Source: Desulfobacterales bacterium
Lineage (GTDB): Bacteria > Desulfobacterota > Desulfobacteria > Desulfobacterales > UBA5852
Assembly (NCBI GenBank): GCA_050122915.1
Contig: JASFIA010000001.1
Span: 1 to 25,755 of the forward strand
Direction: 5' to 3'
Length of the DNA: 25,755 bases
Of the stretch, positions 1 to 25,755 are shown piece by piece. Positions within the stretch are counted from its first letter, which is position 1. Each line of letters starts with the position of its first letter. Both the position numbers and the translations under genes were made by a program. The notes beneath the pieces were generated by a model. The model was given only the letters and a program-made list of their open reading frames with translations, had not been told where the DNA came from and did not search any database.

Positions 1-126
1 TGGAGTTTTACGACGATCGGCGGTTACACCCTTTTGGTGGGTGACGCGGAAGACAGCCCGGTGGTGGACGACGAGGGCAGCCAGCACCAGTTCAGAGGGT
101 TTTTCCTGGTCAATTTTCACTTCTAG
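1..126 (+). CDS. 3' end (partial) of MipA/OmpV-family outer membrane protein
   Basis: Manual frame +1 translation WSFTTIGGYTLLVGDAEDSPVVDDEGSQHQFRGFFLVNFHF*, TAG 124-126. Matches the MipA C-terminal pattern (Y-x-x-L-x-GDA-x-DSP-hh...G-S-x-x-Q) and ends in Phe like beta-barrel proteins. Confidence 0.75.
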   Translation, partial: WSFTTIGGYTLLVGDAEDSPVVDDEGSQHQFRGFFLVNFHF

Positions 127-132
127 ACGGAT

Positions 133-152
133 GCCCGGCGCTCGTGCCGGGC
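133..152. terminator. GC-rich hairpin between convergent genes, possible terminator or pause site
   Basis: gcccggc-gctcgt-gccgggc 7-bp stem just after the MipA stop; no clear U-tract. Confidence 0.3.
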
Positions 153-257
153 CTGAAGGCTCATTTAGAGCGCCGATTCCTTTATGTTGGAAGGGAATCG
201 GCGTTTTGTTATCGGAGAAGTGGGGGGCGCCCTCGGATGGGGGGGCCTGGCGGAGTG

Positions 258-767
258 TTATTCTTTTCCGACCCCGATATCGGGCAGGTGGACGAGGTCG
301 GCTTCGGCTGCGACCAGACCGTCGGGGTCGGCATAGACGTAGCAGCCGTGGCGGATGGTTATCCCGGCGAACTGGACGACTCCGCCCCGTTGCCCCCCTC
401 CCGTCTTTCCGCTCATTACGGGCACCGCCGCCAGGGCCATCAGACCGACGGGCAAGCCGGCGATTTCCGTCGTGTTCCTAATGTGGCCGAATACAATCAT
501 TCCGGCCCAACGGTTCCTCATCGCCAGATGCACCAGTTGGCCCCCCACCAGGGCGCATCGGCTGGAGCCGCCCCCGTCGACGACCAGTACCCGTCCTTTC
601 CCGTCGCATTCGAGGATTTCTCTGACCAACCCATTGGTCTCGAAGACCTTGACGCATTCCGCTTGGCCGTGGAAATGGTCGATGCCGCCGAAATGCCTGA
701 GCACCGGCTTGGCGATTTGAATCCGGTCCCCGAAGAGGTCGCACAAATCGGTGGTCTTGACGGTCAT
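258..767 (-). CDS. rraA: RraA-family protein (regulator of RNase E / HMG-aldolase fold), probably non-catalytic
   Basis: TTDLCD N-terminus, VLVVDGGGS-x-RCALVG, YVYADPDG. ATG at 767 has GGAG 6 nt upstream and is preferred over TTG 779. Confidence 0.88.
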   Translation of the reverse strand: MTVKTTDLCDLFGDRIQIAKPVLRHFGGIDHFHGQAECVKVFETNGLVREILECDGKGRVLVVDGGGSSRCALVGGQLVHLAMRNRWAGMIVFGHIRNTTEIAGLPVGLMALAAVPVMSGKTGGGQRGGVVQFAGITIRHGCYVYADPDGLVAAEADLVHLPDIGVGKE

Positions 768-904
768 GGCATACTCCAACGCATCGGAATTCTATAGCGC
801 AGACGGAGCGCGGGTCCGGCCCGACACTCACCGGCTACCATATCCGGATGATGCTTCGGAAGCAAGTCGGGGGATGAGATGCAGGGTCATGGGGGCGGAG
901 CGTA

Positions 905-932
905 TTGAAATCATCAGGAAATGGGGTATAAT
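905..932 (+). promoter_or_regulatory. sigma70-type promoter upstream of PilZ gene
   Basis: TTGAAA (905-910), 16 bp spacer, TATAAT (927-932). Confidence 0.6.
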
Positions 933-1123
933 TGTTCCACTCGCTCTCTTCGCTCCAGCGATTGGTCGCCGAGGGTGTCATTGCCGGCGGTCGGCTTTCC
1001 GATCGCTTTGGGGCGGCTGGAGAGAAAATGGGATGCCGAGATACGGAGCGATTCACGGTTTCCTGCTCGGATTCAACGGTGGATCGAATCCGCGGCGGCG
1101 TTGATGGAGGCACCAGGAGAGAA

Positions 1124-1447
1124 ATGAAACCACACGACGAAGCGTTCGAGCGCAGTTTCAGGAAGACTTCCAACACCGAGGGGCGAGTGCATGTGAGAAT
1201 CCAGTGCTCGGAACCCACCTATTTTTCGAGTAATCGCACCCTGTTCGAGGGAACCATCAGCAATATCAGCGCAGGCGGTACCTTCATCCGCACCCGGGGA
1301 CGGTTCACTCTCGATCAGGAGGTCATTGTGGCCGGCACGTTCGAGGATGGCGGTCCAGAAGAAAAGAGATACGGTAAAGTCGTCAGAGTCGAAGACAACG
1401 GCATCGCCGTGGCGTTCATTACAAAGGATTTTCTTCGCAGGCCCTGA
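1124..1447 (+). CDS. Stand-alone PilZ domain protein (c-di-GMP receptor)
   Basis: RVHVR (RxxxR) and NISAGG (D/NxSxxG) motifs, GKVVRVE..GIAVAF C-terminus; AGGAGA RBS before ATG 1124. Confidence 0.85.
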   Translation: MKPHDEAFERSFRKTSNTEGRVHVRIQCSEPTYFSSNRTLFEGTISNISAGGTFIRTRGRFTLDQEVIVAGTFEDGGPEEKRYGKVVRVEDNGIAVAFITKDFLRRP

Positions 1448-1732
1448 CACGCCTCCTGGCCCGATATCAGTTCTCCAAGATCCCCACTGGATCCGTGGGC
1501 CCTGTCCGGCTTTTCGACGGATGCCTCCTCCTTCCAGCTGTCTTGTATACCAGACGCTTCATCCGGCCGTTCTTTCCTATTTTCCTTCCTGTTGTCCCGA
1601 ACGAATCTTCTTGGCCGTGGGGCATTCGGGCTCTCAATCGCCTCGGTGCCTTCGCATTTGCAGAGACCGCCGGGGAAGACCCGTCGGTCGGGATTGCGGG
1701 TGTATGCCTTGAAGGGGAAGGGGAGGTGGGCG

Positions 1733-2476
1733 CTATCCCCGGATATCTGCCGCAATCTGTTCCAATCCCTTACTGATCAGTCCGTGGCAGAGGGCCATGA
1801 GTTCCTTGGTGCTGAGGCGGTCGACCTCGTCTCGGCTGACTTCCGGAAGGACCCTCAACGCCAGCCGCCGGCGGCCGGAAATCACGAGGCGGCCTTTGGG
1901 TATCGCATCAGCCGTGCCGTCGATGACGATGGGCAGGATGGGGGTCTTGGCCTTTTTGGCCAGCATAAAGGCGCCGGCCCGAAACGGTTTGATGCTCCCG
2001 TCCTCGGACCGTGTTCCCTCGGGAAATAAAAACACAGAGCTTCCTTCCTTCAGGGCTGCCCTGCAGTCTGACATCATCTGGCGGATGCTGGTCGTATCTT
2101 CCCGCTTGAGTCCGATGTACCGGTTGAGGACCATATTCCAACCCACGAAGGGCACCCGAAAAAGCTCCGCCTTCGCCACCCATTTGAAATGGAAAAAAAG
2201 CCGGTAGGCAACCAATATGTCCAACAGGGACTGGTGGTTGGAGATGACGACATAGGTTTTGCGCGGATCGATGTGCTTCCTGCCGGATATGTCCAACCGC
2301 CAGAAGGGGTTGACCCAGAGGTAAAGGGACGCCCATAGACAGGAGTACCGGTGAAGAATAACCAGCCGTCGATCCCACCAGACCGTGCAGAGCCACAGGA
2401 CGACCGCCACTGGGAAGAGAACCGAGGAGGAAACAATAAAGAAAAACAGATATAGAGCGGAGAAGAATCTCATCAT
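1733..2476 (-). CDS. plsC: 1-acyl-sn-glycerol-3-phosphate acyltransferase (PlsC family)
   Basis: NHQSLLD (HX4D), FPEGTRS, PILPIVIDG motifs; N-terminal hydrophobic segment. Confidence 0.93.
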   Translation of the reverse strand: MMRFFSALYLFFFIVSSSVLFPVAVVLWLCTVWWDRRLVILHRYSCLWASLYLWVNPFWRLDISGRKHIDPRKTYVVISNHQSLLDILVAYRLFFHFKWVAKAELFRVPFVGWNMVLNRYIGLKREDTTSIRQMMSDCRAALKEGSSVFLFPEGTRSEDGSIKPFRAGAFMLAKKAKTPILPIVIDGTADAIPKGRLVISGRRRLALRVLPEVSRDEVDRLSTKELMALCHGLISKGLEQIAADIRG

Positions 2477-2535
2477 CGCTGGCTATCTTTCCTGACCGGT
2501 GAAGATGATCTTGCCACCAGGGCATTGGGGTGTCC

Positions 2536-2544
2536 ATTATAACA
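2536..2544 (-). promoter_or_regulatory. Extended -10 promoter element for plsC
   Basis: Reverse complement reads TGTTATAAT (TGnTATAAT), about 60 nt upstream of the plsC start; -35 is poor. Confidence 0.5.
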
Positions 2545-2696
2545 CGGCCCATCCTCTCGCGATAGGTCCGGCTGGTCCAGGGGCGACCCTGGGGCTCGAC
2601 AGGACCGTAAGTCAGGGTCGGAGCCGGGCGGCGATGGGGGGGGCAGAGGGTATCGCTGCCGCAGATGAACGGGGATCAAACCAGTGAATGCCTCTC

Positions 2697-2750
2697 TTTG
2701 ACCGTTTTGTGAATTGGGTTGACAATTTTTGACTGTTTGTGATTGATTCA
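2697..2750 (+). promoter_or_regulatory. Promoter and phased direct-repeat operator of the DeoR cluster
   Basis: TGA cores at 2699, 2710, 2720, 2730, 2740 (units TTTGACCGTT, TGTGAATTGG, GTTGACAATT, TTTGACTGTT, TGTGATTGAT); consensus TTGACA at 2719-2724. Confidence 0.65.
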
Positions 2751-2787
2751 GGGAAACTTCCCGAAAGCGCCTCTGAAAGAACCGGTC

Positions 2788-3609
2788 ATGGATACCAAGA
2801 ACGCTTCTGGCCTCATACCGGCACAGCGTCGCAGCCTCATTCTCGAGCTGATACGCCAAAACGGAGTCATCTCCGTCCAAGAGCTCTCCGATGTCATCGA
2901 CGTGTCTCTGTCCACCATTCGCCGTGATCTTTCCTGGCTGGCAAGGGCGGGCGCCGTGCACCGGAGCCATGGAGGCGCTGCCCTGAAGACCCGCCAGGCA
3001 ACGACATTCGAACCGTCCCATCAGGTGTCTTCACGGGTCGCTCATCGAGAAAAAGCCGCCATTGGGAAACGGGCCGTCGAGCGGTTAGAGGCCCACCAGA
3101 GCGTCATCTTCGATTCCAGTTCCACCGTATATGAGGCAGCTCTCCAGGTTGTCCGGGAGGGGTTGCCACTGACCGCAGTGACCAACGATATTCGTATCGC
3201 AGGGCTGCTTGCCGAGTGCTCGTTCATAAAGCTCATCGTGAGCGGAGGATCCCTTCGCGAGGGATCCTGTACCCTGCTGGGGGAGCCGGGGGCGACCTTT
3301 CTGCGAAGACTTCACGTGGATGTTGCCCTCATCGGCATTCATGCCATAACCGACGCCACCCTCTGCGACACCTCCACGGACGTCGCCGAGGTCAAGCACC
3401 ACATGGCGGCGGCAGCCAAGCGGGTCCTGGTACTGGCGGATGCCGCCAAGTTCAATTCCCTGGCCTTCTGTGACGCGATCGATTTGAAAGCCGTGGATGA
3501 GATCATTACCGACCAGCGGCTCGATCCCGGGAGTCGCCGACGTCTTGAGAAGCAGGGCGTTCACCTGTGCATTGCCGTTCCGGAGGCAGACGATCCCGGC
3601 TCCAGATGA
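2788..3609 (+). CDS. DeoR/GlpR-family transcriptional regulator
   Basis: N-terminal HTH (RRSLILELIRQNG..SVQELS..VS.STIRRDL..L..RSHGGA), EK.AIG..A, IFDSSSTV, TNDI, D.A.IG, LADAAKF. ATG 2788 chosen because the GTG 2743 start lies inside the operator. Confidence 0.95.
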   Translation: MDTKNASGLIPAQRRSLILELIRQNGVISVQELSDVIDVSLSTIRRDLSWLARAGAVHRSHGGAALKTRQATTFEPSHQVSSRVAHREKAAIGKRAVERLEAHQSVIFDSSSTVYEAALQVVREGLPLTAVTNDIRIAGLLAECSFIKLIVSGGSLREGSCTLLGEPGATFLRRLHVDVALIGIHAITDATLCDTSTDVAEVKHHMAAAAKRVLVLADAAKFNSLAFCDAIDLKAVDEIITDQRLDPGSRRRLEKQGVHLCIAVPEADDPGSR

Positions 3610-3703
3610 CAGTCTCACCGGTTCGTGCGGGGGCGGCCGGTTCCTAGATTCTTTGACGTCCCCGGGCTTCCGGTTCGGCGCTACCGAAAAGGAGGATCAC
3701 CCA

Positions 3704-4549
3704 TTGGCTAAAAAACTCACCCGATTCGATCTTCAGCAAATGAAGGATAACGGACGAAGGGCCGTGTGGATGACGGCCTACGATTTCATCACCGCGAAGC
3801 TGGCGGAAGAGGCCGGCATGGACATGCTGCTGGTGGGCGACAGCCTCGGAATGGCCGTTTATGGCTATTCCGGCACCGTGCCCGTCACCATGGAACAGTG
3901 CATCTATCACACCGAAGCCGTGCGTCGAGCTGCGCCCGGCACCTTCGTGATCGGGGACATGCCCTTCGGGGCCTACCAGACCGGTGTCACGGATGCCTGC
4001 CGCAACGCCATCCGTTTTCACAAGGAAGCCGGTGTCGACTGCATCAAACTGGAAGGCGGCACTCGGGTGTCCGCAATCATCAGGGCGATCTCCGATGGCG
4101 GTATGCTGGTCATGGGCCATGTCGGGTTGACCCCTCAGAGCTCTGCCGCCATGGGCGGCTTCAGGGCCCAGGGGCGAACGGTTGACAGCGCTCGCGCCAT
4201 TATTGAAGATGCCAAGGCCGTCTGCGGCGCCGGGGCTTTTTCCGTGCTCGTAGAAGGGGTGCCGCCGGAAGTCACGGAGGTCATCCGGCGCGAGATTCCC
4301 ATCCCGGTGTACGGGATCGGGGCCGGTGACTGCGACGGCCAAGTCATGATCTGTTCGGACATTCTTGGACTATTCCAGGCGTTCACCCCAAAATTCGTCA
4401 AGCGATACGGAAACCTGGCGGAGGAATACCTGAAGGTGTTCACCGCATACGCGGATGACGTTCGAAGCGGAAAATTCCCCGGCGAATCTCACGTTTACCG
4501 CATGGCGGAGGGAGAAGCCGCAAAACTATCCCAAGAATGGAAACGATGA
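3704..4549 (+). CDS. panB: 3-methyl-2-oxobutanoate hydroxymethyltransferase (PanB/KPHMT family), possibly catabolic paralog
   Basis: TAYD, LLVGDSLGM, GDMPF, IKLEGG, GHVGLTPQ, GIGAG..DGQV, PKFVKRY; TTG start 3704 with AGGAGG RBS. Confidence 0.93.
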   Translation: MAKKLTRFDLQQMKDNGRRAVWMTAYDFITAKLAEEAGMDMLLVGDSLGMAVYGYSGTVPVTMEQCIYHTEAVRRAAPGTFVIGDMPFGAYQTGVTDACRNAIRFHKEAGVDCIKLEGGTRVSAIIRAISDGGMLVMGHVGLTPQSSAAMGGFRAQGRTVDSARAIIEDAKAVCGAGAFSVLVEGVPPEVTEVIRREIPIPVYGIGAGDCDGQVMICSDILGLFQAFTPKFVKRYGNLAEEYLKVFTAYADDVRSGKFPGESHVYRMAEGEAAKLSQEWKR

Positions 4550-5859
4550 CCATGGCCGACAGAGCCTTTTCCCTTGGATACGGAAAGGGGCGGATGGCGT
4601 TCGCCATCCCCGAGACCCATCTTCTCTACGAGCTGGTGGGTCGAAACCGCAGACCGCCCGCCGACCTGCCGACAGCCTACCGGCATGCCCTGGAACACCC
4701 CGTCGACAGCCCGCCCCTGAGGGAGATCGTCCGGCCGGGCGAGACCGTCGCCATCACAGTGAGCGACATCACCCGTGGGTGGCAGCGGAATCCCCTCACT
4801 CTGCCCATTCTCGTCGATTGCCTGAACGAGGCGGGGGTTTCCGACGATGACATCACCGTGATCATCGCCGTCGGCGCTCATCGGCAGAATACCCGCGACG
4901 AGGTCGTCGAACTCTGCAGCGAGGCGGTCTGCCACCGGGTGCGGGTCGTCAACCATGACGCCTGGGACTCGGCCAACATGGTCTCCTTCGGGAAAACGAG
5001 CCGGGGGACCGAGGTGGCTCTCAGTCGTATCGCCGTTGAGGCGGACCGGCTGATTCTGACCGGCGGTGTCATCTACCATTACATGGTGGGGTACGGGGGC
5101 GGACGCAAAAGCGTCATGCCGGGCGTCGCCTCCCTTAAAACCATCCAGCAGTGCCACATGTGGGCCATGGCCGGTGAGGTTGGAAAGGGCTCCAACCCCC
5201 TGGCAGCCAACATGAAAACCCGGGGCAACCCCGCTCACGAGGACATGATGGAGGTGGCGGCCTTTATCCAGCCCGACTTCATCGTCAACGTGGTGCCGAA
5301 CCTGGACGGTGACATCACCGGCATTTTTGCCGGGAACTGGGTGTCGGCCTGGTGGGAGGCAACGCGAATGGTCGACGGGATTTTCGGGGTGCCCATCAGG
5401 GAGCGGGCCGATATTGTCATCGCCTCGACCGGTGGCTATCCGAAGGACATCAACCTCTACCAGACACAGAAAACCATCGACAACGCCGTCTATGCTATGA
5501 AACCGGGGGGGGCGGCGATCATTCTGGCGGAGTGTCCCGACATCATGGAGCCCAGGGAGTTTTTCGACTGGTTCAACCATCCGTCGGCCCTGCAGTTGGA
5601 ACAAGCGGTCAGGGACCATTTTCTCATTTCCGGCTGGGTGGCCGTCCGCCAGCTGGAGTACTGCCAACAGGGCACCATTATTCTCGTGACGGAGGAGAAA
5701 AACCTTGAATTGGCGCGGCGGGCGGGGGTCATTCCGGTCACTACTACGGCGGAGGCCCTGCAATTGGCCTACGACAGCTGCGGCGCCGATCCCCCCAGTG
5801 TTACAGTCATGCCCCAGGGGGCGAACACTTTTCCCATCCTCGAGCCGACACCGGCCTGA
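4546..5859 (+). CDS. larA: LarA-family nickel-pincer-nucleotide racemase/epimerase (paralog 1)
   Basis: SDITR, AVGAHR, HYMVGYGGGRKSVMPG, downstream His (QQCH), DINLYQTQK, GGAAIILAEC; ATGA overlap with the panB stop. Confidence 0.9.
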   Translation: MTMADRAFSLGYGKGRMAFAIPETHLLYELVGRNRRPPADLPTAYRHALEHPVDSPPLREIVRPGETVAITVSDITRGWQRNPLTLPILVDCLNEAGVSDDDITVIIAVGAHRQNTRDEVVELCSEAVCHRVRVVNHDAWDSANMVSFGKTSRGTEVALSRIAVEADRLILTGGVIYHYMVGYGGGRKSVMPGVASLKTIQQCHMWAMAGEVGKGSNPLAANMKTRGNPAHEDMMEVAAFIQPDFIVNVVPNLDGDITGIFAGNWVSAWWEATRMVDGIFGVPIRERADIVIASTGGYPKDINLYQTQKTIDNAVYAMKPGGAAIILAECPDIMEPREFFDWFNHPSALQLEQAVRDHFLISGWVAVRQLEYCQQGTIILVTEEKNLELARRAGVIPVTTTAEALQLAYDSCGADPPSVTVMPQGANTFPILEPTPA

Positions 5860-5923
5860 TGATGGGGCGGATTACCGTGAGCGTTTTCCCGAACCCCAAA
5901 CCACTCAGGACAAGGAGGAATTC

Positions 5924-6928
5924 ATGGGCAAGCGAATGGCAGCAGCAGTGATTCTGGCAGTGACCCTGGCGCTGATGGCGGTGCCGGCATTGGCGGCGAC
6001 CGTCCTCAAACTGGGAACCTCAACCCAACCCTCCCACATCTACAACGTGGCGGCTGAACACTTTGCCAAGATCGTTGCCGAGAAATCCAATGGAGCCCTT
6101 GAGGTTCAGGTGTTCCCGGCAGCCCAGCTGGGCTCCGAGCGGGACATGGTGGAGGGACTTCAGTTGGGATCCCTTGAAATGACCCTGACCTCCACCGGCC
6201 CGTTGGGCAACTTCGTCCCCCAGGTCAAGCTGTTCAATCTTCCCTTTCTCTTCAAGGACCGGGAGACCTGCTACAAGGTGTTGGACGGCCCGGTCGGCAC
6301 ATCGATCGCCGACAAGTTTCCGGCGGTGGGTATCCGTTCTCTGGGCTGGTTTGAAAACGGGTTTCGAAACGTCACCAACTCCAAGCGGGCCATCATGGCT
6401 CCCACCGACATGGACGGCCTGAAAATCAGGGTGATGGAGGATGACGTCTTCATCCTGACCATGAAATCCCTGGGTGCCAGCCCCCTGCCCATGGCTTTTG
6501 GAGAGCTCTACACCGCACTGGAGCAGAAGACCGTCGATGCCCAGGAAAACCCTCTGGCCGTCATTCATTCCTCACGGTTCTTCGAGGTTCAGAAGTATTT
6601 GGCCATGACCGGTCATTTTTATTCGCCGGCGATGCTTCTCATCAGTGAAATCACCTGGAAGTCCCTGTCGCCCGAGCACCAGAGCATCATCACCGACGCC
6701 GCCGCTCAGGCGAGGGATTTCGAGCGGAAAATTTCCCTCGAGGCCGATCAGAAACTCGAAGCGGAGCTGAAGGCGGCGGGTATGACGGTCACCCATCCGG
6801 ACAAAACGCCTTTTGTCGAGGCGGTTGCAGGCGTCTACGAAAACCCCTCCGTGCTGAAGGCCATAGGCGGGGGGGATGCGGCGGAGGGACAAAAATTGAT
6901 CGAGGCCGTCCGCAACGCATCGAACTAA
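5924..6928 (+). CDS. dctP: TRAP transporter periplasmic solute-binding protein (DctP family)
   Basis: Signal peptide (..AVPALA), QLGSERDMVEGLQLG, LFNLPFLF, GLKIRVM, MAFGELYTALEQKTVDAQENP; AAGGAGG RBS. Confidence 0.95.
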   Translation: MGKRMAAAVILAVTLALMAVPALAATVLKLGTSTQPSHIYNVAAEHFAKIVAEKSNGALEVQVFPAAQLGSERDMVEGLQLGSLEMTLTSTGPLGNFVPQVKLFNLPFLFKDRETCYKVLDGPVGTSIADKFPAVGIRSLGWFENGFRNVTNSKRAIMAPTDMDGLKIRVMEDDVFILTMKSLGASPLPMAFGELYTALEQKTVDAQENPLAVIHSSRFFEVQKYLAMTGHFYSPAMLLISEITWKSLSPEHQSIITDAAAQARDFERKISLEADQKLEAELKAAGMTVTHPDKTPFVEAVAGVYENPSVLKAIGGGDAAEGQKLIEAVRNASN

Positions 6929-6964
6929 TTCCCATCACGCTATGTCAGCATGACAGCGCAGATA

Positions 6965-6996
6965 CCGGTCCAGACCGAATCCTACGGCTGGACCGG
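6965..6996 (+). other. Intercistronic stem-loop after dctP, probable mRNA-stabilising structure
   Basis: ccggtccag (6965-6973) pairs with ctggaccgg (6988-6996), with an inner ccg/cgg stem; no U-tract. Confidence 0.45.
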
Positions 6997-7044
6997 CGAT
7001 GCGAGCCGATGGGTTTCACCTTTTGCGATCGGGAACCTTGACCC

Positions 7045-7533
7045 ATGCAAACCCTTCTGTCGTGGATGGACCGAATGATCAATTGGGCGCTGGCGGTCCT
7101 GATGGCTGCCATGGTGGTGGTCATCGCTGCTCAGGTCTGGTACCGATTCGTCTTAAACGATCCCTTATCCTGGTCTGAGGAACTGGGGCGCTATCTCTTT
7201 GTCTGGATTTCTTTTATGGGGGCCGCCGCCGGCGTCCGTTACCAGGTGCATCTGGGGATCGATCTGCTCCAGAAGGTCCTGCCCCCCAATGCCTACAGGA
7301 TCATGGTCATCCTGATGAACGTCATCATTCAGGTGTTTCTGGTGACCGTCATCTACTGGGGATTCAAGATCCTGGGGATCATCCGGTTTCAGACCAGCGC
7401 CTCGATGAATGTCTCCATGCTCTATCCCTACCTGGCCGTACCGGTTGGGTGCATTTTCATGCTGATCAATTCCTTGAGGGTATCCGCCGCCGCCTTCCGG
7501 GGCCGTCGTCTGGACCGGGAGGTGATTCTATGA
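7045..7533 (+). CDS. dctQ: TRAP transporter small permease
   Basis: Four hydrophobic segments; QVWYRFVLNDPLSWSEELGRYLFVWISFMGAA, HLGID. Confidence 0.93.
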   Translation: MQTLLSWMDRMINWALAVLMAAMVVVIAAQVWYRFVLNDPLSWSEELGRYLFVWISFMGAAAGVRYQVHLGIDLLQKVLPPNAYRIMVILMNVIIQVFLVTVIYWGFKILGIIRFQTSASMNVSMLYPYLAVPVGCIFMLINSLRVSAAAFRGRRLDREVIL

Positions 7534-8807
7534 CCGTCATTCTGTTCGCCGTCCTCCTTATCTGCTTCGTTGTGGGCATGCCCATCGCCTTTTCCCTCGG
7601 GGTGGCTTCGGTGGCCACCCTCCAGTTCGGTTCCAATCTGCCACTGACCCTCGCGGCACAGCGCCTCTTCACGGGCACCGACTCCTTTCCCCTGATGGCG
7701 ATCCCCTTTTTCATGCTGGCCGGCGAGCTGATGGAGTCCGGAGGGATTTCTCGGCGGCTATTTGATTTCGCCCATGCCCTGGTGGGATTCGTTTTTGGCG
7801 GACTGGCGATGGTAGCGGTGGTCGCGGCCATGTTCTTCGCGGGCATCTCCGGCGCCGCTGCGGCCGACACCGCAGCGGTCGGAGCGGTATCTATCCCGGC
7901 CATGATCCGAAACGGCTACCAGAAAGGATTTGCCGCCGCCGTTCAGGCGGCGGGGGGGTCCATCGGTGTCATCATTCCTCCCTCCATACCCATGATTATC
8001 TTTGGCGTGGTGGGCGGCGTTTCCATCGGCAAGATGTTTATGGGCGGGTTTATCCCCGGCGCCTTGATCGGCGGTGGACTCATGCTCACCAGCTATTTCA
8101 TGGCCAGAAGGGCCGGCTATCGGAAAGAATCCTTCCTGGGATTTCGGCAAATCGTGCGGACCTTTTTGGGGGCGATTTGGGCCCTGCTCATGCCCATCAT
8201 CATTCTGGGGGGGATTCTTGGAGGCATTTTCACGCCCACGGAGGCGGCGGTGGTGGCCGCCCTCTATGGTCTTGCCGTGGGGTTCTTCATCTATAGAGAA
8301 CTCCGGATTAAGGATCTTCCCCGCATCTTCGCCAAGGCGGCCATCTCTACCTCCACGGTGATGCTGCTCATCGCCACCGCCAACATCTTCGGCTGGATTT
8401 TGACCGCGGAGCGGGTGCCCCAGAACGTCGCCGCCTATCTGGTGACCCTCACGGCTTCCAAGCACGTCCTTTATGCCTTGATCCTGGCCTGTCTCCTCGT
8501 GGTGGGAACCTTTATGGAGACATCGGCGTCCCTCATCATTCTGACCCCTGTCTTCCTGCCGGTGGTAGAACAGTTCGGGATCGATCCGGTCCACTTTGGC
8601 GTAATCATGGTGACGGCTCTGGCCATCGGCATGCTGACGCCGCCCCTGGGCATCTGTCTTTTCATATCGTGCAACATCGCTAGGATCGAACTCTCGGAGA
8701 TCATCCGATTTATTTTGCCCTTTCTGGCCATTATGATCGGCCTGCTGGTGCTGATGACCTACGTTCCCGAAATTATTCTTTTCGTCCCTAATCTCTTAGG
8801 AGAATAA
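7530..8807 (+). CDS. dctM: TRAP transporter large permease
   Basis: FPLMAIPFFMLAGELM, FAGISGAAAAD, IIPPSIPMI, GIFTPTEAA, DPVHFG, GMLTPPLG; ATGA overlap with dctQ. Confidence 0.96.
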   Translation: MTVILFAVLLICFVVGMPIAFSLGVASVATLQFGSNLPLTLAAQRLFTGTDSFPLMAIPFFMLAGELMESGGISRRLFDFAHALVGFVFGGLAMVAVVAAMFFAGISGAAAADTAAVGAVSIPAMIRNGYQKGFAAAVQAAGGSIGVIIPPSIPMIIFGVVGGVSIGKMFMGGFIPGALIGGGLMLTSYFMARRAGYRKESFLGFRQIVRTFLGAIWALLMPIIILGGILGGIFTPTEAAVVAALYGLAVGFFIYRELRIKDLPRIFAKAAISTSTVMLLIATANIFGWILTAERVPQNVAAYLVTLTASKHVLYALILACLLVVGTFMETSASLIILTPVFLPVVEQFGIDPVHFGVIMVTALAIGMLTPPLGICLFISCNIARIELSEIIRFILPFLAIMIGLLVLMTYVPEIILFVPNLLGE

Positions 8808-8812
8808 CCCCT

Positions 8813-10087
8813 ATGCCCCAGGTCACCTTCCCATTCGGTGGTGAAAGCCTGTCCGTCGATGTTCCGGACCGAAATCTGGCTGAAGTGTTGGCCCCCAAGC
8901 CTTCGAGATCCATCGACGACCTGCCGGCGGCCATTTCGGCTGCCCTCGACAGCCCCATCGACCAACCGCGGCTTGAGGAGTGGGTTCACTCCAGCGACAG
9001 GGTGCTGATCGTCAGCGACGACATTACCCGTTTGACGCCCTGCGATCGCATCATTCCGCCCCTGCTCGACCGGTTGAATGCTGCCGGGGTGCCGGACGAT
9101 CGGATTTCTTGCATCATGGCCCTGGGAACCCACCGATACATGACCGAGTCCGAGATGGTTCAAAAAGTCGGAGAAACGGTTTGCCGGCGGATTCTCGTCT
9201 TCAATCACGAATGGCGGGATCCGAAGGCTCTGGCGGACCTGGGTGCCTCCGAGCAGGGCACGCCGCTGGTGGTAAACCGGGCGGCGGTGGAGGCGGAAGT
9301 CGTCATTGGATTGGGGGCAATCGTTCCTCACCACATCCCGGGTTTTTCCGGTTCCTCCAAGATTATCCAGCCAGGTATCAGCGGCTCCCGGACCACAGCG
9401 GAAACCCATCTGCTATCCTGCGGCGGCGGCGGGGACTCCTTTCTTGGCGCCGAGGACAATCCGGTGCGTCGGGACATGGACGAGATGGCCGATCGGGTCG
9501 GGATGAAAACCATTTTCAACGTGGTCATGGACAGTCAGGGGGCTGTGGTAGGCGTCTTTTTCGGAGAGATGCGCGGCGCATTCCGGAAGGGGGTGGAACT
9601 GGCCAGGGAGATCTACGGCATCCCCTATCGCGAAGTGCCCGATGTGGTGATCGCCAATGCTTATCCTTGCGAGCTCGATTTCTGGCAGTCCCACAAGGCC
9701 CAGTATCCGGCCCAGCGGATGATCCGTCCCGGCGGCACTATCATCGTCTGCACGCCGGCGCCGGAAGGGGTGAGCCCTGTGCACACGGAACTGCTTGAAT
9801 TTACGGCATGGTCTTCCACGGATATCAAAGCGGCCTATCGGAAAGGCCGGATTTCCAACGGGGTGGCCTGCGCACTGGCCGTCGCATGGGCCATGGTGAG
9901 GGAAAAGGCATCTGTCATTCTTTTTTCTCCAGGCATCCCGGAACCGGACAAGCGCCGGTTGGGGCACACCCACGCACCATCCCTGGAATGGGCGATGGCG
10001 GAAGCCATTCGCCGGCAGGGCAGGGATGCACGGATCTCCGTGCTGACCCATGCCCCGGATATGCTGCCCATTGGCCCGATGGCTTGA
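8813..10087 (+). CDS. larA: LarA-family nickel-pincer-nucleotide racemase/epimerase (paralog 2)
   Basis: SDDITR.TP, ALGTHR, PHHIPGFSGSSKIIQPG, AETH, LDFWQSHK, PGGTII..TPAPEG. Confidence 0.9.
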   Translation: MPQVTFPFGGESLSVDVPDRNLAEVLAPKPSRSIDDLPAAISAALDSPIDQPRLEEWVHSSDRVLIVSDDITRLTPCDRIIPPLLDRLNAAGVPDDRISCIMALGTHRYMTESEMVQKVGETVCRRILVFNHEWRDPKALADLGASEQGTPLVVNRAAVEAEVVIGLGAIVPHHIPGFSGSSKIIQPGISGSRTTAETHLLSCGGGGDSFLGAEDNPVRRDMDEMADRVGMKTIFNVVMDSQGAVVGVFFGEMRGAFRKGVELAREIYGIPYREVPDVVIANAYPCELDFWQSHKAQYPAQRMIRPGGTIIVCTPAPEGVSPVHTELLEFTAWSSTDIKAAYRKGRISNGVACALAVAWAMVREKASVILFSPGIPEPDKRRLGHTHAPSLEWAMAEAIRRQGRDARISVLTHAPDMLPIGPMA

Positions 10088-10108
10088 AAATAAAGGCACC
10101 TGAGCCTT

Positions 10109-11386
10109 GTGAACGATAACAATATCCATGTGGCGGTTGTGGCCGATGACCTGACCGGTGCGGCCGACACCGGCGTTCAATTCTGTTCCGTTGCGGAGCC
10201 GTTTGATCTGCTGCCGTGGCAGCCCCGGGAGTGGTCCGGCGGCTTCTCCGGGGCAGTGAAGGGTTTGGCCGTTTTTACCAACTCCCGGCACGATTCACCC
10301 CCAGCAGCCGCTCGCAAAGTGCGTCGGGTTGCCGATCTCATCAGGAGGCATGCCCCCAGGGTCGTCTACAAAAAAATCGACTCCTGTCTGAGGGGCAATC
10401 TCGGTTCTGAAATCGATGCGCTCCTTGAGTCCCTTGAGTGCCCGGTGAGTTTCATCGCCCCGGCGCTGCCCGGTCAGGAGCGGACCACGGAAAACGACGT
10501 TCATCGGGTTCGAGGCGTCCCCGTGGCGGAGAGCGAGATCGCCCTCGACCCCCTTTGCCCGGTATCGGAGTCCCGGCTGTCCCGGCTGCTGGCCGCCCAG
10601 AGCCGGTATCCTGTCGGGCGGGTGGGGCTGGAGGATGTCGCCGCCGGCTCGGAGCGGCTTCGGGCGGCCATCGGTTCCCGGATGGCCGAGGGGTGCCGGC
10701 ATATCGCTTTCGATGCCACCGAAACCGTCCATCTGGATGCCATCGCAGCCGCAGCCACCCGGTTTTTTACAGGCGCCCTTTTGGTCGGATCCGCCGGTCT
10801 TGCCGCCAGCCAGGCGTCCTGGCTGGGAGAAAAGACCCGGACATTGGCGTCACTCCCTACCCGGCGACTTCAGCGGATGCTTTGGGTTTGCGGGTCGGCA
10901 ACGACGGTGTCGCTCCGTCAGGCGGAGGCGCTCAGGGACCGTTCGGTGGTCGCCCCGATCGTCTTGCCGGCAGCCATGCTGGCTGATGCCGAGAGCGCAT
11001 CGGGTCGGAAAGGGTTTGTCGATCAAGTGATCGCCGGCTGGTCCCAGGGGGTTCGGATGATTTTGATCGAGCCCCTCGGAAAGGGGCCACATGCTGATCC
11101 AGCACTGGTGGTTGCCGGGCTCGGGGCGATTGTGGCCGATATCGTCCGCCTCACGTCGCCGGAAGGCCTGTTTTTGACCGGAGGCGATACCGCCGAGGCT
11201 GTCTGGCGCTGCCTCGGGGCTGCCGCCATCCGCCTTGAAGGAGAGGTCTTGCCTGGCGTGATTCGAGGGCGCTGGATTGGAGGCGCCATGAACGGCGGGA
11301 CAGTGATCACCAAGGCCGGGGCCTTCGGCGACCCGGAAACCCTGTTAAATCTCTATAGCCAATCCGTGAGAGGGGTGACGCAATGA
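10109..11386 (+). CDS. Four-carbon acid-sugar kinase (DUF1537/DUF1357; DtnK/DenK type)
   Basis: ADDLTGAADTG, YKKIDSCLRGNLGSE, PALP..ERTT, LTGGDTA, ITKAGAFG; adjacent to pdxA; GTG start. Confidence 0.9.
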   Translation: MNDNNIHVAVVADDLTGAADTGVQFCSVAEPFDLLPWQPREWSGGFSGAVKGLAVFTNSRHDSPPAAARKVRRVADLIRRHAPRVVYKKIDSCLRGNLGSEIDALLESLECPVSFIAPALPGQERTTENDVHRVRGVPVAESEIALDPLCPVSESRLSRLLAAQSRYPVGRVGLEDVAAGSERLRAAIGSRMAEGCRHIAFDATETVHLDAIAAAATRFFTGALLVGSAGLAASQASWLGEKTRTLASLPTRRLQRMLWVCGSATTVSLRQAEALRDRSVVAPIVLPAAMLADAESASGRKGFVDQVIAGWSQGVRMILIEPLGKGPHADPALVVAGLGAIVADIVRLTSPEGLFLTGGDTAEAVWRCLGAAAIRLEGEVLPGVIRGRWIGGAMNGGTVITKAGAFGDPETLLNLYSQSVRGVTQ

Positions 11387-12411
11387 GCACAGGCCACCGT
11401 CCGATTCTGGGCATAACCATGGGAGATCCCGGAGGGATCGGCCCTGAAATTTGCGCCAAAGCACTCAGGGACGATGCCATCTACGATATCTGCCGCCCCC
11501 TCGTTGTCGGTGATGCCGGCGTTATGGGTAATGCCGTGGACTTCTGCGGGCTGGGACTCGATGTCTACTCGGTGGTGAACCCCACTGACGGGGCTTACCG
11601 CAAGGGACGAATCGACGTCCTGGACTTGACCAACATGCCGATGGCCGAGCTACGGCATAAGACAGTGACCCCGCTCCAGGGCAAGGCATCCTTCGAGTAC
11701 ATCGCGCGGGCGATCGCCCTGGCCCTTGCCGGTGACATCGACGGCACGGTGACGGGACCGATCAACAAGGCCTCCATCAACGCAGCCGGGTTCCATTACG
11801 CCGGTCACACCGAGATCTACGCCCATCTCACCCGAACCCGGGACTACTCCATGATGTTGGTCGAAGGGGGGTTCCGGGTCACCCACGTGTCCACCCATGT
11901 CTCATTGAGGGAGGCCTGCGATCGGGTGAAGAAGGAGCGGGTAGAGACGGTTGTCGACCTCACCCATGACGCCTTGACCCGCCTGGGTATTCCCAGGCCG
12001 CGAATCGCCGTTGCCGGCCTCAATCCCCACTGCGGGGAAGGGGGGCTCTTTGGAACCGAGGACGACCGGGAGATCGCCCCGGCAGTGGCGGCGGCCCGAG
12101 AAAAGGGACGGCTGGTCCAGGGGCCTCTACCGGCCGACACCGTGTTCTCGAAAATGCGGGGAGGCATGTTCGACGCCGTGGTGGTCATGTATCATGACCA
12201 GGGCCATATCCCCACGAAGCTGGTGGGCTTCCAGTACGACGACAACACCGGCACATGGGGCCAGATGGCGGGCGTCAACGTCACCCTGGGACTCCCCATC
12301 ATCCGCACTTCCGTGGATCACGGCACCGCCTTTGGAAAGGCCGGTGAGGGCCGTGCCAACCCCCAGTCCATGATCGAAGCGGTTAAGCTTGCCGCCCGAA
12401 TGGCCCAGTGA
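11383..12411 (+). CDS. pdxA: PdxA-family dehydrogenase, PdxA2 type (4-phospho-D-threonate/erythronate 3-dehydrogenase, decarboxylating)
   Basis: GITMGDPGGIGPE, TGPINK, GHTE, LNPHCGE, MYHDQGHIP, VNVTLGLPIIRTSVDHGTAF; ATGA overlap with the kinase stop. Confidence 0.93.
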   Translation: MSTGHRPILGITMGDPGGIGPEICAKALRDDAIYDICRPLVVGDAGVMGNAVDFCGLGLDVYSVVNPTDGAYRKGRIDVLDLTNMPMAELRHKTVTPLQGKASFEYIARAIALALAGDIDGTVTGPINKASINAAGFHYAGHTEIYAHLTRTRDYSMMLVEGGFRVTHVSTHVSLREACDRVKKERVETVVDLTHDALTRLGIPRPRIAVAGLNPHCGEGGLFGTEDDREIAPAVAAAREKGRLVQGPLPADTVFSKMRGGMFDAVVVMYHDQGHIPTKLVGFQYDDNTGTWGQMAGVNVTLGLPIIRTSVDHGTAFGKAGEGRANPQSMIEAVKLAARMAQ

Positions 12412-12446
12412 AAAGCCGACGTGGCCCGCATTACAGGGGAGACACC

Positions 12447-14114
12447 ATGCGCAGCCGGAACATCCTAAGCCGCCCGGAATGGAGCATCAACCGGGCCTAC
12501 TACAAATCCATGGGTTACACGGATCTGGATCTCGACCGTCCCCTTATCGGCATCGCCAATGCATGGAGTACGACCGTGCCCGGCCACATCAACTTGAGAC
12601 AAGTGGCCGAATCCGTGAAGGCCGGTATCTGGAGCACTGGCGGAACTCCTGTGGAATTCGGCGTGATCGGTGCCTGCGACGGCATCGCCGAAGGTCACGC
12701 GGGAATGAGATACATCCTCCCCACCAGGGATGTCATCGCCGACAGTATCGAACTCATGGTTCAGGCCCATCAGTATGATGGTGTGGTTTTGCTGGGTTCC
12801 TGCGATAAAATCGTACCGGGTATGCTTATGGCCGCCGCCCGGCTTGATCTTCCGGCCATCCTGGTCAATGGCGGACCGATGTTGGGGGGGCCAGAGATTG
12901 CCGGCCGGATCTCGGATTCCACTTCCATTATCGAAGCCGTGGGTCGCCTAAAAAAGGGGGAAATTACCGAGGCGGATCTGGCCGGCATGGAGGATGCCTG
13001 TGCACCCACCTGCGGTTCCTGCTCCTTTCTTGGAACCGCCAACACGATGGGATGCATTGCAGAGGCACTGGGCATGTCTCTTACCGGAAGTGCAGTGATT
13101 CCAGCCACCCACGCCCGTCGCATGCACGTGGCCCAGGCCAGCGGCCGGGCCATCACGAGACTGGTCAAGGACGGTGTCGGCGCCCGACAGATTCTTACCG
13201 GCGAGGCCATCGAAAACGCCGTTCGCCTCACTGCCGCCATCGGCGGGTCCACCAACGCGGCCCTTCATATCCCGGCTATTGCCTACGAAGCCCACGTTGC
13301 ATTCGATATCGGGATGTTCGACAGGATCAGTCGGACAACGCCCCTGATCGCCAAGATGAACCCTGCCGCCGCCGTCAATGTGATCGATTTTTACGCTTCC
13401 GGCGGCGTGCCTGCGGTCATGGCGGAGCTGATGCCTCTGCTCAACACAGAGGCTCTGACGGTAACCGGAATGACCATGGGGGAAAATCTGGCCGGCTGCC
13501 GTTCCCCGAACGATGCGGTGATCCGAACCCTCGAAGCGCCCTTCAGTGCCACCGGGGGACTGGCGGTTCTCTACGGGAGCCTCGCCCCCCAGTCGGCCGT
13601 GACGAAACCGGCGGCCATTCGAAGCGACATGTTGATCTTTTCCGGACCGGCCAGGGTCTTCGACTCAGAGCAGCAGGCCAACACGGCCATCCTGCAAGGA
13701 GCGGTGATACCGGGGGACGTTGTGGTGATCCGCTATGAGGGGCCCAAAGGAGGGCCGGGAATGCCCGAGATGTTCAAGGCCATGAAGTTGATACACGGCT
13801 TGGGACTGTCCGATCGGGTCGCCCTCGTCACCGACGGCCGGTTTTCAGGAACCAACAATGGGTGCTGCGTCGGCCATATCTCTCCGGAGGCCATGGAGGG
13901 TGGCCCCATTGCCCTGGTGCAAGACGGCGACACCATCACCATCGACATCCCCGGCAAACGACTTGATTTGACGGTATCGGAAGCCGACCTCGATGCCCGC
14001 CGCTCCCGGTGGGAGCGGCCGGCGCCCCGGGTCTCGGAGGGCTACCTTTACCTCTACAGTCGACTGGCCGAGTCTGCCGACAAGGGAGCCATTATCCGAA
14101 ACCGGGCCGGTTGA
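12447..14114 (+). CDS. ilvD: IlvD/Edd-family Fe-S dehydratase (dihydroxy-acid or sugar-acid dehydratase)
   Basis: PGH..L, CDGIA.GH.GM, GSCDKIVPG, CGSCSFLGTANTM, GGSTNA, RYEGPKGGPGMPEM, TDGRFSG, GHISPE; ATG 12447 follows a GGGGAG RBS. Family is secure, substrate is not. Confidence 0.88.
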   Translation: MRSRNILSRPEWSINRAYYKSMGYTDLDLDRPLIGIANAWSTTVPGHINLRQVAESVKAGIWSTGGTPVEFGVIGACDGIAEGHAGMRYILPTRDVIADSIELMVQAHQYDGVVLLGSCDKIVPGMLMAAARLDLPAILVNGGPMLGGPEIAGRISDSTSIIEAVGRLKKGEITEADLAGMEDACAPTCGSCSFLGTANTMGCIAEALGMSLTGSAVIPATHARRMHVAQASGRAITRLVKDGVGARQILTGEAIENAVRLTAAIGGSTNAALHIPAIAYEAHVAFDIGMFDRISRTTPLIAKMNPAAAVNVIDFYASGGVPAVMAELMPLLNTEALTVTGMTMGENLAGCRSPNDAVIRTLEAPFSATGGLAVLYGSLAPQSAVTKPAAIRSDMLIFSGPARVFDSEQQANTAILQGAVIPGDVVVIRYEGPKGGPGMPEMFKAMKLIHGLGLSDRVALVTDGRFSGTNNGCCVGHISPEAMEGGPIALVQDGDTITIDIPGKRLDLTVSEADLDARRSRWERPAPRVSEGYLYLYSRLAESADKGAIIRNRAG

Positions 14115-14304
14115 CGTCCGCCCATTTTGACATGGGTTCAACCGATCCCCGCGCCCTCCTCTGCCCCTGATGGCCGCATAATCAAGAAAATCCCCTTTCA
14201 TTAAAGGTTCCAGGCGTTACCTTCAACACAGCCGTCTTCGATGAGGGGCTCAACCTGCCCTCGATCCTTTTTGAAATGATTCCGTCAACGGAAGGGGTGA
14301 CACC

Positions 14305-16077
14305 ATGGGCCGACCCGTCGCCGTTGCCATCGCCGTTCTGTGGATGGTTATTTGTTTCTCCACCCGTGCCATCGAAGCAGGCGTCCCTCCGGCAGACGTG
14401 ATTCTATACAACGGCCGGATTCACACAATGAACGATCGTCAGCGCCAGGCGGCCATGATTGCCGTGGTCGGGGATCGCATCGTCCATGTGGGAGGGGCGG
14501 GGGATGTGGACCGGTGGCGGGGGGACGCCACCCAACTGATCGATCTCGAGGGCCGAACCGTGATCCCGGGACTGATCGAAAGCCACGGGCATCTCCTCGC
14601 ACTGGGGCGTTCTCGAATGATTTTGGATCTAAGCGGGGCCCATAACTTTGACGACCTCGTCCGGCGGGTGGCATCGGCGGTTGAGGCAACCCCTTCCGGG
14701 CAATGGATCCTTGGGGCGGGATGGCATCAGAGCAAATGGGATCCGCCGCCGGATCCGGCGGTCAACGGGTTCCCTGTCCATCGCGTCCTGAGCCAGGTCA
14801 GTCCGTCTCATCCGGTGTTTCTTACCCATGCAAGCGGTCACGCCGGACTGGCCAACGCCATGGCCATAGCCCTTGCGGGCATTACGCCCCATACCGTGGT
14901 CGACGGCGATGGAGAAATCATTCGGGAGCCAGACGGAACGCCCACGGGCGTCTTTACCGAGCGTGCACAGGAGCTGATCCGCCGGGCCATACCCGAGGCC
15001 ACGCCGGAGCGGAATCGACAGGCCCTCTCCCTGGCCATTTCAGAGGCCCTCGAAAACGGGATCACGAGCTTCAGGGATGCCGGCTCCAGCAGGGAGGATA
15101 TCGACCGATACCGATCCTTCTTGTCCGAAGGCCGCCTGGGGGTGAGGGTATGGGTGATGGTGGACGGGAGTGACAGCGATCTGGTGGAGGAATGGTTGGA
15201 ACGGGGGCCCGAGATCGACTCGGGGAACCGATTCCTGACCATTCGGGCCTTCAAGCTGTTTGCCGATGGGGCCCTGGGTTCCCGGGGCGCATGGCTTCTG
15301 TCTCCTTACGCCGACCGGCCCGAGCACTCGGGCCACAGCCTGATCGCCATGGAAGACCTTTATCGACTCTCGGCGGCCGCATTGAGGAGGGGGTTTCAGC
15401 TCTGCGTCCATGCCATCGGAGACCGGGCCAACCGGGAGGTGTTGAACCAGTTCGAGCGCGCCTTCACATCTTATCCCGCCAATTCACAAGACCACCGTTT
15501 CCGGATCGAGCACGCCCAGCACATCGATCCCTCGGATATCCCGCGTTTTGCCAGGATGGGGGTGATCGCCTCGGTTCAAGGAATTCATTTCTCTTCGGAT
15601 CGACCCTGGGCCATCGACCGCTTGGGCAGGGACCGAATCAGTGACGGGGCCTATCCATGGCAATCGCTATTGGCTTCGGGGGCTGTGGTGGTCAACGGTA
15701 CGGATGCCCCGGTGGAGCCCATAAATCCCATCGCCTCCTTCTACGCGTCGGTTACCCGGAAAACCCTCGACGGTCGACCCCAGAACGGTTTCGAGCCTTA
15801 CCAGCGGATGAGCCGTCATCAGGCTTTGAAGGCCTATACCCTGGATGCGGCCTTTGCCGGATTCGAGGACTCGGTCAAGGGATCCATCGAGGTCGGAAAG
15901 CTGGCGGATTTCACCGTGCTTTCCCGGGACATCATGACCATTGCCGAGGACAGGATTCTCGGCACACGGGTCGAGATGACCATTATCGGGGGGCGTGTGG
16001 CCTATTCCAGGGCGGAGCGACGAGGGGCTTCCGTCGCCCCCACGCCGTCGACATCGAGGGTTACGAGATATCCATGA
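14305..16077 (+). CDS. Exported metal-dependent amidohydrolase (amidohydrolase_3 / YtcJ-like)
   Basis: Signal-peptide-like N-terminus; NGRIHTM, DLEGRTVIPGLIESHGH, KLFADGALGSRGA, HAIGDRA, RIEHAQ, GTDAPVE, KGSIEVGKLADF. Confidence 0.9.
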   Translation: MGRPVAVAIAVLWMVICFSTRAIEAGVPPADVILYNGRIHTMNDRQRQAAMIAVVGDRIVHVGGAGDVDRWRGDATQLIDLEGRTVIPGLIESHGHLLALGRSRMILDLSGAHNFDDLVRRVASAVEATPSGQWILGAGWHQSKWDPPPDPAVNGFPVHRVLSQVSPSHPVFLTHASGHAGLANAMAIALAGITPHTVVDGDGEIIREPDGTPTGVFTERAQELIRRAIPEATPERNRQALSLAISEALENGITSFRDAGSSREDIDRYRSFLSEGRLGVRVWVMVDGSDSDLVEEWLERGPEIDSGNRFLTIRAFKLFADGALGSRGAWLLSPYADRPEHSGHSLIAMEDLYRLSAAALRRGFQLCVHAIGDRANREVLNQFERAFTSYPANSQDHRFRIEHAQHIDPSDIPRFARMGVIASVQGIHFSSDRPWAIDRLGRDRISDGAYPWQSLLASGAVVVNGTDAPVEPINPIASFYASVTRKTLDGRPQNGFEPYQRMSRHQALKAYTLDAAFAGFEDSVKGSIEVGKLADFTVLSRDIMTIAEDRILGTRVEMTIIGGRVAYSRAERRGASVAPTPSTSRVTRYP

Positions 16078-17143
16078 CCTTTACCTCCACCTCCCGAACC
16101 CGGCCGGCCCGTTCCACGGTAATCCGGACGGTCTGACCGATGCCTGCGGCCTCGATGATACGGGAAAAATCCACCAGATCGTTGACCGGCTCATCGTTGG
16201 CTCCAATGATGATGTCCCCCAGAACCCGTTCACGGTAATCGATGCCTTTGAGACCCGCCTGCTCCGCTTCGGACCCGGGAATCACCCGGTCGATAACGAC
16301 ACCCACGACACCCATGCTTGCCGCCGCCTCCGCATCGAGGACGGTGATTCCGATCCCGGGGCGGGGTACCTTCCCGCGGCTGATCAACTGGGGCACCACC
16401 ATATTGACGGTGTCCACGGGGACGGCGAACCCGATGCCGGAGGAGCTCCCGGAGCCCGAAATGATTGCGGTGTTCACACCGATGAGTCGGCCGGCGGAAT
16501 CCAGCAGCGGACCGCCCGAGTTGCCCGGGTTGATGGCGGCATCGGTTTGAATGACACCGACCACTTCCCGGCCGCCGGTGGTCGGCAGTCGGCGGTCCAG
16601 TGCGCTGACGACACCGGTGGTGAGGGTTCGCGACAAGCCAAAGGGGTTGCCGATGGCATAGACGGCCTGTCCCACCTGGAGGTCGCCGGCGGTTCCTATG
16701 GGGAGTGGGTGAAGGCCTGACGGCACGGAGCGAAGCCGGATAACCGCCAAATCATGATCCGGGGATGATCCCACCAGGGTGGCGTCGATGGCTTCGCCGG
16801 AATCCAACCGGACACGAATCCGCCGGGATCCTTCCAGGACATGGTGGTTGGTGACGACATGGCCGAGGGCATCCCACAAAAACCCGGAGCCCGCCCCTTG
16901 ACGGAGCTGCTGTGTCCCGAAAAAACCGCCGACGGCGTTTTCGGTGAAGATGTAGACCACCGATGGGGATGCGGTGTTGAAAATAGCGATGGTGGACTGC
17001 TCGACGGCGGCCAGGTCCCCTCGGGGGGCCACCGTCCGGGGTGGTGCATCAACCGGGCCTACAGGTCCCGAAAACCGATAAATGGCGACGGCTGCGAGAA
17101 TGGCCAGAAGAAGCCCTGGCAAGAGAAACCGCTTGGCGTTCAT
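16061..17143 (-). CDS. HtrA/DegP-like trypsin serine protease with one PDZ domain and N-terminal anchor
   Basis: GSGFLWD, VTNHHV (His), DLAVI (Asp), QTDAAINPGNSGGPL (Ser), C-terminal PDZ; start placed at ATG 17143 before the hydrophobic anchor. Confidence 0.93.
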   Translation of the reverse strand: MNAKRFLLPGLLLAILAAVAIYRFSGPVGPVDAPPRTVAPRGDLAAVEQSTIAIFNTASPSVVYIFTENAVGGFFGTQQLRQGAGSGFLWDALGHVVTNHHVLEGSRRIRVRLDSGEAIDATLVGSSPDHDLAVIRLRSVPSGLHPLPIGTAGDLQVGQAVYAIGNPFGLSRTLTTGVVSALDRRLPTTGGREVVGVIQTDAAINPGNSGGPLLDSAGRLIGVNTAIISGSGSSSGIGFAVPVDTVNMVVPQLISRGKVPRPGIGITVLDAEAAASMGVVGVVIDRVIPGSEAEQAGLKGIDYRERVLGDIIIGANDEPVNDLVDFSRIIEAAGIGQTVRITVERAGRVREVEVKVMDIS

Positions 17144-17258
17144 CCCTGGAGAACTCCTTTCGCCGTGGTCGTCGATAGGGGTCTGGAGGGGAAACGGTGA
17201 CCGATTCACGGACAATTCGGTTGAGGCGTCCGACCCGATCGCTTCCCGCTGCATGCTC

Positions 17259-18260
17259 CTAAGGCCGGAGGATGATTTTCCCCAGCTGTTTGCCTTCCAT
17301 CATGCGACGGTAGGCGGCGCGGATATCCTCCAACGCGAATACGCGGTCCACCAGAGGCGTCAATCGATGGTCTTCGAACAGGTTGACCATCCCCGCAAAA
17401 TCTTCCGGGCTGCCCATTGTCGATCCCCTGAAGGTCAGTTGTTTGAAGAAAAAACGGTAGATATCGATATCTTCGATAGGACCGGCCGTCGCCCCGTAGG
17501 ACACCACCCGGCCCCCGGGTTTTAGAAGGTTCAGCATGGGGCCGAACGCCTTTCCGCCCGCTCCGTCGACGATGAGATCGATGCCGCCGGTTTTGTCTGC
17601 AATCGTATCCATCCATCCCGGCGATCGGTAGTTGACCCCTAAGTCCACACCGATCTCCCGTGCGGTTTCCAGCTTTTCTTCGCTGCTGGACGTGGTGGCC
17701 ACCCGTGCCCCCAGTGCAACGGCCATCTGGGTGGTGAGGGCCCCAACGCCCCCTCCGAAACCGGTCACCAGGATGGTATCCTCTGCCGTTGCCTCTCCTT
17801 GGGTGACGAGGGCTCGAAACCCGGTCAATCCGGCAAGGGGAAGGGCGGCGGCCAGTTCATCGGAAAGGTATCCGGGTTTTTCGACGAGGTTTCTCACCGG
17901 GACGCATACCTGCTGGGCGAAGGTGCCGTTTGCGGGCATCCCCAGGATATGGTAGCCGGTCCCTTGGACCTTCTCATTATCGCCCCAGTCCATGCTTGGG
18001 TTGATGATGACGGTTTTACCGACCCATTTCTCGTCGGCCTCGTCACCGACAGCCATCACGATGCCGCAACCGTCCGATCCCGGCACGACAGGCAATCGGA
18101 TGCCTGGATACATACCGTGAAGAATCCATACGTCCCGGTGGTTCATGGCCGCGGCCTCCAGCTGAACTGCGGCTTCGCCCGGGTTGGGGCGGGGATCGTC
18201 GATATCTTCAACAACGAGATTGTCAAGGTCTTTCTTCCCGTGCAAAACTGCTGCCTGCAT
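17259..18260 (-). CDS. MDR-superfamily oxidoreductase (zinc-binding dehydrogenase / quinone oxidoreductase-like, probably NADPH)
   Basis: MNHRD, VPGSDGCG, AAALPLAGLT..RAL, VTGFGGGVG, TTSSSEEK, GSTMGS, GKIIL; GGAGG RBS before ATG 18260. Confidence 0.88.
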   Translation of the reverse strand: MQAAVLHGKKDLDNLVVEDIDDPRPNPGEAAVQLEAAAMNHRDVWILHGMYPGIRLPVVPGSDGCGIVMAVGDEADEKWVGKTVIINPSMDWGDNEKVQGTGYHILGMPANGTFAQQVCVPVRNLVEKPGYLSDELAAALPLAGLTGFRALVTQGEATAEDTILVTGFGGGVGALTTQMAVALGARVATTSSSEEKLETAREIGVDLGVNYRSPGWMDTIADKTGGIDLIVDGAGGKAFGPMLNLLKPGGRVVSYGATAGPIEDIDIYRFFFKQLTFRGSTMGSPEDFAGMVNLFEDHRLTPLVDRVFALEDIRAAYRRMMEGKQLGKIILRP

Positions 18261-18534
18261 GGCCGCCTCCTTGTTGGATGATGGGTATGGCGATGTCTCC
18301 GGTTGGGGCGATCGGTATCCGACGCCTTTTCCGGTTGATTCGCTGCTTTTCGAAATCATAGTGGGTTACGGGTGACGGGGCAAGCAGATTGGGGGATTTT
18401 TTCCAGAGACTTCGGTGGCGAACGGCACCACCGCCGGCGAGGCGGCGGCATGGAGGGATTTCTGGCATTCGGGGTCCGATACCAAGCAGCAGAAGGACTA
18501 TCGACTTGGTGGGACCGACGCCTCATAAACCGGA

Positions 18535-18564
18535 TTGTCATATCTCCCGGCGTTGTGCTATGAA
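18535..18564 (+). promoter_or_regulatory. Putative sigma70 promoter for the HD-GYP gene
   Basis: TTGTCA (18535-18540), 18 bp spacer, TATGAA (18559-18564) preceded by TG (extended -10). Confidence 0.35.
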
Positions 18565-18612
18565 ATCAGCTGCCCCCGAAGTACCGACACCCCAAACACC
18601 GGCCGATTGACC

Positions 18613-19530
18613 ATGAATGCACCGATCCTGCGTTACCCCGTATCCCTGCCTGACGGAACCGAGCTGATGCCCGCCGGCGCGCTCTTGACCGAGGCAACCC
18701 TTGAGGAGGCGATTCATCGCCGGGAGAAGATTGCGTACCCCGAATCGCGGCTGTTCGACCACGGATCGATCCGCCGGGATCTGCTTCGGTTCTGCAATGT
18801 CGCGCCCTACGACCGGATTTTCTCCGACGAGAAACGGGTGGCAGGTCTTTTGGACCTGATGGGACAGATCGAGCTCATCGCTCCTCTTCTTGGTTTTCTG
18901 GATCGGTTCAAGAGAGAGGATCCTTACACCTACCGGCATATCCTCGTTGTGTTTGCCCTCTCACTTCTTTTGGCTCAGGATCTCATTGCCGATCCGCCCC
19001 TGCCGCCCCATCAGGCGGTGGCTGCAACCACCCACGATTTCGGGAAACTCTGTGTGCCAACGGCTATCCTCAAAAAAAAGACCCCCCTTACCCGCCGAGA
19101 GCGTGATCACCTAAGGCACCACGCCCTGGGAGGCTACGTGCTACTTAGCATTTTCTTCAACGATCCGGACCATCCCGCCGCCATTACCGCAAGAGACCAC
19201 CATGAGCGACGGGACGGCTCCGGCTATCCGTCGGGACTGCCCCTGAGTGATCCTTTTGTCGAGATCGTAGCGGTGTCCGATGTCTTCGACGCGCTGATTG
19301 CCAGTCGCCCCTATCGGCCGACCTCCTATGATTTGCGGACCGCCCTCGAGGAAATCACCCAAATGGCGCAACGAGGGCGTTTCCGGTGGGACGTGGTTCA
19401 GGCGCTTGTCAGCTTCAATCGCAGCGGCCGCCCCCGTTTCGATTCCTGCACGGTCTCCGATGAGCGGCGCGGGATCCCCCCTCAAGACAACCTATACGAC
19501 TGCATCCAGATCGAGGACGATCCCGCTTGA
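18613..19530 (+). CDS. HD-GYP domain phosphodiesterase (putative c-di-GMP hydrolase)
   Basis: YTYRH, HDFGK, HHERRDGSGYP..L, DVFDALIASRPYR; start taken at ATG 18613. Confidence 0.88.
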   Translation: MNAPILRYPVSLPDGTELMPAGALLTEATLEEAIHRREKIAYPESRLFDHGSIRRDLLRFCNVAPYDRIFSDEKRVAGLLDLMGQIELIAPLLGFLDRFKREDPYTYRHILVVFALSLLLAQDLIADPPLPPHQAVAATTHDFGKLCVPTAILKKKTPLTRRERDHLRHHALGGYVLLSIFFNDPDHPAAITARDHHERRDGSGYPSGLPLSDPFVEIVAVSDVFDALIASRPYRPTSYDLRTALEEITQMAQRGRFRWDVVQALVSFNRSGRPRFDSCTVSDERRGIPPQDNLYDCIQIEDDPA

Positions 19531-19681
19531 GGCATCGCCCTTGATCGGACCGCCGGCTTTCGAACAACTGCAGACCGTTGGCGGCCGGCAGCGTTCTTCG
19601 TCTTCCGTCGTCCTGTGACTTGATTGTCAAAAAACCGGTCATACCATCTCCGGATCCGATGTATTCAACAAGGAGACCCTC

Positions 19682-20272
19682 ATGACTTCATTACGATATA
19701 TGGCTGTCGGCGCTTTATTCTGTATACTATCTTTGTCGGCGGGAGCCACGGTTTCCTCCTTCGCGGCGGAGCGTTACCAGGTCGATCCATCCCATGCCTA
19801 CGCCATGTTCCGAGTCAAACACTTGGGAATCGGCTATTCCTACGGCCGCTTCGAGGAGCCTACCGGCAACTTTACCATCGATGAGGCCGTGCCGGAAAAC
19901 AGCGCCATCGAAATGCGGTTGGATGCCAGCAAAGTGGATACCGACGTGGAAAAAAGGGACAAGCATCTGCGGAGCCCTGATTTTTTCGACGTGGAAAAGC
20001 ACCCCCAAATCACCTTCAAGAGCACGTCATTCAAGAAGGTGGATGACACCCGTTTCGAGGTGTCCGGAGACCTCACGCTTCTTGGGACGACACGACCGAT
20101 AACGGTAACCGCCGTGGATACAGGGTCTGGAAAGGATCCGTGGGGCAATTACCGACGGGGATTTGAAACCGTTTTCACCATCAAGCGAAGCGATTTCGGA
20201 ATGACGTTCATGTCCGATGGGGTCAGCGACGAGGTGGAGATCACCATCAGCGTGGAAGGTATCCGTCAGTAG
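19682..20272 (+). CDS. YceI-family periplasmic lipid/polyisoprenoid-binding protein
   Basis: Signal peptide; YQVDPSH...FRVKHLG...GRF, VDTDVEKRDKHLRSPDFFDVEKHP.ITFKS, GDLTLLG, IKRSDFGM; AAGGAG RBS. Confidence 0.95.
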   Translation: MTSLRYMAVGALFCILSLSAGATVSSFAAERYQVDPSHAYAMFRVKHLGIGYSYGRFEEPTGNFTIDEAVPENSAIEMRLDASKVDTDVEKRDKHLRSPDFFDVEKHPQITFKSTSFKKVDDTRFEVSGDLTLLGTTRPITVTAVDTGSGKDPWGNYRRGFETVFTIKRSDFGMTFMSDGVSDEVEITISVEGIRQ

Positions 20273-20280
20273 GCAGACCC

Positions 20281-21765
20281 ATGTGCAGACAACAACTATC
20301 TGCAAAAGGAGCGATGGGCGGATGGCGTCTCGGAGGGGCCTCGTTGTGGCTTCTCGCCGTGCTGATGCTGCTCATCCCGGCATCGGTTTGCGCCGACGGA
20401 CCATATGAGCAACTCATCGTCTTCGTTCACTCGGGAGCGTCCGATGTAGACAGAACCTTCCGCGAAACCCAGCTGCCCGACATCCGGAAAGCGGCCGACG
20501 AGATGGGCGTCTCGTTTCATTTGGTCGAAGTGGCTGGCGGCGTCCCGGAAACGGTGACCATTACCCCGCTCATGGTCTACCAGAACTACCGGGGACGATC
20601 GATTTACCAGGGGCGAACCACCACCCCGTCTCGACTCCGCCATTTCATCCGCACTTCCCGTTTCATACCCCAAGGGGAGGATCCCAACCGCCGGGAGACC
20701 ATTCCGGTATGGGACGCCGGGCGCTCCAAGATCTGGGCGCCTGTAAAAATTTCGTCGGTAACCGGCACCCCTCCCGCCTCATACGATGACGGGGCCTTCA
20801 AATCGGAAGCATTTGAGAGCATCATGAAGGGTTTGGATCGGTTTGCGCTTCGATCCAAGGTGTCATTGGGTCGGGGAGATCGTGGATTCTACATGGATTT
20901 CTACCCCTGGCGGTCACCGGACGGCACCTTGTTTCTCTCCCTCGCCCTGTATTCTCAGTTTCACTGCAAGGAGCCGGTGTACGTGAAAAAAAAAGATCCC
21001 CTGGTCGGACCATGGGAAGAACGGGACAAGCTGTTCCGGGAGGCCGGACGGCTCATGGAGGAAGCCGTCGCTAAACAAATCCGGCTCCCTCAGTCCGGCG
21101 ATGCCTTTGACCCCGTCGACCGAGGGGTTCCTGTAAAGGACTGGAATGCCATCGGATTCCCTCTGCCCCCAAAACCCCCCGGCACTGTCGGGCATTCGGC
21201 CCCGGCCCTCCCTCTTGGAAACCACTGGACGGTGGGGCCCCCCGGTCCGGGGGAGCCGCCGATCATCCAGTTTCGGTTCCCTGCGCCATTGGACAACTAT
21301 GCGGGGGAGGTGACCGCCGCCTCGGGTGCCTTGACGCTTTCCGACGGGTTGAACCTGGACGGCGCCTCCGGTTATATAGAGGTGGATACACGGTCCACCA
21401 TCACCATGGGGGAGCCTACCCTGGATGAAGCCATTCGCGGCAGTCTACTCCTATACACCAAGCAATATCCGACTTCACGATATGACATTTCCCGTGTGAC
21501 CAGCGGGGACAAGATTGCCTACGGGCAACTGTCGCCCGGCGTGGTTTCCGGAACCTTTACCCTGAAGGGCAAGAGGGTTCCGCTTGAGTGCCCTGCCGAA
21601 TTCGAACCGATCATCGGCGAGGAGGGAAAACCCCGCCTGATCGTTCGAACCTCGTTTTCGATAGATCTGAGGGAATTCGACATCGAGGGCGCCGAGGGTC
21701 CCGCACCGGCCCGACATACCCTTTTATTGGATGTGAACCTTTTCCTGCATCCACGAATCCAATAG
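20281..21765 (+). CDS. Exported multidomain hypothetical protein: thioredoxin-like N-terminal region, unknown middle domain, C-terminal YceI-like domain
   Basis: 494-aa ORF 8 nt after yceI; signal peptide (LWLLAVLMLLIPASVCA); C-terminal G.IEVDTRSTITMGE..LD..IR...L....YP..GTFTLKG..FSIDLREFDI resembles YceI. Start may be ATG 20314. Confidence 0.75.
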   Translation: MCRQQLSAKGAMGGWRLGGASLWLLAVLMLLIPASVCADGPYEQLIVFVHSGASDVDRTFRETQLPDIRKAADEMGVSFHLVEVAGGVPETVTITPLMVYQNYRGRSIYQGRTTTPSRLRHFIRTSRFIPQGEDPNRRETIPVWDAGRSKIWAPVKISSVTGTPPASYDDGAFKSEAFESIMKGLDRFALRSKVSLGRGDRGFYMDFYPWRSPDGTLFLSLALYSQFHCKEPVYVKKKDPLVGPWEERDKLFREAGRLMEEAVAKQIRLPQSGDAFDPVDRGVPVKDWNAIGFPLPPKPPGTVGHSAPALPLGNHWTVGPPGPGEPPIIQFRFPAPLDNYAGEVTAASGALTLSDGLNLDGASGYIEVDTRSTITMGEPTLDEAIRGSLLLYTKQYPTSRYDISRVTSGDKIAYGQLSPGVVSGTFTLKGKRVPLECPAEFEPIIGEEGKPRLIVRTSFSIDLREFDIEGAEGPAPARHTLLLDVNLFLHPRIQ

Positions 21766-22055
21766 GCAGAAAGCGCCGCATCGTCAGGGGGGTGGCTGGT
21801 AAGCGGACCGATAGGGTGATCGAGGCGGTCCTCTAAACCGTTGGGCGGCAATGGCGTTTCCTTCGGCAGGGATCGGTTGGGCGGTCTTCACCGTCTGCGA
21901 TCCGCCTCGATGGGCGGCCAAATTGCCGGTTTGCAGGTAGCCCAGAAAGGACATGTGGGAACCTGCCCCCCACCGGTGACATTACCCGGCTCACCGTGCG
22001 GCGTGTTGCCTTCTGACACCCGTCAATGGTAACCGCCGTTTATAGAGAAAACCCG

Positions 22056-23156
22056 ATGACAGCCTTGATCAGACGAAACGACAGCCTGAAAGCCATCCTA
22101 CTGACTTGCCTCCTGGTCGGTTTGTCACTAGGGTTTCATTCATGCCGGTGGCCGGTTCGTTCATCGCACCCGCCGGCACCCGCTGTTGTATCGGACACCC
22201 GCTTCAACGCCCTCTTTTCAAGCCAGGGGCCCGGGTGGACGGGTGGGGATGCCGCCCAGTCGGTTTCACTCCCTGATGGGAGCACCCTGTGGCTGTTCGG
22301 CGACAGCTTTCTGGGACGGGTCCGACCGAACGGCTCCAGATCGCCATTGTCGCCGATGGTGAGAAACTGTTTGGTGCTGCAGAAGGGAGACCACCTTACG
22401 ACCCTGCACGGGGGCCAGGTCGACGCTCCTTCCGCATTCTTTTCGGCCGAGTCACCCTCCCAGTGGTACTGGCCGGGTGACGGTGTGATTGAAAACCATC
22501 GGGTCCGGGTCTTCCTTCATCGGTTTTCCCAACAGTCACCCGGTATGTGGGGATGGAAATGGGAGGGGACGGGGATCGCCTCTTTGGCCTACCCGTCGCT
22601 TGACTTGGAGGCTATCGACCCCCTGGAATGGGACAACGGAGTCCTGTATGGCGTGGCCCTTCTGGAGACGCGCCATTACACCTATGTGTACGGCACGAAA
22701 GACAATGGGGAAGAACCGGTCGCCCACGTCGCCCGAGCCCCCAGGGGAGATCTCGGGGGCTCGTGGTCGTTCTGGGATGGCAGCGGTTGGTCTTCCCACC
22801 CTGCATCGTCCCGTGGCATAGTGAACGGGGTGTCCGTTCAATATGGCGTTGCGGCGTGGAGGAACGGCGGTTTTGCCCTTATCACCATGGACCGACGCCA
22901 ACCGTTTTCACCCGACCTGGTGCTCTATTTGTCTCCCGAGCCTCAAGGGGCCTGGAGCGGCCCTTTTCCACTCTATCGAGCGCCCGAGGCCGAGGGAGAT
23001 GTGGCGGCTTACAATCCGTCGGTCCATCCTCAGTTTACGGTGGCGGGCCGCCTCCTGGTATCCTATAACCTCAATCATGTGAGCAATCCGGACGCCCTGT
23101 ATCTGGATGCAACCATCTATCGCCCCCGATTCCTAAGGGTTGAGGTCCCTCAGTGA
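22056..23156 (+). CDS. Exported or lipoprotein DUF5005/DUF4185-like beta-propeller protein, possible glycoside hydrolase
   Basis: GWTGGDAAQSVSLPDGSTLWLFGDSF, WYWPGDG, YTYVYG, HVARA, W.FWDG.GW, AYNPSVHPQF, LLVSYN, YRPRF; hydrophobic N-terminus ending in FHSC. Alternative start 22026. Confidence 0.75.
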   Translation: MTALIRRNDSLKAILLTCLLVGLSLGFHSCRWPVRSSHPPAPAVVSDTRFNALFSSQGPGWTGGDAAQSVSLPDGSTLWLFGDSFLGRVRPNGSRSPLSPMVRNCLVLQKGDHLTTLHGGQVDAPSAFFSAESPSQWYWPGDGVIENHRVRVFLHRFSQQSPGMWGWKWEGTGIASLAYPSLDLEAIDPLEWDNGVLYGVALLETRHYTYVYGTKDNGEEPVAHVARAPRGDLGGSWSFWDGSGWSSHPASSRGIVNGVSVQYGVAAWRNGGFALITMDRRQPFSPDLVLYLSPEPQGAWSGPFPLYRAPEAEGDVAAYNPSVHPQFTVAGRLLVSYNLNHVSNPDALYLDATIYRPRFLRVEVPQ

Positions 23157-23297
23157 CTTCCGCAGCGTCGGCGTATCCTTGACGATCACATAACCTGGCG
23201 ATCCCTCCCGCAGCCATTGGAGAGCAAAAATGCGGTCGGGTGCGGTGTGCGTTCTCTCGGATTCATGGGTGGTCCGGTTGAGGGTCTGGGAGTCGCT

Positions 23298-23648
23298 TCA
23301 AGATCGGTCACTGGCGTCCTTTCGGTCGCTGACGGCGCTGTCGGAAGCGGGCATCCGGTGCCGGCGGACAAAATCCGTCATGTAGTGGGGCATCCGGTCG
23401 TGGAGGAGGTAGTCCTTGAAGTCCGCTTCCGCCCTGGAACGGGAGATATTCCAGACTTCAGCGGCCCGAATGAAGAGGTCATACTCGCTGATGCCGCCGG
23501 TCTTGGCCAAATGGGAGAGATATTCGCCGTCGCTGAGGGGGGTGCGGTTGGCCCAGAGGCCATCGATCTTTTTCATGGACGCATAAAACACCCATGCCGC
23601 CAGAAAAAACATGACGATACGCAATGTTTCGTAGAATGAATCACCCAT
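23298..23648 (-). CDS. Small hypothetical membrane-anchored protein
   Basis: One TM segment (IVMFFLAAWVFYASM) then a helical domain SEYDLF..AA..W...EADFKDYL....PHYMTDFVR; GAAGG before ATG 23648. Confidence 0.65.
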   Translation of the reverse strand: MGDSFYETLRIVMFFLAAWVFYASMKKIDGLWANRTPLSDGEYLSHLAKTGGISEYDLFIRAAEVWNISRSRAEADFKDYLLHDRMPHYMTDFVRRHRMPASDSAVSDRKDASDRS

Positions 23649-24363
23649 GGGTACCTTCCCTATCGCTGAGGGTCGTCTGTCCGGCGATGCCATTGACTGT
23701 GACAACGTGTCCAGGAGGACAAGTCCGGTGGGACGGCCTTGCCCTCTCCACTCCTACTATAAGAACGATCATTGGAGAGGGAAACGGCGGAAATGGGTTC
23801 GACCTGGATTCGGCTGATCGGCAGAGGCGCGCCCGCACCGAAACGGCTCCGCCGGCCTCCCCGGAGCCGCTGCGCTTCCGCAGAGGCCCTAAAGCGCATC
23901 CGTCTGTTTTTCCCTCCGATCCGGATGCTCCCCTCCTGTCGGCTGCGGGTCAGCTGTGATGCGTCCGGACTTTTCGCTCCTTCGTCGATTGACGGTGGTT
24001 GTCCTCCGCGGTCAGTTCCATAGGGAATACCTCGGAACCTTCCCCGGAGCGGCCAATCCTTCCTGACCGCGGCCTGCGGTTCCGGCAGATGCCACATTTG
24101 GAACCGATTGGTGATGATGGTGCTCGTCCGAATCGGGGCGGTTGCCGATAAGAGGTAAAAGGGTGGCTGAAGGCGGGTGCCAATGGGGTCCCCGACCGGT
24201 GCACAACCAATCTGTGGCCACTGCCGCCCGTCATATTCAGCCGAAGGGTGCATCTAACCGTAGATTCGTTTGACTCCATTAAAAAATCGAATTAAGGGTG
24301 GCGTTGGTAACCTATTCCGCTGAATCTAATTGTTTTTAAACTGTTTTTCAGGAGGTTTCGATC

Positions 24364-25614
24364 GTGCGTCATTACCGATGGTGCGGGGTTGTTTTGGTTG
24401 TCTGGTGCGTTGCATCCAGCGCCGGGGCTGCGGGATTCTCAGTGTTTACCCAGGGAGCGAAGGCCTTGGGCCAGGCCAACGCGGTCATTGCCCATTCCGA
24501 TTCACCGTCCACCCTTTTTTACAACCCTGCCATCATGAACGATCTTCCGGGCACCCAGTTCGAAATCGGTACGACCCTGATCTACGACGATCGCGATTTC
24601 AATAGCGATCGGTCCGGAAGAAATACCGCCGGTAAAAGCAATGCCAATTTCCCCAGCACCCTCTATGCCACCCATGCCGTCAACGACTGGCTAAGTGCGG
24701 GCATCGGCGTATTCAATCCCTTCGGCCTCAGCACCGAATGGCCCGACGACTGGGAGGGGCGTTTCATCGCCACCAAAAGCGAGCTGACCACCTATGTCAT
24801 CAACCCGGCGGTATCGGTCCGGGTTGCTCCCTGGCTCTCTCTCGCTGCCGGCGTCGATTTCATGATCCTGGACGGCACGCTGAAACGAAGGCTCAACCTG
24901 AACCAGGTATTTCCATTCGGGGAGGGTAAGCAGGAGTTCTCTGGGGACGATACCGCCTGGGGGTTCAATCTGGGGCTGTTTGCCAAGCTGACGGACCGAT
25001 TGCACCTGGGGATGTCCTACCGGAGCAAATACGATGCGACCCTGGATGGGGACGTGAAAAACAAGCTGCCCGCATCCGCCGATCCGATCGCCGGACTGTT
25101 TCCAAAAACCAACGGCAGCGTGGATCTCGACCTCCCCGATCAGTTCCTGGCGGGGCTGGCCTACCACTTTTCAGACCGGTTCGTGATGGAGGCTGGAATC
25201 CGCTATGAGGGGTGGTCCCGGTACGAGCAATTAAAACTGGAACTGGACGATCCCATCGCCGGCCAGGACAGCCAGATATCACGAAAGGACTACAGGGATA
25301 CCTACGGCGTCATGGTTGGCGGAAAGTACCAGGTCAGCGATTCCTGGGCGTTGATGGCCGGCTATCTATACGAGAAGGGCGCCATCCCGGGCAAGACCTT
25401 TGAGCCCTCCAATCCGGACTCGGATTCCCATGTGTTCAGTCTCGGGACCTCCTACCGATTCAAGAGGTTTGAAGCCTCCTTTGCCTACGCCTTCCAAAAA
25501 GAGGTCGAAAAGGAAAAGGATAACGACATCGGCGCCGATACGGGGTTCCCGGCCAACGGCGACTACGATAGCAACCTTCATCTGGTGGCCATGAGCCTGG
25601 GATACAAATTCTAG
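24364..25614 (+). CDS. FadL/OmpP1/TodX-family outer membrane transporter for hydrophobic compounds
   Basis: Signal peptide then AGF..TQGAKALGQANA, LFYNPA, NPFGLSTEW, YVINPAVS, DLPD, C-terminal SLGYKF; GGAGG RBS before GTG 24364. Confidence 0.92.
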   Translation: MRHYRWCGVVLVVWCVASSAGAAGFSVFTQGAKALGQANAVIAHSDSPSTLFYNPAIMNDLPGTQFEIGTTLIYDDRDFNSDRSGRNTAGKSNANFPSTLYATHAVNDWLSAGIGVFNPFGLSTEWPDDWEGRFIATKSELTTYVINPAVSVRVAPWLSLAAGVDFMILDGTLKRRLNLNQVFPFGEGKQEFSGDDTAWGFNLGLFAKLTDRLHLGMSYRSKYDATLDGDVKNKLPASADPIAGLFPKTNGSVDLDLPDQFLAGLAYHFSDRFVMEAGIRYEGWSRYEQLKLELDDPIAGQDSQISRKDYRDTYGVMVGGKYQVSDSWALMAGYLYEKGAIPGKTFEPSNPDSDSHVFSLGTSYRFKRFEASFAYAFQKEVEKEKDNDIGADTGFPANGDYDSNLHLVAMSLGYKF

Positions 25615-25755
25615 CCCCGGTCCCTCGTCGGAGACGCCGGGGTCGATTCTTCTTCGACGGCGCCTCTCCGGCGGGCCGGTTGCCGTCTTGACTGGCGCTC
25701 CCGGTTGTGGCTTTATGGCATTATCTCGGTTTCGAACGATTCCCGGCAGGTCCTC

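Follow-up and report, generated by a model that had tools for sequence, protein, structure and literature searches.

An operon widely conserved in sulfate-reducing bacteria joins a probable kinase/decarboxylase route to an undescribed branch of two nickel-dependent epimerases and a PanB paralog, with tetronates as its most likely substrates

Which compounds are taken up and broken down by a locus that places two LarA-type epimerases and a paralog of PanB beside an acid-sugar kinase and a PdxA-like dehydrogenase? The question is raised by a 25,755-nucleotide stretch of a Desulfobacterales genome (contig JASFIA010000001.1), which we refer to as the window. Ten genes, all on the forward strand, lie between positions 2788 and 14114: deoR, panB, larA1, dctPQM, larA2, a DUF1537 kinase gene, a pdxA2-type gene and an ilvD paralog, and Pfam and NCBIfam profile matches return for all ten the families first named for them. 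ATGA overlaps at 4546 (panB/larA1), 7530 (dctQ/dctM) and 11383 (kinase/pdxA) can be read directly in the sequence, and the remaining intergenic gaps span 5 to 116 bp. In front of deoR, on the same strand, a putative promoter/operator (2697..2750) consists of direct repeats with TGA cores, TTTGACCGTTTTGTGA ... TTTGACTGTTTGTGA, overlapping a -35-like TTGACA/TTGACC hexamer, with a promoter-like match at 2698-2726. Ten orthologous loci (L005, L008, L009, L011, L015, L018, L029, L032, L033 and L056) have comparable arrays of repeats in front of deoR. The original prediction of ten co-directional genes with short gaps, three ATGA overlaps and one operator thus holds in the sequence and in the profile matches, and the operator is kept in relatives. 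The predicted repressor itself (HTH_DeoR and DeoRC domains by Pfam; 2788..3609) scores alike against the NCBIfam models for GlpR, AgaR and YgbI (152-175 bits, all below cut-off), and its gene is retained in 11 of 33 full-flank loci. Wetland metatranscriptome contigs of at least 99% identity and very low depth carry pieces of deoR, panB, larA1, dctP, dctQ, dctM, the kinase gene, pdxA and a downstream amidohydrolase gene; at this depth none falls inside ilvD and none bridges two coding regions.

Conservation was assessed in 33 species-level genomes that carry a LarA2 ortholog with full flanks. Among these loci, pdxA lies beside larA2 in 30 and the kinase gene does so in 26, and the whole panB-larA1-TRAP-larA2-kinase-pdxA core is present in 19, at 66-92% protein identity. 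Because core synteny is kept in so many of these genomes, the gene arrangement reflects more than chance. The core extends across Desulfobacterales, Desulfobulbales and Desulfarculales and into one Myxococcota metagenome-assembled genome, and judged by these comparisons it is a real operon that is widely conserved in sulfate-reducing bacteria. The expectation that panB, larA and ilvD would be conserved beside the kinase and pdxA2 genes elsewhere is borne out for panB and both larA genes, in many genomes, and fails for ilvD, which only six of the 19 full clusters keep. A literature search found no published description of the cluster, in agreement with the earlier claim that the enzyme combination had not been described, and the branch formed by two nickel-dependent epimerases and a folate-dependent PanB copy, joined in some genomes by an IlvD-type dehydratase, is undescribed.

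On balance we read the locus as a DeoR-repressed operon whose products probably import short 2,(3),4-hydroxy C4 acids and degrade them anaerobically via two branches fed by one TRAP importer. The model is built on what the sequences show, namely family membership, catalytic residues that are intact, paralogous relations, synteny kept across genomes and the cofactor genes, and from these we infer the substrates, the direction of the PanB reaction and the stereoisomer handled by each branch. The use of all four tetronate stereoisomers, with one LarA for the D series and the other for the L series, was part of the original prediction and is kept here as a conjecture. The importer comprises a solute-binding protein with a signal peptide (DctP, 5924..6928; Pfam), a small permease (DctQ, 7045..7533; Pfam) and a large permease (DctM, 7530..8807; Pfam/NCBIfam), the last two encoded by overlapping genes. 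The nearest solved relatives of DctP are 4P9K/4PAK, 4PDH, 4PDD, 4P47 and 4NQ8. A study of the binding protein IseP names 4P47, in an open form, among its solved homologues and reports pantoate or erythronate in closed homologues whose PDB codes are not stated there (PMC11668362). The kinship of DctP with reported erythronate and pantoate binders would fit the import of tetronate-type C4 acids.

The first branch is formed by the trio of LarA2, kinase and PdxA. LarA2 (8813..10087; Lar_N, Pfam), a predicted NPN-dependent epimerase and partner of the other two, has intact catalytic and NPN-binding residues and reaches the cut-off of no NCBIfam LarAH subgroup model; it departs from the LarA superfamily's published signatures in that the histidine and isoleucine at positions 175/176 match none of LAR, MAR, HGR or GntE. 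The DUF1537 acid-sugar kinase (SBD_N and NBD_C domains by Pfam; 10109..11386) has 4XFM/4XFR as solved relatives and the D-threonate kinase DtnK as its best NCBIfam model, at 221 bits and below the cut-off of 450. Its gene overlaps that of the PdxA2-type decarboxylating dehydrogenase (11383..12411; Pfam), whose PdxA2-like character was upheld: its best solved relatives are 6E85, a D-threonate-4-phosphate dehydrogenase (282 bits), and 2HI1, a PdxA2 (267 bits), while E. coli PdxA reaches about 188 bits, and its score against the D-threonate-4-phosphate dehydrogenase equivalog is 300 bits, below the cut-off of 583. Pathways for D-threonate and D-erythronate that combine a DUF1537 kinase (DtnK/DenK) with a 4-phospho-tetronate dehydrogenase were reported by the Gerlt laboratory in 2016, as cited in PMC13753588. 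The window likewise holds a DUF1537 kinase gene translationally coupled to that of a PdxA2-like dehydrogenase, a TRAP importer and a DeoR regulator, but its kinase and dehydrogenase both fall below the equivalog cut-offs, and those pathways, as far as this citation describes them, are without the two nickel-pincer epimerases, the PanB paralog and the IlvD paralog found here. By analogy, LarA2 would invert C2, the DUF1537 kinase would phosphorylate O4, and the PdxA2-type dehydrogenase would oxidise C3 and decarboxylate the product to DHAP and CO2; inversion of C2 by LarA2 would therefore allow one kinase/dehydrogenase pair to use both C2 epimers. C2 epimerisation of 4-deoxy-threonate/erythronate by LarA enzymes provides a precedent. 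Four-carbon sugar acids are thus most likely imported and broken down by the known kinase/decarboxylase route, and tetronates (erythronate and threonate) are the most likely substrates.

The second branch centres on panB and larA1. LarA1 (4546..5859; NF052525), a predicted NPN-dependent 2-hydroxy-acid racemase/epimerase, belongs to the LarAH10 family, scoring 594 bits against a cut-off of 540. It retains the equivalents of D72, R75, H108, H174, K184, H200, Q295 and K298, with tyrosine and methionine at positions 175/176. Within the LarA superfamily, LarAH10 of Megasphaera elsdenii is the closest parallel (PMC7583248, PMC11770544), and LarAH10 substrates include 2,4-dihydroxybutyrate and C3-branched acids. 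As in that superfamily, the catalytic histidines, the lysine that binds NPN and the residues that bind the carboxylate are intact in both LarAs of the window, and the cofactor genes larE-larB-larC are present on contig C27 of the same genome. The published gene context of LarAH10 lists no PanB, PdxA or DUF1537, unlike the window, and in all larA1 orthologs of at least 60% identity that we examined panB lies directly upstream.

The PanB paralog (3704..4549; Pfam/NCBIfam), of the 3-methyl-2-oxobutanoate hydroxymethyltransferase (KPHMT) family, is a full-length match above the TIGR00222 cut-off (285 bits against 208), with the catalytic motifs VGDS, DMPF, KLEGG, GHxGLTPQ and VEGVP all intact. Next to the conserved motifs, residues specific to its clade appear (GQVMICSD, for instance, in place of GQILVMHD in E. 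coli), and it has no panC, panD or panE neighbour, standing instead in a repressor-controlled transport operon. Carrier genomes hold 2 to 6 panB copies, and the cluster PanBs form a clade of their own (100% SH-aLRT), apart from the panE-linked housekeeping copy, to which they are about 46% identical. Related paralogs occur in ilvD-panB-TRAP, ilvD-panB-larAH10 and panB-larAH10-TRAP operons that lack kinase and pdxA genes, and judging from these gene orders the IlvD-PanB-LarAH10 module recurs independently. E. coli PanB acts reversibly and promiscuously as a 2-oxoacid/formaldehyde aldolase; pyruvate is among the many 2-oxo acids from which it makes 4-hydroxy-2-oxo acids, which it also cleaves (PMC10127515). 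In the window, LarA1 would set the C2 configuration, the acid would be converted to a 4-hydroxy-2-oxo acid, and the PanB paralog, as a proposed catabolic retro-hydroxymethyltransferase running its aldol-type reaction in reverse, would transfer the C4 hydroxymethyl group to tetrahydrofolate. The products would be pyruvate (or hydroxypyruvate) and methylene-THF, which would enter the C1 pool. Formate-THF ligase is encoded on contig C256 of the same genome, and in Firmicutes a gene for this enzyme adjoins the clusters L066 and L061.

At the step that would yield the 2-oxo acid the original prediction is weakened. In the window, the alpha-type IlvD/DHAD paralog (12447, or GTG 12408, ..14114; TIGR00110) would produce 4-hydroxy-2-oxobutanoate. 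It scores 674 bits (cut-off 618) and is 49% identical to the second IlvD of the genome, on contig C52, which scores higher. The paralog is DHAD-type, with the cluster-binding cysteines present, but its group motifs (CGSCSFLGTANTM and GRFSGTNNGC) differ from the housekeeping CAGMFTANSM and GRFSGGTRGA in having glycine for phenylalanine before TAN and a TNN insert. DHAD activity on L-threonate-type acids and a synthetic threonate-to-2-oxo-4-hydroxybutyrate step are on record (PMC10079672), and the searchable literature describes no natural tetronate dehydratase pathway. Given its retention in a minority of full clusters and its decay to a remnant in the nearest relative (locus L005, 92% identical), ilvD is an accessory gene outside the core. 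Since it is missing from most clusters, and no window-type IlvD was found in three carrier genomes searched, branch 2 would in most genomes lack an encoded 2-oxo-acid step; there, the 2-oxo acid would have to come from a housekeeping DHAD or from a 2-hydroxy-acid dehydrogenase of the GlcD type. The two-branch tetronate reading, partly supported, loses ilvD as a core component and keeps the kinase/PdxA2-like route, the kinship of DctP, the paralogy of PanB and the chemical precedents. In two Pelosinus loci (L075 and L077), window-type IlvD adjoins a DmpG/DmpF 4-hydroxy-2-oxoacid aldolase/dehydrogenase pair, and in L077 this module directly adjoins RpiR-kinase-pdxA-larA2-GntP.

The same architecture could serve a different substrate, a tetronate relative that is substituted at C3 or lacks the 3-hydroxyl, such as D-apionate, 3-C-methyl-tetronate, 2,4-dihydroxybutanoate or pantoate, with IlvD and PanB acting on a branched 2-oxo acid to take off one or two hydroxymethyl groups. 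A C3-branched substrate would fit equally well the pantoate-binding relatives of DctP, the tolerance of LarAH10 for C3 branching and the DHAD-like character of IlvD: pantoate is among the reported ligands of solved TRAP binding proteins related to DctP, LarAH10 alone among the enzymes compared has been shown to act on 2,3-dihydroxyisovalerate and 2-hydroxy-3,3-dimethylbutyrate, IlvD passes the DHAD equivalog cut-off and the natural substrates of DHAD are tertiary C3 alcohols, and the natural product of PanB has a quaternary C3. The source is wetland or sediment, where apiose-rich plant walls are to be expected. We nonetheless judge such a substrate rather unlikely, as a PdxA2-type enzyme would be unable to oxidise a tertiary (apionate) or quaternary (pantoate) C3, leaving the most conserved trio without a role. 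D-apionate, moreover, is already 2R and so would give no reason for an epimerase, and the known apionate genes ApnO, OiaK and OiaC/T are absent here, ApnO being KARI-like and not PdxA-like.

We give little credence to a pathway made up of the TRAP importer, LarA2, kinase and PdxA2 only, with PanB and IlvD as linked biosynthetic enzymes and LarA1 engaged in an unrelated racemisation. Both PanB and IlvD score above biosynthetic equivalog cut-offs, and IlvD followed by PanB is the usual biosynthetic order. The cluster panB is also the sole panB found in three genomes (G001, where panC is present, G408 and G410), which keeps a biosynthetic role for it in consideration, and the source genome, which is 70% complete, yielded no other copy either. 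This reading has to contend with the ATGA overlap of panB and larA1 behind a sugar-type repressor, the persistence of the panB-larAH10 pairing, down to 45-51% PanB identity, beside TRAP or ABC importers and IclR regulators in otherwise unrelated surroundings, the retention of the cluster copy in genomes that have a panB-panE housekeeping copy, and the separate, better-scoring IlvD in the genome. A single linear pathway, in which LarA1 and LarA2 bring every stereoisomer to one kinase/PdxA2 form (LarA1 inverting C3 via a 2-oxo intermediate, for example) and PanB detoxifies or salvages a 2-oxo by-product as a side role, would suit the absence of a 2-oxo-acid-generating step among the five core enzymes, the dispensability of ilvD and the full catalytic sets of two LarAs with differing pocket residues, but it is very improbable, because panB-larAH10(-ilvD) modules occur without kinase or pdxA and the pair therefore functions alone, and we know of no C3 epimerase in the LarA family.

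Under the two-branch reading, the substrate class and the end product DHAP would be the same as in the oxidative route through LtnD/DenD, OtnI, OtnK and OtnC. The absence of that route for L-threonate, as first proposed, applies to the window, where none of these genes is found, and does not extend to the rest of the genome: a true OtnK (549 bits against a cut-off of 350) is encoded on the 3.4-kb contig C430, and the oxidative route and that of the window may therefore coexist.

The ten gene families of the original prediction were borne out by open reading frame, Pfam and NCBIfam analysis, which places deoR, panB, larA1, dctPQM, larA2, a DUF1537 kinase gene, pdxA and ilvD in that order on the + strand at 2788-14114. 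All three predicted ATGA overlaps (4546, 7530 and 11383) are real, and the remaining intergenic gaps in the operon measure 5 to 116 bp. The proposed operator was likewise recovered upstream of deoR as an array of direct repeats with a TGA core lying on a -35-like hexamer; ten orthologous loci have similar repeat arrays ahead of deoR, which makes the array a phylogenetic footprint. Neither flank is related to the operon: upstream lies an acyltransferase gene on the opposite strand, and the downstream genes encode an Amidohydro_3 protein and a protease, among others. The 590-amino acid Amidohydro_3 protein (14305-16077) is encoded on the same strand 190 bp downstream of the operon and its gene is partly covered by metatranscriptome contigs. 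It is syntenic solely in the nearest relative (locus L005, 84% identity), being absent from the other clusters, and therefore probably lies outside the operon. A search of metatranscriptomes for co-transcription returned short, shallow contigs only, none bridging two coding regions; one contig spans the deoR-panB spacer. Another, a single low-depth contig from run X20, omits 82 nt within the kinase gene (10582-10665), for which strain variation or misassembly is a likelier cause than RNA processing. The stretch 19682-21765 holds a YceI gene and, 8 nt beyond it, a gene for a 494-amino acid protein in which nothing but a YceI-like domain at the C-terminus is recognised.

Conservation of the cluster was assessed from a LarA2 scan of one genome per species, which gave 80 loci that we scored by tblastn with all window proteins. 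Longest-ORF calls gave shadow ORFs in GC-rich loci (clusters 9-11 and 21), so counts were taken from tblastn and are based on the 33 loci that combine a LarA2 ortholog of at least 60% identity with full flanks. At these loci, larA2 adjoins pdxA in 30 cases and the kinase gene in 26. There are 22 loci with panB, and 19 of these have larA1 as well; the full core of panB, larA1, TRAP, larA2, kinase and pdxA is also found in 19 of the 33, and the core plus ilvD in only six. The predicted conservation beside the kinase gene and pdxA thus holds, in many genomes, for panB and both larA genes but not for ilvD. Carriers of the cluster belong to Desulfobacterales, Desulfobulbales, Desulfarculales and Dethiosulfatarculus and include one Myxococcota MAG. 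Beyond them, a larA2-related gene (45-48% identical) adjoins pdxA in Negativicutes, Peptococcaceae, Acidobacteriota, Spirochaetaceae and Chloroflexota, at some loci with the kinase gene as well; importers at these distant loci are of the GntP or TRAP type and regulators of the RpiR or sigma-54 type. From this distribution we infer that the operon is built of two modules, a widespread trio of larA2, kinase gene and pdxA and a panB-larA1 pair.

The kinase and PdxA of the trio resemble known tetronate enzymes without matching their equivalog models. The kinase has both DUF1537 domains (SBD_N, PF07005, 179 bits; NBD_C, PF17042, 68 bits) and does not attain equivalog status with the D-threonate kinase DtnK, since its best model, NF047819, scores 221 bits versus a cut-off of 450; the OtnK model gives 111 bits against a cut-off of 350. 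PdxA, whose gene adjoins the kinase gene with an ATGA overlap, is of the PdxA2 rather than the PdxA1 type, scoring 282 bits against the D-threonate-4-phosphate dehydrogenase 6E85 and 267 bits against 2HI1 versus about 188 bits for E. coli PdxA, and it reaches 300 of 583 bits with the equivalog model NF002891, missing the cut-off. The closest solved relatives of DctP are 4P9K/4PAK, 4PDH, 4PDD, 4P47 and 4NQ8, among which we take the ligand to be D-erythronate in 4PDH and 4PDD and pantoate in 4PAK and 4NQ8. In the IseP binding-protein paper, which counts 4P47 among the solved homologues of IseP, the closed forms are reported to contain pantoate or erythronate (PMC11668362). We consider the operon to be a probable variant of the known tetronate kinase/PdxA2 system.

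The two LarA enzymes belong to different groups. LarA1 falls in the LarAH10 family (NF052525, 594 bits versus a cut-off of 540), for which activity on 2,4-dihydroxybutyrate and C3-branched acids has been published, whereas LarA2 scores 280 bits with the same model, is not LarAH10 and reaches no subgroup cut-off. Across 26 LarA1 and 48 LarA2 orthologs, the catalytic residues His108 and His174, the NPN-binding residues Lys184 and His200 and the substrate-binding residues Arg75, Gln295 and Lys298 are all conserved. Epimerisation of 4-deoxy-threonate/erythronate by LarA enzymes has been published; none of the groups in the LarA superfamily paper has PanB, PdxA or DUF1537 neighbours in its gene-context tables, and the supplement of the 2024 LarA paper is likewise without them. 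The source genome is a Desulfobacteraceae-like MAG, 70% complete and derived from wetland or sediment; it encodes a third LarA and carries larE-larB-larC on contig C27, and so can make the nickel-pincer cofactor.

Cluster PanB has intact catalytic motifs and scores 285 bits with TIGR00222 versus a cut-off of 208, with clade-specific changes beside the catalytic motifs. The window contains none of the pan genes panC, panD or panE, and carrier genomes hold 1 to 6 panB copies; the cultured Dethiosulfatarculus sandiegensis SPR (L030) has six over the equivalog cut-off. The best-scoring panB of Desulfosarcina adjoins panE (L097) and shares about 46% identity with the one in the cluster. A tree of 45 PanB sequences groups 23 of the 25 cluster copies in one clade with 100% SH-aLRT support, and the two Desulfarculaceae copies fall just outside it; all cluster PanBs lie within a larger paralog clade that includes Firmicute cluster-linked PanBs and leaves out both the panE-linked copy and E. 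coli PanB. Gene contexts of the paralogs include ilvD-panB-TRAP (L102), ilvD-panB-larAH10-like (L144), panB-larAH10-like-TRAP (L143) and IclR-panB-x-larAH10-like-SBP (L104), and at the Firmicute loci L066 and L061 the cluster adjoins a gene for formate-THF ligase, an enzyme also encoded in the source genome. Tree, contexts and this neighbour together point to PanB paralogs that act on imported acids and pass a C1 unit to folate. E. coli PanB forms 4-hydroxy-2-oxo acids from pyruvate as well as other 2-oxo acids, and cleaves them too (PMC10127515). A biosynthetic role must be weighed too: the cluster panB is the only one found in three carrier genomes (G001, G408 and G410), one of which has panC, and therefore may serve biosynthesis there as well, or biosynthesis alone. 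It is also the sole panB found in the source genome, whose assembly is incomplete.

The operon IlvD retains the CDK and CGSC motifs with the cluster-binding cysteines and scores 674 bits with TIGR00110 versus a cut-off of 618. It is not the housekeeping copy, which is encoded on contig C52 (787 bits), is 49% identical and differs in group-specific motifs. Window-type (alpha) IlvDs carry GMRYILPTRD, CGSCSFLGTANTM and GRFSGTNNGC, and a beta group at L022, L025, L026, L038, L102 and L144 carries GMRMPMPSRE and WGPGAC.LMGTAN; both groups have Gly instead of the housekeeping enzyme's Phe before TAN. The original prediction treated ilvD as integral to the operon, a view that gives way to an accessory role, since the gene accompanies the full core at only six of its 19 loci and is decayed in L005. 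In that locus, where LarA2 is 92% identical, all that remains of ilvD between pdxA and the syntenic amidohydrolase gene (L005:13560-14130) is two fragments with 86% nucleotide identity to the window, one of about 30 nt from the start of the gene and one of 285 nt from its interior; they match window positions 12447-12477 and 12834-13117, and the second retains the stretch coding for CGSCSFLGTANTM. The remnants show that this lineage ancestrally had ilvD and is now losing it, with the other nine genes intact. No alpha IlvD was found anywhere in the genomes carrying loci L005, L029 and L018, and the L019 genome has one that is unlinked to the cluster. On contig C372 (L155) of G407, a Desulfopila MAG carrying cluster L037, a second pdxA (70%) stands beside an alpha-type ilvD with two in-frame stops, and there is a second panB on this contig too. 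A duplicated cluster, a second strain and a pseudogene are all conceivable.

DmpG is an aldolase for 4-hydroxy-2-oxo acids and DmpF its partner aldehyde dehydrogenase. Two Pelosinus loci, L075 and L077, have IclR-DmpF-DmpG followed by an alpha-type IlvD, and in a Pelosinus fermentans MAG (L077:1-12641) the array IclR-DmpF-DmpG-IlvD-MFS lies directly beside RpiR-kinase-pdxA-larA2-GntP. L077 mirrors the two-module layout of the window, with the DmpFG pair replacing PanB-LarA1, and is the best indirect evidence that alpha IlvD would make a 4-hydroxy-2-oxo acid. At six other loci we find instead a GlcD-type FAD dehydrogenase paired with a CCG iron-sulfur protein, an alternative way to a 2-oxo acid. 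Locus L030 of D. sandiegensis SPR has the complete gene set together with ilvD and a GlcD-type dehydrogenase, and Pelosinus or Sporomusa strains have the trio with IlvD-DmpFG. A DHAD active on L-threonate-type (2R,3S) acids has been described (PMC10079672).

The chemistry of the operon enzymes bears on the substrate. Tetronates arise from ascorbate and sugar breakdown. PanB requires a 2-oxo acid with a CH2OH group on C3, and PdxA2 requires a secondary alcohol at C3 beside CH2-O-phosphate, with the carboxylate two carbons away; taken with the PdxA2 likeness and the DctP relatives, these requirements would fix the substrate backbone as four carbons long and hydroxylated at C2, (C3) and C4. Tetronates would fit all operon enzymes, while apionate, pantoate and 2,4-dihydroxybutanoate would fit the PanB branch alone. 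Pantoate is ruled out as a kinase/PdxA substrate by its quaternary C3, and a serial pathway with PanB acting on the PdxA product by that product being DHAP rather than a 2-oxo acid. Membership of the apionate enzyme ApnO in the PdxA family would have favoured apionate, but ApnO is KARI-like (2026 structure paper) and that link falls away.

On a tetronate reading, the TRAP system would import the acid. In the first branch LarA2 would equilibrate the C2 epimers, the kinase would produce the 4-phosphate, and PdxA2 would oxidise C3 and decarboxylate to give DHAP. In the second, LarA1 would set C2, the IlvD paralog of the window would dehydrate the acid to a 4-hydroxy-2-oxo acid (other genomes probably using housekeeping DHAD or a GlcD-type dehydrogenase for the 2-oxo acid), and PanB would move C4 to THF, leaving pyruvate or hydroxypyruvate. 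The steps proposed for LarA, DHAD and PanB each have the published precedents given above. That D-series acids take the first branch and L-series acids the second is something we only infer, and is stereochemically reasonable because the natural substrate of PdxA has the D-threonate configuration at both centres. The predicted absence of the oxidative route holds for the window, which has no OtnK, but not for the genome: a true 3-oxo-tetronate kinase, the second DUF1537 kinase of the source genome, is encoded at 1940-3200 of the 3.4-kb contig C430 (L146:1489-2763; NF043035, 549 bits versus a cut-off of 350), and the oxidative route may coexist with the operon. Overall, the observation behind the original prediction is confirmed and its interpretation is supported in part.

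We know of no described tetronate routes other than the kinase/PdxA2 and oxidative Otn ones. The combination of enzymes does seem undescribed, as predicted: full-text searches returned no paper joining LarA with DUF1537, PdxA or PanB, and none linking PanB with tetronate catabolism. That the operon combines a catabolic PanB with two new LarA functions is a credible, testable claim. Were the model true, two orphan nickel-pincer (LarA-type) enzymes, the LarAH10 family included, would gain natural substrates, and PanB, known from textbooks as biosynthetic, would gain its first catabolic role, that of a C-C lyase coupled to folate and free of formaldehyde; the engineered threonate-to-2-oxo-4-hydroxybutyrate step of synthetic C1/C2 assimilation pathways would have a counterpart in nature. 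As a caution for annotation, genes called panB or ilvD in Desulfobacterota often cannot be taken to signify pantothenate or valine biosynthesis.

PanB paralogs of Desulfosarcina and Dethiosulfatarculus also occur in clusters that resemble those for ectoine/hydroxyectoine utilisation (L103:7366-14610 and L100:5838-9431). One runs IclR-panB-unknown-aminotransferase-DoeA-like hydrolase and encodes a DoeB2-like deacetylase beyond that, and the other has EutB, two unknown genes and panB; they may represent an anaerobic variant of compatible-solute breakdown that employs PanB. A wider and more tentative reading, which we regard as possible though somewhat doubtful, is that strictly anaerobic Desulfobacterota and Negativicutes have, in their PanB paralogs, an unrecognised family of THF-dependent retro-hydroxymethyltransferases with a catabolic role, which convert 4-hydroxy-2-oxo acids to pyruvate-type 2-oxo acids and methylene-THF. 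In the operon described here the PanB paralog would act beside two new nickel-pincer epimerases, making all tetronate stereoisomers usable. The 4-hydroxy-2-oxo acids would come from tetronates via a DHAD-like dehydratase, from 2,4-dihydroxy acids via GlcD-type dehydrogenases, and from hydroxylated amino acids, in the ectoine-type clusters, via transaminases, and the C1 unit would pass directly to the Wood-Ljungdahl/C1 pool with no formaldehyde released. A further PanB/DUF1537 combination lies at L107:4035-9005 in the genome of L018, where a very divergent PanB, on a long branch of the tree, comes after TctA, a xylose-isomerase-fold protein and a DUF1537 kinase with no match among known kinase models.

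Follow-up and report, generated by a model that had tools for sequence, protein, structure and literature searches.

Ketopantoate hydroxymethyltransferase (KPHMT), the product of panB, has to our knowledge a single accepted physiological role, in which it opens the pathway to pantoate and vitamin B5. In the 25,755-nucleotide stretch of DNA from a Desulfobacterales bacterium analysed here (contig JASFIA010000001.1; referred to as the window), a gene of this family, panB2, stands at the head of an apparent acid-sugar uptake operon. A sequence-only reading of this DNA proposed that the gene product is repurposed as a catabolic retro-hydroxymethyltransferase, which converts 4-hydroxy-2-oxobutanoate (HOB) and tetrahydrofolate (THF) to pyruvate and methylene-THF. 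The question is whether PanB2 makes ketopantoate, breaks down another 2-oxo acid, or does both.

Organization of the panB2 operon

The genes of the operon region, all on the forward strand, are as follows.

2743..3609, forward: regulator of the DeoR family (HTH_DeoR + DeoRC; PF00455 125 bits, PF08220 59 bits); longest ORF, the true start may be further in
3704..4549, forward: panB2, the subject of this study, a KPHMT-family paralog (PF02548, TIGR00222)
4546..5859, forward: LarA1, homologue of NPN-dependent 2-hydroxyacid racemases/epimerases, LarAH10 family (NF052525 594 bits, cut-off 540; Lar_N + LarA_C)
5924..6928, forward: DctP, TRAP solute-binding protein with a signal peptide (PF03480 312 bits)
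7045..7533, forward: DctQ, TRAP small membrane subunit (PF04290 101 bits)
7530..8807, forward: DctM, TRAP large membrane subunit (PF06808 420 bits); ATGA overlap with dctQ, longest ORF from 7449
8813..10087, forward: LarA2, second, divergent LarA homologue (Lar_N 192 bits)
10109..11386, forward: DUF1537 four-carbon acid-sugar kinase, divergent, closest to D-threonate kinase (SBD_N + NBD_C)
11383..12411, forward: PdxA2-like oxidative decarboxylase (PF04166 351 bits)
12408..14114, forward: IlvD2, dihydroxy-acid dehydratase (DHAD) paralog, overlapping the pdxA stop (TIGR00110 674 bits, cut-off 618)

The panB2 ORF starts with TTG at 3704, ends with TGA at 4547-4549 and encodes a product of 281 aa; a ribosome-binding site, aaggagga, lies 5' of the start codon at 3690-3697. 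As the sequence-only reading stated, panB2 is the first enzyme gene behind the repressor, with the DeoR gene directly upstream, and is coupled to larA1, the ATG of which at 4546 overlaps the panB2 stop codon (ATGA). The DUF1537 kinase, PdxA and DctPQM genes form a single block in one direction, in which stops overlap starts. Scans of the operon region give no promoter above chance and no clear operon terminator. In a wetland metatranscriptome, a few short contigs of 99-100% identity fall on panB2 and its operon neighbours; they are too thin to indicate co-transcription, and DNA carry-over is possible.

The window also lacks panC, panD and panE among its ORFs scanned with Pfam. The absence of panC, which had been offered as an argument for a non-biosynthetic role, carries no weight as such, because panB never adjoins panC in this lineage; the two genes are not seen side by side in five relatives.

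The catabolism of D-threonate and D-erythronate by a DUF1537 kinase and PdxA2 with a TRAP transporter was reportedly worked out by the Gerlt laboratory in 2016 and is summarised in PMC13753588. The operon in the window likewise combines a TRAP transporter with a DUF1537 kinase and a PdxA2-like dehydrogenase, but it also contains PanB, a LarA homologue and an IlvD paralog, none of which belongs to the described pathways. The window kinase scores below the NCBIfam DtnK and OtnK cut-offs (221 bits against 450 for the D-threonate kinase (DtnK) model; 111 bits for the 3-oxo-tetronate kinase model). Among solved relatives, PdxA2 matches best with 6E85, which is a D-threonate 4-phosphate dehydrogenase (282 bits, versus 188 bits for E. 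coli PdxA), and the equivalog test of the dehydrogenase with NF002891 gives 299.7 bits, below the cut-off of 583. These scores suggest that the window kinase and PdxA2 are relatives, not assured equivalogs, of DtnK and D-threonate 4-phosphate dehydrogenase.

DctP, the AF2 model of which has a pLDDT of 94, is closest in identity to the solved structures 4PDH, 4PAK and 4P9K (44%), whose ligands we take as assigned in reviews. This group of solute-binding proteins is reported to bind pantoate/D-erythronate (PMC5812351). DctM has the same length (425 aa) as its orthologues at L027 and L074. LarA1 passes the model of LarAH10, the racemase/epimerase of Megasphaera elsdenii, which epimerises gluconate/mannonate and many other 2-hydroxy acids including 2,4-dihydroxybutyrate and 4-deoxy-tetronates (PMC11770544). 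LarA2 reaches the cut-off of no NCBIfam model, the best being malate racemase LarAH6 (289 bits against 500). LarC, which is required for NPN synthesis, is encoded on another contig of the same assembly (G000:C27, 506 bits) and in G001, the closest relative; it is not found in the congener G002, which is without the LarA operon.

Catalytic and substrate-pocket residues of PanB2

PanB2 matches PF02548 over its full length (328.9 bits, cut-off 28.7) and scores above the cut-offs of the panB model TIGR00222 (285.4 bits against 207.55) and of NF001452 (325.8 bits against 272). Its translation contains all of the motifs listed earlier (VGDSLG, IGDMPF, KLEGG, GHVGL and VEGVP) as well as the unusual GQVMICSD segment. 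The alignment with E. coli PanB (1M3U) shows conservation of D45, S46, D84, K112, E114, H136 and E181 (E. coli numbering), which we take to be the Mg2+ ligands and catalytic residues from the literature on 1M3U and 1OY0. The same residues are kept in the full-length alignment with M. tuberculosis PanB (1OY0; 224 bits). PanB2 is thus predicted to be a catalytically intact member of the KPHMT family, and because its Mg2+ ligands and catalytic residues are identical to those of KPHMT, it very likely shares the enolate/hydroxymethyl-transfer chemistry. Since all of these residues are canonical, nothing in the PanB2 sequence requires a new substrate.

The segment GQILVMHD of E. coli PanB (residues 210-217) aligns with GQVMICSD, so that PanB2 differs by I212V, L213M, V214I, M215C and H216S. 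The nucleophile and electrophile scope of KPHMT is set by I202, I212 and V214 (PMC7610986). In PanB2, I202 is kept and I212 and V214 are replaced by Val and Ile; the neighbouring I200 is replaced by Tyr and H216 by Ser. The changes I200 to Tyr/Leu, V214 to Ile and H216 to Ser, at or beside the specificity pocket, are clade-wide. The bulkier residue predicted at the V214 equivalent is therefore present, but the argument that it adapts the pocket to a smaller substrate is weak: the change is subtle, the PanE-linked members from Syntrophales (79% identical) retain V214 and differ from PanB2 mainly by exchanges between Ile and Val, and the PanB2 at L102 adjoins PanE and yet has I214. A correlation of V214 with PanE linkage and of I214 with the operon at first looked clean; it is broken by L102, and the three members with V214 are closely related to one another.

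Distribution and phylogeny of PanB2

Among 400 sampled Desulfobacterota genomes, most have one PanB that is 43-50% identical to the window protein and usually lies beside PanE. About 35 of the 400 additionally carry a PanB2 (57-77% identity). PanB2 forms a clade of its own (support 100/99), and most carriers also have the canonical PanB-PanE pair, which in G104 and G139 lies less than 10 kb from the PanB2 operon. PanE adjoins PanB2 in one of 80 loci, whereas the canonical copies are usually PanE-adjacent. Canonical PanB thus differs from PanB2 both in clade and in gene partner: PanB2 is paired with a LarA homologue, not with PanE or PanC, and belongs to a transport operon regulated by DeoR or IclR. 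The phylogeny suggested earlier as a check reveals a separate paralog clade, in most carriers alongside the canonical pair, but the Syntrophales hisD-PanB-PanE members nest within the operon-type subclade. This nesting indicates that little change separates the two roles.

Conservation of the neighbourhood

The neighbourhood was compared in the 47 species whose PanB is at least 72% identical to that of the window, and more widely at 30 loci with enough flanking sequence. A LarAH10-type larA gene adjoins PanB in 39 of the 47 species. In the well-flanked loci, a LarA is present in 29 of 30, a TRAP system in 19, and the tetronate module of LarA2, DUF1537 and PdxA2 with TRAP in 17. Where the upstream sequence suffices (42 loci), a DeoR gene precedes the PanB orthologue in 16 and an IclR gene in four others. 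The same gene order is found in G001, L027, L029, L031, L073, L074 and the cultured Desulfofustis glycolicus DSM 9705 (L092), which has the full operon. Several families, cultured strains included, accordingly keep panB2 as the leading gene of a regulated TRAP/LarA/DUF1537/PdxA operon.

Because this separate lineage is almost always found beside LarA in acid-sugar uptake operons, PanB2 probably has a second job of the breakdown type. No PanB-LarA link is described in the literature searched, and no mention of PanB was found in PMC11770544.

Proposed role of PanB2

Our preferred reading, which we hold tentatively and with somewhat less than even confidence as a whole, is that PanB2 is a Desulfobacterota-specific paralog lineage, which was taken into acid-sugar operons and there became the fixed partner of NPN-dependent LarA homologues, and that it cleaves HOB to pyruvate and 5,10-methylene-THF after epimerisation and dehydration of the imported acid. 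Judging from the homology of the binding protein, kinase and PdxA2, the TRAP transporter would import a four-carbon 2,3,4-trihydroxy acid (tetronate). The D-isomers would pass through LarA2, then the DUF1537 kinase and then PdxA2 to DHAP and CO2, by chemistry that is known elsewhere. The other isomers would be set to 2R by LarA1, and the IlvD paralog would then dehydrate the 2R isomers to the achiral HOB; in genomes that encode no paralog, the housekeeping IlvD would do so. PanB2, working in reverse by its Mg2+/enolate chemistry, would then transfer C4 to THF. FTHFS is present, so that folate C1 metabolism is available.

The substrate range of KPHMT agrees with this proposal. As the sequence-only reading stated, the enzyme handles other substrates: wild-type KPHMT forms HOB from pyruvate and a C1 unit, E. 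coli KPHMT accepting pyruvate with formaldehyde (PMC10127515) and P. putida PanB partly supporting HOB-dependent growth (bioRxiv 10.1101/2025.02.17.638773). The class II pyruvate aldolases RhmA/YfaU and GarL of the synthetic homoserine cycle catalyse the same net chemistry, pyruvate and C1 to and from HOB (PMC10127515; bioRxiv 10.1101/2025.02.17.638773), but they are members of another protein family and work with free formaldehyde, whereas PanB2 would capture the C1 unit on THF.

The IlvD paralog bears on the dehydration step. IlvD2 is only 49% identical to the other IlvD of the genome (C52), and its Cys-motif region is altered; among solved structures it is nearest to the DHADs 6OVT and 6NTE. 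Its orthologues (73-80% identity) occupy the same operon end in L074, L075-L077 and L092 and lie beside PanB-LarA1 in L114. PanB, LarA1 and an IlvD paralog recur together in three gene arrangements: at operon ends (the window, L074-L077 and L092), in Dethiosulfatarculus sandiegensis (L114), where a separate IclR-PanB-LarA1-IlvD operon diverges from the TRAP-LarA2-kinase-PdxA operon, and in L067 and L068, where the order is IlvD-PanB-LarA1 and the PanB is of the sister clade. This recurrence matches the need of the proposed dehydrate-then-cleave route. However, an IlvD paralog is present in only five of the 30 well-flanked clusters and is a fragment in G001, so that in most genomes the route needs a dehydratase from elsewhere, and IlvD2 scores as a true dihydroxy-acid dehydratase (TIGR00110 equivalog), not as a sugar-acid dehydratase. 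The idea of a repurposed, catabolic PanB thus gains from the paralog clade, the operon context and the IlvD recurrence, and loses from the rarity of IlvD, the weakness of the V214I argument, the nesting of PanE-linked members and the gene content of G001 described below.

Pantothenate genes and a possible biosynthetic role

PanC and PanE are encoded elsewhere in the window's assembly (C82 and C25, with panC cut by a contig end), and the window PanB is the only PanB found there; this assembly is 70% complete, so that it is not established as the only copy. G001 is 96% complete and has an orthologue of 92% identity; it encodes PanC and PanE but lacks a canonical PanB, and the one further PanB copy, which is very divergent, lies in an Otn cluster. 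G162 also encodes PanC and PanE, and its sole PanB is a PanB2. The case of G001 suggests that PanB2 may still make ketopantoate. PanB2 probably retains ketopantoate-forming activity, and in genomes without a canonical copy it may be the sole source of ketopantoate.

These gene sets also favour a purely biosynthetic PanB2, which would make ketopantoate from 2-oxoisovalerate and lie in the operon either as a historical accident or because the TRAP system imports pantoate, whose uptake and synthesis would be co-regulated. The branched-chain chemistry would then fall to LarA1 and IlvD2, with racemisation of 2,3-dihydroxyisovalerate or pantoate-like acids and formation of 2-oxoisovalerate. The equivalog score of IlvD2 and the nesting of PanE-linked members are consistent with this alternative, as are the racemisation of 2,3-dihydroxyisovalerate and 2-hydroxy-3,3-dimethylbutyrate by LarAH10 in vitro (PMC11770544), the membership of the closest solved binding proteins in the pantoate/D-erythronate group (PMC5812351) and the frequent presence, next to canonical PanB(-PanE), of TRAP systems that belong to the same family (L022, L049-L051, L060, L061 and L065). 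However, most PanB2 genomes keep a canonical PanB-PanE pair, and G254 (95% complete) keeps PanB2 with no detectable PanC or PanE. The strict LarA partnership, the DUF1537 and PdxA2 genes and the sugar-type repressors would also be left without a role. We therefore regard a purely biosynthetic PanB2 as unlikely, although it is the strongest competitor.

Possible substrates generated by the LarA partner

The minimal conserved unit is PanB2 with a LarA; at many loci, L107, L113 and L116-L118 among them, neither a transporter nor a kinase, PdxA or IlvD homologue is found within about 10 kb of this pair. PanB2 may then act on a different hydroxylated 2-oxo acid, made by the LarA partner instead of a dehydratase. 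LarA would oxidise a 2-hydroxy acid and hold the hydride on NPN, PanB2 would remove or add the C3 hydroxymethyl group, and LarA would return the hydride. Erythronate or threonate could be interconverted in this way with glycerate and methylene-THF via 2-oxo-tetronate and hydroxypyruvate, or the branch of D-apionate removed to give tetronate for the kinase and PdxA2 steps. Such a scheme requires no dehydrogenase or dehydratase. We know of no LarA-fold enzyme that releases its 2-oxo intermediate, which argues against it. NPN mediates intermolecular hydride transfer in another scaffold (PMC13524815). Other PanB paralogs lie with 2-oxo-tetronate/hydroxypyruvate enzymes: a tartronate-semialdehyde reductase gene accompanies PanB2 at L040, and a third PanB type in G001 and G004 is found alongside OtnK, OtnC and an OtnI-like gene. 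The polar replacements near the pocket (I200Y and H216S) point the same way, but they are shared with PanE-linked members, no apionate or apiose genes are seen near the operon, and the link between the two enzymes is one of gene adjacency. A LarA-generated substrate is accordingly rather improbable. Its extension, in which PanB2 and LarA form a self-contained 'hydrogen-borrowing' pair that shortens or lengthens 2-hydroxy acids by one carbon with no net redox cofactor (tetronate to and from glycerate and methylene-THF; apionate to threonate and methylene-THF), is more speculative still. ApnO, the apionate oxidoisomerase, was considered as a PdxA-family basis for the apionate idea and was dropped, because it is KARI-like (PMC13753588).

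The PanB reaction is reversible, and imported pantoate could be oxidised to ketopantoate and split by PanB2 to 2-oxoisovalerate and methylene-THF; pantoate is, however, not known to us as an abundant environmental substrate. This pantoate catabolism is very unlikely, because the operon encodes no pantoate dehydrogenase and the DUF1537/PdxA2 pair is unable to act on a C3-quaternary acid, despite the pantoate-binding group of binding proteins (PMC5812351), the PanE in the genome, and the aminotransferase and branched-chain-type binding protein near more distant PanB2 clusters. Two proteins of about 346 and 421 aa beside more distant PanB2 genes match nothing in Pfam, NCBIfam or the Atlas.

Implications

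If PanB2 cleaves HOB as we tentatively propose, the PanB family would have a second role, in catabolic transporter-linked operons, and the terminal carbon of an acid sugar would reach THF by a natural route with no release of formaldehyde. Capture of the C1 unit on folate suits sulfate reducers that oxidise completely and have folate C1 pathways, and the reaction would parallel in nature the 'HOB aldolase' step that has been engineered for synthetic C1 assimilation. The near-obligate pairing of PanB with LarA also offers a concrete genomic setting in which to assign substrates to orphan LarA homologues. Because annotation pipelines label all of the one to six copies per Desulfobacterota genome panB, calls of pantothenate prototrophy may be unreliable.

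Operon structure and neighbouring genes

Ten co-directional genes form one block in the window (G+C content about 60%), running from the DeoR gene (2743-3609) to the gene of an IlvD paralog (12408-14114).

Genes of the operon
2743-3609, +, DeoR
3704-4549, +, PanB
4546-5859, +, LarA1
5924-6928, +, DctP
7045-7533, +, DctQ
7530-8807, +, DctM
8813-10087, +, LarA2
10109-11386, +, DUF1537 kinase
11383-12411, +, PdxA
12408-14114, +, IlvD paralog (IlvD2)

The panB gene starts with TTG, preceded by a strong ribosome-binding site, and its 3' end overlaps the start of larA1 as ATGA. Its product scores above every PanB model (PF02548, 329 bits; TIGR00222, 285 bits; NF001452, 326 bits) and can be aligned over its full length with the solved enzymes of M. 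tuberculosis and E. coli; its family membership is ordinary. Translation and alignment confirm the PanB motifs and coordinates of the sequence-only reading, and the bulkier residue which it placed at the position equivalent to E. coli V214, an isoleucine.

LarA1 exceeds the cut-off of the LarAH10 model (594 versus 540 bits). LarAH10 racemises a wide range of 2-hydroxyacids, of which gluconate/mannonate is the best known to date (PMC11770544). No curated model fits LarA2. The closest solved relative of PdxA is a D-threonate 4-phosphate dehydrogenase, and the DUF1537 kinase is DtnK-like with a score below the DtnK cut-off. DctP (predicted model, pLDDT 94) shares 42-44% identity with 4PDH, 4PDD and 4PAK/4P9K. 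The group of these binding proteins is described as pantoate/D-erythronate binders (PMC5812351, PMC11668362). IlvD2 lies above the IlvD equivalog cut-off, and true DHADs are its closest relatives among solved structures; with the other IlvD of the genome it shares only 49% identity, differing near the third cluster cysteine. LarC, a requirement for the nickel-pincer cofactor, is encoded in the window's assembly and in its closest relative, G001, and was not found in the congener G002, which itself lacks the LarA operon. FTHFS is present in the genome.

PanB2 as a paralog lineage

In the window's assembly, a MAG (70% complete, 509 contigs), the window PanB is the only PanB; PanE is located on C25, PanC is truncated by a contig end, and PanD was not found in this assembly. 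The sequence-only reading took the absence of panC nearby as an argument, which is uninformative because panB adjoins panC in none of five relatives. Most of the 400 genomes of the phylum sampled for PanB copies contain one PanB, 43-50% identical to the window PanB, and about 35 contain an additional copy of 57-77% identity. The low-identity copies typically lie beside PanE and are often accompanied by a TRAP transporter (L049, L051-L057, L064, L069), and have the canonical pocket I200...GQ[VI]LVxHD. The high-identity copies form one clade, PanB2 (support 100/99), and a PanB2 and a canonical-type PanB lie at most 10 kb apart in G104 and G139. The additional copies, the clade and the separate PanE-linked copies indicate that the window panB belongs to a paralog lineage. 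This paralog status, at the core of the check proposed with the sequence-only reading, is borne out, with both kinds coexisting in genomes.

Four to six PanB-family copies are present in G457, G441, G448 and Dethiosulfatarculus sandiegensis (G440), which has the highest count, six; such numbers are far above the need of pantothenate synthesis. Canonical-type PanB, with or without PanE, is repeatedly located beside a DctPQM TRAP system (L049, L050, L051, L022, L060, L061, L065), the DctM of which is 50-55% identical to that of the window. This adjacency suggests either coupled uptake and synthesis of pantoate or a PanB-tied 2-oxo/hydroxy-acid transporter in Desulfobacterota.

Conserved gene partners of PanB2

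Eighty species-level PanB2 loci from genome collections were scored with the window's proteins. LarA1 adjoins PanB in 39 of the 47 loci in which PanB is at least 72% identical. Among the 30 of these with at least 9 kb downstream, a LarA homologue is present in 29, the TRAP system in 19, the LarA2-DUF1537-PdxA set in 17 and the IlvD paralog in five. The constant partner of PanB2 is a LarA, not a dehydratase; PanE lies beside PanB2 in one of the 80 loci (L102). The window's arrangement of all ten genes recurs in L074, in L075-L077 (uncultured Desulfosarcina and related MAGs) and in the cultured Desulfofustis glycolicus DSM 9705 (L092). The operon consists of two modules, because D. sandiegensis carries the gene set as two divergent operons, IclR-PanB-LarA1-IlvD and IclR-DctPQM-LarA2-kinase-PdxA (L114). 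A sister PanB clade has IlvD-PanB-LarA1 triplets (L067, L068). In Desulfofustis-like genomes, a 124-aa ORF without a Pfam match lies between panB2 and larA1 (L027:10892-11266, L073:10888-11262).

Other clusters are headed by PanB2 genes that are more distant (56-69% identity).

Clusters of distant PanB2 genes
IclR-PanB-(346-aa unknown protein)-aminotransferase-TRAP
PanB-(421-aa unknown protein)-aminotransferase
tartronate-semialdehyde reductase-PanB
PanB next to sugar-acid dehydratases and an aldolase of the DHDPS type

The two conserved proteins directly 3' of these distant PanB2 genes, about 346 and 421 aa long (L023:4628-5668, L033:10244-11509; orthologues in L020, L025, L037, L038, L127-L154) have no match in Pfam, NCBIfam or ESM-Atlas, and are often followed by an MppQ/GntC-like aminotransferase. 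The two-gene unit L040:9629-11416 (G207) encodes a tartronate-semialdehyde (2-hydroxy-3-oxopropionate) reductase that clears its family model (439 bits, cut-off 397) and is bona fide, and then PanB2.

Possible functions of PanB2

The TRAP-LarA2-kinase-PdxA2 module matches the known route from D-threonate to DHAP and CO2, except that a C2 epimerase is added. The most likely mechanism, albeit a tentative one, is that beside this route LarA1 would epimerise a tetronate to the 2R form, IlvD2 would dehydrate the 2,3-diol to 4-hydroxy-2-oxobutanoate (HOB), and PanB2 would pass C4 of HOB to THF, yielding pyruvate and methylene-THF. This proposal, the last step of which is that of the sequence-only reading, is built from known chemistries only, and would account for the recurrence of the triad in three arrangements and for one transporter common to both modules. 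Wild-type KPHMT, the PanB enzyme, accepts pyruvate and formaldehyde (PMC10127515), P. putida PanB partly supports HOB-dependent growth (bioRxiv 10.1101/2025.02.17.638773), and the pocket positions I202, I212 and V214 determine specificity (PMC7610986). The presence of IlvD2 in a minority of clusters, and as a remnant in G001, weakens the HOB mechanism, as does the constancy of a LarA rather than a dehydratase beside PanB2. All that is left of the gene in G001 is a pair of short fragments (residues about 143-245), which lie between pdxA and the gene of the amidohydrolase (L017:5678-5987); the operon is otherwise intact there, and the gene seems to have been lost recently. Comparative genomics supports the sequence-only reading in so far as it claims, in general terms, that a PanB paralog was repurposed; HOB as the specific substrate is conjectural, and so is the argument from V214.

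That PanB2 simply makes ketopantoate for biosynthesis is rather unlikely, but a biosynthetic role, whether the sole one or one of two, competes seriously with the HOB mechanism. G001 (92% identical orthologue, 96% complete) has PanC and PanE, and no canonical PanB was found in it; G162 has PanC, PanE and, as its sole PanB, a PanB2. The hisD-PanB-PanE genes of Syntrophales (79% identity) nest within the operon-type subclade, from which their pocket differs by I/V swaps only, and PanE is coupled to an I214 PanB at L102. From these copy sets, nested genes and L102, all of which likewise weaken the HOB mechanism, PanB2 is likely still able to make ketopantoate. G254, however, keeps PanB2 without PanC or PanE.

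Distinctly improbable, yet worth keeping because PanB2 and LarA are the minimal conserved unit, is a hydrogen-borrowing couple of the two acting on hydroxylated 2-oxo acids, either in 2-oxo-tetronate/hydroxypyruvate conversion or in removal of a C3 hydroxymethyl branch. Other PanB paralogs occur with tartronate-semialdehyde reductase and the Otn pathway, which points in this direction, and intermolecular hydride transfer mediated by the nickel-pincer cofactor is on record for a different fold (PMC13524815). Pantoate catabolism ranks last in likelihood and can hardly be expected.

The second PanB of G001 is of a third, very divergent type (branch length 2.33; motifs VGDSCA, KFEA and GQLLVTPD) inside an OtnK/OtnC/OtnI-like cluster (L018, G001:C12:38000-52000, PanB at 6451-7281; also L062 in G004). 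It is flanked on one side by an OtnI-like TIM-barrel gene and a gene for a 549-aa protein with a class II FBP-aldolase domain, and on the other by genes for an Iso_dh-family dehydrogenase, OtnC (268 versus 250 bits), OtnK (555 versus 350 bits) and SMP-30 lactonase. This locus is a second, independent link between a PanB homologue and tetronate catabolism.

Neither a PanB paralog in acid-sugar operons nor a pairing of PanB with LarA was found in searches of the literature; what is new is the PanB2 lineage, together with its fixed LarA partner and its context of catabolic type. Because the operon occurs in cultured strains, the function of PanB2 is open to direct test.

Habitat and expression

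Near-identical DNA is present in wetland and sediment metagenomes. A few metatranscriptome contigs (151-267 nt, 99-100% identity) map to deoR, panB, larA1, dctP, dctQM, the kinase gene and pdxA, none of them to ilvD2, and one begins 53 nt ahead of the start of panB. These short contigs weakly support transcription of the operon and are no evidence of co-transcription. Metatranscriptome contigs also map to the next gene, 190 nt beyond the end of the operon (14305-16077), which encodes a 590-aa Amidohydro_3 protein. G001 has it in the corresponding position (84% conserved), whereas other carriers of the operon do not.

Follow-up and report, generated by a model that had tools for sequence, protein, structure and literature searches.

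The two LarA genes of the operon analyzed here are markers of two separable modules, not a duplicated pair. We propose, with a probability of about 0.5, that they encode two non-redundant NPN-dependent C2 epimerases, each serving one separable branch of a pathway for imported tetronates. The proposal builds on what is established: both proteins belong to the LarA family and keep their catalytic residues, the genome has the cofactor genes, the paralogs are deeply divergent and two syntenies are conserved. The window, i.e., the whole stretch of DNA that was analyzed, spans 25,755 nucleotides from a Desulfobacterales bacterium.

Gene Array and Genomic Context

The array is co-directional, in the order DeoR, PanB, LarA-1, TRAP, LarA-2, DUF1537 kinase, PdxA2 and IlvD (Table 1), and the DeoR gene upstream of the cluster is also kept in relatives. 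Both LarA reading frames are intact, in agreement with the original prediction of two paralogs in one operon. LarA-1 has an alternative ATG at 4546, overlapping the PanB stop as ATGA, and an AGGAGA ribosome-binding site lies upstream of LarA-2. The true start of the PanB paralog is probably near 3704, as the longest ORF seems to begin with 69 spurious residues at its N-terminus; the longest ORF for DctP runs from 5705, with the signal peptide beginning at Met 5924.

Table 1. Genes of the array, with positions in the window
Feature	Position	Strand	Remarks
DeoR-family regulator	2743..3609	+	first gene of the array; Pfam HTH_DeoR and DeoRC
PanB (ketopantoate hydroxymethyltransferase) paralog	3497..4549	+	longest ORF; PF02548, 329 bits
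LarA-1	4537..5859	+	Lar_N and LarA_C; predicted NPN-dependent LarA family member
TRAP solute-binding protein DctP	5924..6928	+	PF03480; signal-peptide-like N-terminus
TRAP small permease DctQ	7045..7533	+	PF04290
TRAP large permease DctM	7449..8807	+	PF06808, 420 bits
LarA-2	8813..10087	+	Lar_N, 192 bits; predicted NPN-dependent LarA family member
DUF1537 four-carbon acid-sugar kinase, DtnK-like	10109..11386	+	SBD_N and NBD_C
PdxA2-type decarboxylating dehydrogenase	11383..12411	+	PF04166
IlvD/Edd dehydratase paralog	12408..14114	+	TIGR00110, 674 bits; not the housekeeping copy

The PdxA of the operon was closest to 6e85, a D-threonate 4-phosphate dehydrogenase (282 bits), and scored 267 bits with Salmonella PdxA2 (2hi1) and 188 bits with E. 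coli PdxA. The kinase gave 221 bits with the D-threonate kinase model and 111 bits with that for 3-oxo-tetronate kinase, both under the cut-off. PanB and IlvD both passed the equivalog models of their biosynthetic counterparts (for PanB, 285 bits with TIGR00222 vs a cut-off of 207). The genome has another IlvD on contig C52, which scored 787 bits with TIGR00110 vs 674 for the operon copy, and both families are multi-copy in carrier genomes (6 PanB and 3 IlvD in G002, 4 and 4 in G001). The genes larE, larB and larC adjoin on contig C27 (C27:5094-7948), each above its cut-off, and a third LarA of the genome, on contig C195, passed the model for the malate racemase LarAH5 with 550 bits.

By its sequence, the TRAP binder is nearest to solved, presumed D-erythronate/pantoate binders. 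Its best solved relatives, at 37–43% identity, are 4p9k/4pak, 4pdh, 4pdd, 4p47 and 4nq8, which are probably entries of the pantoate/erythronate-bound TRAP set; the ligands of these structures had co-purified, a point that weakens the transporter evidence. Surveyed TRAP binding-protein structures have been reported with pantoate or erythronate bound (PMC11668362; see also PMC5812351), and the nearest solved binders also take (R)-pantoate (PMC5812351).

Two Deeply Divergent LarA Proteins

Both proteins matched the Pfam Lar_N domain (E = 1.5e-63, 214 bits, for LarA-1; E = 1.1e-56 for LarA-2), with a LarA_C match in LarA-1 only, and both aligned over their full length to the solved LarA and Mar2 structures. 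Their mutual identity is 30%. Residues R75/H108/H174/K184/H200/Q295/K298 of L. plantarum LarA correspond to R80/H115/H181/K191/H207/Q309/K312 in LarA-1 and to R73/H107/H173/K183/H199/Q292/K295 in LarA-2, including the two catalytic histidines (L. plantarum H108 and H174; H115/H181 and H107/H173 here). In LarA, Lys184 tethers the cofactor, His200 is a nickel ligand, and Arg75, Gln295 and Lys298 bind the carboxylate/NPN. All seven positions were invariant among the orthologs of LarA-1 (n = 18) and of LarA-2 (n = 27). Since the catalytic and NPN residues are kept, larE–larB–larC are present and both genes are under purifying selection (dN/dS 0.10–0.14), LarA activity is plausible; as originally suggested, both are probably active NPN enzymes.

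The motifs quoted in the original prediction were all recovered: DITR and the downstream His in both proteins, GAHR in LarA-1 vs GTHR in LarA-2, and the divergent H-Y-M, GGGRK and LYQTQK of LarA-1 vs H-H-I, GSSK and FWQSHK of LarA-2. The H-F-F and GGRK given there for L. plantarum LarA were correct, as judged from the alignment to 5HUQ. That the duplication is not recent was borne out by the tree, where the paralogs, separated by about 2.9 substitutions per site, fell in different clades with 100% support. The LarA-1 clade (support 100/97) is sister to the LarAH10 group of Negativicutes LarAH10-type proteins, and the LarA-2 clade (100/99) has no name. LarA-1 passed NF052525 (LarAH10, cut-off 540) with 594 bits, while LarA-2 failed with 280 bits and, like its Sporomusa and Bacillota orthologs, stayed under every NCBIfam LarA subfamily cut-off.

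The anticipated difference at the substrate site was apparent, with pockets of Y, M, W and V in LarA-1 (Y182/M183/W367/V368) vs H, I, A and L in LarA-2. The LarA-1 pocket is small and LAR-like, with Trp at the W358 position in 18/18 clade members; its clade-specific hydrogen-bonding residues, Q83, N118 and Y182, are neutral donors or acceptors. The LarA-2 pocket is wider and basic (H174, R219, H294), with Ala at the W358 position. H174, I175, R219, W291, H294 and A354/L355 are invariant in the LarA-2 clade, R219 aligning to an Arg of the malate racemase Mar2.

LarAH10 of Megasphaera elsdenii (PMC7583248, PMC11770544) resembles LarA-1 not only in model match and sister clade, but also in its catalytic residues and a Met at the F176 position. 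However, LarA-1 is just 37–49% identical to the Negativicutes LarAH10-type proteins, which have V/I, H and L/P in place of Q83, N118 and Y182. At the W358 position, the 44 Negativicutes proteins carry F (38) or Y (6), a feature associated with a roomy hydrophobic pocket in LarAH10 (PMC11770544) and not matched by the Trp of the LarA-1 clade.

Mar2/LarAH6 of Thermoanaerobacterium thermosaccharolyticum (PDB 6D6Z) was the best solved relative of both LarA-1 and LarA-2 (229 and 164 bits, respectively, with single sequences; 288 and 284 with family profiles). Nevertheless, the malate racemase models were rejected: the best scores were 360 bits for LarA-1 and 289 for LarA-2, far under the cut-offs of 500 (NF052593, LarAH6) and 462 (NF052595, LarAH5), and at the W358/T359 positions, where malate racemases carry the H/Q-K pair, LarA-1 has W-V and LarA-2 has A-L. 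Nor do malate racemases share the linkage of LarA-2 to a kinase and PdxA2. Lactate racemase proper (NF033504) was also rejected (297 and 246 bits vs 460), its F, F, W, E/Q pocket matching neither protein.

Conserved Neighborhoods

The analysis covered 61 loci in which the sequence continued for 4 kb or more to both sides of a LarA-2 homolog. A PdxA2-type PdxA lay no more than 4 kb away in 49 of them, and at least 42 had the kinase, a number that rises at a looser coverage threshold. Three gene orders were seen, and the loci come from Desulfobacterota, Negativicutes, Acidobacteriota, Spirochaetes and Chloroflexota. The commonest module order is LarA2-kinase-PdxA; the orders K-LarA2-PdxA, K-PdxA-LarA2 and LarA2-PdxA place LarA-2 and PdxA side by side. 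At L020, L028, L048, L049 and L054, tblastn found no kinase, and a Pfam scan of the flanking ORFs at L054 gave none either.

Counting only orthologs with enough flanking DNA, PanB adjoined LarA-1 in 26/26 cases found via LarA-2 and in 4/4 found independently (L142, L144, L148, L149); the neighborhood often includes an IlvD paralog as well. The modules also occur apart. They are divergent in Dethiosulfatarculus (L037/L146), and LarA-2/kinase/PdxA stands without the other module at L018, L027, L041, L043 and L057. PanB-LarA-1 occurs alone, with no dehydratase nearby, at L144, L148 and L149, and PanB-IlvD-TRAP occurs without any LarA at L145, where the binding protein is likewise nearest the D-erythronate/pantoate type. 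In Sporomusa, an Fe-ADH lies between PanB and LarA-1.

Among 40 sampled Negativicutes LarAH10-family loci, 37 had no other gene of the cluster within 8 kb, and the remaining three had the LarA-2 module a few kb off; PanB was found in 0/40 and an IlvD homolog in one (L113). Because these loci are without PanB, and mostly without the cluster genes, LarA-1, always found beside PanB, represents a distinct sub-clade.

The original prediction linked both paralogs to tetronates. For LarA-2 the link is strong, given the cross-phylum synteny with a DtnK-like kinase and PdxA2 and the operon's TRAP binder, nearest to the D-erythronate/pantoate type; any tie of LarA-1 to tetronates would be indirect, by way of PanB/IlvD and of the operon that the two paralogs share.

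A Possible Two-Branch Pathway

In branch B, formed by LarA-2, the DUF1537 kinase and PdxA2, LarA-2 would interconvert D-erythronate and D-threonate, as free acids or as 4-phosphates; one kinase/dehydrogenase pair would then take both C2 epimers to DHAP and CO2. Zhang et al. (PNAS, 2016) reportedly described D-threonate/D-erythronate catabolism by DUF1537 kinases (DtnK/DenK) and PdxA2. Such pathways, summarized in PMC13753588, use the same kinase and PdxA2-type pair that adjoins LarA-2, with the same expected products, but they have no epimerase, employ a separate kinase/dehydrogenase pair for each epimer and include no PanB or IlvD branch.

A functional precedent for an NPN-dependent C2 epimerase feeding kinase-based catabolism is offered by the D-gluconate 2-epimerases GntE1/GntE2 (LarAH19/20), whose role on aldonic acids was first predicted from genomic context (PMC7583248). 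These enzymes belong, however, to other LarA groups (the hexonate model gave 20–78 bits here vs a cut-off of 500), have an E, V, A, H pocket and act on six-carbon substrates. We found no published tetronate 2-epimerase in the literature, and the 2020 LarA genomic-context tables list the PdxA, DUF1537 and PanB COGs under no LarA group.

For branch A, composed of the PanB paralog, LarA-1 and the IlvD paralog, we infer the chemistry as well as the substrates and directions. The substrate of LarA-1 would be a small, neutral hydroxy acid, in the likeliest case a 2S tetronate, whose C2 the enzyme would invert to give the 2R acid; the IlvD-type dehydratase would turn this acid into 4-hydroxy-2-oxobutanoate, which the PanB paralog, working in reverse, would split into pyruvate and methylene-THF. 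Glycerate, 2,4-dihydroxybutyrate and 2,3-dihydroxybutyrates are further substrates of lactate racemases with pockets like that of LarA-1 (PMC11770544). IlvD-family or other dehydratases are reported to act on L-threonate and D-threonate, the conversion of D-threonate to 2-oxo-4-hydroxybutyrate having been shown (PMC10079672).

Several observations count against this scheme. Where PanB-LarA-1 has no dehydratase nearby, the 2-oxo acid for PanB needs another source, and the operon's PanB and IlvD score as biosynthetic equivalogs. D-erythronate and L-threonate, the tetronates commonly met, are both 2R, so a 2R-specific dehydratase needs no epimerase for either; and if both branches use the D pair, one reversible epimerase is enough. 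Finally, the LarA-1 pocket is fairly hydrophobic and NCBIfam files the protein with LarAH10, a group whose characterized enzyme, called a "hydrophobic 2-hydroxy acid racemase", is weak and promiscuous (PMC11770544).

Alternative Substrate Assignments

The original prediction gave one paralog to each stereochemical series. In this special case of the modular model, LarA-2 would act on D-erythronate/D-threonate and LarA-1 on L-erythronate/L-threonate, all as free acids, and the operon would use all four tetronate stereoisomers. This is possible but doubtful: no observation assigns one paralog to the D and the other to the L series. Other splits accord with the data no less well, namely free acid vs 4-phosphate, a 2S-to-2R supply for the dehydratase, or a non-tetronate substrate for LarA-1. 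The specificity of PdxA2/DtnK-type enzymes for the 3R (D) series, which is established and is also reflected in the names of the matching models and structures, ties LarA-2 to the D pair, and the conservation of two non-redundant epimerases speaks for a separate substrate pair for each. Yet the conserved partner of LarA-1 is PanB, with or without IlvD, and no L-series-specific enzyme is tied to it. L-threonate is already 2R, which would leave LarA-1 needed for the rare L-erythronate only, and LarA-1 is nonetheless PanB's tightest partner. Judging by the binder of the LarA-less PanB-IlvD-TRAP module, moreover, D-erythronate is no less likely a substrate for branch A. On the other hand, L-threonate dehydratases are known (PMC10079672), and branch A would then be supplied by turning L-erythronate into L-threonate.

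A division by phosphorylation state, with LarA-1 acting on free tetronates (e.g., D-threonate to D-erythronate) for the dehydratase and PanB, and LarA-2 placed between kinase and PdxA2 to convert 4-phospho-D-erythronate to 4-phospho-D-threonate, seems unlikely. It would agree with PdxA, more than the kinase, being the tightest partner of LarA-2 (49 vs 42 of the 61 loci) and directly abutting it in three gene orders, as well as with the five loci where the kinase went undetected. The invariant basic residues of LarA-2 fit too, R219 matching the Arg of Mar2, which acts on a substrate with a distal anion, as do the neutral clade-specific residues of LarA-1. But the commonest order, LarA2-kinase-PdxA, equally fits action before the kinase. 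PdxA-family enzymes for 4-phospho-D-erythronate exist (EC 1.1.1.409), and an epimerase at that level is thus not obligatory. Furthermore, the characterized LarA substrates are all unphosphorylated (PMC7583248, PMC11770544).

Also unlikely is that LarA-2 alone works on tetronates and LarA-1 racemizes a 2,4-dihydroxy or branched 2-hydroxy acid akin to the usual substrates of PanB and IlvD (pantoate, 2,4-dihydroxybutanoate or 2,3-dihydroxyisovalerate), with a stereospecific dehydrogenase or IlvD handing the product to PanB. PanB and IlvD do score as genuine family members, PanB-LarA-1 pairs without a dehydratase exist, and the Fe-ADH of Sporomusa lies between the two genes. Moreover, LarA-1 belongs to a LarAH10-type lineage, and LarAH10, which also takes 2,4-dihydroxybutyrate, is the only tested homolog that racemizes 2,3-dihydroxyisovalerate and 2-hydroxy-3,3-dimethylbutyrate (PMC11770544); the closest solved binding proteins bind (R)-pantoate too (PMC5812351). 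However, natural pantoate and dihydroxyisovalerate are single enantiomers, leaving no obvious role for a racemase, and IlvD cannot dehydrate pantoate. The Trp at the W358 position implies a small pocket, unlike the F/Y of LarAH10, and DeoR/TRAP control together with a better-scoring housekeeping IlvD argues for catabolism of imported sugar acids.

That the neighborhood is incidental and one or both proteins are lactate, malate or promiscuous "hydrophobic 2-hydroxy acid" racemases, as suggested by the source annotation of homologs ("nickel-dependent lactate racemase"), the NF052525 score of LarA-1 and the malate racemases as best, though sub-threshold, models for LarA-2, is very improbable, because both score far under the lactate racemase cut-off and lack the malate H/Q-K and lactate F-F pairs (as defined in PMC11770544), a bona fide LarAH5 malate racemase is already present elsewhere in the genome, the syntenies persist across phyla and gene orders, and 37/40 Negativicutes LarAH10-family loci are without the cluster's other genes.

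Our preferred reading, two epimerases for two separable branches, leaves LarA-2 acting on free acids or on 4-phosphates. If the division by phosphorylation state were true, LarA-2 would be the first known NPN enzyme to act on a phosphorylated substrate.

Gene Array and LarA Family Membership

Both LarA genes encode clear members of the LarA family (Pfam Lar_N), and the two proteins could be aligned over their full length with the solved lactate and malate racemases. The genes lie in a tight co-directional array that runs from a DeoR regulator to an IlvD paralogue, as listed below. The PanB stop codon and the LarA-1 ATG at 4546 overlap as ATGA, and an AGGAGA site is found 8 bases 5' of the LarA-2 ATG.

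Genes of the array, with positions in the window
Feature	Position	Strand	Lar_N E-value
DeoR regulator	2743-3609	+	
PanB paralogue	end 4549	+	
LarA-1	4537 or 4546 to 5859	+	1.5e-63
TRAP DctP, DctQ, DctM	5924-8807	+	
LarA-2	8813-10087	+	1.1e-56
DUF1537 kinase	10109-11386	+	
PdxA-family dehydrogenase	11383-12411	+	
IlvD/Edd dehydratase	12408-14114	+	

A scan of the array for promoters and terminators revealed no usable internal operon boundary. Just 5' of DeoR there is a sigma-70-like promoter match (window 2698-2726), in a region where the number of matches was no higher than in shuffled sequence. On the other side, IlvD is followed by an Amidohydro_3 gene (window 14305-16077) which probably lies outside the cluster, because its position is kept only in the closest relative (locus L012).

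The source genome (G000) is a MAG of 2.9 Mb, 70% complete, and its LarA-2 is 92% identical to that of the closest relative in the genome collection, an uncultured Desulfobacteraceae MAG. The larE, larB and larC genes for the nickel-pincer cofactor, all scoring above the model cut-offs, are adjacent on contig C27 (5094-7948), separate from all three larA genes of this genome. The third LarA homologue (contig C195, 2622-3914, minus strand; L003:838-2130) scores 550 bits with the LarAH5 malate racemase model (cut-off 462), so the organism is predicted to have at least three functionally distinct nickel-pincer enzymes.

LarA-1 and LarA-2 are 30% identical. The motifs quoted for both in the original prediction are all present, and those given for the L. 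plantarum enzyme proved correct upon alignment. The equivalents of L. plantarum R75, H108, H174, K184, H200, Q295 and K298 are invariant in 18 LarA-1 and 27 LarA-2 orthologues, and dN/dS values of 0.10-0.14 for the two genes indicate purifying selection.

In a maximum-likelihood tree of 91 LarA sequences, the LarA-2 homologues form one clade (support 100/99) and the LarA-1 homologues their own (100/97), which is sister to LarAH10-type proteins of the Negativicutes (99/94); about 2.9 substitutions per site separate the two lineages. LarA-1 scores just over the NCBIfam LarAH10 cut-off (594 vs 540), and LarA-2 falls under every NCBIfam LarA subfamily cut-off, and so do the orthologues found in Sporomusa and in a Bacillota MAG. 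Judging from these sequences, the two proteins are old lineages and no duplicated pair; the earlier argument against a recent duplication is upheld by the separate clades and the distance between them.

LarA-2 Accompanies a Probable Tetronate Kinase/Dehydrogenase Pair

We mapped the window proteins onto 80 genome loci around LarA-2 homologues, taking counts over the 61 that reach 4 kb or more beyond the homologue in both directions. A PdxA gene was present within 4 kb of the LarA-2 homologue in 49 of the 61 and a DUF1537 kinase in 42, further kinases appearing at a looser threshold; LarA-1 was found in only 23. The module shows three gene orders and occurs in Desulfobacterota, Negativicutes, Acidobacteriota, Spirochaetes, Chloroflexota and others. 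No kinase was detected at the LarA-2 loci L020, L028, L048, L049 and L054.

At L054 (8601-12369, from a Desulfobacterales MAG), LarA-2 is followed directly by PdxA, with a GatZ/KbaZ-like gene and TRAP genes (Pfam) divergent upstream; L020 has the same LarA-2/PdxA order and also a divergent TRAP (by tblastn only). In Candidatus Thiosymbion oneisti (L011/L024), LarA-2 and the DUF1537 kinase are separated by an insertion of roughly 6 kb that carries unrelated genes (AAA ATPase, S8 peptidase, SLFN/AlbA_2, Uma2).

The PdxA protein of the window is of the PdxA2 type, scoring 282 bits against the D-threonate 4-phosphate dehydrogenase structure, 267 against Salmonella PdxA2 and 188 against E. coli PdxA. 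The kinase gave 221 bits with the D-threonate kinase model and 111 with the 3-oxo-tetronate kinase model, both below cut-off. In the work of Zhang et al. in 2016, such a kinase/PdxA2 pair reportedly takes D-threonate or D-erythronate, via the 4-phosphate, to DHAP and CO2. A related 2-oxo/3-oxo-tetronate route from the same work is summarised in PMC13753588. D-Erythronate (2R,3R) and D-threonate (2S,3R) (PMC13753588, PMC10079672) differ at C2 alone, which is the carbon inverted by LarA enzymes.

We infer that LarA-2 is most likely the C2 epimerase of this D-erythronate/D-threonate pair; its action would let one kinase/PdxA2 pair take both epimers. The link to tetronates, as originally predicted for both paralogues, is well supported for LarA-2 by the kinase/PdxA2 synteny and only indirectly supported for LarA-1. 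A D-apionate route, with ApnO as the PdxA-family enzyme, was discarded, ApnO being KARI-like and not PdxA-like (PMC13753588).

LarA-1 Belongs to a Separable PanB/IlvD Module

PanB adjoins all 26 LarA-1 orthologues (at least 55% identity) in the LarA-2 locus set and is also found beside four independently found orthologues (L142, L144, L148, L149), with IlvD as a frequent but inconstant third member. In Dethiosulfatarculus (L037/L146), IlvD-LarA1-PanB is divergent from DctPQM-LarA2-kinase-PdxA; LarA2-kinase-PdxA occurs by itself in several genomes, and PanB-LarA1 by itself in others. A further locus of Dethiosulfatarculus sandiegensis (L145; G002:C11:147000-160000) carries GntR-PanB-IlvD-DctPQM without any LarA. 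On this evidence of gene order, each LarA paralogue marks its own, separable module.

The window IlvD is a second copy, scoring 674 bits against 787 for the IlvD on contig C52 of the same genome. Among carrier genomes, PanB reaches six copies and IlvD four; D. sandiegensis has 6 and 3, respectively.

Sporomusa silvacetica contains a 30-kb island (L142/L143; G001:C1:731000-761000) with IlvD-PanB-PanB-FeADH-LarA1-MFS, a PocR sensor kinase, a DHDPS-family aldolase, a further IlvD and a sigma-54 activator followed by DUF1537 kinase-IlvD-like-PanB-MFS-SDR. The kinase of this island is partnered with IlvD/PanB, not with PdxA.

Of the 121 Negativicutes genomes sampled, 87 carry the LarAH10 family, taken broadly, and a single genome can hold as many as four copies; two or three of its genes stand in tandem at L122, L123 and L124 (Negativicutes G116, G053 and G080). 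A link of the whole family to PanB/IlvD was rejected, since 37 of 40 sampled Negativicutes loci had no other cluster genes within 8 kb. PanB was found at none of the 40 and an IlvD homologue at one, while the LarA-2/kinase/PdxA module lay a few kb off in three. LarA-1 proteins with a PanB neighbour therefore make up a sub-clade of their own, and the family label tells little of LarA-1 function. For its closest characterised relative, LarAH10, we know of no convincing native substrate.

The TRAP binding protein of the window is 37-43% identical to its best solved relatives (4p9k/4pak, 4pdh, 4pdd and 4nq8), which we take to be pantoate or erythronate binders. At L145, the PanB-IlvD module that lacks LarA has a binding protein with the same best PDB matches as the window DctP (4nq8, 4pdh, 4p9k, 4pdd). 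Pantoate and D-erythronate are among the TRAP binding protein ligands in published surveys (PMC5812351), and a set of structures with bound pantoate or erythronate has been described (PMC11668362).

LarA-1 most likely serves this PanB/IlvD branch, for which we propose the following chemistry and substrates. C2 of a 2S tetronate would be inverted by LarA-1, and the IlvD paralogue would dehydrate the product, giving 4-hydroxy-2-oxobutanoate; dehydratases for L- and D-threonate have been reported (PMC10079672). The PanB paralogue would then catalyze a reverse hydroxymethyl transfer, yielding pyruvate and methylene-THF. Under such chemistry, and under few others, the two-enzyme module at L145, with its own transporter, is self-sufficient.

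Substrate Pockets and Competing Readings

The pocket for the C-alpha substituent is shaped by the residue pair that follows the second catalytic His and by residues on two central helices, among them those at the L. plantarum W358 and T359 positions (PMC11851776, PMC11770544). We compared these residues through profile alignments to 5HUQ and 6D6Z.

Pocket residues by group (L. plantarum positions)
Group	F175	F176	W358	T359
LarA-1 clade	Y	M	W	V
LarAH10-type (Negativicutes)	L or P	M or F	F or Y	V or I
LarA-2 clade	H	I	A (helix register uncertain by one residue)	L (helix register uncertain by one residue)

Q83 and N118 are clade-specific in LarA-1. In LarA-2, R219, W291 and H294 are invariant and the Arg preceding the cofactor Lys is lost. 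As far as these residues can tell, the LarA-1 pocket is small, resembling that of lactate racemases; enzymes of the latter kind accept glycerate, 2,4-dihydroxybutyrate and 2,3-dihydroxybutyrates as well (PMC11770544). The LarA-2 pocket is predicted to be basic and wider, and would suit either a polyol or a negatively charged group, phosphate for example.

A division by state, free acid versus 4-phosphate, competes with one by stereochemical series. The basic pocket, the loci with no detected kinase and the very close pairing of LarA2 with PdxA favour 4-phosphates as LarA-2 substrates, whereas the known substrates of the family and the commonest gene order favour free acids. That LarA-2 is a 4-phospho-D-erythronate/4-phospho-D-threonate 2-epimerase, and that LarA-1, PanB and IlvD also form a hitherto undescribed, folate-linked route for tetronates in anaerobes, is a combination we consider unlikely.

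For LarA-1, one competing possibility is that it supplies a 2R substrate from either series; another is a non-tetronate substrate, for instance 2,4-dihydroxybutanoate or an acid resembling pantoate. Pantoate is kept as part of this last reading. Its catabolism as the sole function is not our main reading, as pantoate lacks the 3-OH for IlvD/PdxA2 and natural pantoate needs no racemase. The assignment of one paralogue to each of the D and L series found no direct support, and two points speak against it: L-threonate is already 2R, and the binding protein of the PanB-IlvD module is of the D-erythronate/pantoate type.

Implications

The name 'lactate racemase', now on both genes, is contradicted by the present evidence. 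To our knowledge, about half of the LarA superfamily is without an assigned substrate. A search of the accessible literature found no threonate, erythronate or tetronate (2-)epimerase, and nothing joining DUF1537 with DUF2088 or PanB with 4-hydroxy-2-oxobutanoate. Associations with PdxA, DUF1537 and PanB are absent from the accessible portion of the 2020 LarA genomic-context tables, and the tetronates tested in the 2024 LarA substrate survey were 4-deoxy forms only. The superfamily and the core pathway are known; the predicted substrates and the combination are new.

Conserved synteny gives two unassigned LarA clades concrete candidate substrates, tetronates or their 4-phosphates. Set against the published tetronate pathways, the logic would be new: one epimerase with one kinase/dehydrogenase pair in place of an enzyme pair per epimer. 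If the phosphate reading were true, LarA-2 would give the nickel-pincer enzymes their first known phosphorylated substrate. The folate-linked route, if real, would lead from a tetronate through 4-hydroxy-2-oxobutanoate to pyruvate and methylene-THF, with the C1 unit passing directly to the Wood-Ljungdahl/folate pool. Paralogues of PanB and IlvD, enzymes of vitamin B5 and branched-chain amino acid metabolism, may be reused catabolically in sulfate reducers and acetogens.

Follow-up and report, generated by a model that had tools for sequence, protein, structure and literature searches.

The window, i.e., the whole stretch of 25,755 bp that was analyzed from a metagenome-assembled genome (MAG) of a Desulfobacterales bacterium, carries a cluster of genes on the forward strand that runs from a DeoR-family regulator to an IlvD/Edd-family dehydratase (Table 1). 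An Amidohydro_3 gene further downstream (14305-16077) was considered as a part of this module but was left outside of it, because only the nearest relative shares it. As the initial annotation had stated, no ilvB, ilvN or ilvC gene was found among the annotated ORFs of the window.

Table 1. Coordinates of the genes of the cluster in the window.
Feature	Coordinates	Strand	Basis or remark
DeoR-family regulator, head of cluster (start not refined)	2743..3609	+	family profile
PanB (ketopantoate hydroxymethyltransferase) paralog	3704..4549	+	TTG start behind AAGGAGG
LarA homolog 1	4546..5859	+	NCBIfam LarAH10 family, over cut-off
TRAP solute-binding protein DctP	5924..6928	+	signal peptide; start = Met74 of long ORF
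TRAP small membrane subunit DctQ	7045..7533	+	profile
TRAP large membrane subunit DctM	7530..8807	+	profile
LarA homolog 2	8813..10087	+	under every NCBIfam cut-off
DUF1537 four-carbon acid-sugar kinase	10109..11386	+	best match D-threonate kinase, 221 bits vs cut-off 450
PdxA-family oxidative decarboxylase (PdxA2-like)	11383..12411	+	overlaps kinase stop
IlvD/Edd-family dehydratase paralog (555 aa)	12447..14114	+	Pfam/NCBIfam profiles, motifs, hot-spots

The PanB paralog passes the cut-off of the panB equivalog profile, i.e., it is a full-score PanB, and a weak match to PEP_mutase was also observed. The DctP protein was modeled with a pLDDT of 91 and the model was used in structure searches; its closest solved relatives were 4PDD, 4PDH, 4P9K/4PAK and 4NQ8 (42-44% identity), which we take to be binders of D-erythronate and (R)-pantoate. 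The nearest solved binding proteins are annotated for sugar acids or sialic acid, where their names are informative at all, and none of them is described as a dicarboxylate binder.

The dehydratase is complete and is not the housekeeping enzyme

We confirmed that the last gene of the cluster encodes a complete IlvD/Edd-family dehydratase. Its translation is free of stops, a GGGGAG Shine-Dalgarno sequence lies 7 nt 5′ of the ATG start, the alignments with its orthologs begin at residue 1 or 2, and both Pfam domains are matched over their full length (ILVD_EDD_N, 407 bits, profile positions 1-316; ILV_EDD_C, 248 bits, positions 2-191). The residues looked for were the Fe-S ligand cysteines, the Mg ligands (Asp, carbamylated Lys and Glu) and, in the SGxx loop, the catalytic Ser, and the predicted set is present and conserved: Cys119-Asp120-Lys121 (CDK), Cys192, Asp78, Glu441 and Ser467. 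The third Cys ligand, Cys77, belongs to a CDG motif (Cys77-Asp78), and PGH takes the place of PCN, so that both motifs follow the E. coli-type/YagF pattern and not the [2Fe-2S] PCN type. The region around Cys192 reads CGSCSFLGTANTM (residues 189-201) and GMRYILPTR is found at residues 86-94; hence, the C(A/G)GM(F/Y)TAN, YSLxSR and SGGT motifs of the canonical enzymes are replaced by CSFLGTANTM, YILPTR and SGTN, respectively.

The initial annotation had asked for a separate housekeeping ilvD, and such a gene is present on another contig of the same MAG (G000:C52). It carries the canonical CAGMFTANSM and YSLGSR motifs, and its product is 49% identical to the window dehydratase and reaches 824 bits with profile NF002068, versus 704 for the window dehydratase (cut-off 644). 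The latter also passes the ilvD equivalog TIGR00110 (675 bits versus a cut-off of 618), and on these two profiles it lies 112-120 bits under the other copy of its own genome. The canonical IlvD elsewhere in the MAG means that the window dehydratase is not the housekeeping enzyme, and its status as a non-housekeeping paralog is thus confirmed; its context, an operon with a regulator, transporter, epimerase and kinase genes, likewise speaks against a housekeeping dihydroxy-acid dehydratase (DHAD). In five out of five other genomes checked, an ortholog (72-80% identity) was accompanied by 1-4 further IlvD-family genes, and a canonical IlvD was also present. A survey of 150 genomes from this order gave ten with a copy at 61-76% identity, one of them a truncated fragment at a contig end, and all other hits were at most 52% identical.

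The best family score of the window dehydratase was with ilvD, and its orthologs are all named dihydroxy-acid dehydratase in public records. All the sugar-acid dehydratase profiles were missed, i.e., NF009559 (458 bits versus the L-arabinonate cut-off of 882), NF009560 (431 versus 684), NF004784 (514 versus 539) and TIGR03432 for YjhG/YagF (270 versus 808). Judged by family score, its lineage is that of the DHADs (M. tuberculosis 6OVT, with an E-value of 1e-142, Synechocystis 6NTE and FtDHAD), and not that of YagF/YjhG or of the arabinonate/xylonate dehydratases. The resemblance to YagF/YjhG that the initial annotation had pointed out is real at the level of local motifs, but not of lineage: E. 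coli K-12 YagF, a proven D-xylonate dehydratase, reads C-Q-F-L-G-T-A at the aligned position and shares FLGT, CDG and PGH, but it is 35% identical overall and has an architecture of ~655 aa versus 555 aa here.

The substrate pocket is altered throughout a monophyletic clade

The analysis covered 47 genome loci in addition to the 150-genome set. The window dehydratase falls into a monophyletic clade (support 100/99) whose 38 sequences come from Thermodesulfobacteriota, Bacillota and Chloroflexota and are 63-80% identical to it and 44-50% identical to the housekeeping copies. The motifs singled out in the initial annotation are no chance occurrence and are near-invariant in this clade, with CSFLGTANTM in 37 of the 38 members (the remaining one has CAFLGTANSM) and YILPTR in 36; SGTNNG occurs in all 38, and GACDGIAEGH in all 35 members that are at least 72% identical.

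The positions that set the specificity of DHADs and sugar-acid dehydratases are known from mutagenesis (PMC9314677), and were mapped onto the window dehydratase, with hot-spot 224 left aside since indels prevent a reliable alignment there. Position 261 (Gly196) is Gly clade-wide, as in the sugar-acid dehydratases (RlArDHT 5J84, CcXyDHT 5OYN, PuDHT; YagF/YjhG), versus Phe/Tyr in DHADs. Position 554 is Thr clade-wide, as in the sugar-acid enzymes, versus the SGGT loop of DHADs (the loop here is Ser467-Gly-Thr469-Asn470), and position 73 (Ile14) is Ile clade-wide, as in PuDHT, versus Pro in DHADs. Position 555 is Asn in the clade, versus Ala in the SGTA loop of the sugar-acid dehydratases. Hence, positions 73, 261, 554 and 555 are changed across the 38 members, and the DHAD class set is retained only at position 138 (Asp78), a Mg ligand that is Glu in the sugar-acid dehydratases. 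The C-terminal His of the latter enzymes is absent from the window dehydratase in the alignment. The fold, the length, the CDK motif, the third Cys, the catalytic Ser and Asp138 are shared with the DHADs; in contrast, the clade is separate and patchy, has YIL for YSL and GIAEGH for GIAMxH, and sits in a catabolic genomic context. These comparisons support a pocket altered toward the sugar-acid type.

A PanB paralog is the conserved neighbor

A PanB paralog was found within 9 kb of the dehydratase in 24 of the 38 clade loci, with five or more different arrangements of the genes, and was absent from the flanks examined in 12. With 2-6 PanB genes per genome of 4-6.6 Mb, such an adjacency is expected by chance in about 3% of the cases or less. 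The cluster PanB is a paralog distinct from the housekeeping PanBs of those genomes, which lie elsewhere, beside PanC, PanE or DUF2520. The dehydratase-PanB pairs are accompanied by TRAP transporters, LarA epimerases and the DUF1537 kinase-PdxA pair, under regulators of the DeoR, GntR or IclR type; elsewhere, LarA homolog 1 accompanies PanB and IlvD, whereas LarA homolog 2 accompanies the kinase-PdxA pair. The full cluster is also present in Desulfofustis glycolicus DSM 9705, where the dehydratase ortholog is WP_073375662.1. In the nearest relative (~90% identical proteins), only a 310-bp remnant of the dehydratase gene is left, and PanB is retained. No IlvD or PanB context for LarA was found in the LarA papers of Desguin from 2020 and 2024 and their supplements.

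Genes of tetrahydrofolate (THF) metabolism are linked to the pair as well. An fhs gene is present in six clade loci, one of which adds fchA and folD; in five Peptococcaceae-type loci Fhs lies two genes upstream of IlvD, and locus L031 has the order DctPQM, dehydrogenase, IlvD, Fhs, FchA, FolD, PanB. The linkage to fhs/folD is compatible with PanB working forward as well as in reverse. A conserved gene for an aldehyde dehydrogenase or reductase is lacking in the clade clusters. The adjacency in several gene orders and the fhs/fchA/folD linkage support the co-encoded PanB paralog as the probable functional partner of the dehydratase, as had been suggested in the initial annotation.

Discussion

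The model that we propose, and to which we give an even chance of being correct, is that the dehydratase converts a 2R-tetronate (L-threonate and/or D-erythronate) into 4-hydroxy-2-oxobutanoate, and that the PanB paralog then cleaves this product into pyruvate and methylene-THF. The enzyme would be an oxygen-sensitive Fe-S/Mg dehydratase of DHAD lineage, re-specialized for a 2R four-carbon sugar acid. By the usual mechanism of the family, Ser467 would take H-2 and the Fe-S cluster would remove the 3-OH, which would give 4-hydroxy-2-oxobutanoate. The PanB paralog would run the ketopantoate hydroxymethyltransferase reaction in reverse, so that the hydroxymethyl group would be moved to THF without free formaldehyde, and the 5,10-methylene-THF formed together with pyruvate could be oxidized to formate with a gain of ATP or enter the Wood-Ljungdahl pathway. 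Both the catabolic direction and the substrate would be new with respect to a normal PanB. The normal reaction is reported to be reversible (Powers and Snell 1976), and in that work E. coli PanB reportedly did not use pyruvate, so that the paralog would require a new specificity.

Several points argue for a four-carbon acid. A primary 4-OH is a prerequisite of THF-dependent cleavage, the kinase and PdxA2 form a tetronate-type pair, and the solved relatives of DctP are presumably binders of D-erythronate and (R)-pantoate. The stereochemical premise of the initial annotation is sound, since L-threonate is 2R,3S like D-xylonate, D-gluconate and L-arabinonate (PMC12994016; PMC9314677). The chemistry is also feasible, since L-threonate is a substrate of both DHADs and sugar-acid dehydratases, with 12-18% of the highest activity of these enzymes (PMC9314677); ordinary DHADs already act on this acid, and therefore the remodeled pocket could suit another one. 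Furthermore, enzymes of the DHAD lineage take both 2R,3R and 2R,3S acids, provided that C2 is R (PMC9314677), so that D-erythronate appears equally possible as L-threonate, and D-apionate is also a candidate. What had been annotated as a natural L-threonate dehydratase thus holds as a non-housekeeping paralog with a pocket altered toward the sugar-acid type, for which L-threonate is one of several candidate substrates.

The other genes can be placed around this step. LarA homolog 1 is a candidate C2-epimerase that would supply the dehydratase with its 2R substrate from the 2S epimer. A single linear pathway with IlvD, kinase, PdxA and PanB acting on one substrate was considered, but no chemically consistent order was found. 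PdxA requires a secondary 3-OH, which is lost on dehydration, and we therefore propose two parallel branches, the second of which (LarA homolog 2, kinase and PdxA2) would convert D-tetronates into DHAP and CO2. In Desulfobacter-type loci, IlvD and PanB occur together with a UxaA-family dehydratase. D-Altronate, the known substrate of the UxaA family, is 2S,3R, so that UxaA and IlvD could cover opposite stereoisomers and converge on one product with an achiral C3. Taken as a whole, this would be an undescribed, non-phosphorylative route of strict anaerobes from at least three phyla, in which 4-hydroxy-2-oxobutanoate would occur as a natural intermediate, with a dedicated IlvD-lineage dehydratase, a PanB paralog, FolD/FchA/Fhs or the Wood-Ljungdahl pathway, and nickel-pincer LarA enzymes that funnel in the other stereoisomers; the complete route is proposed tentatively, with somewhat less than even confidence.

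The PanB and the pantoate-type binders suggested pantoate or pantothenate catabolism for the dehydratase, and this was rejected because pantoate has no 3-OH. An alternative substrate, a branched 2,3,4-trihydroxy acid (D-apionate or a 3-methyl analogue), seems unlikely to us but has several points on its side. The dehydration product would be a 3-substituted 4-hydroxy-2-oxo acid, from which one or more PanB paralogs would remove one or two hydroxymethyl groups and pass them to THF. D-Apionate is the dihydroxylated analogue of 2,3-dihydroxyisovalerate and is also 2R, E. coli PanB requires a C3 substituent, and the enzyme derives from the branched-chain DHADs and has lost in the whole clade the hydrophobic Met-Phe that follows their third Cys. 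In addition, IlvD is flanked by two different PanB paralogs in some loci (L038), and locus L046 also holds genes for an aldo-keto reductase and for an Amidohydro_2 protein resembling lactonases, of the kind seen in oxidative aldose routes. However, the kinase-PdxA2 branch could not use a tertiary C3, natural D-apionate is a single enantiomer and would leave the LarA epimerase without a role, and the published apionate routes proceed through ApnO, OiaK and RuBisCO-like proteins (PMC13753588), none of which is in the cluster. The kinase-PdxA pair was also considered as an ApnO/OiaK pair, but ApnO has a KARI-like fold (PMC13753588) and does not belong to the PdxA family.

Still less probable is a dehydratase for C5/C6 aldonates such as xylonate, arabinonate or gluconate, with the PanB paralog as a THF-independent class-II aldolase that yields pyruvate and glycolaldehyde or glyceraldehyde. 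Gly261, Thr554 and FLGT are common to pentonate and hexonate dehydratases, DctP shares 37-38% identity with DctPAm, a sugar-acid binder from Advenella (7BBR/7BCO), a GntP-family permease adjoins the gene in locus L026, and the Megasphaera LarAH10 is most active on gluconate and mannonate. On the other hand, the fhs-fchA-folD linkage indicates a C1 unit and not an aldehyde of two or three carbons, the His that would hold the C5/C6 hydroxyls is missing from the C-terminus, the enzymes for an aldehyde product are not conserved in the clusters, and the kinase-PdxA2 pair represents C4-specific chemistry.

An ordinary biosynthetic DHAD, whether as a redundant isozyme or as the dedicated source of the 2-oxoisovalerate that PanB needs for pantoate, would agree with the ilvD equivalog score, with the name of the orthologs in public records, and with the fact that IlvD and PanB catalyze consecutive steps of pantoate synthesis. 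We consider it very unlikely, since the same genomes hold a canonical IlvD, and a PanB with PanC/PanE, elsewhere; the gene sits in regulated transporter clusters, is patchily distributed (ten clade-level copies in the 150 genomes of the order) and has been lost in the nearest relative; and the hot-spots are changed clade-wide, where in FtDHAD the Y261G and SGGT-to-SGTA changes nearly abolish the activity on dihydroxyisovalerate (PMC9314677). Finally, a tartrate dehydratase that forms oxaloacetate for a PanB paralog acting as a decarboxylase of the PEP-mutase/isocitrate-lyase superfamily type might be read from the TRAP "dicarboxylate"-type transporter, the epimerization of tartrates by some LarA homologs and the place of PanB within the PEP-mutase superfamily, but it is highly improbable, with a full-score PanB, no protein described as a dicarboxylate binder among the nearest solved binding proteins, and the THF-gene linkage and the kinase-PdxA2 pair left without explanation.

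The preferred reading, a 2R-tetronate dehydratase coupled to a PanB paralog, shares its substrate class with the known tetronate catabolism (LtnD/DenD-OtnI-OtnK-OtnC; DtnK/DenK-PdxA2; the Ltn3D bypass), whose DUF1537 kinase-PdxA2 module is present in the window operon. A transporter and a DeoR regulator also occur in described tetronate clusters (PMC10580937). The described routes proceed by oxidation or phosphorylation of the tetronate and end in DHAP (PMC12994016; PMC13753588; PMC12540250), and none of them involves a dehydratase, 4-hydroxy-2-oxobutanoate or THF. No description of the activity of a clade member, or of a natural tetronate dehydratase/PanB route, was found in the literature searched. 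Like the sugar-acid dehydratases, the enzyme would provide a 2-keto-3-deoxy acid to a partner that cleaves a C-C bond, but their partner is a DapA- or HpcH-type aldolase and here it would be the PanB paralog. The same type of reaction, from a tetronate to 2-oxo-4-hydroxybutyrate, was engineered in the synthetic 2,4-dihydroxybutyrate pathway (Frazao et al. 2023, PMC10079672), in which the D-threonate step relies on the promiscuous D-arabinonate dehydratases Hh.AraD and Aa.AraD, whose activity on the 2S,3R isomer is low (PMC10079672), and the product has been called non-natural (PMC13279387); in contrast, a dedicated natural enzyme for the 2R isomers is proposed here. The monophyletic clade, the signature and the conserved neighborhood are those expected of a new subgroup, for which we propose the 2R-tetronate dehydratases coupled to a PanB paralog.

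Both L-threonate, a breakdown product of ascorbate, and D-erythronate occur widely in plants, animals and sediments. If the proposal is correct, a dehydratase followed by a THF-dependent lyase would represent a new logic for sugar-acid catabolism, with the first catabolic role of PanB and the first natural tetronate dehydratase. It would account for the multiple copies that these anaerobes have of PanB (2-6 genes) and of the IlvD family (up to five), and it would correct a systematic misannotation, since the orthologs are all named dihydroxy-acid dehydratase. Threonate dehydratase is a stated bottleneck of 2,4-dihydroxybutyrate production (PMC10079672; PMC13279387), and a naturally optimized enzyme would be a direct candidate for this step.

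A Distinct IlvD Subfamily with a Shifted Pocket

The IlvD paralog starts at an ATG preceded at the right distance by GGGGAG, ortholog alignments to it begin at residue 1-2, and the two Pfam domains that make up the IlvD/Edd fold were each matched over their full length. The unusual motifs quoted in the initial annotation were found in the translation, where CGSCSFLGTANTM spans residues 189-201 and GMRYILPTR residues 86-94. The likeness to YagF/YjhG was also borne out, in that the corresponding stretch of E. coli K-12 YagF is C-Q-F-L-G-T-A, at an overall identity of only 35%, and, as had been noted, no ilvB, ilvN or ilvC was seen among the annotated window ORFs. The initial observation was thus confirmed and strengthened. 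A separate canonical ilvD does exist: contig 52 of the same MAG (509 contigs, 70% complete) carries a second IlvD, 49% identical to the window copy, with the canonical motifs CAGMFTANSM, YSLGSR and SGGT, which scored 824 bits with NF002068 versus 704 for the window copy. The latter still passes the ilvD equivalog cut-offs, and its orthologs are named dihydroxy-acid dehydratase in public records. Each of five other genomes holds an ortholog (72-80% identity) and one to four further IlvD-family genes. Across 150 genomes sampled from the same order identities were bimodal, with a 61-76% copy in ten (one a truncated fragment at a contig end) and all other matches at 52% or less; therefore, the window type is accessory and patchy, and the canonical type near-universal. 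The window gene encodes a paralog rather than the housekeeping IlvD.

Features and loci discussed in the text
Feature	Location	Strand	Remark
IlvD paralog	window, 12447-14114	+	555-residue ORF without stops
LarA1	window, 4546-5859		LarAH10 family; NCBIfam LarAH10 score 594 (cut-off 540)
Amidohydro_3 protein	window, 14305-16077		590 aa
Canonical IlvD (contig 52)	G000:C52 = L001:883-2553		
IlvD remnant	L049:10001-10467		~310 bp
Distant IlvD-PanB pair	L057 (G004:C11)		
Distant IlvD-PanB pair	L024:377-2900		
Tindallia sp. locus	L031, 5751-16117		

A scan at one genome per species gave 47 loci, and extra IlvD copies were added for the tree. In the maximum-likelihood tree 38 distinct sequences from Thermodesulfobacteriota, Bacillota and Chloroflexota formed one clade (support 100/99), and the housekeeping copies fell outside it. 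CSFLGTANTM is present in 37 of the 38 members, SGTNNG in all 38, YILPTR in 36, and GACDGIAEGH in every one of the 35 members with at least 72% identity. This is a distinct IlvD subfamily that is misannotated in public records.

Melse et al. defined superfamily specificity hot-spots by modelling and mutagenesis (PMC9314677). At position 261, which follows the third Cys by four residues, branched-chain dihydroxy-acid dehydratases (DHADs) have Tyr or Phe and sugar-acid dehydratases Gly; the catalytic loop is SGGT in the former and SGTA in the latter; hot-spot 73 is Pro in DHADs; and at position 138 DHADs bind Mg through Asp, the sugar-acid enzymes through Glu (PMC9314677). The window protein has Gly196 at position 261, the loop SGTN, Ile14 at hot-spot 73, like PuDHT, and Asp78 at position 138, and the C-terminal His that holds the C5/C6 hydroxyls in sugar-acid enzymes is absent from it. 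Judged from these residues, it is a DHAD-lineage protein with a pocket shifted towards the sugar-acid type but lacking the long-chain device. Its Cys pattern (PGH and CDG, not PCN and SDG) is shared with E. coli-type enzymes and YagF, and an oxygen-labile Fe-S cluster is predicted from it, a property relevant to assays. Where [2Fe-2S] DHADs have PCN and SDG, both copies of this genome have PGH and CDG, and both are probably oxygen-labile.

Linkage to a PanB Paralog and to Tetrahydrofolate Metabolism

The IlvD paralog is the last of ten co-directional window genes, in the order DeoR regulator, PanB (ketopantoate hydroxymethyltransferase) paralog, LarA1, DctP, DctQ, DctM, LarA2, DUF1537 kinase, PdxA-family enzyme and IlvD. 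A PanB paralog lies at most 9 kb from IlvD in 24 of the 38 clade loci, two further loci with the same gene order are interrupted by contig ends, and none was seen in the fetched flanks of 12. The ten-gene order recurs in full in Desulfosarcina, Desulfofustis and Desulfopila. Peptococcaceae-type loci read IlvD-kinase-PdxA-(LarA2)-PanB, and Clostridiaceae loci DctPQM-LarA1-PanB-IlvD(-PanB). In the Desulfobacter type, GntR-IlvD-PanB-DctPQM precedes genes for a UxaA-family dehydratase and an FAD oxidase. Elsewhere IlvD-PanB stands by itself or is accompanied by an aldo-keto reductase and an Amidohydro_2 lactonase-like gene. PanB and IlvD travel with LarA1, and the kinase and PdxA with LarA2, which suggests that the cluster consists of two modules.

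Genomes G001-G005 (those of loci L003, L012, L026, L036 and L018; sulfate reducers and Clostridia) have an expanded PanB family, with two to six members each. Those with the top family-model scores are the housekeeping copies, because they adjoin pantoate-beta-alanine ligase, PanE or DUF2520, and the IlvD-linked PanBs belong to other subclades. Only one PanB copy per genome checked accompanies panC, panE or DUF2520. The partner of the IlvD subfamily is a PanB paralog, for which a catabolic role is proposed.

In the nearest relative, an uncultured Desulfobacteraceae MAG (L049, proteins ~90% identical), all cluster genes from DeoR through PdxA are preserved, and the IlvD paralog is a remnant matching residues 130-232 with frame breaks, explained either by loss of the gene or by an error in the long-read assembly. 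An Amidohydro_3 gene directly follows this remnant; the one downstream of IlvD in the window is conserved only in this relative. More distant IlvD paralogs (44-48% identical) at L057 and L024 each adjoin their own PanB paralog. They also have Gly at hot-spot 261 (CSLMG, CNLLG), the two pairs cluster together in both trees, and at L057 DctP is likewise adjacent. Modules of this IlvD-PanB kind may therefore be more widespread and serve several substrates.

The Tindallia sp. locus (L031) runs DctPQM, a 3-hydroxyacyl-CoA-dehydrogenase-family gene, IlvD, formate-tetrahydrofolate (THF) ligase, methenyl-THF cyclohydrolase (FTCD_C), FolD and PanB; within this TRAP-transporter cluster, IlvD and PanB are thus separated by a full gene set for THF C1 oxidation (fhs, the FTCD_C-type cyclohydrolase and folD). 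Formate-THF ligase also lies two genes upstream of IlvD in five Peptococcaceae-type loci, and the IlvD-PanB pair is therefore tied to methylene-THF metabolism. Taken by themselves, the THF genes are compatible with either direction of the PanB step; the presence of transporters and repressors favours a catabolic one. Fhs and LarC (the NPN-cofactor enzyme) are encoded in the window's own genome. Upstream of the IlvD-kinase-PdxA-PanB operon, Peptococcaceae-type loci L010, L013, L014, L030 and L039 carry a Dpp/Opp-type ABC transporter, a class-III aminotransferase, an IclR regulator, fhs and a class-I/II aminotransferase, and downstream a sigma-54 activator with a cNMP-binding domain; here the same intermediates may be supplied from an amino acid, e.g., homoserine or 4-hydroxythreonine.

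Proposed Reaction and Substrate

THF-dependent hydroxymethyl transfer requires a 2-oxo acid whose C4 carries a primary alcohol, and only a 2,3,4-trihydroxy acid gives such a product by the IlvD reaction, the simplest candidates being the 2R tetronates. The dehydratase would form 4-hydroxy-2-oxobutanoate, which the PanB paralog would cleave to pyruvate and methylene-THF; according to Powers and Snell (1976), the normal PanB reaction is reportedly reversible. LarA1 would convert the 2S into the 2R epimer and so feed the dehydratase. The only characterised LarAH10, from Megasphaera elsdenii, has weak activity on a range of substrates, at low rates; its native one is regarded as unsettled, and the substrates listed for it include no tetronates. 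The cluster context of LarA1 suggests tetronates as candidates. In Desulfobacter-type loci the UxaA-family dehydratase could use the 2S,3R isomer directly, because D-altronate, the known substrate of this family, has that configuration. LarA2, the kinase and PdxA2 would form a branch of known type from D-tetronate to DHAP; the best family match of the kinase is D-threonate kinase, with a score under the cut-off. DctP is 42-44% identical to 4PDD, 4PDH, 4P9K/4PAK and 4NQ8, which we take to be D-erythronate and (R)-pantoate complexes.

The stereochemical premise of the initial annotation was correct, since L-threonate is 2R,3S, the configuration common to D-xylonate, D-gluconate and L-arabinonate (PMC12994016). 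DHADs and sugar-acid dehydratases both act on L-threonate, reaching 12-18% of their best rate, and DHAD-lineage enzymes, which require R at C2, also accept D-erythronate (2R,3R) (PMC9314677). The proposal of a natural L-threonate dehydratase is partly supported: it is upheld for the distinct paralog, the sugar-acid-like pocket and the PanB partner, but sequence cannot decide between L-threonate and D-erythronate. The window enzyme is most likely a 2R-tetronate dehydratase, a reading that we hold with about even confidence, and with less for L-threonate alone. D-Apionate is a less likely candidate: as the dihydroxylated analogue of 2,3-dihydroxyisovalerate, also 2R, it would suit a DHAD-derived pocket and the loci with two PanB paralogs, but it would leave the LarA and PdxA genes without explanation. 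Dehydration of C5/C6 aldonates, with PanB as a plain aldolase, is weakened by both the THF genes and the missing C-terminal His.

In the literature searched, the bacterial tetronate routes described proceed via 2-oxo/3-oxo-tetronate with OtnK and OtnC, via Ltn3D, or via DtnK/DenK and PdxA2, and DHAP is the end point of each. Threonate dehydration is described there solely as a side activity or an engineered one (PMC10079672). 2-Oxo-4-hydroxybutyrate is termed non-natural (PMC13279387), and the dehydratase step is named as a bottleneck for 2,4-dihydroxybutyrate production (PMC10079672, PMC13279387). Literature searches for a connection between PanB, under either of its names, and this product found nothing. 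The 2R-tetronate dehydratase proposed here is likely the entry point of an undescribed pathway.
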